64,000 nucleotides of DNA from Andalucia godoyi And28 (lineage: Eukaryota; Protista; Jakobida). Positions 1-64,000 of the stretch are shown in pieces. The notes beneath the pieces are model-generated. The model saw nothing but the letters and a program-made list of their open reading frames with translations. It searched no databases and was not told where the DNA came from. The DNA is taken from assembly GCA_009859145.1 (NCBI GenBank), contig VRVR01000003.1, positions 7,066-71,065 of the forward strand. Reading direction: 5' to 3'. Each line of letters opens with the position of its first letter. Position 1 is the stretch's first letter. The translations under genes and the position numbers were made by a program.

Positions 1-345
1 TGCTGCGTGATGTGCGAGCATCAAGCATCACGTTGTCGGTTCTTCAGTCTTTGGAGCATGCCTCCAGAAATGTGCAGAAAATTTAATTTGCAAAGATTCC
101 GCTGGCTGTAATGCGCCTCAATAGGGTTTGGGGTAGATAGGGTTGGTAAATGCAATATTGCAATGCAAGATAGTGCATGCAAGATAGTGCAATTGCAGTT
201 CAGCCGAGAAGGTATCCTCTTGTCCAGCTCTTTTCTCCCTTCGTTGGACGTATTTTCATTGTATCCTCTCGATATCGCCTGCGAGACTAGCAAGACTGAG
301 TTTCGAATATCCATAATCAGTTTATTTTGAATTCGCCCATTCAGA

Positions 346-2124
346 ATGGGTTTTTTTGCTGCATGGAAACGCAGGCTCACCGATAAAGACGAATTCGCCA
401 ATTATTGGGCTACGGAAGGGCACAAGGTTATTTTTATCACACTGTATGTCATTGTGACAATCATCCTCTTTGTTGAAGCGGCTGTGCGATGGGCAGGCCT
501 GCTCGAGGACGTAGAGAAAACGAACGGGAAAAAGTATTCGTGGGTGATTGTTGCACGCGGTTTTGGGCAGCTTTTGAACTTCAATTGCATGCTGGTAATT
601 GTTCCCGTGTTGCGGTCAATCATCACTTGGATGCGGAAAACCCGCCTGGCCAATTTCTTGCCTTTGGACAAGAATATTGTCTTTCATCGTTACATCGCAT
701 ACGTGATTGTGTTCTGCGGTTGGGCACATGGATCTGCCCATTATTACAATTACAATTGCTGTCCAGAGGTCTACTTCAAGCCGAACGACTTTTCGAAGAC
801 ATCATTGGAGGCAGCCTGGTCCACGCTCGCCGGAGTTACTGGCAATATGTTATATCTCGTAATTCTTGTTATGTTTTCGGCTGCCCACTCCGAATATCGG
901 AAATCGAGGAACTTCACTGTCTTCTGGTTTGTCCACCATCTCTTTATTGTGTTTTTTGCACTCGTCCTTGCTCACGGCCCCAATTTTTGGAAATGGTTCG
1001 TCGGCCCTGGTGCTCTGTACTTTTTTGAACGCCTTGCACGTATTTTCCGGGGATCTCGTACGGTTGGCGTTCTCCGTGTGCACCATCTGCCCTCCCAGGT
1101 GTTGTTTCTCGAACTTGAAAACAAAATCCAGTACAAAGCAGGTCAGTACTGTTTTCTCAACTGCCCTTACCTGTCGAAGTATGAGTGGCACCCGTTTACA
1201 ATTTCATCTGCTCCCGAGGAAGAGCATCTCGATTTCCATATTCGATGTGTCGGTGATTGGACTCAGGCTCTTTCCAAGTTGCTGAACCCCGATCGGAAGA
1301 AGGATTTGGTCATGAACAACTACGTCGGGGCAGATGGCAAGTATCCGCTAATCAAGGTAGATGGTCCGTTTGGAGCTCCTGCAGAACACATCTTTGAGTT
1401 CGAGCACATCATGTTGATTGCTGCGGGAATCGGCGTAACTCCGTACGCCTCCATTTTGAAGCACATTCACTTCCGGTTGCAACAGAATAATGTCGGCAAG
1501 ATGAAAAAGGTATACTTTTACTGGGTGAATCGGGATGAAGGGTCCTGGGAATGGTTCAGTGAAATTCTCAAGAACCTAGAGGGCAAAGTCCGGAAGGATT
1601 TTCTCGAGGTCCACACGTTCTTCACTGGTGCGCTTAAGGTCGATGATATTCGAACGATTGTCTTCTCTTCAGCAGAAGTTGCTGCGAAAGGCACGGACAT
1701 GCCGGTTTCCGCCTATGCTCGCGCGATGTATGGATACTCCGCTCAGGCGTCGGACGAAATTGACTTGCAGGAAGACGATGATGTCGAAGTGTTGGCACGC
1801 AACGCTGATGGTTGGTGGGAAGGTACCAACAAACGGACCGGTCAAAAAGGTCTTTTCCCATACAATTTTGTCCAAGTTATTGATCGTATTACAAAGATGG
1901 AGGAAGGTTCTCATAGGCACTATGGTCGTCCCCACTGGGACGATATTTTCAAGACAGTTGGTCAGCAGGTGGAAGCAGTGACTCCTCCGCGCGAAGCGGA
2001 ACGTCCCAAGGTTGGGGTTTTCTTCTGCGGCCCTGCAGTCATGTCAAAACAGCTCTATCAGTTCTCTGCTCGTGCAAACCAGCTTGGTCGAACGGCCTTT
2101 GATTACAAGAAGGAGAATTTCTGA
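346..2124 (+). CDS. NOX: NADPH oxidase (NOX/ferric reductase family, NOX5-like core) with an SH3 domain inserted in the NADPH-binding domain
   Basis: 592 aa with six hydrophobic segments. Heme histidines lie in FHRYIAYVIVFCGWAHGSAH and FWFVHHLFIVFFALVLAHG. FAD motif HPFTISS; NADPH motifs GIGVTPY and FFCGP; C-terminal ENF. SH3 signature YARAMYGYSAQASDEIDL...DGWWEG...GLFPYNFV at nt ~1711-1881. Confidence 0.95.
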   Translation: MGFFAAWKRRLTDKDEFANYWATEGHKVIFITLYVIVTIILFVEAAVRWAGLLEDVEKTNGKKYSWVIVARGFGQLLNFNCMLVIVPVLRSIITWMRKTRLANFLPLDKNIVFHRYIAYVIVFCGWAHGSAHYYNYNCCPEVYFKPNDFSKTSLEAAWSTLAGVTGNMLYLVILVMFSAAHSEYRKSRNFTVFWFVHHLFIVFFALVLAHGPNFWKWFVGPGALYFFERLARIFRGSRTVGVLRVHHLPSQVLFLELENKIQYKAGQYCFLNCPYLSKYEWHPFTISSAPEEEHLDFHIRCVGDWTQALSKLLNPDRKKDLVMNNYVGADGKYPLIKVDGPFGAPAEHIFEFEHIMLIAAGIGVTPYASILKHIHFRLQQNNVGKMKKVYFYWVNRDEGSWEWFSEILKNLEGKVRKDFLEVHTFFTGALKVDDIRTIVFSSAEVAAKGTDMPVSAYARAMYGYSAQASDEIDLQEDDDVEVLARNADGWWEGTNKRTGQKGLFPYNFVQVIDRITKMEEGSHRHYGRPHWDDIFKTVGQQVEAVTPPREAERPKVGVFFCGPAVMSKQLYQFSARANQLGRTAFDYKKENF

Positions 2125-2311
2125 AACCAGTGTTTTTTTGTTTTTTTTCGTTTTCGTTTTCACTTTTGCTTTGTTTTTTTGGCGGATTAAATGTTCTATC
2201 TTTTATTTATGTATTCATTATTATTATTATTATTGTTGTTGTTGTTTTGGGGGAGGGGAGGATTTTAGCGATTGCATTTCCTTTTTTAATTTGCATTGGG
2301 ATTACACATAT

Positions 2312-3538
2312 TTACAAAGAGGCAACTTCTTTAATTCTTCTAGCCAGCCATACGTGATAGGATATACCAGTTTTGGACGATCTTTCGACAACGTAGGCGC
2401 GCAGGCGTCGCCATGCCAGGTCAGAGAGAGTTAGAATCTCAAAGCCTGCTTGCTTTTGTCGAATTGCATACTGCAGACCCAAAACCCATTGGTCGCATAC
2501 CTTTCTTGACGGAGCCAAAATCTCAAGCACGCGGTCCTTGGATTGGAGCAGAATAAAACGATTCCATTGGTCCGACGTTAAACCGCGAATGTTTTCAGTA
2601 GGAGGATGGAAGCCATAGTGAATCTTGCACACATCAGAAAGAACCAAGAACTTTTCTGGTTTGGAGGCTGCCTGTCCGGGTTTTTGCGCCCAGTTTAACT
2701 GAGAGAAATCGGAGGAAAGGACAAAATACCTTTCGTGAGAAGACTTCTTTCCCGACACATACTTGGACATGACCACTTCTTCGAGCAACGAGTCAAGTGC
2801 ATTACTGCCCTTCTTCAACGCTGCTGTCACATGTGTGTCGCGGATCTGGAGGCGAATAGCCGGAAGACAAACTTTCGCAGAAACAGAGTCGTCGCCCTCT
2901 GCAACAGAGTTCTGGACCGGTGGAGCGTCCGACACTGCGATGGGTACAAGTCGGCTGTCGGAAGGCATCGTTTTCCGTCGAGCAGCCTTCTCTGCCGACA
3001 TCCGTTCAAACTCCTCCTGAACATCTTCGTCGCTGTCGCCGGATTCCAAACAGAAATCATCGTCCTCGTCTGCTTGCGGGGAAGTAAAAGAAAAGGCGCT
3101 CGACATGGAAAGAATACGCGACGGATCCACTTCAGTCGACGGCATTTGCGGAAGTTCGAGAGACGCACGGTACTCGGATTGAATAGATTGCACAATATTC
3201 ATCCAAATTTCAAACTCGGACGCGCCAACACCGCGCTTCTTGCTCGTGAATTTGTATGTGTACCATGGATACACAAGCTGAAACCCTGCATCACGTCCCG
3301 AATACGGCTGGTCAAACGCCCGAACGTCGCATCTCTCCAGAGACAATGTTCCTGCCGGCTCCAGATCGGTCTGTGATTTGTAATAGTAAAAGACGCGTCC
3401 CGAGATCACACACCAGCGGACTTGCCAGGAATTCCTTGGCGAGAGCTTCAACAGCCACCCCGATAACCTCGTTCTGCTGATGAGAGCGGCAGCAGGAATA
3501 CGACGATCCGCAGGAACTTTGGGTGGTTTTGCAGCCAT
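2312..3538 (-). CDS. Tandem PH-domain protein (canonical N-terminal PH plus PLC/ELMO-type C-terminal PH)
   Basis: ATG at 3538 (MAAKPP...); the upstream 46 codons of the tracked ORF are T-rich UTR. PH1: SGWLLKLSPRNSWQVRWCVISGRVFYYYK...EIWMNIV. Acidic linker. PH2: KSSHERYFVLSSDFSQLNW...DVCKIHYG...RVLEILAPSRKVCDQWVLGL. Confidence 0.8.
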   Translation of the reverse strand: MAAKPPKVPADRRIPAAALISRTRLSGWLLKLSPRNSWQVRWCVISGRVFYYYKSQTDLEPAGTLSLERCDVRAFDQPYSGRDAGFQLVYPWYTYKFTSKKRGVGASEFEIWMNIVQSIQSEYRASLELPQMPSTEVDPSRILSMSSAFSFTSPQADEDDDFCLESGDSDEDVQEEFERMSAEKAARRKTMPSDSRLVPIAVSDAPPVQNSVAEGDDSVSAKVCLPAIRLQIRDTHVTAALKKGSNALDSLLEEVVMSKYVSGKKSSHERYFVLSSDFSQLNWAQKPGQAASKPEKFLVLSDVCKIHYGFHPPTENIRGLTSDQWNRFILLQSKDRVLEILAPSRKVCDQWVLGLQYAIRQKQAGFEILTLSDLAWRRLRAYVVERSSKTGISYHVWLARRIKEVASL

Positions 3539-4083
3539 CGTTTTTTCTTCTTCGGTTTTCTTTTTCTTCTGATGACACTGTTGTATGAATCGGACGACTG
3601 TGCAGAGAGTTTTTAATAGAAATTTAAAAAAATTAAATAAACAAAAATATATTAAGAGACGGAAAGAGAGAATCAAATTAAACTAAATTAAACAGAGTGT
3701 ACCGATGCAGAGATAGATGAAACAACGCAATACAAGACAGTTCGTTTCAGTCGTGATGGAGGAATAGCAGACTGTCTTTGGGGCGATTTTCCAAAGGTCA
3801 AACGGCCCCTCGCCGTTCGCAAGATGGGCCTGTCGGGATTCGGGAAACTCGAGCCTGTTGAGGCGATAATTGTTTGCCTTGACACCACCATGCAGCTCCG
3901 ATAGGCCACAAAAAAAAAAGCCGACACAGTCTTTGCCCGACTCCGCATGTTGTTGTTGTTTACTCGGTACTGTCGTCGTTCTTTCCCTCCCTTTTCTTTT
4001 CCTCTCATCGTTGGGCTTGTTCTGTATATAAAATTCTTTTCTCTTTTCTCTTTTTTCCTTTTTCCTTTTCCTTTTTCCTGTTT

Positions 4084-4139
4084 CCGTTTTCCGTTTTCCG
4101 TTTTCCGTTTTCCGTTTTCCGTTTTCCGTTTTCCGTTTT
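4084..4139. repeat. Perfect heptamer tandem repeat (CCGTTTT)x8 upstream of the BLTP3-like gene
   Basis: Read directly. It lies between a TATATAAAA box at ~4025 and the ATG at 4196. Confidence 0.95.
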
Positions 4140-4195
4140 CACTCCCGCATCACCCGCTTCCGCTTTTTCCTCATTCCAGTTTCTGAAATAACAAG

Positions 4196-7100
4196 ATGAC
4201 GGAAGCGATAGCGAGAAAATTGCTCAACAAACATTTGTCACTGTTCATCAAAGACTACAACTCCAAACAACTCAAGCTTTCTGTACTCGGTGGCAAATGC
4301 CGGCTTGAGAACCTGGAGATCAAGGACGAGATCCTGCAAGAAGTACTTTGTCTCGCTGGGCTGAACTTCATGCGGGGCGTTCGGGGGGTTATTCGAGCCC
4401 TTGATGTCAAGGCGTCTGTGACGTCGCTCAAAACGGAGCCGATAGTCGTCAACATTTCCGGCATCGACATCGATCTCGAGGAGCACATGCACATGCAAGC
4501 GACAACTCAAATCATCAAGACATATTTTGCCAATGAGTTTGGCACCGAAGACGATAAGGAAAAGGAAAAGGAAAAGGAAAAGGAAAAGGAACTGACGCCG
4601 GGTAGCAAGAAGAAGCCGGCCAAGTACGGACTTGGAGACAAGATTGGGGATGGCATTCGCATTGAGATTGAGCGGATATCATTCAGACTGCAGGTTCGAG
4701 GATCGTATCGTTACGCTCCTCGGTTTGGTCCCTGGACTCCACCGCGATTCTTGTTTGAAATGAGGAATTTCTCTCTGTATACGACGAATGCAGATTGGGA
4801 AGTCGTTCCGCTGAATCAAGCCCTGCCGAAGTATCGCCGTGGTGTTTCGGAACTGTTTGTGTACAAATATGGCACCATCAAGTCGATTTCCATGAGGATG
4901 TCCAAGTTTCCGGATTTCGATGATTTTTCCATGTCAATTGCAGACAATGTTGGAGCGATTATCAAGATGCAAATGAAGAAAAAGTCGCTCGGTGGCGACA
5001 TTTTGGATTTGAATGTTCAGACGTTTGTGGATCCCCTGCAACTGGACTTGCGGTCGTTCATTGTGAAAGGGATGCTCCATATGTTCGGTTCTATTGCGTT
5101 CTGCTTTGGCAGAACCGATTTTCCTACGGACGCAGAAAAGGCGGAAGCGGAACGAAAAACCGCGGAGGGCGTTGCACGTGCCCGAGAAACGTATCTTGCG
5201 TCTCAAAAGGATGGCGGAGTTTCATCTGCTCAGCAGCTGAAGATTGACGATGATGACGATGACGAATCGGTTGCCGAAAGTGATATTTCGTCTGTTGAAG
5301 AAGTCAAGTCCACTCCGCGGACGACAATCAACATCCAGATTCCTTCTATCCGTCTTATTGTCGATCTTCTGAACAACACCAACATGACTGTTTTTCTGCA
5401 GAAGATGCTCGTCTCTGCCGTGCTTCTCCCCGACCAACCCGGCGTCGCTTTTATTCAAGCCTCCTTTTCCCATTTGCAGATCGACTTGAAGTCTTCTGAC
5501 GGGAACACTTGTCACATTCTGGAGGTAATGAGGTTTGATAATGCGTATCCGAGAGCTTCGGTCTTCGAGTTGACGGAAGGGTACAGCGTCAAGATTTCAG
5601 AGGCAGTTCCATTTTTCCCCGTTTCTGCCCCTGCCGTGGCAGACGTTTCGAAGGAATCCTCGGATGTTTCTGCCGTTGCTGTGGCGTCACCATCCGATGT
5701 CTTCCGAGTCATCGTTTCTTTGAATCTGGACGAGGACATCGTGAAGACGCAAGGGGTGAAATTGTCTGTGAAAGGAGTCATGTCCCCCGTGCAACTTAGA
5801 ATTCCGTCGTCGTTATTGTCACATCTACTCGCGATCGGCGCATTTCTTGCGTCCCCTCCTGAAGTTGTTCCGGATGCGTCGCTCCTGGCGTTTCCGACGC
5901 CTGTGAAGAGTTCATTAGCCGCCTTTGGTGTCCGTTTTAAGGTACTAGGAAGCTCCGTTCTTGTATATGACTCGTCAAAACTAAGTAACGCTGAGTTTTC
6001 TACGCCAGACACGTTTTTGCGCCTTTTTGTGGGTGCTGTGGATATATTCATTCATCCACTGTTGGGGACGATATCGCATTCCCGCGAAGTGCAAGGAAAG
6101 CTTTCTCTTGTGGATGCATTTCGAGATCTGTGCTGGGAAGAGTATAAGTCCAAGGCCGCTTTGAAGCTTTCAGACGTTGGAGCAGAGTTCTTTGGGAAAC
6201 GCACGGAGAATGTAGAGATCTTCAATGGTATGGACATTATTGCAAATTTTGCATTCGAATTAGCAGAAGAGTCTCGAGATGTTCCAAAGACGCTGATTCA
6301 TTTTGTCCAGACGTTGTTGCGACTCAAGCTGTCAAGGTATTTGGTGCTGTCTTTGCTGAACTTGGTCTCTGCGTTTGCACCACCACCGGCAACAGGCACC
6401 GTATCACCCACCAAGCTGCAAGCAGAAGAGGTTCCTCTGAGTACCCGCGTCGACGAGCTGTTTGGCGTTGGAGTTGGCGTGGTTGAAAAAATCTTTTCGG
6501 GCATGCCATCGCTGCGAGCACTCATGTATGTTTATGGTTTGGAAACGACGTTTTCGGATGACGCTCTTCCGTCGGCTCGATTGGCGAACATCAATTTATT
6601 CGCGGAAACGAGTGATGTGCGCCAGTGTGCAGTTTCTGCTGATGCAAAGGAAAGGACATCTCCATTTCCCGTGCAATTTTTTGTCTCTCAGGATGTCGAG
6701 ACTCTGACACCTGTGCCCCGCAAAGGATATCTGCAGTCGTTCTTCCTGCCAAAGAAGGTGGGAAGGTCGTTGAGACCCGTCCACGTCAAGTTTGCAGAAT
6801 CTGCGGCTCGTATGCTGGCCACAACGGAGACAATTGCGAAAGAAATCGATCTCCTTCTTTCCGAGGAAGGCGTCAATTTTATCCGGCAAGCGACGCGCGT
6901 GTTTCCGTTTCCCCAGCAAAGTGGTGTTTCGGAAGACGATGTCGAAAGGCTGAAAAAGACTCCATCGTTGTGGGCATCGCCACAACTGGAAGGGTTTTTG
7001 TTCAAGCAAGGAGGCTCGCACAAAAATTGGAAGAAAAGGTATTTCAGGCTCGCAGATCAGTACCTCGTCTACTTTGAGTCCCTGGAAGCCGGAATGTCTC

Positions 7101-7693
7101 TGGGAGAGGAGCCATTTGGCATTCTCGTGCTGGATTCCGAAAGTTGTGCGTCGGAAATCGAGGATAGCAAAGCGGTCGGGTTGAAGAAAGGGAACTTTGC
7201 GTTTTGCATCCAGTCGTCCAATCGATCCATGAACTTTTACTCGTTGTCAGAGAACGATAGAACCAAGTGGATTCGGGCGGTGAACGCGCACGTCGACACT
7301 CTGAGAAAGCGGTTCTTGGAGCCGAGTTCCACGGAGAAGAAATTACAGCTGGAAGTGTCTCGACAGAAGATCAAGGATATTAAAGTTGCGCTTCATCGCT
7401 CGCGAATTGCTGTCCTGCAGAGCTCGCTTGGCATGTCAGTCGACCCGTCTGCGGTGGATGGGGAAGCAGACCTCACGAATCTTGTCGTATCTTGCGCACC
7501 ACGCATCAAGACTGTTTCAACGGAGTCGGATGTGAGTACATTGGATCTGGCCAAAGTCTTGTCGTCGAAATCATCCTCGGAGCTGGAATCCAAGCTTCAA
7601 AATTGTTCCAAAATGGAGGATCTTGGAAAGGATGATCTCATTCTCCTTCTGAAAACCTCGCTCCGGCTCCTGAAAGAGGACGGCAAAATATGA
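4196..7693 (+). CDS. Bridge-like lipid transfer protein, BLTP3/UHRF1BP1(L)-like (chorein-N), with C-terminal PH domain and coiled coil
   Basis: The N-terminus RKLLNKHLSLFIKDYNSKQLKLSVLGGKCRLENLEI...LKTEPIVV and the motif YGLGDKIGDGIRIEI...YTTNADW match BLTP3-family chorein-N motifs. Beta-rich middle region. PH domain LEGFLFKQGGSHKNWKKRYFRL...DRTKWIRAV at nt ~6986-7285. Confidence 0.8.
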   Translation: MTEAIARKLLNKHLSLFIKDYNSKQLKLSVLGGKCRLENLEIKDEILQEVLCLAGLNFMRGVRGVIRALDVKASVTSLKTEPIVVNISGIDIDLEEHMHMQATTQIIKTYFANEFGTEDDKEKEKEKEKEKELTPGSKKKPAKYGLGDKIGDGIRIEIERISFRLQVRGSYRYAPRFGPWTPPRFLFEMRNFSLYTTNADWEVVPLNQALPKYRRGVSELFVYKYGTIKSISMRMSKFPDFDDFSMSIADNVGAIIKMQMKKKSLGGDILDLNVQTFVDPLQLDLRSFIVKGMLHMFGSIAFCFGRTDFPTDAEKAEAERKTAEGVARARETYLASQKDGGVSSAQQLKIDDDDDDESVAESDISSVEEVKSTPRTTINIQIPSIRLIVDLLNNTNMTVFLQKMLVSAVLLPDQPGVAFIQASFSHLQIDLKSSDGNTCHILEVMRFDNAYPRASVFELTEGYSVKISEAVPFFPVSAPAVADVSKESSDVSAVAVASPSDVFRVIVSLNLDEDIVKTQGVKLSVKGVMSPVQLRIPSSLLSHLLAIGAFLASPPEVVPDASLLAFPTPVKSSLAAFGVRFKVLGSSVLVYDSSKLSNAEFSTPDTFLRLFVGAVDIFIHPLLGTISHSREVQGKLSLVDAFRDLCWEEYKSKAALKLSDVGAEFFGKRTENVEIFNGMDIIANFAFELAEESRDVPKTLIHFVQTLLRLKLSRYLVLSLLNLVSAFAPPPATGTVSPTKLQAEEVPLSTRVDELFGVGVGVVEKIFSGMPSLRALMYVYGLETTFSDDALPSARLANINLFAETSDVRQCAVSADAKERTSPFPVQFFVSQDVETLTPVPRKGYLQSFFLPKKVGRSLRPVHVKFAESAARMLATTETIAKEIDLLLSEEGVNFIRQATRVFPFPQQSGVSEDDVERLKKTPSLWASPQLEGFLFKQGGSHKNWKKRYFRLADQYLVYFESLEAGMSLGEEPFGILVLDSESCASEIEDSKAVGLKKGNFAFCIQSSNRSMNFYSLSENDRTKWIRAVNAHVDTLRKRFLEPSSTEKKLQLEVSRQKIKDIKVALHRSRIAVLQSSLGMSVDPSAVDGEADLTNLVVSCAPRIKTVSTESDVSTLDLAKVLSSKSSSELESKLQNCSKMEDLGKDDLILLLKTSLRLLKEDGKI

Positions 7694-7817
7694 TGAGCGC
7701 GCTGCAGGTAAAGAAATGTCTTCTCAGTTGCAGCAGCTTCCTCATTTTATGTATATTTTGGCGTATTATTATTATTATTATTATTATTTGGCGTTTGATG
7801 AATGCGTTTATTCATAA

Positions 7818-8915
7818 TCATGCATCACCAACAAATGCTCCGAGAACATTCAAACGCTTTTGAATGGAATCCAGCTGCTCTCTCTTCACAGAAGTACCCT
7901 GGTCATAGAGTCGTTGAAGTCGAGCCATTTCCTTGGATGCATATTCCTTGTCGACGGCAATCTTCTCAGCAACTCGCACATAGTACGCGGCATCCTTTCC
8001 GTTGCTCAAGCTCTTCATTTCTGCAACTGCTTGCTGAGGCGACAGAGATCCGTACGCCACCTTGCGGGCAATGTCGTCCGCTGCAGAGACGCGACCGGCA
8101 GCCGACGACAATGAGCCATCTGATCGTCGATCGGTGCGTGCTTGCTCGTTCACGAAGCCAACCAAAGAGTCCAAGTCACGCCCACCCTCGTACGGCTTGT
8201 GGGTATCCGAGCCTGGCTCGAAATAAACAATAGTCGGATATCCTTTGACATCGAACTTGGACGCCAACTCACCTTCCTTTGTGGCATCGACCTTCGAAAT
8301 GAGAACCTTGTCAGACTCTCCTTCAAAGGCCAATGCAAGCTTTTCGTATGTTGGTGCAAGCGACTTGCAGTGTCCACACCACGGTGCAAAGAACTCAATG
8401 AGTCTGAATTTGGAAGCAGCCGCGGTCACTTCCTTTGTAAAGCTGGAGAGAGTCAAATCAACAACTGCTGACGCCGGCTTGGAAATGGTGATGATCGCAC
8501 CTGTCTTGGAGCGAATGAACGATGCAACATCGTCTGCAGTTCTTCCGCCATTGTAGTCCTCAGGCGTAGTCGAGCCTTTCGCAAAAAACTTGAACGTAGG
8601 GAAGCCCTTCACGTCAAGACGACCGCCGAGCTCTCGGTGTGTGTCGGCATTCAGCTTTGCCAGCACAACGTCCTTATGCGCACCAACGGACTTGGCATAT
8701 GCCTCCCCGAGGATTGTAAACTCCGGCACAAAGTTTTTGCAGTGGCCGCACCAAGGTGCGTACGCCTCCAAAAACACAGCTCGCGATCCGTCGACAATCG
8801 AATCGTAGTTTTCCGGAGTCAGGTCCACGACACCGGTAATGGAGACTGACGGGTCGTCGGCAAGAACCACGCACACGAAGGCAAGGAAGAGAAAAACACA
8901 ACCGTACAACTTCAT
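7818..8915 (-). CDS. PDI: Protein disulfide isomerase, a-a'-D (PDIA6/ERp38/PDI-D) type
   Basis: Signal peptide MKLYGCVFLFLAFVCVVLA (ATG 8915), two WCGHC thioredoxin domains, helical ERp29-like C-terminal domain. No KDEL/HDEL. Confidence 0.93.
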   Translation of the reverse strand: MKLYGCVFLFLAFVCVVLADDPSVSITGVVDLTPENYDSIVDGSRAVFLEAYAPWCGHCKNFVPEFTILGEAYAKSVGAHKDVVLAKLNADTHRELGGRLDVKGFPTFKFFAKGSTTPEDYNGGRTADDVASFIRSKTGAIITISKPASAVVDLTLSSFTKEVTAAASKFRLIEFFAPWCGHCKSLAPTYEKLALAFEGESDKVLISKVDATKEGELASKFDVKGYPTIVYFEPGSDTHKPYEGGRDLDSLVGFVNEQARTDRRSDGSLSSAAGRVSAADDIARKVAYGSLSPQQAVAEMKSLSNGKDAAYYVRVAEKIAVDKEYASKEMARLQRLYDQGTSVKREQLDSIQKRLNVLGAFVGDA

Positions 8916-9368
8916 GATGTCTGCATCAATACTCGTATATGGATGGGAAAAAGGAATAGCAATAACAATAATAATCATAGTAAACTATGTTTTAATCGAA
9001 GCAAAGAAAAAAAATGCTGGCGGCCACAAAGGAAAGCGGGGCGTGATTGATCGGCTTGACACGTGTGCACTTGAGGCAAGATCGAATCATTCTTTAAATT
9101 ACTACAACAGCAGCTGGGGCAGTTGCTCCCGACTGCTGGGTGTTCCCGGGGTGTTCCCGGGGGTCTCCGCCTCCGGCCGCTCTCGCAAACCTGCAAATGC
9201 AGGTGCAAGAGCAAAAGCAAGAGCAAGAGACAGATAAGATGGAGTCTCGGCGACGCAGCCATCTCATGAACACAAGAATCTTCTGCAGGCCTCATCATTG
9301 AGAGTTGTAATAATAAAAACAAACAATTAATAAAACAAGAGATTTCGCTGAGATGAACGAACGAATCC

Positions 9369-11114
9369 TCAGCTGAAAAACTTCTGCAAATGCGAATCGA
9401 ACATGGTGGGATCCAGTTCAAAGCCTTCATCAGACGACGGAGTACCCGACACCAACCGTGCAGCAACTCGCTCGACATTGACTCCAGCCCATTTTCCAAA
9501 CGAGAGGAAATGAGTTCGAGAATCATATCCCGGAGGAATGACTTCAATGACTTCAGTGGACTGGTCTACATACAGAACATGAGACAGCGCCGCACCGTGG
9601 ACCGCAATCAGCACCTTGGCAGAACGGAATGCCTTAATTTGGTCTGCAAGGGTCATAGACGAGCACGAGATCGGAACAAAAGTAAACCCAAGCTCATCCG
9701 CCTTCTCTGCAAAGTAATCTTCGATCTGGCCGCGATTCAACAATCGACGAGCAGTGTGTCCTTGCTTGCGGGGATGCGCAAAGTAATCTTCGCGAAACTC
9801 AAACACCACAACAGGCTTCCCGGATCCATCGTACAAGGGATTCGTCGGTGTGATGCTCGCCACATCGAACTGATTGATCACAAAGTCTCCGAACTGTCGA
9901 ACAACGGGCTGGTATCCGCAGTCGTGCCGCGGGATTAAATTGGTCGCTGAAAGATAACCGGCGGGGACGAAGATCGCTCTCTCGATACAAACCCTGGATC
10001 CGCGATATGCCCCAATGTACTCCACACTGCCTGAAAATACTGTTGTCCAGAAAGCATCCATGTGACTCTGTGGATGAGCATCCAAAAACAGTATCGTCAC
10101 GTCCGAAACCTCATCCAGCAGTTCAAAAAGTTTGAGAGAGAAAAATGTGTTAAAAAAGTCCGTAGTAGAGTGGTATAAATTCGCGTATTCATACCGCATG
10201 GTCATCAACACAGTGTCGAGATGCACATCGCATTTCTCGCTGCTCCTTGCGGAGACGTCTTGTATCGCCTTGAACACATCGTTCATGTAGAAACGGCCAG
10301 AAATGCGATCGTCCGCAGCATTACGAGGCGCATCCTCCATAAGAAACGCACCGGGATTGAAAACCAGGTATTCATCATCTTCCGACTGACCCTTGACTTG
10401 AACGGGATCCTCGCCGCCCACAGCTCTGCCTCTCCACTTGATCTTGCTGGTGTCAATAACCAGATTCGAAAACAAGCACGAAGATGCCTGCAAAGCATCA
10501 TTGTGCAAACATAGATGTCCTTGAGTATCCGACTGAAAAACAGGCTTCCAAGAAGAGGCTGCAAAGTACTCCGCGCAGCCACCAGTAGGCTTTCGTGGTG
10601 GTTGTCCATCTGCGCCGAAACTCGCTCGGTCGTTGGATTTCGCTGATTTCTTGAGGACCGGATGGGATTCCGGAACCTTGTGGATCTTTGGTTTCGATTG
10701 CTGATTCGGAGGCGATGTTGGCAGCGATGTTGGCGGCGATGTTGGCGGCGATGTTGGCACCGGCTTCCGTCTGTCCTTTTCCGTTTTTACTCCAGAGCCC
10801 GGTTTCTCATCTTCGATGGAACTGTGCGAAGATATGCTCGAGGATTTCTGAATGTCTTGATTGCCGTTGAGCTCAGAGGGAGACCGCTGCCGTGGAGACT
10901 TCGTCTTCACGGCCTCCAACTTTGGCTCTTTCCGAAAAATGGCAGGATCGGATGCCGAGGATAGTCGCGTGGTTTCGGGATTCAGCAATGGCTGGTGAAC
11001 ATCTTCCGAAAGAGAGTCCAGAACCGTTCGCAGTGTCAGCAACAGCAAAACACTCAGCAAGCATACCAACGGAATATTCGCAGACAGAATAGATGTACGA
11101 GACGAGCCGATCAT
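9369..11114 (-). CDS. Glycosyltransferase family 61, plant beta-1,2-xylosyltransferase (XylT)-like, type II Golgi membrane protein
   Basis: N-terminal TM anchor and a Ser/Pro-rich stem with a 12-nt PPTS repeat. Motifs: MRYEYANLYHSTTD, FLDAH...DAFWTTVFSG, REDYFAHPR...RRLLN, QIKAFRSAKVLIAVHGAALSH, HFLSFGKW. Confidence 0.85.
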   Translation of the reverse strand: MIGSSRTSILSANIPLVCLLSVLLLLTLRTVLDSLSEDVHQPLLNPETTRLSSASDPAIFRKEPKLEAVKTKSPRQRSPSELNGNQDIQKSSSISSHSSIEDEKPGSGVKTEKDRRKPVPTSPPTSPPTSLPTSPPNQQSKPKIHKVPESHPVLKKSAKSNDRASFGADGQPPRKPTGGCAEYFAASSWKPVFQSDTQGHLCLHNDALQASSCLFSNLVIDTSKIKWRGRAVGGEDPVQVKGQSEDDEYLVFNPGAFLMEDAPRNAADDRISGRFYMNDVFKAIQDVSARSSEKCDVHLDTVLMTMRYEYANLYHSTTDFFNTFFSLKLFELLDEVSDVTILFLDAHPQSHMDAFWTTVFSGSVEYIGAYRGSRVCIERAIFVPAGYLSATNLIPRHDCGYQPVVRQFGDFVINQFDVASITPTNPLYDGSGKPVVVFEFREDYFAHPRKQGHTARRLLNRGQIEDYFAEKADELGFTFVPISCSSMTLADQIKAFRSAKVLIAVHGAALSHVLYVDQSTEVIEVIPPGYDSRTHFLSFGKWAGVNVERVAARLVSGTPSSDEGFELDPTMFDSHLQKFFS

Positions 11115-11512
11115 GTTTGCATACAACACGCAATAGAGCCGAGTGAACAATCAGCAAACATACATATTTATTGGATTTGGGAGGGGAAAAAAAAAAAAAT
11201 TTAATGGCTCTCGATTGGGGAATGCAGACCTCGATGGGAAGGGCTGGTTCCCGAGTCCCCCAACTGTCTACTGTATCACCCGCCAAGTCATCGGCTAAGC
11301 TGTCACCGAAGACAGATCCAAAGCCGCGTGTTCTTTCATTTTTTGCTATCTATTTGGAGCAAGCACCAGCCGTTTCTGGGTTCATTCTCCTTTTGGGTTC
11401 CAGCGCATCGACAGCTGCAGGTGTCCAGAAAAGCTCCAGGAACTGCTGCGCCGTGTTTTTTCCCGATTGGAGCCGACGACCGCGCACACACGGACCACTG
11501 CTACAACCAATC

Positions 11513-12583
11513 ATGTCAGAAGCGGATGCATTCACTGCCAATATTGTATCGCATGAATCTGCCGCTCTAGGTCCTTATTGCCCGTTAGGAGTCGGCCAAA
11601 TACACCATGTATCGTTTGTTGACAGTTTCGGCCAGTCCATCCGACTGTGCTACATACTGTATCGATCTCCGAGTGGCACACATGTTCACGGCTGTCCGCT
11701 CCGGTCGCCGGTTCTTTCGGAACGTCTTTCACGAATTTCAGATTGCGAGTGCGTGCTGGAAGAGACAGCTGACCAGCTCCAGGTGCCTGAAAGGAAGAAG
11801 AACCGCATCTTGTTCATCCAAGGACTTGGAACACCCGGTTCCGCATGGCAATTTCAGGTGGATCTGCTCTTAAGAACAAGCAGCTGCGAAATTCTTGTCT
11901 TTGACAATCGCGGCTGCGGATTCTCCAGCTATCCCAAGAAAGGATACAAAACATCCGAGATGGCTCGGGATACCCTGCAGCTGCTGACGCATGTGGGTTG
12001 GTTACCGCAAGAGGTGCACATAGTCGGATTTTCTCTGGGAGGCATGATTGCCCAAGAGCTCGCCTTGCTGTTGGGCAACGCAGCATCACTGAGCTTGCTA
12101 GCCACACATTGCGGAGGCGTGCGGGCGTTCTTCCCTCCGCTCAAGGGCGTCGTCAATCTGTTTTTGAACAGCTTGGTATTTAAGAAGCCGGAGCAAAGAC
12201 TCGAGAGAATGCTCCACACCATCTACCAACGCGAAGATACCCGCAGAAAAATGCGAGACTGGCACGTCCAGAGGATTGCTCGATATCCTTTGCCGCCGCC
12301 TCACGCGTTCATCGGGCAAAGCCTCGGAGCATTGACACACTTCATCACCAGTGAAAAAGCCACAAAGTTAAGGGCGCTGAACTGTCCGAAACTTGTGATT
12401 GGTGTTTGCAACGACAACATGGTGAGGCTGTCAAATTCTGTGGTCTTGGCAGATCTTCTGCATGCAGAATGCGTTGTTCTGCCGAACTGCGGTCACAATG
12501 TTCCGGTGGAGGAGAGCCTGCGGGTCACAGAGCTTCTGATTCACAATTTTGCGAAATCGGCAGAGTTTCATCACTGCTCCTGA
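11513..12583 (+). CDS. Alpha/beta-fold hydrolase
   Basis: Oxyanion region FIQGLG, motif FDNRGCGFSS, nucleophile GFSLGG, acid NDNMV, catalytic His CGHNVP. The start is uncertain: the frame is open from ATG 11204. Confidence 0.88.
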   Translation: MSEADAFTANIVSHESAALGPYCPLGVGQIHHVSFVDSFGQSIRLCYILYRSPSGTHVHGCPLRSPVLSERLSRISDCECVLEETADQLQVPERKKNRILFIQGLGTPGSAWQFQVDLLLRTSSCEILVFDNRGCGFSSYPKKGYKTSEMARDTLQLLTHVGWLPQEVHIVGFSLGGMIAQELALLLGNAASLSLLATHCGGVRAFFPPLKGVVNLFLNSLVFKKPEQRLERMLHTIYQREDTRRKMRDWHVQRIARYPLPPPHAFIGQSLGALTHFITSEKATKLRALNCPKLVIGVCNDNMVRLSNSVVLADLLHAECVVLPNCGHNVPVEESLRVTELLIHNFAKSAEFHHCS

Positions 12584-12636
12584 GGGACGATCTCCTCCGT
12601 CTTGCGAGACTTTATTTACACAATCCTCCCTTATAA

Positions 12637-12706
12637 TTTATTATTATTATTATTACTATTATTATTATTGTTATTGTTATTGTTATTGTTATTGTTATTG
12701 TTATTG

Positions 12707-12738
<32 letters not shown>

Positions 12739-12752
12739 GGTGGTGGTGGTGG
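12637..12752. repeat. Compound microsatellite (TTA)n-(TTGTTA)n-(TTG)n-(TGG)n between convergent genes
   Basis: Read directly from the sequence. Confidence 0.95.
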
Positions 12753-12790
12753 CTGTTCTTTTATCATCCGTTTTCCACCCCCGTCTTTTA

Positions 12791-14305
12791 TTACGTGCCG
12801 CCAGCACAATGATTCTGCAATACCTTAGAGTTCTCGAGAAGCGATCGGAGCATCAGACAACTCAGGGTCCACAATTTGGGATGACCCATAATCTTTGGAG
12901 GATCTTGAATGATCAGTCGATCATGCCGAAACACCCACACGAATGGACAATCCGATTCAAACAGAGCAGGGTCAGCAACCGATTCTCGGTACTGCTCTCG
13001 CGTGAGCACATCGACAAGAAAAACACAACCTAGCAGTCTGGACGTTGGAAAATCAAGGCTGTCGACTGCTGAACTTCCTCGCAGCTCTCGGTACGTTGAC
13101 AGAATAGCATCGACTTCGTAATTATCTGCCACGGAGGCCGTCGATGCAATCCACATCCAGCCGCGATATGCAGTCGACCACGATCGTCCCTCAACATACT
13201 TCACATCGTGAATCAACAACGACGCCCAAGGCTGATGCATGGACAACACCATATTCTCTTCGTTGCGCTGCGCAACAATTTCCATTTCCAAAAGATCTGC
13301 AAACTCAAGGACCTTGGAGGAATCCGCAAGCAAAAGACTATTCTTGGTTGCACGCAAGCTCTCAGGGCTCCGTGGTTTCGGCAAGGAAGTCTGCGGCTGA
13401 TAGAACGACGAAGCGCCTCCTGCGCTGCGCTCGGACTGCTGTTGCTGATCTATCTCCTCAAATGCATCTTCTGAGCGGCAATCCGTTGACAGGAACCCGG
13501 AAGTAAGATCAATGTTGATGAAGCGAAAATTCCGCGCCAATTCCTTCTCGTGATCCAAGTGTTCCTGCTCAATCTTCTTTGCCTTCTTCTCTTCTGCAGT
13601 CTTCCACGACGATGCTTGCACAGAAAAGTAATCGCTTTCGTCGTCCACAACGCGGGAGTTCGACTTTGGGTCTGTTTCGTTCGAAAGAAGGACATTACGC
13701 CTTCGAAGCGCGTCGGCAAATGCCAAGTTCAAATGCAGGTCTTCAGGGATGTGATCGTGTGCCGTGACTTCCTCTCCGCAGAAAAAGCAAGGACCGAGCT
13801 TTTCTCGAGCACAGACAATGCGACCACAATTTCGACACGAACCAAGGAAATCATGTCGCCGCCCCTGACAATCGCATTCTTCGCGATCGCGGTTCTGCAG
13901 GTCAATGTCAAACGGATTCCACGACAACAAGCTGTGCTTCTTCTCTGGCCTTCGCTTGCCGGTCTTCATTGCAGACGGTGTAATCTGCCCTTGGTTTCGG
14001 TATAAATGCTGCAGTGAAACCTTGACCTTGGCAGTCGACCGGCGGTTCCTTGCTAGACCATCCGGAAAGAGCTTCTGCAGCAGTGCCTTCCGCAAGTGAT
14101 CGACTTGGTCTTTTGGGCCTCTAATGAGCTCGCAAAACGCCTCTACATCCGCATCGGAAACATCTTCCGACACAAATTCCTCGGTCAGCGACAGTGCCTC
14201 ATCGACAGAATAGGAAAACGTGAACACCAGCACATCCGTCAACCACTTCTGAAACGGTCCGCAGTGCACTCTTCCCTCTTCATTCCCCCCTTCTTTGGCA
14301 TCCAT
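12791..14305 (-). CDS. TRIP4: Activating signal cointegrator 1 (ASC-1/TRIP4/Rqt4)
   Basis: C2HC5 zinc finger CDCQGRRH...CRNCGRIVC...GPCFFCG, motif VVDDESDYF, and C-terminal ASCH domain LSMHQPWASLL...VEGRSWSTAYRG. Confidence 0.93.
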   Translation of the reverse strand: MDAKEGGNEEGRVHCGPFQKWLTDVLVFTFSYSVDEALSLTEEFVSEDVSDADVEAFCELIRGPKDQVDHLRKALLQKLFPDGLARNRRSTAKVKVSLQHLYRNQGQITPSAMKTGKRRPEKKHSLLSWNPFDIDLQNRDREECDCQGRRHDFLGSCRNCGRIVCAREKLGPCFFCGEEVTAHDHIPEDLHLNLAFADALRRRNVLLSNETDPKSNSRVVDDESDYFSVQASSWKTAEEKKAKKIEQEHLDHEKELARNFRFINIDLTSGFLSTDCRSEDAFEEIDQQQQSERSAGGASSFYQPQTSLPKPRSPESLRATKNSLLLADSSKVLEFADLLEMEIVAQRNEENMVLSMHQPWASLLIHDVKYVEGRSWSTAYRGWMWIASTASVADNYEVDAILSTYRELRGSSAVDSLDFPTSRLLGCVFLVDVLTREQYRESVADPALFESDCPFVWVFRHDRLIIQDPPKIMGHPKLWTLSCLMLRSLLENSKVLQNHCAGGT

Positions 14306-14647
14306 TTGCGTCTATAATTTATCCTGCTGTTGCTCGTTCCCTCCGAATTCCAAAGTCCACAGTTTGGCAAGTCGGTTTTTCTTTCTTTTCTTTCTTCTTT
14401 TTTATTATTTTTAAATTATATAGATTTATTTACCTTTATTATTTTGAAATTTTGAAACTTTTGAAATGGAGGACAGCCTCTACTGCGCCACTGTAAAAAA
14501 TATATAGAACAGGCCCTTTCCTTCACGGATTTTGAACTTCCTTTAAAGCCGTCTGGGATTCAAGTTTGGGCTTTTCTCTCGTTTGTCGATTGTTTGTTCT
14601 CCGTTTTGTTTTTTTCCCGTGGGGTGGGCGTTTTGTAGGAGAGAAAA

Positions 14648-15379
14648 ATGACTCGCAGTCGATACTTCGTTACGGGAGCAAATCGAGGAATTGGGCTGGC
14701 GTTTGTCAAGCACTTACTTTCATTGCCGTCCACTGAGGTTGTTGTTGCAGGAGTGCGAAACCCGTCCAAGGAGCACTGCGCTGAACTGCATGATATGGCG
14801 GCTTCCGACGCAGCGACGAGATCCAAGCACAGGCTTCACATTCTTGAGCTTGATGTTTCGAACCCTTACTCCGTGCAAGCTTGCGCCGAGACGGTCTCCA
14901 TGATAACGGATGGCATGGATGTGCTGGTCAACAATGCGGGCATGCTGATCCATCGTGACACAGACACAACGAACATCTCGGATATGGTCAGGACGTTTGA
15001 GACAAACACGTGTGGCCCGTTGCTTGTTGCGCAGACTCTGAAGCCGTTGTTAAAAAAGGGCCGTCAGCCGCTGGTGTGGAACATCTCTTCGGGACTGGGC
15101 TCCATCGGTGACAATTCCAGCGGTGGATATCTGGCGTATCGTGTTTCAAAGGCAGGGTTGAATATGGTTACCAAGACACTTAGTTTGGAGTGGAAAGACG
15201 ACGGCATCGCAGTTGTCTCTGTGTGTCCTGGGTACGTCAAGACTGACATGTCGCCGGATGGCAACGTCGCTCCGGAGGATACGGTCCGCGCTCAGACAAG
15301 CTTGTGGAAAGACATTGACAGCGTGTCCGAGATGAACGGCAAGTTCTTCAACCGACACGGAAAACTCTTCGAGTGGTGA
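14648..15379 (+). CDS. Short-chain dehydrogenase/reductase, CsgA/C-factor-like
   Basis: TGANRGIG, NNAG, NISSGLGS, catalytic YRVSK, and VCPGYVKTDM. Confidence 0.92.
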   Translation: MTRSRYFVTGANRGIGLAFVKHLLSLPSTEVVVAGVRNPSKEHCAELHDMAASDAATRSKHRLHILELDVSNPYSVQACAETVSMITDGMDVLVNNAGMLIHRDTDTTNISDMVRTFETNTCGPLLVAQTLKPLLKKGRQPLVWNISSGLGSIGDNSSGGYLAYRVSKAGLNMVTKTLSLEWKDDGIAVVSVCPGYVKTDMSPDGNVAPEDTVRAQTSLWKDIDSVSEMNGKFFNRHGKLFEW

Positions 15380-15581
15380 TGTCGCTCATAAACAGTGCAA
15401 ATGTAGGAGCAGTTGTTGTTGTTGTATGTATGCATGGTGTGATGAACTCATTTTTGTGGTTGTAATTACTGTTTTCTTCTTCTTTTAATTTCATTAAACA
15501 ACAGGATGTGGTGGTTTTTCAGAGCATGAAATCATCCATGCATGCATTCAGATTGGCATCTGACGACGAAACTCCAGAACA

Positions 15582-18500
15582 CTAAGCTGGTAAGCCACGA
15601 ACGTAGAATACCCAAGGAGGACACTTGTCATTCGATACCACAAGCTTTCCGACGACAGGGGCGGTTGCGGTGCCCGAAGGCTTGTACTGCACTGCAAAGG
15701 CAGCTGCTTTGCCAGCAGGCACCGTTTCGGTAGGCTTCACAATAAACGCCGGATTATCAATTGTCAAATTGAAAACCGCATTATCTTTGAAAACATTTGT
15801 GAACGGAATATTGACAGACTGGCCAGACTTCACGTCGAACGGCCCTTGCGGTCGCGGTGCTATGCACGCACCAGACAGCGTGAAGACATATTCTCCGCCT
15901 TGTGGATGAGATACGCGAAGAACGGCTTTGGAGGGTCCCAGAGATCGTGGGGTGAAGGAAACTGGAAGAGAAACTTCAATCCCGTCCTTACCAGAAGGAG
16001 AAGCCGCAGCCTTGACGGTCTTTGCAGCTTCAAAGTCCGACGGCTGCAGATCCACGTTGAAATCAATCGCATTCTTCGAGAAACTTGCAAACCGCACCGT
16101 TTGAGACAGCGTGGACCCGAGAGGAACTTCAAAATGATAAGACTTCTCCAGAGGAGCTGGATGTGCCGTCAAGTGCATAGTGTACGGAAACGCTCCTAAT
16201 TTGTCCGATTTCAACATCAGCGTCACATCCTTCTCATTTCCCGCCAACAATGGCATGAAAATGAGAGAAAGCGCCGTCTCCTGCATCGACTTCGCAACGA
16301 GGGGACCCTCAACAAACACAGAGGCCGAAGAACACGAAAGCGTCAGCGGGACATCCTCCGCCAATGGATTGTCAACGCGAAGTGCGTATGCGGACGGCTG
16401 ACGGACATGTGTTTCCAGACGAATCTCTGAAATCGGTTTCGGCGGAGAATGCTGAATAGAGATGTTGAAGAAGCAATATTCCCGGGTCTCGTCGTTGATA
16501 AACGTAATCTTTCCAGAGGTGGTGGACTCAACAAACGCATATATGGTCAATTTGAAATCGCGAGAAAGTCCCGCTGGAACGTCGATATAGTCCAGACACT
16601 TCACAGACGTAGCAGCGTGCTTATTCAGATCCATTACCACACGGAAACGTTGCGGTGCCCGCAGCCAGTTCTTCACCGTGAGAGAGTGTACGTACTGGGA
16701 TTTTGACGGAACAGTCACGGCCTGCGCTGCAGAAGCTTCTGCTACTGGCGCATTCGCTTCTCCCTCAAATGAAAACAGCAATGCGGATCCATCGGGACAC
16801 GGAATGAACATACTTCCCTTATGCAGCGCGCCAGCTGAAGTCATGGAAAGTGGGTGATACACTACGTCAATCTGCATTTGTTGTCCGGCGGCCACGTTGA
16901 CAACAGGAACATTAACTTTCCAGGCATCATTATCGATGATCGGCCGCAGATTCCACTCCGTCTTTGAAGGATTCTTGATGGTAACCTTCTTCGAAACAGG
17001 CGTGCGAACAGCGGTTGAGAAGCGAATAGTTTCCGAAGCAGGAGGCTTGACAACACATGTGCCGGAACACGAAATAGGCAAGGGCTCCGAGAGGCCTTCG
17101 ACGTAAACAGCAAACTTGGCTGATCGCTCTTCAGGGTGTGTCCCGGAAAGCGAAGACGGGCAGAAGACAACTTCCACGGTGCCATCCGCATGTGGAGCCA
17201 CGAAACCGTCCACCGGAGAAAGAGAAAAGTCCGTGCCCGGGGATAACCGAGCGACTTTAAAAGCAACTCCGATGTCTCCCGAGTTCTCGATCATGATCTT
17301 TTGGATCGAAGACGACCGCTCCACAACCGGACCAAAAGACACAATGGACGGGTCGAGCTTGACTTCGAACCCTTGAGCCGTTCCTGACATTGAAAACAAA
17401 GGCAGGGTCTGCCCATTCATCGTTAGCGGAACCGCAAGGTTTTTGAAAGGCCGCACTCGAAGCTGAGGAGCAAAAACGACATTCAAGTACACAGACTGCG
17501 ATGGTCTGCAAACGAACTGCGAAGGCTGCACGGTGATGCCAAGCTCCCGCAACGCCTGCTCGTCAATTGCTATGGAAGCAGCAATCTTGGACTTGTTCGT
17601 GATCCCAACAGACCGCGAAGAAGAGTCGCCAACCCGGACAGAACCAAAAGAAACAGATTGATGAGCAGCATTCACCAGCTCCAGTCTGGGAACTGTGCCC
17701 TCTCCCTCGATTGTCAAATTGATTGTCGAAGCAGCCAATCCATTCACTTCGATTGGAACGACGTCTCTGTATTTCTTCGCTTCTCGAGGATAGAAAGATA
17801 TCTGAATAACCTGTGATTGGCCGGGCTTCAGCACCGTGGGTGATGCTTTCACCTCAAGATGAGCAGAATTCTCGAACAGCACATCGAACGAGACATCCGT
17901 AGAATCGTCATTGTACACAACCAGATTTGTACTGGAGGGAGTCGCACCAGGATGATAGATGAAAGACGGTCCAAAGTCAAAGTAGTAGAACGAGAAGCGC
18001 AGCTGCGGGCGCGCAGCCCATCCGGAGAGCTCGAACAAATAGGTCCTGCCATTTGTCACTTTGCACACTGATTTGAATCTATCCAAACGGACCTCGGCGG
18101 TTGGTGCAAACGCCACCGTCACCAGGGAAGTCTCTCCTTTTGGCACGGTTCCCATGGTCGGCGAAAACGACAAGTGTTTCGAGGAAGAAGAGGAGAAGTT
18201 GTAATCAAACGGATACCGACCACTGTTGACAATGCGCAAACGCTTTTCGACAGATTGTCCAACATAAATCCTGCCAAAATCAATTGAATTCACATTGGAT
18301 ACGCCACCAAACACTTCCACAGTCGTGCCATCCACATCAATCACATACAAACTGTCTTTCACCATGTATGCATCTCCCTTCACATTCAAATTCAGCGGAG
18401 TCGGCTTCTTCTTCACCACACACCTCAAGTTAATGTTATAGGACTGTTCTACGTCGGGAGCGAACGTCAGTTCGACTGGAGTCTGGCCTTCCGCAGGCAC

Positions 18501-21500
18501 CGTTCCGGACAGCGGAGATACACGAACAATCTGGTTGGAATCACTCGTGGAATCCAAGTTTTCAAAAGAGAATGCAAATGGGAGATGCTCCCGATTGACA
18601 AGCTGCACAATCTCTGTCGCGCGCCGGCCAACCAGCAATGGCCGGAACAACACGTGCCCCTTTTCGAATAAAACATCGGGCTCTGCAGCCCGACCGACAA
18701 CCATCAGCGGAATGGCAATGCTGTGGGACTTGATTTCGAAAGACCAGAATGCTTCGGAGACGGAGAGAGAATCTGGAATGAATTCGAAAACAAGTTCGAA
18801 CTTCTTCCCCGAGTGGATTGTGCCGTATTGTGTCAAGCAGCGGACGCCGGGAGCACGAGCATTTGCAACGCCTGGGACAAGAACAAAGTCATACGAAAGA
18901 TTCGTCGGATTCAGGACATAAAATCGTCTAACATTTCGAACCTTCACGCCTCGGGATTCGATTTCGAGGACGCGCGTTTCTGGATTGAGCGGACCTACGA
19001 CGCCATCCGGACCGGGCAAGCCAGGAAGACGCTTCGTAGAAATATAATCCGTAGAAAACTGAGTTTCGAAATGAACGATAGGACATTCCGGAACACCTAC
19101 TAAATGAACACTGCGGCATCCTTCAGAAGCACGATCCAGGCCAACGATCGAAATAGAAACATCGGCAGTGTGCGGCAGCATATCTTGGGGTTTGTAGGAG
19201 ACGGCCAGCTCCAACGACTGGTCAGGGTCAACAGAGAATTGCGCTGGGGAAACGGAGAATGTGGACAAATCCGTGTCCGGATCCGAGAAGGTTACGGAAG
19301 TTGTTCCAGAAAACGGAATCTTCGACGTGTTGCGAATGCGAAGTTTGTGCATGCGCGAAGAGAACAAGAACGTTGACCGGAAAACAATGTCAGAGAGATC
19401 AACATCGCAGGAGACGACATCTGCCGTTCCTTCCATTGGCAGCAAAACATCCTGAGAGGAAGTATCAATATTTTCAAACTTCGGTTCCGGAATGGGTTGG
19501 ACGAATTTCACAGTCTTCCCGCTGCTGTCACGATCCCAGGAAACAGAAACCTTTCGGTCGTCCCAGTCATTCACGTCCTCATCGTCTTCTCCGTCTTCTT
19601 GTGAACCGTGAGGATTGACCACAATTCGGATCCGTTTAAAACTGACTTTCAGAGATGCTTGGAGCGCAGCGAGCGACACGCTTGCATTGGGTGACCAGGT
19701 GAGAACGACAGATTTCGACGACCTTCCTAGAAGGTGCCCAATGCTCGGTGTCATTTTAACTCCCTCTGCCTTCAGAACACATGCTTCGAAACGGACAACA
19801 TCCGCGGACAAGTTTCGAACAAGGAAATCGATCTTCTTCGGGCAGCCAACAGGACACTCACCCAGAGAAACCGCGTCGGAACGATCGTCAGGCAGATTTT
19901 CAATCACAAGGTTTTGCAAATAGCAAACGGCCTTCAACTTGATAACATTGTCCTCAAACGTATTCTTCGAAACCTGGAGCTTCAAGGCACCCTCAAACGA
20001 CCCTTCAGTGGAAGAAGCAAAGACAACATCAAGCGATCGCGATTCAGACGGGCTCAGCTGGAATGAAGAACCACCCGCCAGTTCATACCCACTACCAGAC
20101 AAAAGAGCTTGAACGTGTGCCACAACGGATCCATGGTTTCGCACACGAATGGACTGCTTCATCGTCTTGGACGCAACAACCCGACCGAAATCCAAAACAT
20201 ACCCGGTGCCGCTCTTTGGCTCGGGCTTCTCGATTGAGATATGCGGAAGCGTTGCATCACCGCGCATCTCAAACTTCAGGTCCGACGCACTACCGTTTCC
20301 CTTGGGAACGGCTTTGAACGTCGCGGAGAACGCCCCAAGCTTCGAAGGTTTGAAGGAAACTGCAACGTATCGAGACTCGTGTGAGGGAATCGTCAGGTAC
20401 GTAGAATCGCAGAAGAAAGTGTCCTTGGAAACATCAGAAGACGGTATAATCTCGATGTTCACATCCACAGGAACTTTCTGGGGATTTGCAATCTTGAAGC
20501 GCTCCGATGCATCCTCTCCGACAAGGAATGTCCCAAACGAAAACACCCTCAGCTGAGAAACGAACACGCTCTTAAGTTCATTCAGCGATTCAGCGCCATG
20601 GACAACTTGCTGCTCTTCAAAAATAGATACGAGATCTGTGGTGTTGATTCCAGGGATGCACGACTCTGCCTCAAGCATATACGGGAGACCTTGCGGAAAC
20701 GCATTTGGATCCCGATCACGAACATGCAGATACACCTGCCTCGAAAACGCACCCGGTTCTCGAGAAGCAAACGTGACACTGATCGCCTCTGTTGCACCAG
20801 GAGCCAGACTACCCAGGGCAGGAGCGACCGAAAAGGGTCCGATCGATAAAGACTGTCCTCCGGCAGGCGCACTGGCCTTCTTGGAATCCTTTACGTTCGA
20901 CACCGCAGGTACTTGTGCACTGAAATCAAACGTTGGGTTTTCGGAAACTGCAAAATCAAACGAAAAATGACCATCGTTCCGAATGTCCAGCTTGCGGACC
21001 TTCGAAGAGTCAAACAGAATCGGTCCAAAATTGAGACCGAACGGAGGAGATATCGTAAACTTGCTGAACACGGCACGTGAAGACACCGCAAGCGTGAATT
21101 TACCGACATGCTCTTTCGTGCCGGGATCCGAATATTCGCAATGAATGTCACGCATATTCGTGAATGTCTGTTCGTTGTCCGCCTTGAAAATCACACGAAT
21201 AGGAACCTTTTCTTTCCCTCCTGCCTTCAAAATACCTGTCAGCGGCTCAATGCGAACAACATTCTGAAGCGAGCGCTTGGAAAACGAAAATTTGAATTCG
21301 ACTTCGTACTTGGTGTTCTTGTTCGACAGGGACATCTTTTGTTCATACTCTTGCCCGACCTTCACCACACCAAAATCAAAGATGCCTTCCTTTGGAATCT
21401 CGCACTCCACATCAACATCATACGTTTCCGCCTTCACAAGAATCTCCTTCTTTGAGACCTCCTTGCTGCTCGCGACATCCGCATACTGATCATACACATA

Positions 21501-24500
21501 GATCTCTACCTTTCCAGAGATCAAACGCGGTTCCTTTCCAAGAAAACTGACACTTACCGAGGCGGCTCCAGAAGGAGGGATGGACCCCTGCATAGGAGAG
21601 AATGAGACGCAGCTGGAAACCACATCATTGACGACCAGCTTCCACTTGGAAGGCAGCAGAGATCGATTAGAAATGACGAATTCCTTGCGATCCGGAGTCC
21701 CCTTCAGCAGCCTTCCGAAATCCAGTTCGCTGCAGGAGAGATCAACCTCCGGAGAACTGCCAGTGCAGCAGAATCGAACACTCGTTGGCTCTGGGTTGTT
21801 CTCGATCGTCAGAAACAAGACATCCTCGCACCTGCCAATCTGCTTTGGCTGCGCTGAAACCACGAGCTCTTTTGTCTCTTCAGCTTGGAGTTCCGCGCTG
21901 TTCCAGGAAACCTGGAAGCTCGATGTCTGTTGCGACAGCATTGCCACCTTACATATCTGTGCAGAGCTTTGCTTGTTTGACACTCGAAGTCGTGATTGGA
22001 ACAACGACGCATCCGCTGAAGTAAGCCCATCTAGTTTTCGATTCGTCAGCAACGGCCCGAAATCGAACGTATTATCAACGAGATTGTATGCTTGCAGTGC
22101 CTTGGGATCCTCCAAGGATTTGGGCTTCACGACCTTGTAGAACATGTTGCGCGGTTCATCATTAATGCGAGGATAGTCACACGAACCACTACAAGACACA
22201 CCAAACTCAGCATTCCAGCCAACAATCATAAACGACAACACGCACGAGAAAGCGCTGGGCGTCTTGGGAGAGAAGGCAACTTCAATAGTCACGGAATTCT
22301 TTGCGTCAATGATCCATCTGCGACTTCGCTTCCCATCAAGCAACGGAGAAAACACATTAGACGCCTCGTAGTGAATTCCTGACTGATTCTGAATCGAAAA
22401 ACAGCTTGCTTGCGGAGACTGCGTTCGCAAATGTTCCGGACGGCAAACCATGGACATTGTAGGAGAAGGAACCGGATCTGACGCGTCCTTCGACATTTCA
22501 TCACTCAACTTCAATGCAGACATTGTCTCCGACAATGCATCATCCAATGGCGCCGCTCCATTCACATGCACATGCGACGCAAGGACCTGCTGAGATTCTG
22601 GCGATTCAAGATACTGGCAAAATTCCCTGTACTGTTCATCGAATTGCGAGAAAGTTACAAAGTCTGCGCCATACTTTTCCGCTGGATGAACCACTTTGGG
22701 TGGAGGAGGCGGTGGAGCAACCACTGATTCCTCTTTCTTTCCTTTCGCAGCCTTTTTGGCCGCCGCAGGATCCACAACGGGCGAAGCAGGTCGTGGAGGA
22801 GGTTCAGACCACACTTCATCCGCTTCTGAGTGCAGCCGTACTTCAAAGGCTTCCTTCTCAGACCGCAGCCTCTTGATTTGCATCTTCAAATTCTTCATCG
22901 TGGAGACTGCCAAATCATATGCCGTCTTCTGGTCTGTGCTCATCACGTCATAAGCGTCATCAGAAACAAACTGAACGGTCTGCGATTTCAACTGAGCCTC
23001 CGCACGGGCCAGGTTTTGCTCCAATACTCGAAGCACCCCTTTTCTGACATTCACGCCGTCAATCGACAACACATTGAGCTTCGCGTTTTCCTTGACGCTA
23101 AAGCCGACAATTCCTTGAATCAGAGAAACACAGGATATCTGGTATTTTGTGAAAATTCCATCGATGATCATGCCACTAGAGAAGGAGTTTGCAGAGATGA
23201 ACGACGATAAACAAGATGACAACAGCTCCGGTGAGAATTGAGAGGTCGATTCTCGATCCGCCGACGAAAGCAACGACTTCAACTCTTCCTGGAAATCGGA
23301 GGGAGTGGCCAATGCGGCATCCAAGATCTCGTCCATCGTGGCTACTGGTAACGAAGTGCAGCTTGCAATTCTCGAAGAAAGGACTGTTTTTCCAGACAAG
23401 CGCGGACCGTGGATGGCGTACACTGTAAAATCGGGAGCACTCGATCCATCGCTCTTGGTGAGAGGATCAGAAGACTGGTTCGTGAATTGTCGAACTAGAT
23501 TCTCATCCAATGACTGCCCAGGTGCTCGCTCCGGAAGTAACTGATACGCGGATGGTTCCGCAAACAACATGGCTCGCAAAGCATCGTCCTCGACAAGATG
23601 TTGGTCATCAAAATTGCGAGAGAACACCTCCAGGGGAACGTCAAGAGGATTTGACATTGTAAACGACCTCACAGACGAGGCATACGGCAGCACAGACCCA
23701 AACGGCAGAAGCTCTGTAGAGAGATGCACCCGCGGAGGACACCCGGATCCACGACAGATTATAGATGTCGTGGCATTCGCAGACGGGTCATTGCCGTAAA
23801 CGGACACCGGAACCTTCACAACGTACGCGCGTTCCTCTGTCGGCATGAACCGAAACTCGATGTCTACATGGCCCAGTGGGGCGACTTCTCCTTTGACGGG
23901 AACCACGTCAAAGACGCTTCCAAATGGAGGCTCAATCCGCTTCAAGCTCCAGTGCAGTGGCAGCGGTTGACTGTTCGAAAAACGAACAACAACAGTCTTG
24001 CAACGGCCCCCCAGGACGGAACCAAAGTCTATCTTGTCAGTTGAAAACTCCATCCGCGGTTCGACGACGTTGACGGCGAGATCGATCATCACAGACAGAC
24101 CAGAGCGGATGCGAAATGGAATGGACAATTTGTTCATACCGGTCAGAAGCACCTTTGAATTCAACGACACCGTGAAATCTTGGTATTCATTGGGAGGCAG
24201 CTTGGCGACCTTCTCAGGTTCCAGCAGGAATCCGGAATTTGCGAACAATTTTCTGTCATAACTCAAGGACACTGCCGAGTTTCCAGAATTCCACAGTCGA
24301 AACCCAACCGATGCCGAGCCACCTCGGAAAACGTGTCCAAAATCGACTGTATATCGTGCCATATTCACTGCGCTGATGATTCCAATTTGCGCAAGAGAAA
24401 TCTCATGCAAAATCTGAGCATTTTCTGTCATCTCCTGTGCCGAATGGACACCATACTTCTGCACGCACTTCGCTTCAAACTCGTGAAGAAGCGCGGATAG

Positions 24501-27500
24501 TTTCTGCGTAACTATGCGCAATTCTGCTTCGGACTCCACCTCGAAGTTACGGGACGGCATCATGAACATGGCGGATCCAGACATTGGCGCCCCTGTAGCG
24601 GTGCGCGGGATATCACGACCAAATCGGGTGGGGATAGTTTCCTGAATGGCAGATACGCATTCCGCGAATTCCGGAGTCGTTATACGGGGGGCAGAAAGAG
24701 ACACCCTGCAGCAAGTGCCAGATCCTTTCACGATGATGGGCACGGGGTCAAGATGCGCGACACGCAGCAAAATCGTCTCTTCGAGACCAAGCGGCAGCCC
24801 TGCAGTAAACCTGCAATTCACTCGTGTCTTCTCGCCAGGACTGATTCGACCTGACAGGGCAGACAAGTCAATCACACCGACTCGCGAGCAAAGAGACAGA
24901 TCAAACGAATACGGGAACGCAACCTTTCCCGTGTTGAATATCATGATGTCCTTTTCTTCCGTGCGATTAAAAACAACTTCTCCGAAATCAAGCGTATTCT
25001 TTTCCAATCTGAACGATATAACGGAGGCCTCTCCTGACAAGGGGAAGTCATAAACTGGACCGTCATCGACAGAGCACAGTGCTGTGGCAGACACCCCAGC
25101 AGCATCCGTTCCGGAGAAAACGAAATCGACAGATTCGGACATTCCAGGTTTGAGATACCCTCGAATCGGCAAAATGTCCAGTGCGCCGGAGGGCAGCGGT
25201 GGCGAGCCATCAGGTACTTCAATCGTCCATGAAAATCTGGCATCGATATTTCCGCTGTTGGTGATTAGCACCGGAATCTTTCGGTCCGTGTCCTGCAATA
25301 CACAACCAAACCGAATCTCACGCTTATCAAACTGCAAATTCGGAAATGTCAAGCTTGCAAACAGGCTGATAAACTCCTTCGATGGATGTCCTTGAAACGT
25401 GACTACAAGACGAGACTCGATATCGTGTGAAGCCAAGTCTCTTCTGTACAACGGATCGCACCGTATTTCCACAGAAAACGACTCCCCAACCCCAACATCA
25501 AAGGACGACGGGGAAACCGAAAAGGGGACAGGAGCTTCGATGAAGCAACGGACGGGCAAGACAGTCACATTCTTCGCAGTCACAACAGCCGATAGCACAG
25601 ACTCTCGGTGTTCGCATTTGTGGAAATATGAAAACTGTGCAGATGGAGAAGAAAATTGCAGCACCGGGACCACAAAATTTGAAACAACCCGAACTTCCGA
25701 CACTGGCCTCCATCTTCGATCTGCTTCAACCTTGATTGGAATGATCTCCTCCACAGCCCCGCTCTTCTTGGATAATCCTACGACGCCAACATTCACGAAC
25801 TGACCTGGAGGAACGGTCAAGAACTCTGGTTCCATTCGGAACAACCGGGCTGAAGAATCGCTCTTGGTCTTCTCCGGTGCAAAGGAAACATTTTGCGCCT
25901 TTCTTCCTCGGTTTTCAAGGACGAATGTGTGGCACAAGGACTTATTCGTGAACTGAGGACCGAAATTGATTTTGTTTTCTGGTAAATTCGTGACAAGGCA
26001 CGAACCGTGGCCAACAGCCGCAAGCCGAACGTGCAACGAATCAGAAAATTCAAAATCAATCACTAACTCATCGCGAAATGCCATCGATTCATCGGGAACA
26101 ACGAACGCGTGCAGAATGAACGTCCCATGCGCGGGTACGACACCCCTGGTAACATCCACGCGAAACGGTGATCCACTGTTCTTGACAGCGCAAGAAAATT
26201 GCGCATCGACGGGACTGCGATTAACCAGAGACACGGGTTTTGAGTGTTCCTGTAAAACGGCAACCTTTCCAAAGTCTATAGAAGATGATGACGACTCGAT
26301 AATAGGACCTCGGACATTCATACGAATCATAACACTCTTGGCGGATTCTTCCGCTCCGGGAACACTAAAATAAATTGGTACTTGAACATCGCCAAGAATA
26401 CGAGGTATAAACTGGATATTCGCATCGTAACAACCATGCGCTGGCACAATCCCGCTTAACTGCGGGACAACAAGATTCAACAGGGGTTTTTCAGGGTCCA
26501 TTCGCGGTACACTCATCTCATACTTGGCTGAAAGATGGCTTTCATTCATAATGCTTACAACGTACGAGTATGTGTGATTGATAAAGCATTCTGGAACGTG
26601 AATAACGTCACGAGACAACGAAATGGGAGGCACGACACATTTTGCTAGAATGGGAAGAACATGAACCTCCTTACCTACACCATCGATATCCATCACAAGG
26701 GATATGTCGTACGATTTCTTCTGACACGGGATGAAGTCCAATTGCACATCCCCGCAGGTATGCGGCTCCAACGTTAACGATGGAGGTAGGATATCAAATT
26801 CACGCTTGATTTGCAGCAGATCAGAAGGAATACGGAACGACACCTTCATCGACACATCCGACGTATTTGACAATGTAATCCGTTTGGAGACAAGGAAAGA
26901 CAGGGAAACCTCTCCAAAATCAATGGAATTGCAATCAAAATCGAAACTTGGACCGACGCAGACACCGTCTACATGAATTACCAAAGGGTCGGCCCGACCT
27001 TCGATCTTCCAATCAAAGGATTCTGAAAACTCACCAAGAACATCCGAATTGAAAGTGACTCCAATGGTCTGTGACTCGCCACCAGCAACAACACCAGAGT
27101 CCGGACAAAATCGGAACTTCGAGCCGTACAAGCTTCGGTTGGGAACCAATTGGAAACGAGCGTCTATGTTGCCCGGATTCTCAAGAATAAAATCGAATTT
27201 GTAAGGCTTCGAAATAAATAACTCTCCGACATCTAATGAATCATATGTAAAGTTCGCTTTCGGTCCGACTCCGAGACCGGATAGCTGTAGAGGAATTCGA
27301 CCGGGCCGCCCGCCGACACAAAGAAACGCAAATCGCGTGTATGATGCAGCAGACTTTGGATGGAACTGGACTTCAACGTCAAATGACGTACCCGGCCACA
27401 GTTCTCCGTGATCTGGGACGATGGAAAACAGATCGTCGTCGAACAAATCCCTCACGAACGGGTTTGCGGCTCCGACAGCCGGAAACTCCGCCAAAGAATT

Positions 27501-28394
27501 TTGCTCGATGGACAATATATCGCTTCGAAGGGCATGTTGCTCCTCTTCAGCCGCCGTCGAAAATTTCTTCCATGCAAACGGAACCCGGTACGTGGAAGGG
27601 TTGGTAATTCTCACGGTCTTCCGAGACTGCAAACCCACAAACGTCGGATCGACGTTGACAGCCTGCGTACTCACTGTGATGGGAAGCGAAACAGCATTGC
27701 CAGTGAGATCGACAGTCGTTTCCGATCCATCGTCGCAACGCACATTCATTGCTTGGTTATGTTGTGCGACCACAGTCGGGTGAAACTTCACGTCCAACTG
27801 AAAGCCGCCATCTGGCTCGATGTACCCTTCGGAGGGAAAGACGCTGAAGGAGCCCTTGCAGTCAATCGAAAAGTGAGCCGGTCCGTCGCCAAGATTGCGA
27901 ACAAATATGGGGCGAGAAGAGTCCAGCAACACAGGAGCACTGTCGAAAGTAATGGATTTGGGAAAGTCCAGCCGTGAACGAGGTCCTGCTGCTTCGATGG
28001 ATACAGTGAACTTTTCTCTTTCTGTGACGCATTCAATCATAGTTTTGAAAATTCTTCGCTGAGGAAAAGTCAATTGCAGTGTATACGTGATTTCCATTCC
28101 CGCAGCAATTTTCTGTGAAGCCTTCGAAGGATCTTTGGGGACAATCTTGAGCCACGAAACAGTAGAGGGAAGAACTCGCAGTTTTCGAGCAATCTTGTCC
28201 TTGTTTCTGAATTTCAAAGGGACCTCATAGGTTTCCAAAGGGTCATACTGATCAACAAGAATGGAACTAGGAATCGGGGCGAATAGTGGCTCATCCACCG
28301 GCACAACCGTCGAAGCACCTTCACGCGAAAGGAAGACGTCGACAACACGGGGCCGATCCCGACCTTGCGAAAACGAAAAGCTTGATGTCTGCAT
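15582..28394 (-). CDS. HYDIN: Hydin, axonemal central-pair protein (ASH/Ig-like repeats plus adenylate-kinase-like domain)
   Basis: 4270-aa uninterrupted ORF. The N-terminal YEVPLKFRNKDKIARK and many ASH repeats (DFG.V...N.S/G) are typical of Hydin, as are the P-loop GPRLSGKT and the C-terminal PPWVFYVRG. Confidence 0.95.
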   Translation of the reverse strand: MQTSSFSFSQGRDRPRVVDVFLSREGASTVVPVDEPLFAPIPSSILVDQYDPLETYEVPLKFRNKDKIARKLRVLPSTVSWLKIVPKDPSKASQKIAAGMEITYTLQLTFPQRRIFKTMIECVTEREKFTVSIEAAGPRSRLDFPKSITFDSAPVLLDSSRPIFVRNLGDGPAHFSIDCKGSFSVFPSEGYIEPDGGFQLDVKFHPTVVAQHNQAMNVRCDDGSETTVDLTGNAVSLPITVSTQAVNVDPTFVGLQSRKTVRITNPSTYRVPFAWKKFSTAAEEEQHALRSDILSIEQNSLAEFPAVGAANPFVRDLFDDDLFSIVPDHGELWPGTSFDVEVQFHPKSAASYTRFAFLCVGGRPGRIPLQLSGLGVGPKANFTYDSLDVGELFISKPYKFDFILENPGNIDARFQLVPNRSLYGSKFRFCPDSGVVAGGESQTIGVTFNSDVLGEFSESFDWKIEGRADPLVIHVDGVCVGPSFDFDCNSIDFGEVSLSFLVSKRITLSNTSDVSMKVSFRIPSDLLQIKREFDILPPSLTLEPHTCGDVQLDFIPCQKKSYDISLVMDIDGVGKEVHVLPILAKCVVPPISLSRDVIHVPECFINHTYSYVVSIMNESHLSAKYEMSVPRMDPEKPLLNLVVPQLSGIVPAHGCYDANIQFIPRILGDVQVPIYFSVPGAEESAKSVMIRMNVRGPIIESSSSSIDFGKVAVLQEHSKPVSLVNRSPVDAQFSCAVKNSGSPFRVDVTRGVVPAHGTFILHAFVVPDESMAFRDELVIDFEFSDSLHVRLAAVGHGSCLVTNLPENKINFGPQFTNKSLCHTFVLENRGRKAQNVSFAPEKTKSDSSARLFRMEPEFLTVPPGQFVNVGVVGLSKKSGAVEEIIPIKVEADRRWRPVSEVRVVSNFVVPVLQFSSPSAQFSYFHKCEHRESVLSAVVTAKNVTVLPVRCFIEAPVPFSVSPSSFDVGVGESFSVEIRCDPLYRRDLASHDIESRLVVTFQGHPSKEFISLFASLTFPNLQFDKREIRFGCVLQDTDRKIPVLITNSGNIDARFSWTIEVPDGSPPLPSGALDILPIRGYLKPGMSESVDFVFSGTDAAGVSATALCSVDDGPVYDFPLSGEASVISFRLEKNTLDFGEVVFNRTEEKDIMIFNTGKVAFPYSFDLSLCSRVGVIDLSALSGRISPGEKTRVNCRFTAGLPLGLEETILLRVAHLDPVPIIVKGSGTCCRVSLSAPRITTPEFAECVSAIQETIPTRFGRDIPRTATGAPMSGSAMFMMPSRNFEVESEAELRIVTQKLSALLHEFEAKCVQKYGVHSAQEMTENAQILHEISLAQIGIISAVNMARYTVDFGHVFRGGSASVGFRLWNSGNSAVSLSYDRKLFANSGFLLEPEKVAKLPPNEYQDFTVSLNSKVLLTGMNKLSIPFRIRSGLSVMIDLAVNVVEPRMEFSTDKIDFGSVLGGRCKTVVVRFSNSQPLPLHWSLKRIEPPFGSVFDVVPVKGEVAPLGHVDIEFRFMPTEERAYVVKVPVSVYGNDPSANATTSIICRGSGCPPRVHLSTELLPFGSVLPYASSVRSFTMSNPLDVPLEVFSRNFDDQHLVEDDALRAMLFAEPSAYQLLPERAPGQSLDENLVRQFTNQSSDPLTKSDGSSAPDFTVYAIHGPRLSGKTVLSSRIASCTSLPVATMDEILDAALATPSDFQEELKSLLSSADRESTSQFSPELLSSCLSSFISANSFSSGMIIDGIFTKYQISCVSLIQGIVGFSVKENAKLNVLSIDGVNVRKGVLRVLEQNLARAEAQLKSQTVQFVSDDAYDVMSTDQKTAYDLAVSTMKNLKMQIKRLRSEKEAFEVRLHSEADEVWSEPPPRPASPVVDPAAAKKAAKGKKEESVVAPPPPPPKVVHPAEKYGADFVTFSQFDEQYREFCQYLESPESQQVLASHVHVNGAAPLDDALSETMSALKLSDEMSKDASDPVPSPTMSMVCRPEHLRTQSPQASCFSIQNQSGIHYEASNVFSPLLDGKRSRRWIIDAKNSVTIEVAFSPKTPSAFSCVLSFMIVGWNAEFGVSCSGSCDYPRINDEPRNMFYKVVKPKSLEDPKALQAYNLVDNTFDFGPLLTNRKLDGLTSADASLFQSRLRVSNKQSSAQICKVAMLSQQTSSFQVSWNSAELQAEETKELVVSAQPKQIGRCEDVLFLTIENNPEPTSVRFCCTGSSPEVDLSCSELDFGRLLKGTPDRKEFVISNRSLLPSKWKLVVNDVVSSCVSFSPMQGSIPPSGAASVSVSFLGKEPRLISGKVEIYVYDQYADVASSKEVSKKEILVKAETYDVDVECEIPKEGIFDFGVVKVGQEYEQKMSLSNKNTKYEVEFKFSFSKRSLQNVVRIEPLTGILKAGGKEKVPIRVIFKADNEQTFTNMRDIHCEYSDPGTKEHVGKFTLAVSSRAVFSKFTISPPFGLNFGPILFDSSKVRKLDIRNDGHFSFDFAVSENPTFDFSAQVPAVSNVKDSKKASAPAGGQSLSIGPFSVAPALGSLAPGATEAISVTFASREPGAFSRQVYLHVRDRDPNAFPQGLPYMLEAESCIPGINTTDLVSIFEEQQVVHGAESLNELKSVFVSQLRVFSFGTFLVGEDASERFKIANPQKVPVDVNIEIIPSSDVSKDTFFCDSTYLTIPSHESRYVAVSFKPSKLGAFSATFKAVPKGNGSASDLKFEMRGDATLPHISIEKPEPKSGTGYVLDFGRVVASKTMKQSIRVRNHGSVVAHVQALLSGSGYELAGGSSFQLSPSESRSLDVVFASSTEGSFEGALKLQVSKNTFEDNVIKLKAVCYLQNLVIENLPDDRSDAVSLGECPVGCPKKIDFLVRNLSADVVRFEACVLKAEGVKMTPSIGHLLGRSSKSVVLTWSPNASVSLAALQASLKVSFKRIRIVVNPHGSQEDGEDDEDVNDWDDRKVSVSWDRDSSGKTVKFVQPIPEPKFENIDTSSQDVLLPMEGTADVVSCDVDLSDIVFRSTFLFSSRMHKLRIRNTSKIPFSGTTSVTFSDPDTDLSTFSVSPAQFSVDPDQSLELAVSYKPQDMLPHTADVSISIVGLDRASEGCRSVHLVGVPECPIVHFETQFSTDYISTKRLPGLPGPDGVVGPLNPETRVLEIESRGVKVRNVRRFYVLNPTNLSYDFVLVPGVANARAPGVRCLTQYGTIHSGKKFELVFEFIPDSLSVSEAFWSFEIKSHSIAIPLMVVGRAAEPDVLFEKGHVLFRPLLVGRRATEIVQLVNREHLPFAFSFENLDSTSDSNQIVRVSPLSGTVPAEGQTPVELTFAPDVEQSYNINLRCVVKKKPTPLNLNVKGDAYMVKDSLYVIDVDGTTVEVFGGVSNVNSIDFGRIYVGQSVEKRLRIVNSGRYPFDYNFSSSSSKHLSFSPTMGTVPKGETSLVTVAFAPTAEVRLDRFKSVCKVTNGRTYLFELSGWAARPQLRFSFYYFDFGPSFIYHPGATPSSTNLVVYNDDSTDVSFDVLFENSAHLEVKASPTVLKPGQSQVIQISFYPREAKKYRDVVPIEVNGLAASTINLTIEGEGTVPRLELVNAAHQSVSFGSVRVGDSSSRSVGITNKSKIAASIAIDEQALRELGITVQPSQFVCRPSQSVYLNVVFAPQLRVRPFKNLAVPLTMNGQTLPLFSMSGTAQGFEVKLDPSIVSFGPVVERSSSIQKIMIENSGDIGVAFKVARLSPGTDFSLSPVDGFVAPHADGTVEVVFCPSSLSGTHPEERSAKFAVYVEGLSEPLPISCSGTCVVKPPASETIRFSTAVRTPVSKKVTIKNPSKTEWNLRPIIDNDAWKVNVPVVNVAAGQQMQIDVVYHPLSMTSAGALHKGSMFIPCPDGSALLFSFEGEANAPVAEASAAQAVTVPSKSQYVHSLTVKNWLRAPQRFRVVMDLNKHAATSVKCLDYIDVPAGLSRDFKLTIYAFVESTTSGKITFINDETREYCFFNISIQHSPPKPISEIRLETHVRQPSAYALRVDNPLAEDVPLTLSCSSASVFVEGPLVAKSMQETALSLIFMPLLAGNEKDVTLMLKSDKLGAFPYTMHLTAHPAPLEKSYHFEVPLGSTLSQTVRFASFSKNAIDFNVDLQPSDFEAAKTVKAAASPSGKDGIEVSLPVSFTPRSLGPSKAVLRVSHPQGGEYVFTLSGACIAPRPQGPFDVKSGQSVNIPFTNVFKDNAVFNLTIDNPAFIVKPTETVPAGKAAAFAVQYKPSGTATAPVVGKLVVSNDKCPPWVFYVRGLPA

Positions 28395-28935
28395 AATAAT
28401 CGAATGTAATTTAAGAAGAAAGTTTTGTCACCAACCGGAATGAGAGAGGAGAGAAAGAAATAAGAACAAAAAGAATAGAAACATGAGTAGTGCAGACCGG
28501 GCGATCGGGAAAAATAAAAGGAAAAATAAAATGGACGAGGCCAAAACAGCCAAACACCCACCACGCCTATGTGGATCGATCGAGTAACAAACGCTCAGGA
28601 GGCGGGAATCAACGATCAATTGCATGCATATCCTAGCATCACATACCCAAAAATGTCACCGTGTCATTCCCGGTGTCACAGCAAAAAACAAAAACCAAAA
28701 CCCGATAGAAAAGAAAAGACACTTAAGGGCATTCTTTTCATGGAGGGAAAGTCTCAACATTTGAATCACACGAGAAAGCCATAGGTTCACAACACTTCCC
28801 CTCCCCTCCTCCCAATCGCATCTTCTTTTTCCCTTTCTTTTGCAACAAAAAAGAAAAAGGGAAAAAAAAAAGAAGAAAAAAAGGAATCTGACACAAAAAT
28901 ATTACAATCCCAAAGTTTGTTTTTGGCCGACAAGC

Positions 28936-31900
28936 ATGATAGATTTGAGTTGTATTGAAGGATCGCAGATCCAGCAAATTTTGGATGAAACTTCGGAAGA
29001 CAACATTGCTGAAGTGGAGCATGCTCTGCGAAAGGTATGCAGTTTTATTTTGTGTTCTCGTTATTTGTTGCTTGTTTTCGCCCCCCTCCTCCCATCTTCC
29101 TTTCAATTCTTCTTTTGTGTTGCACAGGACTTGTGACAAATAGTGTGCCAGTGCTGACGAAACACTTGTTTTTTACCGACAGATATCTTTTGACGATCCC
29201 AAATCGAGACAACGAATCCTGAAGTCGCTTCTCGTCAGCTTGAGCCACGGGCCGCAGAAAAATGTAGGTGCAAGAACCAGATTGTTCCATCATCTTCTTG
29301 TGCCATTGCTTGATCTTCCGTCTAGCGCTTCGATCATTTGCGATTTGATTGAGATCGTGTCTTCTCCAACCTACGAGTACTTTGCAAATCTTCTCTTGAA
29401 AATCAACCTGATTCCGATTCATAGACTTTTGTTTGGCATTTCTCTATCCAACCATCCAATCAAAGAAAAGGCTGTTATTGGCGTGCAGATAGTGCGGGAT
29501 GCTGCGTCCGCTTGCGCGGACAAGGACATTCAGAGTCTTCCAATGCCATTTCAGCATACCCTGATGCAGATCCGCTCGTCCTTCGGGCTTGCAGTAGACG
29601 CTCTTCCTGGTGATTCGTCGCCTCTCATCGCACAGTTGTTCACGGACAAAACGATGGACGTCGCTACCCAGTTCTTTAACCAATCCTCCGTTTTGCCCGG
29701 TCTTTTGCGAGATCTTGGTCCTGAGTGTCTGTCCTCTAAAGAATCTGCCATTCGGGTGTTCAGTTCGCTGTCGGAAGTGACATCCGCGGAGCTGGCGGAA
29801 ACTGTGGTATTCATGGCGAACTCCAGCGCCGCTTCCCCTTCTACTTCTTGGAATATTGACAATTTCATCGAGGCTTTGCGGGATGTGCACCCTGCTGTTG
29901 ACTGGCACCAAGTGATCCAGAAACTCGATTATCCTGGTTTTGTGTTGTTCGACGCTAAAGCATTCGCGGTTTTGTTCACAATTCTTCGAAAATCCATTCG
30001 GGAATCTCCCTTCCCATCGAAGTATTTTTTGAGAAAGTGGACGAATGTCGATGGACAGTTGTCGCTTCTCAAGCATGCTGTCCAGATGCCACCGGAGCTG
30101 CTGTCCTTTGCTTCTTGCTCGGATAAGAAAGCGACGATTGACATTGTTGGCTATCAGTCAAAGAATTTGAAGAACGGGACATGGAATTCGCTCGATCTTA
30201 TCCGACTTCTTTTAGAAGTAGCCGGAGAAAATCGTCTTCCGGTAGTGCGCGAGATTTTAGATATCGCAAATCGGCAGTTTCCAGAAATACTTGTTCTTGC
30301 CCTTTTCGAGTCGCGGACGCCTCAGTTGCGGTTGACACAAGAGTATTCCTCAGCGATACTGCGCAAAGAGATGACGAAACTCGGCCAAAATGCCCCTCTG
30401 CTTACTCACTTGTGGAACGTGGATGCTACATTGTTCGCCCATGTTTTGATCGATTTGTACTACAAAGATCCTCAGATTCTGTTCCGAGTTTTGGACTTGG
30501 CACATGAATTGAAAATTCTGGGTTCCCTTTTACCCGGTAGAGACTTTCGGTTTGTTCTGGACCTTGCAGTGCTGAGTGCACGACGGGAATTCTTGAACTT
30601 GCGTGTATTCCTCTCGAAACGCTTGGCAGCAGACAAGGATGCGTTTGCAGAAGCCATTGTATCCTACCTTTCGGACAAATTGCTGCCTGTCACGGAGCAT
30701 GAGCAATCGCCATTGCCGAAAACCAATGTTGAACTTCCTGCGGAGGTCATTCTTATTTTCCTGAACTGTCTTGACGAATCCTCTCGTCTGCTTTCTGAGC
30801 CGCTTCAGGTCAGTGTGGTGAAGCTCAAGCAATCATTGTTTGTGCACTTCCCACTTTTGCGGGCATCGAAAGACAGTTTGGCGTCGTCAGGAATTTCCGG
30901 AAATTCTGAGCCTGTTGCGCATGCCGCGACTGCCACTTCGACTGCCACGTCTCCGGAGATAGAAGAGAGGGCGGATGCTCTCTTCCGGAAGGTGTACAGT
31001 TCCGAAATTTCTGTGGATGACTTTGCATCCAAGTTGTCTCAGCTTCAGAAGAGTGCGTCTGCGTTGGATGTGCAGCTTGCGAATTGCATCGTCCATAATC
31101 TACTGGAGGAATACCGGTTTTTTGAAGATTACCCAAAGAACTATTTGAACATCACCGCACAGCTCTATGGAACTATCATTTTGCGCGGACTCATTGCGGA
31201 TTCGCCACTATCTACTGCGTTGAATTACGTTGTGCAGTCTCTTCGGAAGAATGGAGACTCCAAGCTGTTCAACTTTGGAACAGTGGCATTGTCGTGTTTT
31301 CTGCAACGGATTCCCGAATTTCGTGAATTCAGGGACCAGTTGCTGCTAATGCCAGCTCTGATCAATTCCGATCCTCGCTTGAAGGCTGCACTGTCGGCGA
31401 CCCATGTTGAAAACTCGGAGTCTGTCGATCGAATTCGGATGGCGGAAAAGCCTACGAAACATGACGGAAGTGCAGATGAGGAAAGCGTCTCAGAGGACGT
31501 GCAGAACAAGATCCACTTCATTCTCAACAACATTTCCCAGACCAACTTCCCGACAAAAGTTGCCGAGCTCCAGCAGGTCGTGTCGAACTCCATTTTGTAT
31601 TTTGGGCGGTATTTGGTGAACAAGCGTGCTGCTGCAGAGCCGAATTTCCATTCCTTGTACATCTCCATTTTGGAGTCGATGAAGAAGAAGGAATTGTGGG
31701 ACATTGTTTTGGCGGCCACTCTTGAAAGAATCAAGTTTTTCTTGGAATCAAAGAAGGCAACTACCGCGGATCGATCGACCTTGAAGAACTTGGGTTCTTG
31801 GCTGGGCGCGATCACGCTGTCAAAAAACAGACCGATTCTTCGAAAGCAGCTGGACCTCAAGGAACTTATTTGCGATGCCTTTGACAAAGGAAAACTGATT

Positions 31901-34900
31901 TCTGTTGTGCCGTTCGTTGCAAAGGTTCTTGAAGGATGCGCTGGTAGCCGCGTGTTCAAACCACACAACCCGTTCACAATGGGCTTGTTGAGCATTCTTG
32001 CTGAAATCTACCGTCTACCGGATCTGAAGTTGACGCTTCGTTTTGAAGTGGAAGTGTTGTGCAAGCATCTCGATGTGAATTTGGCCGCAATACCCGTCAA
32101 GAGCATTTTGAGAGACAGAATTCCGGTGGATCGTGTGTCATCGCCTGATTTTTCCAGCCAGCCTTTGCCTGGCAACGTTCCTGTGGTCGAGGACTCCATG
32201 AAGAAGTTCCGAATGTCTCCTTCTATTGGTCCTGTTCCGGCACCGTACTCATCGCCACAACGGTTGCCTGCTCCTTCTGGAAACCAGCCTCTGAGTGCTG
32301 CTGCATCAGCGGCCGCAGCAGCACCATTGCATCAGCCGGCAGTCAATGAACTCAGCGAGGCAGTGTTGCATAATGTTGTCGTGGATGTCCAGATTTTCCA
32401 TTTTTTGCAGGATCCACAGCTGAAATCAAAGGTTGCGAGTGCCTTGCATAAGGCGATAACAGACGTGATTGGCCCGATTGTGGATCGATCTGCTACTATT
32501 TCCTGCATCACAACTCGTGATTTGGTGCGCAAGGATTTTGCCTTTGACGGTGACGAGGACCGTTTCCGTGCCTGTGCTCAGCTGATGGTCCAGCGATTGA
32601 CGAGCAGTCTTACGTATGTTACATGCCGAGATCCTCTTCGAAACACGTTTTTGGGGTCCCTTCGGTCGCTGTTGACATCCGTCCCGCAGAGTCCGGAATC
32701 GGAGCATGTCGTGCAACAGTTGGTGGCGGACAACTTAGAACTTGGTTGCCGCATTATCGAGCGAGCGGCACTTGAACGATGTCTATCAGACTTGGACAAA
32801 TTCTTGGAGGACTCGTACCGCATGCGACGCGAAGCGCATGCCAATGGAGTCGCTTTTGTGGATTCCGGTCTTGTCGAGTCTATGAATGCTGTCCTGAGAA
32901 ATGCGCCTGCCTTCCCGCATATGTTGAAACCAGGGCCAGGGACGCCGCATGTGATGCAACTTGCTGTTTATGAAGAGTTCCTTAAGTCGCCTCTCCGAGC
33001 TGAAGAGAGTATGGGTATGACAGCGCCTGCTGGACCTCCTGAGGGAAATGTTGGAGATGATGGTGTTCGTGTTACGCTAAAACGACTGCACTCTATTCTG
33101 GAGGAAGTAGAAAAGGTGGTAGCATCCGAAATGCAGAGGTCGGTTGAACCGCTTCGCACGCTGGTGTCGTTTCCCAGAGATCATCCAATCATTGTGTTGT
33201 TGAAAGTGATTCCCAATATTTTATCCGAAGGGAGTGCTGGACAGGCGGACGCTGCGCTGCTGTTTGCGAAGGAGGTGATGTCAAAAATTCTCGAGGAGCA
33301 GAATTTGTTCACGATGGAACTGCAGTTCAACATTCTTGAAGCCATTCGAGTGGTGCTTCCTGACCTCCCCAACGCGCTGACAGAATGGGTTTGCTCGACG
33401 CAGGTGCATCGCATCTTCCGTCGAAGTATCACGTTCACTCTTCTTCGATCGGGTATTCTGAACGTGAAGCGGATGGATGTGTTGCTTGCGCATTCCATAC
33501 TTTCGTCCACGGAAAAGGATCCTTCATCCTTGGAATTCGCTGTCAATCTTGTTCGAAACTTTGTTATAGAAGACAAGAGTATTCGCGCAGAAGATGTGAT
33601 GAATGTTCTCGACGCGTTGAGCTCATATGCGGCAAGCCAGCGAGCCCCCTCTGGAACATCCGACAAGCTGGTTGGTCTTGTGAATATGGCGCGCAGCCTT
33701 GTTTCATCCGACACCCCTTCTGCTTCGGATGCGGCAGATTCTGCACAGGCCGGCCTCTCGGGTCGTCGCTTGCTAAAGCCCCGAGAGCATGATCCTTTCC
33801 TCGTTAAGCTCTTTGAGGAGTGGCTTGTCTTGTACTCGACATCGCTGTCTGACCAGGCCGTTATTGCATTTCTGGCGAAAGTCGAGAAACTGGGGCTGCT
33901 GCGGTCTCCCGCTAGCTTTGGGCAGTTGTTCCGTACGTGTGCAGAACTTGCTGTTGATGCCTCCTGCAACCGCTGCTGGACCGTTGCCCAAGCTGACGGA
34001 ACGCCGGACAACGCCTGTTTTCTTCCGATTGATGCGTTTTCCGGTTTGCTGTTTTTGATTGGAAAATGGTTCATTAAACCGGAGATGCCCTCTGCAAAGA
34101 CTCCTCTTGTGAAGACTGTTGTCGACGTCTTTGCACATGTATTGGTGGAGGATGCCGGATTCGCGGGATCTCAATTTGACCAGCGCCCGTATGTGCGATT
34201 CTTTTTGAATGTCATCAACGAAGTCTGCACCGAACCGTCTTTGGAGGGCATCCAAATCCCCTTGTTGCTGACTGTCGCAGAATCTCTTGAATTGATTTCG
34301 CCGCTCCGAGTACCGTGCTTTGCATTTTCATGGTTGCAACTGTTCGCTCACAAAGATCTGATGTCTCGTCTGTTGCGTCGAACACCGAACAGCTCCTTGC
34401 AAGGTATTTTGGTGATGAAGACGTTGATGATGTCTCTGCTACGGTTCATGTATCCCATTTTGTCTTCTTCTCAATTCACGGTTCCTTTCCGCACGTTTTA
34501 TCGTGGTGTGTTGCGTGTGTTCCTTGTCATTGTTCATGATTTTCCAGAGTTTTTGTGCGACTTCCATAATGCATTTTGTGATGTCATTCCAGCCACATGT
34601 GTTCAGTTGCAAAACCTTGTGTTGTCTGCCTTCCCGTCTGCGATGCGCTTGCCAGATCCGTTTACACCAAATTTGAAAGTGGATCTACTCCCCGAGATCC
34701 AGCAGTCTCCTCGAGTGCTTCTCGATCCGAGCGAGTTGCTGCGGGCACGCGCTCATGTTTTCTTTGACCGTCTCCAAGAGTATTTGCAATTGAGACATCG
34801 ACCATCTTTCTTGCACGAATGTATGGACGTTGTCTCCGAATCGGGTGCCGATGATTCATTTTTGCACGCTCTTGTGTTATTTTCTGGTATGACAACCATC

Positions 34901-35326
34901 GAGCAGCTTCAACGGAAGACTCCCTCGGTGTCTATTGTTGACAGTGCTGCAATGGATATTTTCCGCCATCTCATTTTGAACAGTGCACCACGCGGCCGAT
35001 ACCGGATTCTGAATGCCATGGCGAACCAGCTTCGCTTCCCGAACAATCATACGCATTACTTTTCCTGTGTCATCCTCTTCCTGTTTGCAGAAATCACAGT
35101 TGATGGAGAGCATCTACAGGAACAAATCACTCGGGTTCTGTTTGAGAGGCTCATTGTCAATCGCCCCCATCCTTGGGGTCTGTTGATTACATTCATTGAG
35201 CTCGTCAAGAACCCGAGATACGCATTTTGGCAACGATCTTTTATCCACTGTGCGCCCGAAATCAATCGATTGTTTGATAACGTCGCAAGGTCCTGCGAAA
35301 GTGCATCCATTTCTTCTTCTGCCTGA
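28936..35326 (+). CDS. CNOT1: CCR4-NOT scaffold NOT1; two exons 28936-29034 and 29183-35326 (2080 aa)
   Basis: Splicing gives MIDLSCIEGSQIQQIL...ISFDDPKSRQRILKSLL, matching the NOT1 N-terminus. Other segments: TTP-binding YRFFEDYP, MIF4G NKIHFILNNIS, CAF40-binding IVDRSATISCITT...KDF, and C-terminal RPHPWGLLITFIEL. Confidence 0.95.
29035..29182 (+). other. Spliceosomal intron in CNOT1 (148 nt, phase 0)
   Basis: Donor AG|GTATGC, branch-like CTGAC at 29154-29158, acceptor CAG at 29180-29182. Removal restores the frame. The alternative acceptor at 29127 gives an immediate stop. Confidence 0.85.
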
Positions 35327-35674
35327 GGAAGGTGGATTGCAAGGTTTCTTTGGCGGTGCTGCTGCCGCTGTTGCTGCTGTACATATATATACACATTGTT
35401 CTCATATTCTCCTCACCAGTCGGCTGGTTGATGGTGTGCTTTTTTTTGTAGAAGTTTGCGTATAAAATCCCGTGTTATTTGTAAAGGTTTTGCTTTTAAT
35501 AATTCATTTAATTAATTATTTAATTATTTATTATTATTATCATCATCATTATCATCATCATCATCATTTTTCCTTTTTCTTCTTCTTCTTCTGTTTGTTT
35601 GAATGCTTGGTTTTTTTGTTTTAATAATACAAAGATGGGCTGCAATAAATAAATACAGGTTGGGAAACTGCCCA

Positions 35675-35986
35675 TTATGATCGCGTGAACTTGTGGAATC
35701 GGTCCATTTGAATTTCGTAATCATCGCTCGGATACGCATCCAGGATGGACAGTATGCTCATTGGAGGACTCAGTCCCATTCTCTGCGCTCTCTCAAACCG
35801 CTCTCTACGTGTCGATCCACTCGTCGGTCCAAACCGGAGGTTGCAGTCAAACTCGTTCAACAATCGGAGTGCGGCGTCGCGCGATGGATACAGCAACGAC
35901 GCACCACTCTCCGGTTTAACCTCAATGACATCCTTTGACGTACTTTCGACAACCGGCTTCTTTTGCCGAAACAGAAGAGTATTCAT
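35675..35986 (-). CDS. POLD4: DNA polymerase delta subunit 4 (p12/Cdm1)
   Basis: LLNEFDCNLRFGPTSGSTRRERFERAQRMGLSPP matches the POLD4 core (LxxFD...YGP..G.TR..RW.RA..MGL.PP). Confidence 0.88.
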   Translation of the reverse strand: MNTLLFRQKKPVVESTSKDVIEVKPESGASLLYPSRDAALRLLNEFDCNLRFGPTSGSTRRERFERAQRMGLSPPMSILSILDAYPSDDYEIQMDRFHKFTRS

Positions 35987-36260
35987 CTCGTCTGCTTTCC
36001 TTACTGAGCGATGGATGCGTGATGTGAACTGCAGTTATCGTCACGAATGTATCCTCGCGAATAACAATTAAAAAGTTATTATCATCATCATATTTTGACT
36101 CTGAAAAAGTCACAAAATCTGAAGGAAGCGGACAGCTTTTATTTGTGTGGAATTAAAGAACAGTTGTGTGCGATGTGTCTCCCCGCGACTACGGCAGGCT
36201 ATGCTAACATCATCCACCGACAGCCTTTTGTTCTCTCTGTTATTCATTCTGATGGTTTGT

Positions 36261-36549
36261 GTTTTATGTTATCGAATCCCCAAGCAGCACCTTTCATAGG
36301 AGGGGGAAAAAAACATCCCATGGCTCCAGAGAGGGATCTTCCCGACAAACTCAAACCGGCCATGCCCCGAAGAGGCCGAGAACCAAGAAACTCGTGGTTA
36401 TGACGACCGTTTTTTGATGCAGAGCAATCTGCATGGACGAGTTGGTGCTCACCCCCACATAAATAAAAACAAAAAAACAAGTGGCTTGGATCTTTCTTTG
36501 GTAGAAGCTTCGCCGATGATCAATACCGATTCGCGTTTTGGCAAGCGGA
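36261..36549 (+). repeat. Dispersed diverged repeat, copy A (homologous to 63072-63520); possible relic of a gene or mobile element
   Basis: Collinear shared blocks: CAAGCAGCACCTTTCAT, AAAACATCCCAT, GAGAGGGATCTTCC, CTCAAACCGGCCATG, CCAAGAAAC, TTTTGATGYAGAGC, and a 39-nt block CTTGGATCT...GCCGATGATCAA (36485-36523 vs 63474-63512). Confidence 0.85.
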
Positions 36550-36832
36550 CGCAATTAAGTGTCAGCCCCCCTCATCTCCAGTGCCATCGCTGTGGAGTGC
36601 AGACTAGCAAATATGGGATAAATGCCAGCGGCAAAGCCAGTTTTGCAGGAATGATCGGCGTGCAGAAGAAAAACAGACCAGCCTTGGTATGTAACAAAAA
36701 GGGCACCAACGAACAATTTTATATCGAAAAGTTACGAAACCAAAATTACAAAAACGCAGCGGTGGTGTCCTGCTTCCTTTCAGAGAAATCCCCAAGTTTT
36801 TAAACAAAACTTGAAAAAAACACGCGGGGTTC

Positions 36833-37558
36833 TTACTGGGTGATCTGGAAAGAAGACGACTTGACGTCGTAGACAGCAGAGTGGGGGTGCTTGGATCCGC
36901 ACTGTCCCTCGCAGATGGCAAGGTCAACCTTGTAGGTACCCGGGCTGAACGGCTCATCCTCGGACGGCTGTGCCTGGAGCTGGAACTTGACACCATAGTT
37001 GCCTGGTGCAAATCCTTCATTGAGAGAACCATCTCCGAAGCCCGGACCATCAGGGGACTCAACGTCGATGACAATCTCACCTGTACCGGTCTGGTTGAAG
37101 ACGGTGAACGTCATGGTGATGTCAAAGGTGGTTCCGGCAGGGCCCGAGGGCGGCTGGATGGCCACATTCTCGATCTTGGCGCAGGGACCCTCGCAGTCGT
37201 GGACGGGGCACGTCTTGAGGATTTCGCAGTACCAGATGGGGTCGAGGTCGGCCTTCTGGATTGCCTTGATGAAGACTTCGATTCCAACAACGTCGCACAA
37301 CAGGTTGCAGGCAGTGGCCTCAACCTTGTTGGGGAGCTTGGAGCACAGGTCAGAGCAGCCTCCGATCACTCCGGCGTTCAAGATGATGTTCAGGAGCTGG
37401 TTCAAGGCCTGGTCTGCGAACTGAACGCACAGCGGGCAAAGATCGAGCTGAACACGGGAAACTCCCTTGGGGGCCGACGTCACACGGACGGGGGACGCGG
37501 CATGCGACGCCGAGATGGCGAGAACTGCAATAAGCGCAAAGGCAGCAAGGAACTTCAT
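36833..37558 (-). CDS. Countin-like secreted protein (saposin-B domain plus C-terminal beta-sandwich)
   Basis: Signal peptide; six-Cys saposin CPLCVQF...LLNIILNAGVIGGCSDLC...CNLLCDVVG...DPIWYCEILKTC; C-terminal domain QPSEDEPF...CEGQCGSKHPHS. Both parts resemble Dictyostelium countin-1 (CtnA). Strongly GC-ending codon usage. Confidence 0.88.
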   Translation of the reverse strand: MKFLAAFALIAVLAISASHAASPVRVTSAPKGVSRVQLDLCPLCVQFADQALNQLLNIILNAGVIGGCSDLCSKLPNKVEATACNLLCDVVGIEVFIKAIQKADLDPIWYCEILKTCPVHDCEGPCAKIENVAIQPPSGPAGTTFDITMTFTVFNQTGTGEIVIDVESPDGPGFGDGSLNEGFAPGNYGVKFQLQAQPSEDEPFSPGTYKVDLAICEGQCGSKHPHSAVYDVKSSSFQITQ

Positions 37559-38609
37559 TTTGTTCTCTAAGAAAAGGAGAAAAAAGAAGGAGAAAAAGAA
37601 AAAAGAAGAAAGAAGAGAAAAGTTTTACGAGAAGAAGAAGAGCAAGGTAAGCGCAGCTTTTTATTTACGCGAACGACGACAAACGACCAGGGGAAAAAAA
37701 GAAAAGTGACAGGCTGGGGGGGGGGGCGCGCGACCGGATACACAAAGAGTCTGTGCAGCGCATACATCGACGAGAACTGCGTTTTGCAACAAGCCGTCCG
37801 GATTTGTCAATTGGCCGATTTTGCTGCTGTGGAATCCAGCCGTGTGACACGAATGTCGCAGCAACAACCGTTGAATAATAATAACACGTCATTGTCATGC
37901 ATACGGGAGGAAGTATATATAAACAGACACGGTCAAATACTGGCCGACACTGGCACGTTTGCTTCACGGGAATTCAGCCTGTGACACCAGTTTGAGACCT
38001 CTCAGATGGTGCTCAAACACATCATCGTCGAATCCGCTGCAAGACTGCCAATCCCAGCAACGTTTGTTCCATAAGGCGACCGGGTATCGCGAGCGGCGGA
38101 AGCAACGTGTTTGCATGTCCCGCGTGCAGCTCGCAGATTGATCGAGATTGGAACGAAGCGCGGGACATCTATCTGAAGAACGCCGTGAGGCATGTTGAGG
38201 GCCTATCCCCTTCCCGGCAACGGGATGCAAGATTGAATATGCATGCCCATTCGTAGATATGCATGCTCGGTGTATAATGTAGGCGTGAAACTCTCTGTCT
38301 TTTCGCGCTATGATGGGGTCGCTCTCACCTTTTTTTTAGCATCAAGTACACGAATGGCAAACCCCTCCCTTATTGAAACATGCGCTCGTGCCTTTTCGTG
38401 TCGGTTGTAGTCGGGCTGTCGGTCTCGTGCAAGATAGCGGCTGTAAAAAACAACTTGGGCAACTCGCCCAGCTGGCTTGAATATTGTCATTTCTTCCCTC
38501 TTGCATTTTTTTCCTTTCTCTTTTATATTGTTTTGTTTTGCTTTGATTTGTTTCTGTTTTCTGTTTCTGTTTTCTGTTTTTTTAAAAAGAAAACATCCAA
38601 GAAATAGTC

Positions 38610-41240
38610 ATGTCTGTGGCCCCAAATCGCATTTTCACGGTGGATGCAACTCCGTCATCAGCAAAAGCAGAGTTTCGACAGCTTGCGATCGTGAAGAACA
38701 GTCCATGTTCGTATCCATCGCAACTTGGCCGCATCATTGCTCTTACAGACAACTACTTTGCGTACATTGTGAAGCGCAAGACTGTGCGCATCGTCAGTCG
38801 CCAGAATGCAAAGTCTGCGTTGTGGGACGGTCTTGAGGAGCGCCGCATTCTCGAGATGACTGCACTCGCGTCCTCAGTCGATGTTTTCGCTGTTATCTTT
38901 GAGTCGGGACATCTTGTCCTGCTTTCTCCGTCATCTGGCCCTGACTCGGTTACTCTCCAGGCCAGCATTGCTGCCGAGACACCAGCAAAGGGAGCGTGGT
39001 TCTCGCGGATCGCTGCATCACCGGACGGCACTGCGCTTGCAGCTCTTGTTGTTTCGCCCAACACGGACCATCCTGGATTCAATCCATCCACACATACAGT
39101 CCATGCAACGACGGAGGATCATAGTGTTCATGGTGGAAATGCCAATGTTACTAACGCGCAGCTGCAGGCAAAAATGCACCAGCAAACCAACGGAGTTGAG
39201 AACGGCGAGTATTCGTATTCCATTGTCGTGTATTCGGTGCACGGCACAACGACTCTCGCAAGACGCGGTTCCACGGGACTGTCAAGTCCAATGATCCCGA
39301 CGGGTGCGGGAAATGGGCTTTGGACTGATGTGTCGTTTTCAAAGGACGGGCGGCTGCTGGCTATGGTCAACACCGCAGGAACATTGGAAATCCGCGATGC
39401 CGATACGCTCGCGATTTCATTCCGATATCCCAGGCTTGGTGCACTGTTTAGCGTCAAGTTCACGCGGGATACTGACTGTGTGGTGCTGGGCGAGGCCCCC
39501 AGTGCTGGAAACAACAACAGCGGATGCGCAAAACTGTTCCATTATCCTACGGGACACACATTGTCCAAGTTGCTGTTCACCGTCGCAGGACAGAGCAAGC
39601 CGCTGTTGTGGGTCCCAGACACAGATGAGACAGGACAGTGTGTGGTCGTCTGGAGCCCCAATCACCCAGTGATTGCCGTGTTGACGCTGTCTGGCTCAGG
39701 CTCCTCCCTGTCGTTTGCTGCGCAGCAGGCTCGCACTGTAACCCTTGAACAACCAGCAATCTCGGTCTTCTCGATCTTCAAGATTCTTGATGGCGGTGCA
39801 GGAGCACGAACCGGACTGTTTGTAATGACAAACTCGAGCTTCGGCCTTAACTCTGTGACCTTGCAGCTGTCGACCTCGCAGCTTTCTTCTCCGACAAATC
39901 TTGGAACATCTTCCTCCCCTGCACCCGTGTTTGCAGCTGCGCCTTCACCCTCACCTGCGCCTTCAGTGACTGCACCAGGCTCAGGTTCTTCGTCTGCCGG
40001 AGCGATGAACTCTCCTGTGCCGAATCCCATGCCTTCATCCGCTGCCATTGGATCAGGAACGCCGTCGTTGCTCAGCAGCGCAATCCCCTCCATATTGAGT
40101 ACGATGTTCGCAGCTGCTTCGATTTCTGGAGCAGCAGGATCCCAGTCCCCTCTGACTTCTTCTGGGGGCTCTGCACCTGCTTCTTCGGTGCTGTCCTCGG
40201 GCGCAGGCAGTTCTGTAGGTGCAACCGGGGCGCTAAATGGTCCAGTCTCATCTCAGTCTGGATTGGCAGGCTCTGCTCACTCTTCTGTTGCTCCTGGTGG
40301 CCCCGTTTCATACTTGCCTCTCTCTGCACCGCCTGCAGCGTCCATACCCCCTCCGATATTTTCGTCGCTGCAGAACTCCAGTGTTTCTCAAAGCCCCGAG
40401 AGCGCAGCGATGTCGTCGTCATCTTCGTGGAAGAATAGACCTGCCGCGTCCTCTGCGGGTGTGTCCACTGCTGATATCGAGTTGTTGATCGACAAGAGAG
40501 TGAATGCGTACATGGAGTCGTTCCAGACTAGGGCCATCGATAGCCTGAAGGCATCGTTCCGTCAGGTCTTCACGGAGACCATGGTTCCCTCCCTGGAGTC
40601 CTCTGTCCAGCGCATGTTTTCGCAAATTTCGACGGCACTGCAATCTGGTCTTTCTGAGGAGTTTGAGCAGTTCCGATCATCGGCAATGGTGGAAATTCAG
40701 TCGAGTGTGCAAAACAGTGTCAACCACGCGGTGTCAAATGCTTTTGCGGCTCTGAACAAGAATCTGAACTCCCAGCGAGCCTCCACCTCCGGTCCTGCTG
40801 TTGCTGTGCAAGAGAAGATGGATCCCGCGACGGTTGTGCAACGAGCACTAGACGCCCAGGATTTCCAGACCGCATTTTCCACGGCCCTGTCCTCGAACAA
40901 CCTCCAGTTTGTTATCAAAACATGTAGCAAGTGCTCTGCAGAAACGGTATTGGCTTCGGGCGTACTTGCGCAGCCCATTGTGTTTTCGCTGCTGCATCAG
41001 CTTTGTGTCGATTTGACGACGGAGACTGCGCTCAAGATCGAATGGATTGAAAACGCTCTGTCTGTTCTTGAGGAGCCGAACGATAAGCTTCTTGGAAAAG
41101 CTCGCCCGGTTCTGACAAAGTCCCTGGAAAATCTTCGAGCCGCGAATGCATCGATCTTGGCGATGGGTGGAAAGACCCTCAAGTCCTACCGCATCATCAT
41201 GAAGCTTCTGCCTCCGTTGTGTGTTGGAAGCAGTCAGTAG
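38610..41240 (+). CDS. EDC4: Enhancer of mRNA decapping 4 (Ge-1/VARICOSE)
   Basis: N-terminal WD40 region (IIALTDNYFAYIV...VRIVS), Ser-rich linker, and C-terminal helical domain VPSLESSVQRMFSQI...AFSTALSSNNL...LAQPIVFSLLHQLCVDL. Confidence 0.85.
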   Translation: MSVAPNRIFTVDATPSSAKAEFRQLAIVKNSPCSYPSQLGRIIALTDNYFAYIVKRKTVRIVSRQNAKSALWDGLEERRILEMTALASSVDVFAVIFESGHLVLLSPSSGPDSVTLQASIAAETPAKGAWFSRIAASPDGTALAALVVSPNTDHPGFNPSTHTVHATTEDHSVHGGNANVTNAQLQAKMHQQTNGVENGEYSYSIVVYSVHGTTTLARRGSTGLSSPMIPTGAGNGLWTDVSFSKDGRLLAMVNTAGTLEIRDADTLAISFRYPRLGALFSVKFTRDTDCVVLGEAPSAGNNNSGCAKLFHYPTGHTLSKLLFTVAGQSKPLLWVPDTDETGQCVVVWSPNHPVIAVLTLSGSGSSLSFAAQQARTVTLEQPAISVFSIFKILDGGAGARTGLFVMTNSSFGLNSVTLQLSTSQLSSPTNLGTSSSPAPVFAAAPSPSPAPSVTAPGSGSSSAGAMNSPVPNPMPSSAAIGSGTPSLLSSAIPSILSTMFAAASISGAAGSQSPLTSSGGSAPASSVLSSGAGSSVGATGALNGPVSSQSGLAGSAHSSVAPGGPVSYLPLSAPPAASIPPPIFSSLQNSSVSQSPESAAMSSSSSWKNRPAASSAGVSTADIELLIDKRVNAYMESFQTRAIDSLKASFRQVFTETMVPSLESSVQRMFSQISTALQSGLSEEFEQFRSSAMVEIQSSVQNSVNHAVSNAFAALNKNLNSQRASTSGPAVAVQEKMDPATVVQRALDAQDFQTAFSTALSSNNLQFVIKTCSKCSAETVLASGVLAQPIVFSLLHQLCVDLTTETALKIEWIENALSVLEEPNDKLLGKARPVLTKSLENLRAANASILAMGGKTLKSYRIIMKLLPPLCVGSSQ

Positions 41241-41260
41241 AATGAACATCGATAAAACCA

Positions 41261-41407
<147 letters not shown>

Positions 41408-41540
41408 CTGTCTGTTTGTCTGTCTGTACGGGATTTGATAATTTATTTTGTTGCTATATAACAGAGGAGGGGGAGAAGAATGAAAGATGCACCTGGATTC
41501 CTTGACAGCGCAAGAACGGAAAAACAGCCAAGCTGATTTT

Positions 41541-42362
41541 CTAGGAATTTGCGATCGTTCTCCAACTTCGCTTCCAATTTGCCATATCGCTTTGGATAGC
41601 TCCCTTCCAATTCGTGTGTTTTAGGAACCGCAGAATCTCATTCAAGCGCATTTGACAATAAGCCCGTGCTTCCGAGTGGCCAAGTTCCAAGATGATGACG
41701 TCCGTGACCTCTGGGACCAGAATTGAAAATTCCACAGGACGACCCGTCAGGCTTTCCCGAATGAGAAACACCTCTTCATTCGACGGAAACGCACTTGTTT
41801 CTGCTGGCGGCATGTGGTGCGCAACACCCAACCCGCGCATGTCTGCATAATACTCCAAGACCCCCGAATAGTTATCCGCGCTCTTTTGAATATCCTGCGC
41901 AAGAGCATTCATCACGTCTGGTGCGGTTGCTTCTGAATAGCCAATCTCTGTTAGAAACGCCAAAACTCGTGTCTTTGCCTCTTCATCCTCCAACCGGACC
42001 TGTGGAATCACATCTGTTTCAAGATATCGCGGCAGAAACGCTTCGGCTGCCGGCAAGTCACCACCACCACCACCACCACCACTATCGCCTCCACTTCTTG
42101 TACCTCCTTCCCCTCCACTATTTGGACCAGTGCTATTGCTCCCTGAAGAAAGTGCGCCGGGATGCACCGAAAAGCTTCTCAGAAACGGAACATTGTCTGC
42201 ACAGGCAACCCGCATCAGCGATGCAATGACGCTGTATTTGCGAACAAACTCGGGCCATTGGTCCAGCTGGTCAAACCGAAGCGCCTCAATGCTGCTGCGA
42301 ACCTCGGAAAGATGAGACGCAAGAGTGCGAATCATGTGGTTCAGGTCTGTAGACGCAGCCAT
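41541..42362 (-). CDS. MED8: Mediator subunit 8-like protein
   Basis: QWPEFVRKYSVIASLM, PFLRSFSVHP and FLPRYLETDVIPQVRLEDEE follow the MED8 motif order (WP.VL..F.LL...; P.LR..V..P; VP..LRTK..PEVE). There is a Gly-rich insert. Confidence 0.65.
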   Translation of the reverse strand: MAASTDLNHMIRTLASHLSEVRSSIEALRFDQLDQWPEFVRKYSVIASLMRVACADNVPFLRSFSVHPGALSSGSNSTGPNSGGEGGTRSGGDSGGGGGGGDLPAAEAFLPRYLETDVIPQVRLEDEEAKTRVLAFLTEIGYSEATAPDVMNALAQDIQKSADNYSGVLEYYADMRGLGVAHHMPPAETSAFPSNEEVFLIRESLTGRPVEFSILVPEVTDVIILELGHSEARAYCQMRLNEILRFLKHTNWKGAIQSDMANWKRSWRTIANS

Positions 42363-42763
42363 GGCTTAAATCAAATTAATCAACAAAAATAATAATAACA
42401 AAAATAATAATAATAACCAACAACAAAATGAAAACAAAATGAAAACAGGCCAACTGCACAGATAGCCTTGAACCTGCTCCTAAACCAGATGCGACGGAAT
42501 AAGAAACAGAAGCCAGGGCCAGGGAATAAGGAAATACGGAACCGTCGGTGCGTGGCGGATCCGATGTTCGCGCAGTTCACACGTTTTCACACGTAGCACA
42601 ATCGCGAGTCAGAGAAAGAGATTATGCATGACACAAATAGGAAGAAGGAAAACATGCAGAGAAGGGGGACCTTTATTATGTTTATTTATTATTTTTTCTA
42701 CAGGCGGAGAGAAAAGAAAAGAAAAAGGCAGATCACTGCGAGGACGGATGCTGCTTCTTTTTT

Positions 42764-45700
42764 CTACGTGTTCATTCGGATAGCAGAATCCGGGTCCTCC
42801 GACGCATCATTCAAGCTCTGCTCAATGACGGCCAAAACGGGAGAAAACAGAACTTGTTCATCTTTTGAAAGTGCGGACTTGTCAAAGGTGTACCGACGAC
42901 GCAGCGGATACTCACTCATCTCGATCCGCGAGAGCAGCTTTTCGGTCATATCCGTCTGTGCTGTCAGATATTTCCTGCGTCTCTGTTGTCCTGCAAGTTC
43001 TTCTGCGTGATCGCGAATCTTGATCGGTCGAATAATGAAGATTTCTGCTAATTTCATCAAGAGAGTCAGAAGTCCCAAGAGACCAACCACAGAACCCAAA
43101 ATCTGAGTAACAATAAGAAATTCCGGCTGGGCACTAGACAGCACGATCTCTTGCTTCACAGTAGAGATGGACAACGCTACTGCAATCGGAAACGTCTCCG
43201 CGGGAGAATCCGAGACTGACAACCTGGTCTGCCGGAGATGGGCCCCGTAACCGTGCTCCACGAAGCCTTTCAGTTCATTGTGGAACGTTACTTCTAGCAA
43301 TTCGTAATTCACGACCAACGAAGCGGGATAGCTCCCATTCACACTCGTTGCAAAGTTTTGCGACGACACCTTCTCATTAATCCATGAGCAGGAAAGAGTA
43401 GAATTCACAGCATGCAGGGCAATAGCATTCCCTTTGGTTTGCAACGTATACGTAAATGTGAACAGCAGCTCCAAGTCTTGCGGAGCACAGTTTGTGCAAG
43501 ACACCGCGATCACGCACACCGGATCTCCGTAGCTGCTTACACTTTGCGTAAATGTCGGGTTGTCCACAGCTATCGACACCGCAGAAAAACTAAATGCACT
43601 CGACTGGCACACCCCAGTAAACGCAAGCAATTCAATATGCAAGTCGAACGTCACCGGGGGTAACTTCTCTTCGTTGATGGGCTGCAAGGTCTTCACGAGA
43701 AGCTGGTTGTTGTACATTGCGTTAAGGATCAGAGAAATTAGCAGACAGGGAGCCATGATGATGAACACAAACGAAAAAACGCCGCCGTTCACGGATGTTT
43801 TTTTGATCATGATGTGTCCAGGATAACAACCGTGAGTTCGACGGAAAAAAACGTCGCAAGACCGGAAACGACTCAGTGTAGCAGAAATGGATCTAAAATT
43901 GCACATCCAGGCAATAAGAGCAATGATTCCTACAAGCCCAACAAAAACTACACAGAAAATAATGGAAACCTTCAGTATCAAGGTTGGTGCATCCGTGAAC
44001 GATATATCGAAGGTCGGGGCAGCGTACTGAAGAGACTGGAAAGAAGCGAGAAAGAAGGAAGAAATCGCAAAAGGTGATCCAGGATTGCACACCGAGCCTA
44101 CTGGGCAAGGAATACATCCTGCAGAAACAGTCGGAGAATAAAGATTCGCCGGGCAAGCGTAGCACTTGGCGGAACCAATCCTAGAAATCGACCCGTTCGA
44201 GCAAGTCTCGCAAGAGCCTGCACCAGGCAGGGCCGAAAACGTTCCGCTCGGGCAGAGATTGCAAACAGACGCTTGCGGCAAGGTCTGGTACTCACCAGGA
44301 TTGCATAGTTGGCAAACATCCAAGTTTCCGCCTGGAGAGACTGATCCGGCCATGCACGGAGTACAGACAAACAGGGACTGGTCTGTATCGCTTATCGCAT
44401 TCCCTGGAGGACATCCATTGTCAAACATCAGAGCAAAGGACACGTCTACAATGGACGTCTGCCATAGGCTGCAGAGAGAGAATGCGTCATTGGCCGACGG
44501 AAACACGAACGCAGAATCAACAAAAATGAGATCCGTTAATTGCAGTGGAAAGACTGTTGCCACGACAACCGGAGTGACGGTAGAATCGAAAAGCACAACA
44601 GCGGAGTCAAGTGCTGCAATCAGGGCGACAGCATTTGGCTCCGCTATGATGTCCAAAATGTCTGCAGACCCTTCATCAGCATTCGCAAGAGCAGCAGAAA
44701 GATCAACAATTTCTGCAATGGTCAGTGTGTCTGCATTCAGTTCCATAATAACTAGATTGGAAAAGGCAATCCAGACAACGCTTTCGTCTCCGTCTTGTTC
44801 TTGGAAGACATCAATAATTGCAATATCTATCGCGCTCGAAAAAATGTTCGAATAGTACAAAAGCTGAATGTCTGTTCGCCCTCGAGCGGTAGGCAGACTG
44901 AAAATATGAGGAATTGCAGCAGTCGACTGGGAGGAAGCATCCTCCGCGCCAACAAGGATGTAAGGATCCAACGGATGATAGATAAACTGCATCATGGTAA
45001 TGTAGCGATTGGAAACAACCCAGATTGGGCGACTCTCAATTCGGACTGGAGCACTACCAGTAATGTTGTACACAAACAACGTGGATTGTGCAAGAACATA
45101 CAGTATGCCTGCAGTGCTGTCCATTGTACATCCGGCACCAAGGAAACTTGTCCCAGTCGACGAAGAATTAATCAAAACTTGCTGCGTATGGAGATTCAGG
45201 TCCATCCACACAACCGAGAAGCTGCATACAAAAACCCAGTTTCTCTGAGTGGACAGAACATAGTCAACATACCTCTTCTTCACAAACACATTTGGATCAT
45301 ACATGCCAGCGATGGGTGTCTCGGAAACAACGTCCAGCGATGAAAATTCCAGTTGTCGGAGAAACGCAGTAGGATATCCGTGAAAAAGAACGTACAGCGA
45401 AGAGCTGTTTGCCAGGTTTCTGCTCTTTTCTGCAAACTTGAGGATTCTAAGGTCCACGTGATTCATGTATTGCAAAACAGAACCGACACTCCATGAAAAC
45501 ATCTCTATGCTCTCACAAGTCACTGATGCGGGGCACCGTCGCGTCTGGTTGACGACAAACGCAACCCACGAGCCCTCGGAATTCACGGCAGACGAGAGCA
45601 CGTTGTTATTCAACGAAGGGTAAGGGCTGCTGTGGACGAGCGAAAACTGGCATGTCGGAGCGCAAGAAAGGATGTAGGAATCCACAGAACCCGAGACTGC

Positions 45701-46645
45701 TAAGCTGTTGGTGTCACTGCGTGTTATGGTGTACATGGTACCGCTCTCATCCGGAGCCAAGCTCTGAATGACGCCTGTCACGGGAAGCGTGGTGAACGCC
45801 AAAGAGGCTGCGTCGAAGGCCACCAGACTGTTGTTCTGATGCGAAACAATCAGTCCAGTCTGCGAATCAAAAAACAGGCGCCTGAGCGACTGACCAGCAT
45901 AATTTGAGGTCTGGATCTGCGTACATACTGCCGCGGTAAATGAGGACAAAAGCGGTTGAAACATCACACCGCAGACCGCGGAATTCAGTCCTTGGACCAA
46001 GAAAAAAACCGAATCGACGGATACTGCAACAGACTGAGCGCTCGACAATATGGGAAACGGAAGAAGCAGGGGCTGGCAGACCGGGGCGCTCGGCGTAGTT
46101 TGCGAAAAGCTGGACAGAGCGACCGCACACAACGATGCATTGCCAAAGACGCTCGACTGCGCAATAAAGGACACTAGACCAGGCATAACCGAAATACCGT
46201 GTAGCGCGACACTGTTCATATCTGTCGACACGAGCACCTGGCTTGTTTCTAGCGACGGAACGGCAACTTGCCACAACACTCCACTGTCTGTTCCGATGAT
46301 AAAGGACGGCACGCCAAATGAGTTCAGCACAAACGTCGTTGGGAAGATTCTGGCAAAGCTTTCGAAACCAGGAGACAACGAAGCGAACGAAAACGATGTG
46401 TGGTTGGGAAGTAACCTCAGATCCCACCGAAGTATCTGAGGACCAATTCCTCTCTGAGACAAGCAGTATATAGCATTCTTATCTGAAGGATGAGATAACG
46501 GATGGATCAGACATTCCTCTGTTGGAAACGCTTGAATTCCGCGCACTGGGTTTGTTGGAACAGCTGCCTGAGCACCAAGAAGAAGCGCAAGAACGAAGCA
46601 ATACAGTGCGGAGAACACAGCTGTCGGTCGAGAATTCACTCCCAT
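42764..46645 (-). CDS. Large receptor-like membrane protein: signal peptide, beta-rich ectodomain, Cys-rich TNFR/GCC2-GCC3-like repeats, three TM segments
   Basis: 1293 aa. CxxC...CxxG repeats at nt ~44075-44413. Hydrophobic segments LILKVSIIFCVVFVGLVGIIALIAW, GGVFSFVFIIMAPCLLISLIL and FLIVTQILGSVVGLLGLLTLLM. Confidence 0.8.
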   Translation of the reverse strand: MGVNSRPTAVFSALYCFVLALLLGAQAAVPTNPVRGIQAFPTEECLIHPLSHPSDKNAIYCLSQRGIGPQILRWDLRLLPNHTSFSFASLSPGFESFARIFPTTFVLNSFGVPSFIIGTDSGVLWQVAVPSLETSQVLVSTDMNSVALHGISVMPGLVSFIAQSSVFGNASLCAVALSSFSQTTPSAPVCQPLLLPFPILSSAQSVAVSVDSVFFLVQGLNSAVCGVMFQPLLSSFTAAVCTQIQTSNYAGQSLRRLFFDSQTGLIVSHQNNSLVAFDAASLAFTTLPVTGVIQSLAPDESGTMYTITRSDTNSLAVSGSVDSYILSCAPTCQFSLVHSSPYPSLNNNVLSSAVNSEGSWVAFVVNQTRRCPASVTCESIEMFSWSVGSVLQYMNHVDLRILKFAEKSRNLANSSSLYVLFHGYPTAFLRQLEFSSLDVVSETPIAGMYDPNVFVKKRYVDYVLSTQRNWVFVCSFSVVWMDLNLHTQQVLINSSSTGTSFLGAGCTMDSTAGILYVLAQSTLFVYNITGSAPVRIESRPIWVVSNRYITMMQFIYHPLDPYILVGAEDASSQSTAAIPHIFSLPTARGRTDIQLLYYSNIFSSAIDIAIIDVFQEQDGDESVVWIAFSNLVIMELNADTLTIAEIVDLSAALANADEGSADILDIIAEPNAVALIAALDSAVVLFDSTVTPVVVATVFPLQLTDLIFVDSAFVFPSANDAFSLCSLWQTSIVDVSFALMFDNGCPPGNAISDTDQSLFVCTPCMAGSVSPGGNLDVCQLCNPGEYQTLPQASVCNLCPSGTFSALPGAGSCETCSNGSISRIGSAKCYACPANLYSPTVSAGCIPCPVGSVCNPGSPFAISSFFLASFQSLQYAAPTFDISFTDAPTLILKVSIIFCVVFVGLVGIIALIAWMCNFRSISATLSRFRSCDVFFRRTHGCYPGHIMIKKTSVNGGVFSFVFIIMAPCLLISLILNAMYNNQLLVKTLQPINEEKLPPVTFDLHIELLAFTGVCQSSAFSFSAVSIAVDNPTFTQSVSSYGDPVCVIAVSCTNCAPQDLELLFTFTYTLQTKGNAIALHAVNSTLSCSWINEKVSSQNFATSVNGSYPASLVVNYELLEVTFHNELKGFVEHGYGAHLRQTRLSVSDSPAETFPIAVALSISTVKQEIVLSSAQPEFLIVTQILGSVVGLLGLLTLLMKLAEIFIIRPIKIRDHAEELAGQQRRRKYLTAQTDMTEKLLSRIEMSEYPLRRRYTFDKSALSKDEQVLFSPVLAVIEQSLNDASEDPDSAIRMNT

Positions 46646-47013
46646 ACCTCAGGCAAGAGAAAGGTCAGAAATGCAATAGTAAATGTCCTTTCTCTTAATT
46701 AAAAAGACTTTAATTCTTGCATGGAAAAAGAAAAGGTTGGGGGAAAAACCACGCTGTTTTTGCTGCAGTCTGAGTTCCGATGTGGGATCTTTTGCATGAT
46801 AGCGAGGCAAGCGCACTCTTCTCCGACGTCGGAGGAGCGCATTCCCAAAATCCCCGACAAACCCTACCAAGCTATCACGGATCGGGCAAGTGGGTTTTTG
46901 TGTGCATGTCGGGAATTTTTTTCAGTGTTTTTTTCCTTTTTCTTTCCGGTCATTTTTTATAAAAGGAAGAAATCGGGGATTAAGAAACGGCGACAGTAAT
47001 CAACGCGGCCTGC

Positions 47014-48728
47014 ATGAGAATCGATTACATCCTGTTGTGCCTAGCTGTGGCTGGGCTTCGGTTTGCAGTGGTGCTGCAGGCATCTGAGCAGCAGCAGCGT
47101 CATGAGGATGGCCGTGTCGTCGTTGAAGTCCCTTACGAGGCTGCAGCAGCGTATGCGCGGCCGTCGTTTTCTGTACCGATCATTTCTGTGCCGCCGACTG
47201 TGGATGCCGGGACAGTGTTTCCTCCGAGCTTTGCATTCGGGGTGAGCACTTCTGCATACCAAGTCGAAGGGGGCTGGCTTGAGGATGGGAAGGGGTTCTC
47301 GATCTGGGACGTGAGCTCGCACATCCCGGGGCATATTGCCAATGGAGATACGGGAGATATTGCAGATGACTTTTACCACCTGTACGACGCGGATTTGGCC
47401 ATGATGGCTGCAAATGGGATCACACATTTCCGCATGTCGATCTCATGGCCCCGCATTATGCCCACGGGATTTGCACCGGTGAATCCAGCCGGGGTTGCAT
47501 TCTATAACCGAGTGTTCGAGGCGTGTGCAAAGTACGGAATCACGCCGTACGTCACCTTATTTCATTCGGATGTTCCCCAGAATTTGGTCAACTACCCAAG
47601 ACCCGGCATCGCGTTTCTCGCAGACGACTTTCCCCAGATTTTTGCTGACTATGCCGATGCGGTGTTTGCAGCGTTCGGGACTCGGGTGAAGAACTGGATG
47701 ACGTTCAACGAGCCTTGGTGCTCCGCAGTGCTGGGAATAGATGGTGGCCGAGATCCGTACAATGTGGCACACAACATTCTGCGGGCGCATGCACTGGCAG
47801 TGAATGTCTATCGGACGAAGTATCAGGCTTCTCAAAAGGGTGTCATCACGATTGTGTTGAACACAGCGCATTTCTACGCAGCGTCGTCGAATCCCGAGGA
47901 TGTGGCTGCTGCGCAGCGTGCATACGACTTCAATCTCGGATGGTTTGCGGACCCGATTCTTGCAGGCGACTATCCGGCATCCATGCGCTTGACACTCGGG
48001 GCTCGTCTGCCAGTGTTTAACGCTTCGGAAAAGGCACTGCTGAAAGGGTCGATGGATTCCATTGCGATCAACCACTACATGCCCTTCTTGTGCAAACCCG
48101 GGAGCTCACCGCATTCGGACAATCCCTCGTATTGGTCCGATGAGAACACGACGTGCTTCTATGATCCGTCCTGGCCCCTTAGCGATTTCGGATGGGGCAT
48201 CTACGCGCCGGGTATCAAAGACTTGTTGTTGTACGTTGCCCAGCGATATCCCGGAATCCCATTGTGGATCACAGAAAATGGTGTTTGCGCTCCGGGCGAG
48301 AACAATATGACCATCGCCATTAACGACGTGATGCGTCAGAAGTACATCCATGACTATGTGGAAAATGTCGGTCTTGCCCTGCAGCAAGGTGCTCCTGTGG
48401 AAAAGTATTTTGTCTGGTCGAGTATGTTTTCCTTTCCTTCCTCCTCTTCTCCCCGTATCCTTTTGCATTTTTGTGTCCTTCTCTTTTCGGTTTCTTTTCT
48501 TGTGCTCGTCTCTTTCCTAATTGCATTATCTTACGAGTTTTTTTATTTCCTGGTTTTCCCAATGCAGTTCTCGACAATCTGGAGTGGGGAAGTGGATTCT
48601 CAAAGCACTTCGGTATGGTGTGGATCGATCGGTCCACTCCAGCCCTTATCCGCTTCCCGAAGTCTTCTCTGGCGCTTTATAAGAACATTGTTCATACGCA
48701 TATCGTGAAGTCCAAAAGGATTGAGTAG
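47014..48728 (+). CDS. Secreted glycoside hydrolase family 1 beta-glucosidase; exons 47014-48421 and 48568-48728 (522 aa)
   Basis: Signal peptide; FGVSTSAYQVEG; acid/base TFNEP; nucleophile ITENG. Splicing restores VWSILDNLEWGSGFSKHFGMVWID, the conserved GH1 C-terminal motif. Confidence 0.93.
48422..48567 (+). other. Spliceosomal intron in the GH1 gene (146 nt, phase 1)
   Basis: Donor GTATGT, pyrimidine-rich body, CTAAT at ~48517, acceptor TGCAG. Removal restores the conserved motif. Confidence 0.9.
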
Positions 48729-49183
48729 TGTATTCCGACCGCTTCGCTTTTCTATCAACTAATTGTTGTCAGCAGCGGATTTGCAGTAAGGGGGTAGTAT
48801 TAATTACTGTGATTGCTGCTGCGGTATTTCCATAAAGATTAATTGTTTTTTTTTGTTTTTTTTGTTTTTGTGCATGCACCCGCTTGGCGAGCCCCTCGAC
48901 GCAGAATTCGTTTCAGGATGTGTCCCCATTCCTCGAGCAAACAGGAAACGATGCTCACTTCCAAAGTGAATGGTTGTGTATGCTTCTTCACGCGGGCCTG
49001 CCCGCCCCAACTCCCTGGCTCTCCACGACACCGTCCTTCATCCTCGTCAACGCCTGTAAGAAACTTTCGCGGAAACCCTCTTCTGCTCTGTTCGTGGTGA
49101 TGCGCAGTCTACGTTCCTTCTGCTGTCTTTTCTTGTTTTGTCACGGAGCACCATACTGTACGCTAGCGAAATTGGAGTCAGGT

Positions 49184-50329
49184 ATGAATCAGCTACCGCA
49201 GCCCCAACCAGAGGTAGAGGTGGAGATGGGGCTGAGCGCATTGGTTGACGTTGAGAGCCAACCAGAGAGTTTAAAGGACAGCGAAAATGCAGGAAAAGAT
49301 GACGCGGAACTCGTTGCTGCGGGACAGGACGAATGCAAAGACGTCAAAGAACCTGCGATGGACTCTTCAGATTCAGAAAGTGCATCCACGACCGAGCGCT
49401 CGAGCAGCGAAGTTGCATCGAATGACTATAAGCCCGGTGAGTATTTCGACTCCGATGAAGAAGATGCTGGTGGGATTCCCGATGTCGCGGCCATTCTTTC
49501 GCTTCCTCAGTATGAGCCAGTGGACGTTGCCATATCAGAGACTGACGACCTAGTGTCGTTGGGTACTGTCCACTCGTTTTTGAAAGACCTCCTTGTCGTC
49601 TCCACTCCTGCTGGGGCCCCTGCGTTGTCAGCAGGATCTGTGCTTGCTCTCGAAAATCGTGTTGCAATTGGTCGCATTGGCGATGTTTTCGGGCCCGTTG
49701 ACAGCCCATTGTATTCAATTCGCCTCCCCCCGACTGGAATCCCTGCGGAATGGGGTCCATGTGTCTTGGGAACTCGAGTGTACTTTCCACGATCACTCGC
49801 GGAAGTTGTGCAGGTCGGCCCACTGCGAATGCAGAAAGGCACAGATGCTTCGTGGAGGAACGATATGGAGCCTCCAGAACATCTTCAAGAGTTTTCAGAC
49901 GACGAAGAAGAAGCAAGATTCAGAAAAACTGTCAAGGACAAAAAGAGACAGAGAACCGAAAACAGCCTTGCGAACGCCCGACCAGCCTTCAAGTACGCGC
50001 GAATGCCGTCAAGTGCGGGTAGTGATGGATACAACGACAGTGACGACCACGACGATCACGGTGCCAGTGGAAGTGACAAGGACAAGGACAATGACAAGGA
50101 CAAGGACAATGACCGCGAATCACAAGAAGACGGTGCGTGCTGTAACAACAGGGAACGAGAATCCGGAATGAACGTGACGCATGACTTAGAGCAAGGTTCG
50201 CACTCTCCAAAACATGCGCCAGGTCCTGCGCCAGTTCCCAACCCTGTTTCATCAACACCTGTTGAGAAGGGGAAACCTGTGGAGCTGAATATTGCACCAA
50301 TATCAAGCTTCTTTGACGACAACGATTAG
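49184..50329 (+). CDS. NAF1: H/ACA RNP assembly factor NAF1
   Basis: Acidic N-terminus; Gar1/Naf1 domain GSVLALENRVAIGRIGDVFGPVDSPLYSI; KGTDASWRNDMEPPEHLQEFSDDEEE. The start codon is uncertain. Confidence 0.9.
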   Translation: MNQLPQPQPEVEVEMGLSALVDVESQPESLKDSENAGKDDAELVAAGQDECKDVKEPAMDSSDSESASTTERSSSEVASNDYKPGEYFDSDEEDAGGIPDVAAILSLPQYEPVDVAISETDDLVSLGTVHSFLKDLLVVSTPAGAPALSAGSVLALENRVAIGRIGDVFGPVDSPLYSIRLPPTGIPAEWGPCVLGTRVYFPRSLAEVVQVGPLRMQKGTDASWRNDMEPPEHLQEFSDDEEEARFRKTVKDKKRQRTENSLANARPAFKYARMPSSAGSDGYNDSDDHDDHGASGSDKDKDNDKDKDNDRESQEDGACCNNRERESGMNVTHDLEQGSHSPKHAPGPAPVPNPVSSTPVEKGKPVELNIAPISSFFDDND

Positions 50330-50501
50330 TTTCTTTTTGATTAAGTAACAGTAATAACAAAAACGAAATTCTTAGCAAGTCCTTGATTGACGTCGTACAG
50401 AGGGACAAATCAATTTATTCTGACAATGAAAAAGGAACATACAGAGCACCCCAGTTTCGGGATACTGTGGATACCGTCGGACGACAGCGCTGACGAAACG
50501 C

Positions 50502-52532
50502 TTACTCAAACTCGACAAGGATCTCCTCTACCTTGACAGACTTGCCGGCCTTGCACCGGATTTCCTTGACGATACCATCAACAGGAGATCGGAGAAGATT
50601 TCTCATCTTCATGGCCTCCACAACAACGATCTCTTGACCAATAACAACCTTGTCACCGGGCTTAACAGCAACCTGGATTACAGTACCAGGCATGGGGGAG
50701 ACCAACATCTTGGAAAGATCGGGCTTCGAAATCACAGGCATGTGCACAAACAAGTCCTTGACCGCAGATCGCTTCACGTCAAGCTCATAACGGGTGCCGG
50801 CCATTTGGATAACAGACCCTCCAGTCACATGTCTCTCGAGGACCTGGAGAGTCACATCGCCATCCTGATAGAAAACGCTGTCGATCAACCATTTTGCATT
50901 CGACGGCTTGTCATTCACAAGTAGATTGCCCGTGCGAGAGCAGCGGGAAACCTTCACGACGGCCGCTGGCAAGCCTGAGTCGACAACCGACACATCATAC
51001 GTATCGGAAAGCGGAGATTCGTGCACAGATCCAGAGGAGAATGCGCTGTATCGGTTCTCCTCGCGAAGAAATTCAACGACGGCCGCAGCCTTTGAGATCT
51101 CCTGAGCTTCAACTTCGGTAAGAACGTGACCCTTGAAACCGCCGGGATACTCCACTTCAATGAATTTCGTGTCGATGCGCCCATCCTTGTAGCGTTTGTG
51201 GTCCATTACGTCACGCAGGAAGGGGATGTTATGGGTCACTCCCTGAATGACGTACTGATCAAGGGCTGCACGCAAAATGTCGATAGACTCCTCTCGATTC
51301 TTTCCGTGAGTAATCAGCTTGCAGATCATTGGATCATAGTGAACCGAAATTTCGGCGCCCTCCGTGATGCCAGAGTCGCAGCGGATGCCGGGACCAACCG
51401 GCTCCACATATGTCTTGAGGGTTCCAATCGAGGGCAAGAAGTTACGCGCAGGATCTTCAGCATACACGCGCGCTTCCATTGCCCAGCCATTAATACCAAC
51501 CTGGTCCTGCGTTGTGCGAGAAAGGGACTTTCCAGCTGCACAGCGGATCATTTCCTCGACGAGGTCCAGGCCAGTGATCATTTCCGTGACAGGGTGCTCG
51601 ACTTGCAGACGGGTGTTCATTTCCAAGAAGTAAAAGTTCTTCTTCGCATCCACCAACATCTCCACAGTTCCTGCAGAGTAGTATCCTACCGCCTTGGCAA
51701 GCATGACGGCCTGTTCACCCATTGCCTTTCGAGTTGCGGGATCAAGGAAAGGAGACGGAGCTTCCTCGAGAACTTTTTGATTCCTGCGCTGAATCGAGCA
51801 CTCGCGCTCAGGCAAATACAAAGTGTTGCCGAGCTTGTCGCCAATGACCTGGATCTCGATATGACGAGGCTGCTCAACGAACTTTTCAATCAACATGCGA
51901 TCATCGCCAAACGACGCAGCTGCTTCTTCCTTGGACAAACGGAAACCGTCCAGTGCTTCCTTGTCATTGAACGCAATTCTCATTCCTTTTCCTCCACCAC
52001 CCGCGGACGCCTTGATCATCACCGGATATCCGATTTCATTCGAAATTCGCAGGACATCTTGCGGGGTCGCCACCTCGCCTAAGAAACCCGGAATCGTGTT
52101 CACACCAGCTCTCTTCGCAATCTTCTTTGAGTTGATCTTGTCTCCCATTGCATCAATTGCAGACGCAGGAGGCCCAATGAACGCAATCTTGCGCGAGTCC
52201 AGTTTCGAAGCAAAATGGTTGTTTTCCGACAGAAAGCCGTATCCAGGATGCACTGCTTCCGCACCCGTTGTCTCACAAGCCGCCACGATCGCATCCATAT
52301 TGAGATAGGAAAGCTTCGACGCAGCCGGCCCAATGCAGACTGCTTCATCTGCCAGCCGAACGTGCTTCGATCGGCCGTCCGCCTCGGAATACACCGCTAC
52401 AGTCCGAATGCCAAGTCGCTTGCACGTCTTGATGACACGACACGCAATTTCACCACGATTGGCAATCAGAATCTTTCCAAAAAGATTGTCCGACGATGAA
52501 AACCGACGAGAAAAATCCAGCGTACGAAACAT
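50502..52532 (-). CDS. PCCA: Propionyl-CoA carboxylase alpha subunit, mitochondrial
   Basis: Short presequence MFRTLDFSRRFSS; biotin carboxylase motifs KILIANRGEIA, HPGYGFLSEN, EMNTRLQVEHP; PCCA-type YVIQGVTHNIPFL; biotinyl site EAMKM. Confidence 0.92.
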   Translation of the reverse strand: MFRTLDFSRRFSSSDNLFGKILIANRGEIACRVIKTCKRLGIRTVAVYSEADGRSKHVRLADEAVCIGPAASKLSYLNMDAIVAACETTGAEAVHPGYGFLSENNHFASKLDSRKIAFIGPPASAIDAMGDKINSKKIAKRAGVNTIPGFLGEVATPQDVLRISNEIGYPVMIKASAGGGGKGMRIAFNDKEALDGFRLSKEEAAASFGDDRMLIEKFVEQPRHIEIQVIGDKLGNTLYLPERECSIQRRNQKVLEEAPSPFLDPATRKAMGEQAVMLAKAVGYYSAGTVEMLVDAKKNFYFLEMNTRLQVEHPVTEMITGLDLVEEMIRCAAGKSLSRTTQDQVGINGWAMEARVYAEDPARNFLPSIGTLKTYVEPVGPGIRCDSGITEGAEISVHYDPMICKLITHGKNREESIDILRAALDQYVIQGVTHNIPFLRDVMDHKRYKDGRIDTKFIEVEYPGGFKGHVLTEVEAQEISKAAAVVEFLREENRYSAFSSGSVHESPLSDTYDVSVVDSGLPAAVVKVSRCSRTGNLLVNDKPSNAKWLIDSVFYQDGDVTLQVLERHVTGGSVIQMAGTRYELDVKRSAVKDLFVHMPVISKPDLSKMLVSPMPGTVIQVAVKPGDKVVIGQEIVVVEAMKMRNLLRSPVDGIVKEIRCKAGKSVKVEEILVEFE

Positions 52533-52987
52533 TTGTTTTTGTTGCGAGCTTTTTTCCCCCAAAAAGAAATATCTTGAAGAGCGAGAGTGAGAGAAACGGT
52601 GGGAGAGAAATGTAATTATTATTATTTTTTTGATTAAAGAATAAGAATAATAAAATAATAAAAAATGCAAACTCCGAGCAGCACGAAACCAACAATATAC
52701 ACACGCACATTACATACATTAATAAACAAATGACGACGATTCTTTGCACGGAACAGCGTCTTTTTCTGCACTGGGGAAGGGGAAACCCTAGCATCACGTG
52801 ATGGCTGGATGATTTTCACCAGAGTTTCCAGCATTTCGACTTTCGAAGCTCGTGAAAGGTGGGTTTGTTTTGTTATCTAGCAAAAATGCCATGTATTGTC
52901 GAAAACAAATTCAGACTCTTGGTTTTTGTTTCCTTGTTTCCTTCCTCCCCCCGCTCCTCCCAGAGAGTATTGTACGGTGGAAACGTC

Positions 52988-54355
52988 ATGTCGTCGGTAT
53001 GGGACCAAGTACTCGCTGATGCGCAAGCAACGAATTCGCAACCAAACCACACACTTCTTGTGGTTGGGACGGAGGGTTGTGGCAAGTCGCATCTTTTGCA
53101 TCGACTGTTCCCACCAGCAAATCGATCCGCGTATTCTGGAGTCGGTGGATCGCATCGTGCGTCGCTCTTCATGGATTATGCATTTGTAGATCTCTCGAAT
53201 CCACACGCAAACATGGACTCAGCAAGAGTGCATGTATGGCAGGCTTCCGATCCTCAGCAAATGGACATGCTGGATTTATGTCTTTCGCGCGCCGAGTTGA
53301 ACCACCCAAACGCTTCTTCCACGAACACTGTAGGGGCAGCTTCATCATCATCATCATCATCATCCGGGATATCGTCGTCGTCGTCGGCGGCGTCGCTGTC
53401 CAATGTGGGCTCCAACGCTGGAGTGAATGGGACTATCGGTGGCTCTCGTGCACCGTCTCCAATTCCTTTTCAAAAGGGCGCTCGCAGCAGCGCGGTTTCG
53501 GCGGACTCGGTTCCTGGGTCCCCAACGGAACCTGTGCTTTCTCCTTCCATGTCCTTGTCCTCTTCTTCGTTATTGGGGGCTGCTTTGGGACGTATCCCAG
53601 TGACTGTGTTTTTCGTGTTGGATTTGTCGCAACCCTGGTTCCTCGAGTCACAATTCAACGCTTGGATTCCCAAGCTATTCGACCCCAAGAATCACTACGA
53701 GGTTGCAAACTTGGTCATGGTTGGGGCGAAGTCGGAGATGATGGACGAAGCACAGCGCGAATGGAGTGCAAGGCGAAAGAGAAGGGAATTGAGTGACTTG
53801 CATTTCCGAAATTACATCCAGTTTTGGTTCAGAAAACAGGCGCTGTCCATTACAGGTACGAAGATCTGGATCGTATTTGTTTCTTCTTCCACAGGACGAA
53901 ACATTGATGTCTTGTCGAGATTATGCCACCATTTGTTCCTGGGTGTTGCAGTGGACGACAAGAGACAAGTGGACGACATGGATGCATTGTTCATGCCGCC
54001 AGGGGCAGACAGCCAGACATCCGTTTCACGTATTGTGATTGATAACGAGTTTGCAACCCCGTTCCAACAAGTCATCCCTGCGCCGGAAAAGACAGAAGCA
54101 GCTCGCGCAGACAACGATCCTTCTTTCGTGGAGTGGTCGGGCTTCCTGCGGAAGCATTGGAATTTTGGTGCTGCTCAGCTGTCGAAATCGGACGCCATGT
54201 CCAGTGCGGTTCTTGGTGGGTCTGGAGGCGTGCCTGTATCTTCTGGCTCTCAAAGCGAAAACGCTGTTGAGGCTGGTGCATCGTCGTTTTTCAAGAACAT
54301 GCTGAATCGATATCAGAGCTCCTCCAATCTGAATGCAGAACCAGTCAAGCGGTAA
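52988..54355 (+). CDS. DYNC1LI: Cytoplasmic dynein 1 light intermediate chain
   Basis: VWDQVL...LLVVGTEGCGKS P-loop; FVLDLSQPW; HFRNYIQFWFRK; ALFMPPGADS; C-terminal adaptor helix SSFFKNML. Confidence 0.85.
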   Translation: MSSVWDQVLADAQATNSQPNHTLLVVGTEGCGKSHLLHRLFPPANRSAYSGVGGSHRASLFMDYAFVDLSNPHANMDSARVHVWQASDPQQMDMLDLCLSRAELNHPNASSTNTVGAASSSSSSSSGISSSSSAASLSNVGSNAGVNGTIGGSRAPSPIPFQKGARSSAVSADSVPGSPTEPVLSPSMSLSSSSLLGAALGRIPVTVFFVLDLSQPWFLESQFNAWIPKLFDPKNHYEVANLVMVGAKSEMMDEAQREWSARRKRRELSDLHFRNYIQFWFRKQALSITGTKIWIVFVSSSTGRNIDVLSRLCHHLFLGVAVDDKRQVDDMDALFMPPGADSQTSVSRIVIDNEFATPFQQVIPAPEKTEAARADNDPSFVEWSGFLRKHWNFGAAQLSKSDAMSSAVLGGSGGVPVSSGSQSENAVEAGASSFFKNMLNRYQSSSNLNAEPVKR

Positions 54356-54382
54356 TCCGCGTGGAGGTGCAGCGCGTTTTAG

Positions 54383-54460
54383 TCCCCTCCCCTCCCCTCC
54401 CCTCCCCTCCCCTCCCCTCCCTCCTCCCTCCTCCTCCTCCCTCTCTCTCTCTCTCTCTCT
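54383..54460. repeat. Polypyrimidine compound repeat (TCCCC)n-(CCT)n-(CT)n
   Basis: Read directly, in the spacer between convergent genes. Confidence 0.9.
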
Positions 54461-54638
54461 TTCTCGTCCGTATGATCCAGACGGGTAATGCTTGTTGTTG
54501 TATTTGCAGTTCTCATCCAAATTGCCTCCTTTTATTATTATTTTTTAATTGTAAACTGTTAGAGAACCAATTTTGCCATTAACGGGGTTGCTGCTCTTCG
54601 GTATGGCAAATTCTTTGGCATGCTCGCTCAAGCATCAG

Positions 54639-56117
54639 TTACTTGCGACCTTGCAACAAAGAAAGAAGAGCGGATGCTGTACTGGAATGCGCTGTCTGCT
54701 GTTGTGGTTGGTGCTGCTGTGGCTGCATGTGACCCTGAGTATGCATGGGCATGGGCATGGGCATGGGCATTGGGTTTTGCATGGGTACTGGGATTGGCTG
54801 TGTTCCAACTTGCTGTGCATTTTGTGATTGGGCCTTGACAAGAGATGCAAGCAACTCTGATGCAGACTGCTGGTTCATTCCTTGCTGATCCGGACCCTTG
54901 ATCGCCGAGATGAGTCCCAGCAAAGCCGACACGTTATTCGCGGCTGCCTGCTGGCCTTGCGACATGAATGCGGGAGACGACGGGATGTACTGTTGCTGAT
55001 GTGCCACCGGCATGTACGCCGCGCCTTGTGGCGGATTTTGCGGTGTAATCTGTTGCGGAGGTGGTGCATACGTGGGCATTCCACCGACCATTGGCTGGTA
55101 ATGCGGATACTGTACGGAAGGCAGGTACTGTTGCTGCTGCTGCTGTTGTTGTTGTTGTTGTTGCTGCTGCTGGTGTTGCTGCAAGACGTGTCCGTGTCCA
55201 TGTCCGTGGCCGTGTCCGTGGCCGTGCCCTTGTGGGCTGATTCCTCCCATGTGCTGCACATTCATCGAGTGCATATGGGCCATCGGGTTCATGGTCGCAA
55301 ATCTGTTTCGCAAGCACTCGCTGATTTCTTCCGGAGTGGTTCTGTGGTCCTGATGCATAAAGTTGATGGCATCTTGCAGCACGACGTCTTGCGCTGCCTT
55401 GTCTCCCGAACGGAAGCTGACCTGCATCCCGTGTTCTTCGTGCTGCCTATGCACCAGCAGCGTGTACTTCAGGCCATCTGCTGCAGCCCGGTGAAGTTTG
55501 TCTGTCAACGACGCTCTGTCTGCGATCTCGAGGCTTACAGATATCGCACACCGCTGAATCATCTCCACAACGTAATCGCAGTACGGACGAAGCATGGAGT
55601 GCATGCAAAACACAATGCATTGCGGAACCCCAGGATTCCGCTTGTACTGCTTCTCTGGGCGTCTGTCTCGCTCCCGACCATTGAAATCTCGTTCTCTGTC
55701 TCCGCCACGGAAATCGCGCTCTCGTCCACGATCCCGGTGAAGATCGCGGTCGCGGTCACGGTCACGGTCGCGATGAACGTCGCGATCGCGGTCTCTGTCT
55801 CTGTCTCTGTCTCGTTCGCGGTCTTCATGGGTATCTCCTGGAACGTCCTCTCGGTCACGTTTGCGACTCAAATGATCACGCTCGTCTGCAACCAGCAGGC
55901 TCACGACTCGTGATCCAATCATCTTTCCTTGTTCGCCGGCTATCGCCCGAAGAACAGAGTCCGTATTATCATATTGGATGAATCCAAAGCCGTAATGAAG
56001 CTTCACGTCCTCAATGCGGCCGTATACAGAAAATATGCGTTCCACTTCCGACTTGCTCACGCCGCGAGTGTCCAAACAGCCTATGAAAAGGCGCGATCCA
56101 ACTGGATATCGTGGCAT
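54639..56117 (-). CDS. RRM protein, Nab3/NCOA5-like (hnRNPC-type RRM, RD repeat, anticodon-binding-like alpha/beta domain, polyQ low-complexity tail)
   Basis: RRM SRLFIGCL...YGFGFIQY; (RD)n tract; PQCIVF...YCDYV...KYTLLVHRQHEEH resembles the NCOA5 core; GH repeat, polyQ and MP repeat. ATG at 56117. Confidence 0.75.
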   Translation of the reverse strand: MPRYPVGSRLFIGCLDTRGVSKSEVERIFSVYGRIEDVKLHYGFGFIQYDNTDSVLRAIAGEQGKMIGSRVVSLLVADERDHLSRKRDREDVPGDTHEDRERDRDRDRDRDRDVHRDRDRDRDRDLHRDRGRERDFRGGDRERDFNGRERDRRPEKQYKRNPGVPQCIVFCMHSMLRPYCDYVVEMIQRCAISVSLEIADRASLTDKLHRAAADGLKYTLLVHRQHEEHGMQVSFRSGDKAAQDVVLQDAINFMHQDHRTTPEEISECLRNRFATMNPMAHMHSMNVQHMGGISPQGHGHGHGHGHGHGHVLQQHQQQQQQQQQQQQQQQYLPSVQYPHYQPMVGGMPTYAPPPQQITPQNPPQGAAYMPVAHQQQYIPSSPAFMSQGQQAAANNVSALLGLISAIKGPDQQGMNQQSASELLASLVKAQSQNAQQVGTQPIPVPMQNPMPMPMPMPMHTQGHMQPQQHQPQQQTAHSSTASALLSLLQGRK

Positions 56118-56643
56118 TTGAAAAAGCAAGGAGGGGAAAAAAAGAAGAAGAAAATCTTATAAAAAGAAAACGAAAACCTAAAACACGAGCAAACACACAA
56201 CAACAACCTTTTAATTAAGAAAACTATATATAAATATAATTTTTTTGTTTAAGAAAAATGATATTCAGAGAAGCGAACTCAGTTGGTAAGAACGAATAGA
56301 GAATGAAATAAATATCAACAAAAAAGCAGATAATAAAAGGAAGGGAAAAATCAAAAAGAAAAGGAGGGAAAAGCGCGGTTTTATAAGGTCGCTTTCTGCT
56401 TTTCATTTTTTTCTTTTTTTTGACTGGGAGTCGTGTCTCACACTACGGCTGGCGATACTCTGCATGGATACGAATTGATTTCTAATTGATACTATTGCGA
56501 TGGGGCGTTGTGAAGTGTGTGGAGAAAGGACGTGAGGAGTTCTGTTCGTGCACTTTCGAGTTTTAGTTTTTTGTTTTGTTTTGTTTATTTGGACTTTTGC
56601 GAGGTGGATGAGCACGCATATACAGCGAGCATAGAACCCGAGG

Positions 56644-57348
56644 ATGGCGTTTCAGTCGCATCGACTTCCAGCTTTGCTGCGCGATGCCTTTTCCAATCGG
56701 CTACAGGAGCGGATCACAACTGGAATTCGAGATGCTGCGGCATCGGGGAAGCTGCCTCCGGAAATCGTGTCTTCGATCGAGTTTACGCTTTTTGACCTTG
56801 GATCAGAGCCGTTTGATTTGGAGATTGAATCCGTGCTTCGAGCTGATCCTTTAGAACAGATTGATGGAGTTCGCCAGATTGTGTTCTTCTTCAAATACGC
56901 GGGTTCTGCAGTCGCCGAGTTTCAGTGCGATGTCCAGGTAAATCCAATTTCGGGTCGACACGCGCTGTTTGAAACGCGGATAGTCCAAAAACCAGTCATC
57001 CTGCCGCTCCATCTCCGACTCGAGCATATTCGACTGGGAGGGAAGCTGATGATTACCCAATCCAACGTGAATCCACGAGCAATTCTGCTCTGTGTAAAGT
57101 CGTGTCCGTTTCACGACATGTCCATTCGTTCCAATTTCGAACGGCACATGATGAGCGCTCACGAAACTCTTAGACGAACGCTGATTTCAACGGTAATGCA
57201 GACGTGCGAAAGACTCGTCGACGATGAGTTTGTCATTCATTTGGGCGACGATCCCTCTGCAGATGCGGAACCGGTTTTGCCGCCTTCGACCACCGGCAGT
57301 CGTGTCTCGACGCGCGCCGGGTTCTCCCATGCATCTTCATCATTCTAG
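56644..57348 (+). CDS. MDM34: ERMES SMP-domain protein, Mdm34-like
   Basis: MAF start; KLPPEIVSSI...DLGSEPFDLEI; FKYAGSA...VQVNPI; LPLHLRLEHIRL; PFHDMSIRSNF. These match the motif order of the Mdm34 SMP domain. Confidence 0.75.
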   Translation: MAFQSHRLPALLRDAFSNRLQERITTGIRDAAASGKLPPEIVSSIEFTLFDLGSEPFDLEIESVLRADPLEQIDGVRQIVFFFKYAGSAVAEFQCDVQVNPISGRHALFETRIVQKPVILPLHLRLEHIRLGGKLMITQSNVNPRAILLCVKSCPFHDMSIRSNFERHMMSAHETLRRTLISTVMQTCERLVDDEFVIHLGDDPSADAEPVLPPSTTGSRVSTRAGFSHASSSF

Positions 57349-57373
57349 CTCATTTCTTTTGTTTCAAAAAGAA

Positions 57374-57404
57374 GAATGAATGAATGAATGAATGAATGAA
57401 TGAA
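57374..57404. repeat. (GAAT)n microsatellite, ~7 copies
   Basis: Read directly. Confidence 0.9.
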
Positions 57405-57594
57405 AGTGAAAAACGAAAGGCATTTTGGTGGTGGCCGTTTGGTTCAGGGTGCTATATTTTTATTTCCTTATATTATTATTCACGAAGTTCTGCTGGTGAG
57501 CGTACTACTACTATATTGTATTCTCGTTGTTTTCACGTCCCCGCTTTTCTTGCTTTCTTCTGGTTTTTTTCTTTCTTCTTTTTTCTTTTGGCTC

Positions 57595-59472
57595 TTAAGT
57601 GGATCGCTGCTGCGTCTGCACGCCAGTCTTCAAAGGCGCCTTAGCGCGATCCCGAGTGGAATCGATGGACTGTTTGACGGTTTCCTTCGACGGCATCATT
57701 GATGCAGTGGCATCGACTGCCTGCTTCGCGACGTTTGCAGTCTTGTCAATCATCGATGCGGTTCCCTCGGCGGCCTTGGCTTTGGTATCTTGCACCTTTT
57801 GCACAACAGCGTCCTTTGCTTGGGCGGTTGCCTGGGCGGCTGCTGCCGTGGAGTATGCAATCTTGTCCTTTGCTGCTTGAACAACGTTTGACGCAGCCTC
57901 GCCCATCGTCGGGTGGGCACTTTGCAGCGTTGAATCAGTCTGCATCGATGTTGCGATATTGGCTCGGGGCTGCGAGGACGGCTGGATCAGAGGCGCCGAT
58001 TCCAAGAAGACGGTTTCAACCGGAACGGTTTCCACAAAAATGGCCGCCGGAACAGGCTGCAACAGCGGAGCGCTGGACGTCGAGAACGGATTCGGCTCCT
58101 GCACAAAGTTGCTTGACGTGGACGCACCGGGGCCGAATGTGCCGTGGTCGATTGTGGCTGCCTGCTGCTGCACCGGTGGAAGAGTAAGGGGCTTCGCCGC
58201 CGGTGCAGGAGGTGCGTTGGATGCGTACGAAAACTGCTCAGCGTTGTCCATGCGGAAGTTCGACTCGGTGTCCTTCATCATGGGGAACGGCTTGGAGGCA
58301 CCCAGCAGAATGGGTGCTCCCTCGAGAACCGGCGTCTGCGTGGAAGACGGTCTCTGTGTCTTGGTGGTAGACTGGGCGGTGGCAGACTCAAACGAACCAC
58401 CCGCGCTGGCAGACAGTCCAAGGGTGCCAACGGCGGGTGCGGATGCGGCTTCTGTGGTGGTGGCGCTTGCCTGACCCTCCTGGAGATGAGCTGCGTACGC
58501 CTTTGTCTTCTCCGCGGCTGCATGAACGACCTTTCCCACGGTTTCGACAATATGCTCTGCGGATTGCATGAGAGTCTCCTTCACTGTAGGCATCGCCTCC
58601 CGAGCCTTTTCCGCAACGTAGGTACCCGTCTGAACGGTCGTCTCTGCCAGCTTGTTGCCTACCTGTTTTGCCGTTTCCGTCATGCTAGCAGCAGCTTGGG
58701 CAGTCTTGGCTCCCGCAACATTCGCCGCGCCTTGCAGCTTGCTCATCGTGGTTCCTTCAACCGCGTAGGGCTTGACAGACCCCTTTCCCTCCCCTTCAAA
58801 TACCTCTGCTTCCAGAGGCTGGTCCTGCCAATGCTGTGTTGCACCACCCAGGTACATGAAAGCCGGTTGGTGCGATCGCGGTGCAGTCGCATCCAGAGGT
58901 CGTTCTCCCGGGAGAATCGGCGCGTTCTTGATCTCTTCGAAATCCTCTCCAGTGCGAGCCTGTTTGGTTTCTGAAGGGCTCTCTTTGGCAGAGGGCTGCA
59001 GGGCAGCAGGCACCAGGGAAGGTGCAGCAGAGAAGAATGACTTCGACGACTCTTCCTTCTTTGGTGCGATTTCTTGGACTTTCTCTGCTGCAGGTTGTTC
59101 TTGAATGCGCTTGACGGGCTCTTCTTGAATGCGCTTGGCAGGCTGCTGCACAGGCGCGGCGGCTGCTCGCTGCGCAAGGATCGGTTTTTCAGTCGAAGGC
59201 GGAGCCGCTGCCGGCGCTTTCTTCTCGGGGATGGCAACACCAGAAGCGACAATTCCTGTCCCAATCGTGCTGGTCGATTCCTGCATAGGCTGCAACGGAG
59301 TTGCGCCAGTGTACGGTCCAGTCTGAATTCCGATCTTGAAGTCCTGCATCACAGGATTGCTGATCGGAGCTTGTTGTCCGGAGAATCCAACGATGTTCAT
59401 TCCTTGCTTCTCAGACTGAGCAGTAGGAACGTTGGTATCGACGGGCTTGATGTTTTCTTTAGACGATTGCAT
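57595..59472 (-). CDS. Hydrophilic low-complexity protein with 11-mer amphipathic repeats (group 3 LEA/perilipin-like)
   Basis: ATG 59472 (MQSSKENIK) with a TATAAA box ~160 nt upstream. A/T/Q/E/K/P-rich. Six 11-mers at 58483-58680 and a second block near the C-terminus. Confidence 0.7.
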   Translation of the reverse strand: MQSSKENIKPVDTNVPTAQSEKQGMNIVGFSGQQAPISNPVMQDFKIGIQTGPYTGATPLQPMQESTSTIGTGIVASGVAIPEKKAPAAAPPSTEKPILAQRAAAAPVQQPAKRIQEEPVKRIQEQPAAEKVQEIAPKKEESSKSFFSAAPSLVPAALQPSAKESPSETKQARTGEDFEEIKNAPILPGERPLDATAPRSHQPAFMYLGGATQHWQDQPLEAEVFEGEGKGSVKPYAVEGTTMSKLQGAANVAGAKTAQAAASMTETAKQVGNKLAETTVQTGTYVAEKAREAMPTVKETLMQSAEHIVETVGKVVHAAAEKTKAYAAHLQEGQASATTTEAASAPAVGTLGLSASAGGSFESATAQSTTKTQRPSSTQTPVLEGAPILLGASKPFPMMKDTESNFRMDNAEQFSYASNAPPAPAAKPLTLPPVQQQAATIDHGTFGPGASTSSNFVQEPNPFSTSSAPLLQPVPAAIFVETVPVETVFLESAPLIQPSSQPRANIATSMQTDSTLQSAHPTMGEAASNVVQAAKDKIAYSTAAAAQATAQAKDAVVQKVQDTKAKAAEGTASMIDKTANVAKQAVDATASMMPSKETVKQSIDSTRDRAKAPLKTGVQTQQRST

Positions 59473-60232
59473 TGTTTGTTTTGCTTTGGTGTACGTTGGT
59501 AAACGAAAATAAAACAGAGATAACTTAAAAGATGAGAAAATAGAAATGCGATAAGGAAACGAAAGCTTGAGCAAAGAAGGAAAACCGGAAAGAAAGAAAA
59601 GGACATGTTGTATTCCCAGCGACATCACATGTTTATAACCATGCTGCACCAGTGCAATTGTTTCAAAGTGTTGTGCTGCGGTGTGTTGAACTGTCAAGTG
59701 ATGTTTCGAGTTACTCCCTGCCAGGCATGCGTATGGCTCGCTTGAACCTTGGGGCGTTTCAAGAACATTCCTGAAACGATTCCGTGTTTGGTAATAAACC
59801 CTCCAACCCCAAACGACTGGTGGGACGGCTATGATGAAATCATCGGATAATATGGCTGAGTTGGCAGCCGTCGACATTGCTGTTGAGTGAAGGCCGACCT
59901 TTTTCTTCTGCAGATTGCTGCTACAGGTTGCTGCTGTCGTCGTTGTTATTCTTGTCGCGGCGGCGTAGGAGTGCAGACCGAGGCCCAATGAGAGACACTG
60001 TCGAATATTGACAACCCGATTCCTTGTAATTGATGATGGGCACTGATGCTGATTGCAAAGGTCCCCTTTCCGCCAAATAATCTGTTTTTGAGGCGCAGCA
60101 TGCGAGACAAATGCTTTGGAGAGGCTTTGGGTTGGAGGGTGATACTCGAAAGCCGTCTTTTGTTTTTCTTCTGCCACCCGGACAACGTCCATCTGTTTTT
60201 ATTTTTTATATTTTTTAAAATTAATATTACTA

Positions 60233-62830
60233 TTATTCTGAGTCCGCTTGGTCGTCATCGTCTGTATCGTCTCTTCGGTTGCGCTTGCGGGTGTCGGACC
60301 GCGGGTCCTTGAGGTCCACCAGTCGTACTGTATAGGGATTGCCGTTAAGCGTCATCTGAATTTCCTCGGCGTTGTCCCAGGACTGATCCAGCGCGCCGTC
60401 AACCACTGCGTCGAATGCGGCAGGATCTTTCAATTTCCAAAATGTGCTGTTTCGAGGGATCAGTGCACCGCGGCAGCCGCAGCTCATGTAAGATGCAATG
60501 AGATGAGAACACGGCAACCCACGGCTGACCGGGGCGCCGCATGTGCAGGAAAGATCATGGTCTCGCGTGTCCACAGTCCAATTCAAATCGCCAGCAACGT
60601 CCAATTCCTCTCTGCGCTGTGGAATCCGTGTCGTCCGGGACATGATGGCATCCGACTGAAGCCGTGGACGAACAGAAAATGTACAGATTCGACACATTGG
60701 AGACAAGTCGTCAATAGCTGTGCAGTCTGCAACGAGAAACGACGCATCCATCTCTTCTCTGCTTGTTTCGTACAACGCAAACGGCGACAACCCTGCATCA
60801 CGAATCGAAGAAACGACAAATGAAAATTCCTGATGCGGCCAAGAGCACGACGACAGTCGAGAGGCCACGCCAAACGCTGGGTGGATTTGCGATACTGATT
60901 CGTTATTTGAAAACCCGACAGCCACGTCTTCACAACGCAGGATGCTTTTGAACAGGGATGGCACCTGCGTCAGTCGTTGCAGCTCGTTCTCAATGGCCAA
61001 AGACAGTCGATTGACGCGCAATGCAGAGTCTAGCCCAGCAGTAAACTGATCGGCAAAAAAACAAGAAACCCAGAAACTGCGGACTTCAAAGAGGGTTCGC
61101 AGTGTTTCAGACAGTTCTGCAACCGCGGATGCCGACACAAACTCTCGCGTCTGCACTTTTGCACTCCAGTCACTCCAGAGTGTTTCAAACTGCAGGACAG
61201 ACTCTGAGCATCGGCAAATGGCATCGAGCTCATCCATCATCAACACTGCATCCCGTTCGGAAGACAGTGCAGCTTTTGCACGGTCAAACACGAACCGCTT
61301 CAAAACAGAGGAGCTGAGCATGAACTGTGAATTCGGCCAGTAGGTCGCAGCAGCTGCCTGCACCACGCCATGGATCCGCAAAGCACTGCTGGCCACCGAA
61401 ACATCTGGATCTGCGATCACGAGAGACGGGATGCCCGGCATCAGCGCGGTGAAGACATCGAACAACCACACAAAGGCGTCGACAGAGAGGTCTGCCAACA
61501 GTGCGTATGCCACCGGCACAGTTTGGTGATCTGAATTGATAGTTGTCAGCACCACAAGTTTCATTCCAAATAGCGGCTGCGACATCGAAGAATCGATCAT
61601 CAGCACCTGCTTCCCAAATTCTGAGAACCGAAGGCGCCCGTTCGGCGTCGCCCACATGAGCCGAACAACAGCATTGTCCGGACCCGTAAAGAATGTAAAT
61701 ACAAAATTGGCATTCTTTTTCTGTTCTGCAATGCACAATCGGAGAATCTGCGCAGCTCGACTTCCCTGGTGCCTTTGTTCGGCGAGTCGGTTTTGAATGT
61801 CTTTCGACAAGACGATGTGTTGTCCTTGTTCCTGCAATGTGGCGACAATTTGCCGGAGCGGCGCGCCTTGGTCATGCATTTCCTTTGCCAGCTGGATCTG
61901 CTCCGGCGACAATTTCCGATGTTGTGGAAACAGCGCCGCCTGCTCAGGAGTCGGACTATGTCCCGTATGTTCCAGAAAGCAAGTGCGGATTTCAAATGGC
62001 GTAGTAGCGGTCGTTGGAAAAACAAGAGCCATTGAAAGCTTCTCCATTGCAGTTCCAGCCGATGATAGCCCGGAAGCAGGGCCTACTGCAGCTCCGTGAT
62101 TTCCAGATGCGGAAGTCGGATGCACCGTGGAGCTTCCAGAATTGGCCGCCGCCGTTGTCGCAGACGACGACGACGACGATGAAGAAGGTAGTGGTGGTGG
62201 TGGTGAAGAAGAGGATGATGACAACAAAGATGCGGCAGGTAAGGATGATGAATTTGCAACCGGAACTATCGAGGATGATGCAGGTAGGGATAATGTTGTC
62301 GTTGACGAGGAGGATGGAGATAGAGAAGAACTAGAAGAACTTGGCACAACTGATGATGATGATGATGATGCTGGTGGTGGAGGGGGTGAAGAAGAAGATG
62401 ATGACAGAGGAGCAGAGGACGAAGACGAAGATAAAGATGAAGATGAAGAAGACGGTGGCGCAGTTGGGTTGGAAGGTGCGTCGATACCTGGGCCGTACGG
62501 AATCCCGTTTGCATCTCGAAAGACCGGGACGCAGTAAACATACCACTTGCAGCCACACCGAATAGACGATCTGCGCCGTTTCCTTTCGACACCATCGATT
62601 TCTTTCGGATGACCTCTTGCAGAGCACACGAGCCGCAGCGACTGAACTCCAGCCCCATCCGACGTTTTCCAGTCGAAACCCGGCTGGCGATTCACAACGG
62701 AGCAGTTTTCGCAGCGGAGTCCAAACCCCGTTCGACGCGCCGTGGAAATCAGCTCTTGGACAAGTGCTTGGTACGACGGAAACACCTTTGGAAACTCGGA
62801 ATTAGACACTGGTTGTTGATTCGCCATCAT
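60233..62830 (-). CDS. Mutator (MULE) transposase-derived protein: FAR1/WRKY-GCM1 DNA-binding domain, degenerate DDE core, SWIM zinc finger
   Basis: LVCSARG...SIRCGCKW...LEHTGH; VLMIDSS (D1); VIADPD (D2); CxxH and catalytic E not recognisable; SWIM SCTCGAPVSRGLPCSHL. Intact ORF; no flanking TIRs seen. Confidence 0.85.
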   Translation of the reverse strand: MMANQQPVSNSEFPKVFPSYQALVQELISTARRTGFGLRCENCSVVNRQPGFDWKTSDGAGVQSLRLVCSARGHPKEIDGVERKRRRSSIRCGCKWYVYCVPVFRDANGIPYGPGIDAPSNPTAPPSSSSSSLSSSSSSAPLSSSSSSPPPPPASSSSSSVVPSSSSSSLSPSSSSTTTLSLPASSSIVPVANSSSLPAASLLSSSSSSPPPPLPSSSSSSSSATTAAANSGSSTVHPTSASGNHGAAVGPASGLSSAGTAMEKLSMALVFPTTATTPFEIRTCFLEHTGHSPTPEQAALFPQHRKLSPEQIQLAKEMHDQGAPLRQIVATLQEQGQHIVLSKDIQNRLAEQRHQGSRAAQILRLCIAEQKKNANFVFTFFTGPDNAVVRLMWATPNGRLRFSEFGKQVLMIDSSMSQPLFGMKLVVLTTINSDHQTVPVAYALLADLSVDAFVWLFDVFTALMPGIPSLVIADPDVSVASSALRIHGVVQAAAATYWPNSQFMLSSSVLKRFVFDRAKAALSSERDAVLMMDELDAICRCSESVLQFETLWSDWSAKVQTREFVSASAVAELSETLRTLFEVRSFWVSCFFADQFTAGLDSALRVNRLSLAIENELQRLTQVPSLFKSILRCEDVAVGFSNNESVSQIHPAFGVASRLSSCSWPHQEFSFVVSSIRDAGLSPFALYETSREEMDASFLVADCTAIDDLSPMCRICTFSVRPRLQSDAIMSRTTRIPQRREELDVAGDLNWTVDTRDHDLSCTCGAPVSRGLPCSHLIASYMSCGCRGALIPRNSTFWKLKDPAAFDAVVDGALDQSWDNAEEIQMTLNGNPYTVRLVDLKDPRSDTRKRNRRDDTDDDDQADSE

Positions 62831-63071
62831 TCTTGAGCCCACACACACCACTCTCGCACTCGCATGCAATCTGCAGAACGAGAAACCAAACGGTTGATTG
62901 TTTTGTGTATCAACATTGAATATCAAACAAACAATATCATAACGGAAGTTTTGTTTCTCTAGCCCTATTGGGACGCGATTTTCCCACCGTAGTCAAGTCT
63001 AGGATTCTTGTTTTTCCTTCACTTTCCTATTTCTTTCCTATTTCTTTCTATTCTTCTTTCTGTTTGTTGGT

Positions 63072-63520
63072 GTTTTATAATCGAACCCTCAAGCAGCACC
63101 TTTCATCAAGGACAAAACATCCCATAGCCCCAAAGAGAGGGATCTTCCAAACCAACCTCAAACCGGCCATGTCTGAAGATACCGAGACCAAGAAACCTGT
63201 GGATTCCCTCTCGTTGCACCTTGCTGAGCAAGCGGATGATCAGCAGATCACGAAGATGTGATTGATTGCGTTCAGAATGCGATTTCAAGTCAGAGATCAA
63301 GAAGGAGCAAAGGCAATGGCGTCGTCAGGTGCGATGTGCACCACCGCCGACTACATTCTCTTTTCCTCCAATGTTCATTTTTTTGAATGTTCAATCGACT
63401 GGGGAATGTGTTGGTTGCGATGATCCTTTTGATGTAGAGCTGGTGTTCGCCCTCAATTTTAAAAACGTGTGTCCTTGGATCTGTCTTCGGTGACAGCTTA
63501 GCCGATGATCAAGGCGAGCG
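63072..63520 (+). repeat. Dispersed diverged repeat, copy B (homologous to 36261-36549, with ~200 nt of extra internal sequence)
   Basis: Same collinear blocks and same orientation as copy A. Confidence 0.85.
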
Positions 63521-63628
63521 GTAAATGAAATAAATCTGACGTAAGATTTAATTGAAGAATAAGGAAATGGAAAACCTGCAAAAGCCACTTTTTTTTTTTG
63601 GCCTATCGTCCGACTCGCAAGACAGTCC

Positions 63629-63740
63629 GGCATCAAGGCATCAAGGCATCAAGGCATCAAGGCATCAAGGCATCAAGGCATCAAGGCATCAAGGCATCAA
63701 GGCATCAAGGCATCAAGGCATCAAGGCATCAAGGCATCAA
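63629..63740. repeat. Perfect octamer tandem repeat (GGCATCAA)x14
   Basis: 112 bp, no mismatches, read directly. Confidence 0.97.
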
Positions 63741-64000
63741 TTCGCAAGGCTTCCTTCGACCGTCTTTTTCGCTTTCCTCTTCGAATTCGGCTCAGCATTC
63801 CCCTCGCTCAGCCCTTTTCTTTTGACTAAATAAATATGCACATTTATATATGTATATATGTATATATGTATATATAATTTTAAACCCGTTGTTTTGCTGT
63901 GTGTTTGCTGTTTTGCTGTGTGTGTATAGAGCTGATGAAGATGGGAAAAGATGAAACAAATGTATGCGCTCCTTCTCCCCTTCTTTTCTCTTTTTTGGCG

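Follow-up and report, generated by a model that had tools for sequence, protein, structure and literature searches.

For plants, fungi and animals, the conversion of transposases into regulatory proteins has been thoroughly documented. To our knowledge, it is barely documented in deep-branching protists, and little is known about the transcription factors of such protists. The jakobids are central to debates about early eukaryote evolution. The one considered here, Andalucia godoyi, has a very small genome, in which transposons are few except in the subtelomeres. The yeast Aft/Rbf1 factors, which derive from MULE transposases, are not known to retain more than the finger. Aft1/Rcs1, Aft2 and Rbf1 are placed in the 'insert-containing' WRKY-GCM1 family, in which a basic insert lies between two cysteine ligands (PMC1702500). 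In the plant FHY3/FAR1 family, catalytic activity has been lost and DNA binding has been kept (PMC13306707).

Amongst protists, macronuclear MULE genes of the ciliate Oxytricha trifallax (e.g. Contig14154.0.g51, with FAR1, MULE and SWIM domains) are without TIRs and have been read as domesticated (PMC3558436); a tamed protist gene of this architecture is thus not without precedent. Oxytricha has nine MULE-domain proteins, some with a DDE motif, for which DNA cutting in genome rearrangement has been proposed (PMC3558436). The paper describing the structure of ISCth4 transposase names D241, C262/H265 and E348 as the active site. In the MULE Muta1, the substitution E419A abolishes transposition and mutation of the CxxH histidine removes 99.5% of it (PMC5225508). 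MULEs that lack TIRs also exist (PMC6446971).

Locus and gene model

The gene lies in a 64-kb stretch of the A. godoyi genome, which was analysed as a whole (the window). Its ORF is uninterrupted and has the N-terminus MMANQQ (Table 1); an 897-aa version with a TTG start was rejected, since it results from applying the start-codon table of bacteria. The public proteome entry for the locus, ANDGO_05343, 'Putative protein FAR1-RELATED SEQUENCE 10', is shorter, at 728 aa, with the poly-Ser tract spliced out. The intact 865-aa ORF of the original prediction is therefore correct for the DNA and incorrect for the annotated product, from which aa 96–232 are removed as an intron. Similarly, the gene is undescribed in the sense that no indexed paper discusses it, but not in the sense of being unnamed, given the FAR1-related name in the public annotation.

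Should the intron of the public model be genuine, the protein may have 728 aa. The evidence favours the unspliced product of 865 aa. The intron would remove strand 3 of the first zinc finger (WYVYCV), which is modelled confidently by AF2 and pairs in the alignment with 'RWFI' of the homologue P0004, and the DNA-binding domain of the spliced model folded with lower confidence than that of the unspliced version. When two versions of the N-terminus were compared, Pfam FAR1 scored 17.1 bits with the loop deleted and 17.8 bits with the intron spliced out, a difference too small to discriminate. Within the region concerned, serine accounts for 59 of the 136 codons analysed (aa 97–232); both TCN and AGT codons are used and the third codon position varies most.

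The surroundings are those of a host gene, as had been suggested from the packing of the locus. The locus is surrounded by housekeeping genes (RRM, dynein light intermediate chain, biotin carboxylase, Naf1, GH1 and EDC4), and codon usage is in line with the host, both GC3 and RSCU being inside the range of the neighbouring genes. An Rfam scan of the window gave no match.

Table 1. Features of the Andalucia gene and its product, with positions in the window.
Feature	Position	Strand	Residues and basis
Complete coding region (ANDGO_05343 locus)	60233..62830	-	865 aa plus stop
FAR1/WRKY-GCM1 finger, strands 1-3	62483..62788	-	aa 15-116; ligands C69, C94, with basic insert KRRRSS between; weak Pfam FAR1
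Annotated in-frame intron, public model	62133..62543	-	GTATGT...AG, 411 nt, aa 96-232; splicing as annotated is improbable
Ser/Pro/Thr-rich disordered insertion, strand 3-4 loop of finger	62027..62482	-	aa 117-268; AF2 pLDDT <50
Finger strand 4	61946..62026	-	ligands H288 and H291 (FEIRTCFLEHTGH); alignment and AF2
Helical linker with helix-turn-helix	61715..61945	-	aa 296-372; weak Pfam HTH_7 and HTH_38; AF2 helices 309-372
MULE RNase H-like core with alpha-helical insertion domain	60905..61714	-	aa 373-642; Pfam MULE, ZSWIM1-3_RNaseH-like; phmmer; Foldseek
D413, first catalytic Asp, kept	61592..61594	-	MIDSS, aa 411; alignment
D474, second catalytic Asp, kept	61409..61411	-	IADPD, aa 472; equals ISCth4 D241; alignment
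FMLSSSV in place of H-x-x-C-x-W-H; CxxH lost	61304..61324	-	aa 503-509; motif equals ISCth4 C262/H265
N607 in catalytic Glu column	61010..61012	-	column equals ISCth4 E348
SWIM zinc finger	60476..60586	-	aa 749-785; CxC...CxH intact: C762, C764, C774, H776
C-terminal basic patch and acidic tail	60236..60289	-	RKRNRR (aa 848), then DDTDDDDQADSE; sequence read; putative NLS-like role

Domain architecture, homology and fold

The domain order, FAR1/WRKY-GCM1 zinc finger, HTH, MULE RNase H-like core and SWIM finger, is the one originally read from the sequence. It was recovered by colinear Pfam matches (FAR1 57–97, HTH_7 305–329, MULE 410–479 and SWIM 759–784), every one of which is below its gathering score; MULE reaches 23.3 bits where 27.6 are required, and the SWIM match, at 13.7 bits, is likewise under its cut-off. 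All eight zinc ligands of the FAR1 and SWIM fingers are kept. Those of the FAR1 finger (C69, C94, H288 and H291) stand in columns that are at least 90% conserved across the family, and AF2 models the four-stranded sheet of this finger at high confidence, with pLDDT of 83–95 for the strands at 38–45, 62–69 and 97–102. Profile searches from the finger region reach AFT2 and WRKY structures. The linker region of the profile aligns weakly, and not significantly, with the HTH of ISCth4. The RKRNRR patch noted earlier at the C-terminus was also found.

The Andalucia protein shares its ancestry with FAR1-type MULE transposases. Of the 1.84 billion representatives scanned with HMMER, 537 matched at E<=1e-3, and 22 of these reached E<=1e-10; the best relative has 32% identity. 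In the alignment of family members (A1), MULE was matched in 61 of 61 members, FAR1 in 54 and SWIM in 30. The AF2 model has a pTM of 0.65 and a core mostly with pLDDT around 90. The top matches to this model in the PDB, found with Foldseek, are to the Mutator-family transposase ISCth4 (probability 1.00, TM(target) 0.41–0.45); retroviral integrase cores and RuvC rank lower. The homology to MULE transposases on which the original prediction was built is thus supported by sequence relatives, profiles and fold.

A rough neighbour-joining tree (270 core columns, no bootstrap) puts the protein beside the non-plant sequence P0004 and outside a cluster of 137 plant members; the Andalucia branch is 0.43 long against a median of 0.24, such that long-branch attraction is possible. 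P0004, the closest full-length relative, was considered as an orthologue and rejected, its contig (L001) sharing no neighbours with the window. It retains all the catalytic residues and adjoins a resolvase-like ORF; for this reason, membership of a mobile element is more likely than orthology.

The active site

The active-site columns were read from an alignment of the protein with 100 homologues (101 sequences), anchored on the solved structure of ISCth4. This is the structure-based comparison that the original prediction had proposed for confirming the loss of the glutamate and of CxxH, and both losses were confirmed. The two aspartates that had been recognized in MIDSS and IADPD are indeed D413 and D474; D476 and the conserved W587 are also kept. 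The reported replacement of CxxH by MLSSSVL (aa 504) is tied by the alignment to C262/H265 of ISCth4, the H, C and H columns of the family being occupied by F503, S506 and V509. In SALRVNRLS (aa 602), where the glutamate had been said to be missing, N607 aligns with E348 of ISCth4 in a column anchored by F596, A598, G599 and R605. The local alignment is anchored by WPNSQFMLSSSVLKR versus WPHTEHKSCWFHLRR and by FTAGLDSALRVNRLS versus FTAGLQSTSRVESCN. When the six positions (D1, D2, H, C, H, E) are written as a pattern, 52 homologues read DDHCHE, and DDFSVN is found in the Andalucia protein alone amongst the 101 sequences. None of the 100 aligned relatives has a motif as erased as this one; FRS-like proteins make up most of them, and some may be active elements.

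Judged from these residues, the catalytic site is dead. The glutamate and the CxxH histidine, both shown to be necessary in MULE transposition, are replaced, and the protein is therefore probably unable to cut DNA. It might be argued that this is still the active transposase of an unusual non-TIR MULE with a non-canonical active site, given the retention of D413, D474, D476 and W587 and the precedent of non-TIR MULEs (PMC6446971). We regard this as extremely improbable: Glu has become Asn, the Cys and His of CxxH and the histidine expected at position 503 are lost, the corresponding mutations in Muta1 abolish transposition, and there is neither another copy in the window nor a close relative in the HMMER scan.

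Transposon ends and copy number

Active MULEs usually have long TIRs with TSDs of 8–10 bp. A search for both over the flanks of the gene was made, and neither was found, as had been reported from the sequence alone. Inverted repeats between 59000 and 64000 reach no more than 34 nt at 71% identity and do not exceed chance; no TSD was found around the gene. The best inverted match between the flanks, the 13-nt GCAATCTGCAGAA (62866–62878 / 59906–59918), exceeded 60 shuffles. It was rejected as a TIR and is treated as chance: it has no extension, contains a CTGCAG palindrome and has no flanking duplication. It should be noted that the absence of TIRs is not decisive by itself, because non-TIR MULEs exist.

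There is no second copy within the 64-kb window or the protein collections. A scan of metagenome contigs found no relative, and an exact-match contig index held no record of a 728-aa or an 865-aa product. Word-index searches of protein collections, made with the complete sequence and with aa 262–865, returned only the gene's own entry, although the poly-Ser tract probably saturated the whole-protein search. No orthologue was found among the 1.84 billion representatives, the metagenome contigs or the exact-match contig index. According to the A. godoyi genome paper, repeats were identified ahead of gene calling, and subtelomeric transposon- or virus-like scaffolds were excluded from the main assembly. 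Diverged MULE copies could exist in those excluded scaffolds.

Uneven conservation and neutral decay

The lack of an orthologue in the HMMER scan and metagenome contigs, together with the loss of the catalytic residues, would also be explained if the gene were a functionless, decaying relic of a solitary MULE, its ORF open by chance or through recent inactivation. The pattern of conservation speaks against such decay. Taking columns that are at least 80% conserved in the family, the DNA-binding domain keeps 9 of 9 and the SWIM finger plus C-terminus 7 of 8, whereas 18 of the 33 core columns have been replaced; the difference between the fingers (16/17 retained) and the core (15/33) is significant (Fisher p = 0.0007). 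Core retention is lower than in all 98 homologues (median 0.93, minimum 0.58), and this low value is due in part to phylogenetic distance, because about 90% of the hit set is plant FRS-like proteins. The non-plant outliers of the set score 0.58–0.67 for core retention.

A 2.6-kb ORF stays open neutrally only at very low divergence. In substitution-only simulations, the share of runs that left it open was 9% at an amino-acid divergence of 5% and 1.3% at 10%; at 40% or more, no run did so. Added to this are the absence of TIR remnants near the gene, the agreement of codon usage with the host and the assignment of a gene model despite the annotators' repeat-first pipeline. The simulations and the uneven retention argue that the gene is not a neutral relic, and we consider decay to be a distinctly unlikely explanation.

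A putative DNA-binding regulator

The reading that we favour, and hold to be probable, is that the Andalucia gene is an exapted, catalytically dead FAR1-type MULE transposase that now serves as a DNA-binding regulator encoded by a probably single-copy host gene. Homology, the loss of Glu and CxxH, the intact zinc ligands, and the lack of TIRs, TSDs and any copy in the data searched all agree with the domesticated transposase of the original prediction, and of the findings that would have told against that prediction, none was made in the tests run. On this scheme, a FAR1-type MULE transposase would have become a host gene that is single within the data searched. It would have retained a C2H2 finger split by a disordered Ser-rich loop of about 150 aa, the HTH, a folded core with its helical insertion and the SWIM finger, whilst its active site would have been dismantled by the substitution of Asn for Glu, the loss of H..CxxH and the replacement of over half of the conserved core residues. 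The protein may enter the nucleus via its basic patches and bind specific DNA through the FAR1 finger, possibly with help from the HTH. The dead core and the SWIM finger could then act as a scaffold for dimerization or partner binding, and the acidic C-terminal tail is a possible activation module through which transcription would be regulated. Such a protein would neither cut DNA nor move it. DNA binding, nuclear location and a regulatory role are all predictions from sequence features.

Alternatively, the gene may be domesticated and its product not a transcription factor: it could be a repressor or targeting factor for subtelomeric MULE or virus-like repeats, or an accessory protein in recombination or chromatin. 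The structural evidence for this is identical to that for a regulator of transcription, A. godoyi does have transposon- or virus-like subtelomeric sequence, and the tamed MULE genes of Oxytricha were proposed to function in genome rearrangement, not transcription. Nothing, however, indicates a specific alternative function, and no related MULE copies that might be targets were found in the 64-kb window or the HMMER scan. The architecture and the acidic tail are those of FHY3/FAR1, which are transcription factors. We consider a role of this kind rather unlikely.

The exaptation may be independent of those in plants, fungi and animals. We see an even chance that a jakobid taming, separate from the FHY3/FAR1, Aft/Rbf1, ZSWIM and ciliate cases, has given rise to a lineage-specific regulator with the most erased catalytic pocket among the sampled relatives. 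A bolder variant is that the protein binds and controls the subtelomeric transposon- or virus-like repeats from which it might have arisen. If the gene is a retained, dead FAR1-MULE-SWIM gene, this evolutionary route would have been taken independently once more, and a lineage in which hardly any DNA-binding proteins have been characterized would gain a concrete candidate regulator. It would also provide a natural example in which the MULE fingers and fold are kept and the active site is dispensable once mobility has been lost. Events of this kind are known, and what is new is the lineage; no new category is opened.

Comparison with described systems

The label 'FAR1/ZSWIM/Aft-like' that was first attached to the protein is appropriate in its first part and loose in the other two. 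As in plant FHY3/FAR1/FRS proteins, a FAR1 C2H2 finger, a MULE core and a SWIM finger are combined, and FRS-like proteins are the best database matches. Unlike the plant proteins, that of Andalucia comes from a jakobid (Discoba), shares at most 32% identity with them, carries a Ser-rich loop of about 150 aa inside the finger and, in the rough tree without bootstrap, forms a long branch outside the plant cluster beside a non-plant sequence. The Oxytricha genes, compared by their published description, are also protist genes of MULE-derived architecture without TIRs; the Andalucia gene differs in being single in the data searched and in its apparently dead active site. With TnpA of ISCth4 (IS256 family, PDB 6xg8), the protein shares the RNase H-like core with a helical insertion, and the D, D, CxxH and E columns align; in contrast to TnpA and to Muta1 of Aedes aegypti, its Glu and CxxH are replaced and no TIRs, TSDs or copies were found.

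Like Aft and Rbf1, the protein has a DNA-binding domain of the insert-containing WRKY-GCM1 type, and the family profile matches the AFT2 structure 4lmg with E=0.013; unlike the yeast factors, the Andalucia protein also retains the core and the SWIM finger. The likeness to animal ZSWIM1/ZSWIM3 consists of a SWIM finger and a weak match to Pfam ZSWIM1-3_RNaseH-like (14 bits, well under threshold), and the Pfam comparison gave no evidence of a specific relationship with ZSWIM1/ZSWIM3. The same Pfam family is matched strongly by 59 of the 61 aligned relatives.

Homology and domain architecture

With moderate confidence, ANDGO_05343 is best regarded as a FAR1-type MULE transposase that has lost catalytic activity and been exapted as a DNA-binding regulator. 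The regulatory function is an inference that draws on the intact finger, HTH, basic patches and acidic tail, and on the analogy with FHY3/FAR1. There is a precedent for tamed MULE genes in a protist, namely Oxytricha. The frame is open throughout, as the original prediction had it; it is listed at 897 aa because a TTG start was permitted in the ORF list. All five motifs quoted there were found at positions fitting their description, and the key codons were re-read one by one.

Coordinates of ANDGO_05343 and its features (nucleotides of the window; aa of the translated ORF)
Feature	Position	Strand	Remark
ANDGO_05343 ORF	60233..62830	-	865 codons + stop, uninterrupted; N-terminus MMANQQ
FAR1	aa 57-97		Pfam, sub-threshold
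HTH_7	aa 305-329		Pfam, sub-threshold
MULE	aa 410-479		Pfam, 23.3 bits vs cut-off 27.6
SWIM	aa 759-784		Pfam, sub-threshold
MIDSS	aa 411		translated ORF
IADPD	aa 472		translated ORF
MLSSSVL	aa 504		translated ORF
SALRVNRLS	aa 602		translated ORF
RKRNRR	aa 848		translated ORF
Family D (92/100)	D413		kept
Family D (92/99)	D474		kept
Family H (90/95)	F503		replaced
Family C (82/93)	S506		replaced
Family W (77/93)	S508		replaced
Family H (88/94)	V509		replaced
Family E (77/85)	N607		replaced

The proposed succession of DNA-binding domain, RNase H-like core and SWIM finger is borne out by Pfam matches that are colinear, if all below threshold, by the homologue profile, and by structural similarity to the Mutator-family transposase ISCth4. 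Scanning 1.84 billion representative proteins with HMMER (filter only) found 537 relatives at E<=1e-3, of which 22 reached E<=1e-10; the top non-self match is a Rosa FRS5-like protein (32% identity). One cluster, whose looked-up members are plant FRS-like proteins, accounts for 137 of the top 149 matches; the remainder are mostly metagenomic or Logan sequences, with one glomeromycete protein. Pairwise alignments with homologues span aa 15-99, 275-640 and 750-785. In the working alignment (n=61), Pfam finds MULE in 61/61 sequences, ZSWIM1-3_RNaseH-like in 59/61, FAR1 in 54/61 and SWIM in 30/61. The matches of its profile are WRKY domains, the DNA-binding domain of AFT2 (4lmg; E=0.013) and, with E=3.6e-4, the ‘Mutator family transposase’ ISCth4 (6xg8). 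For the ORF, AlphaFold gives a mean pLDDT of 69.8 (mostly around 90 in the core) and a pTM of 0.65; the model's five best PDB matches are ISCth4 chains (probability 1.00), followed by retroviral integrase cores and RuvC.

No orthologue was found among the 1.84 billion representative proteins or in metagenome contigs. A rough NJ tree places the ORF on a long branch beside P0004, its closest full-length relative, which is non-plant, and outside the plant cluster; this placement is not proof, but would be consistent with an origin independent of the plant FRS genes. P0004 (contig L001, 1-4116; Logan SRR12487036, a compact contig) itself retains D, D, CxxH and E. A serine recombinase/resolvase-like ORF lies 157 nt upstream of it, and P0004 may belong to a composite mobile element.

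Active site

Active-site columns were read from a MAFFT alignment with 100 homologues, each of at least 450 aa. Both predicted aspartates fall in nearly invariant columns. The local alignments (WPNSQFMLSSSVLKR vs WPHTEHKSCWFHLRR; FTAGLDSALRVNRLS vs FTAGLQSTSRVESCN) rule out a register shift. The six-column pattern (D1, D2, H, C, H, E) reads DDHCHE in 52/101 sequences and DDFSVN solely in this ORF; in none of the other 100 are H, C, H and E all missing. In a profile-to-structure alignment, the counterparts of the family D, CxxH and E columns are D244, C265/H268 and E351 of the 6xg8 chain; a three-residue offset converts these to D241, C262/H265 and E348, named as DDE and CxxH residues in the structure paper (PMC7780238). 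In Muta1, a eukaryotic MULE from Aedes aegypti, transposition is abolished by E419A and drops by 99.5% when the CxxH His is mutated (PMC5225508). The proposed loss of Glu and CxxH is thus confirmed and tied to experiment. That ANDGO_05343 encodes a still-active, non-canonical transposase is very improbable.

Uneven conservation

None of the eight zinc ligands is lost: the FAR1 finger has C69, C94, H288 and H291, and SWIM has C762, C764, C774 and H776. The 24-residue, basic (KRRRSS) interval between C69 and C94 matches the ‘insert-containing’ WRKY-GCM1 family, which takes in Far1-like proteins, Rcs1/Aft2 and related transposases (PMC1702500). Of the columns at least 80% conserved among homologues, 9/9 are kept in the DNA-binding domain and 7/8 in SWIM plus the C-terminus, as against 15/33 in the core (16/17 vs 15/33, Fisher p = 0.0007). 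The core figure is below that of all 98 homologues (median 0.93, minimum 0.58), although part of the deficit reflects distance, the consensus being plant-dominated; non-plant outliers keep 0.58-0.67 of core columns yet retain the catalytic residues. Surviving core positions are mostly aromatic, Pro or Ala (W393, W455, P468, P499, F548, W552, W587, F596), and the family residues lost are mostly polar (D358, D383, D408, T415, Y416, N419, H434, E448, T473, H503, C506, H509, E607).

Transposon or host gene

The absence of visible TIRs and TSDs was upheld: 59000-64000 holds no inverted repeats above 34 nt at 71% identity, and a sensitive flank-to-flank comparison gave only a 13-mer, with neither extension nor adjoining duplication. 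Searching the full 64-kb window with the protein (tblastn) gave no further copy, and a metagenome scan no relative. The gene is indeed packed like host genes, its neighbours encoding an RRM protein, dynein light intermediate chain, biotin carboxylase, Naf1, a family-1 glycosidase and EDC4, with a divergent gene beginning about 340 nt upstream. GC3 (0.52-0.56) and RSCU correlation (0.67-0.69) lie inside the range of 13 neighbouring ORFs.

A functionless relic is improbable. A free-running relic with half its conserved core residues lost should be riddled with stops; in substitution-only simulations the ORF stayed open in 9% of runs when aa divergence was 5%, in 1.3% when it was 10%, and in no run from 40% upwards. 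A domesticated protein with a role other than transcription is a somewhat stronger, though still unlikely, alternative to the regulator.

The annotated intron

Among database entries, the sole close one is ANDGO_05343.mRNA.1 of EukProt (‘Putative protein FAR1-RELATED SEQUENCE 10’), from the jakobid Andalucia godoyi. The domestication was called probably undescribed: Andalucia and FAR1 do not occur together in any indexed paper, but a FAR1-related name is already public. The entry, of 728 aa, is 100% identical to the ORF apart from the absent aa 96-232. The missing DNA (62543..62133, minus strand; 411 nt, 5' GTATGT, 3' AG) is therefore an annotated in-frame intron; stop-free, it takes out most of the poly-Ser tract along with strand 3 of the zinc finger. 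The A. godoyi genome is 20 Mb and gene-dense, with introns in about 12% of 864 characterised genes (mean 151 bp, range 55-756 bp); gene calling was preceded by repeat identification, and the main assembly excludes subtelomeric transposon/virus-like scaffolds (PMC7050145).

The intron is probably not real as annotated and looks like an annotation error, for four reasons. First, it would remove WYVYCV; AlphaFold, given the unspliced protein, models this as strand 97-102 (pLDDT about 95) of a four-stranded finger sheet (38-45, 62-69, 97-102, 279-285). Second, ‘DCRWFI’ of P0004, followed by a short loop, aligns with ‘GCKWYV’ of the ORF. Third, the finger is less confident in the spliced product (mean pLDDT of residues 91-100, 76 vs 95 unspliced), and its strand 4 shorter. 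Fourth, Ser makes up 59/136 codons over aa 97-232, from TCN and AGT families alike, and codon-position entropy is highest at the third position (1.91 vs 1.24 at the second), a pattern suggestive of selection at the protein level. The splice signals, on the other hand, are canonical. Openness of the Ser tract alone proves little, since low complexity leaves other frames nearly open too, and Pfam scores did not separate the two readings. Under either, aa 117-268, rich in Ser and with a pLDDT below 50, lie in the loop that joins strands 3 and 4 of the finger. Similar mis-annotation may affect other low-complexity A. godoyi genes.

Other observations

Two stretches of ~170 nt (63042-63202 and 36231-36397, plus strand), about 80% identical, have a pyrimidine-rich start and lead into an ATG whose context is CAAACCGGCCATG. 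Right behind the ATG, indels break the frame, so that the conservation looks non-coding; the pair looks like a shared promoter, 5' leader or small repeat. Rfam gave no match to it, and folding showed no signal (z = 0.30). At 63629-63740 lies a perfect (GGCATCAA)x14 tandem repeat, of which a 26-nt piece also occurs at 11296-11321 on the opposite strand. The downstream ORF 57595-60192 (minus strand), by coincidence also 865 aa, has an Ala/Ser/Thr/Gln-rich product without a Pfam match; its initial ~240 codons look non-coding, and the true start is likely the Met of MQSSKENIK near 59466. Very long uninterrupted ORFs at 15582-28394 (minus strand, 4270 aa) and 29240-35326 (plus strand, 2028 aa) are consistent with an intron-poor, compact genome.
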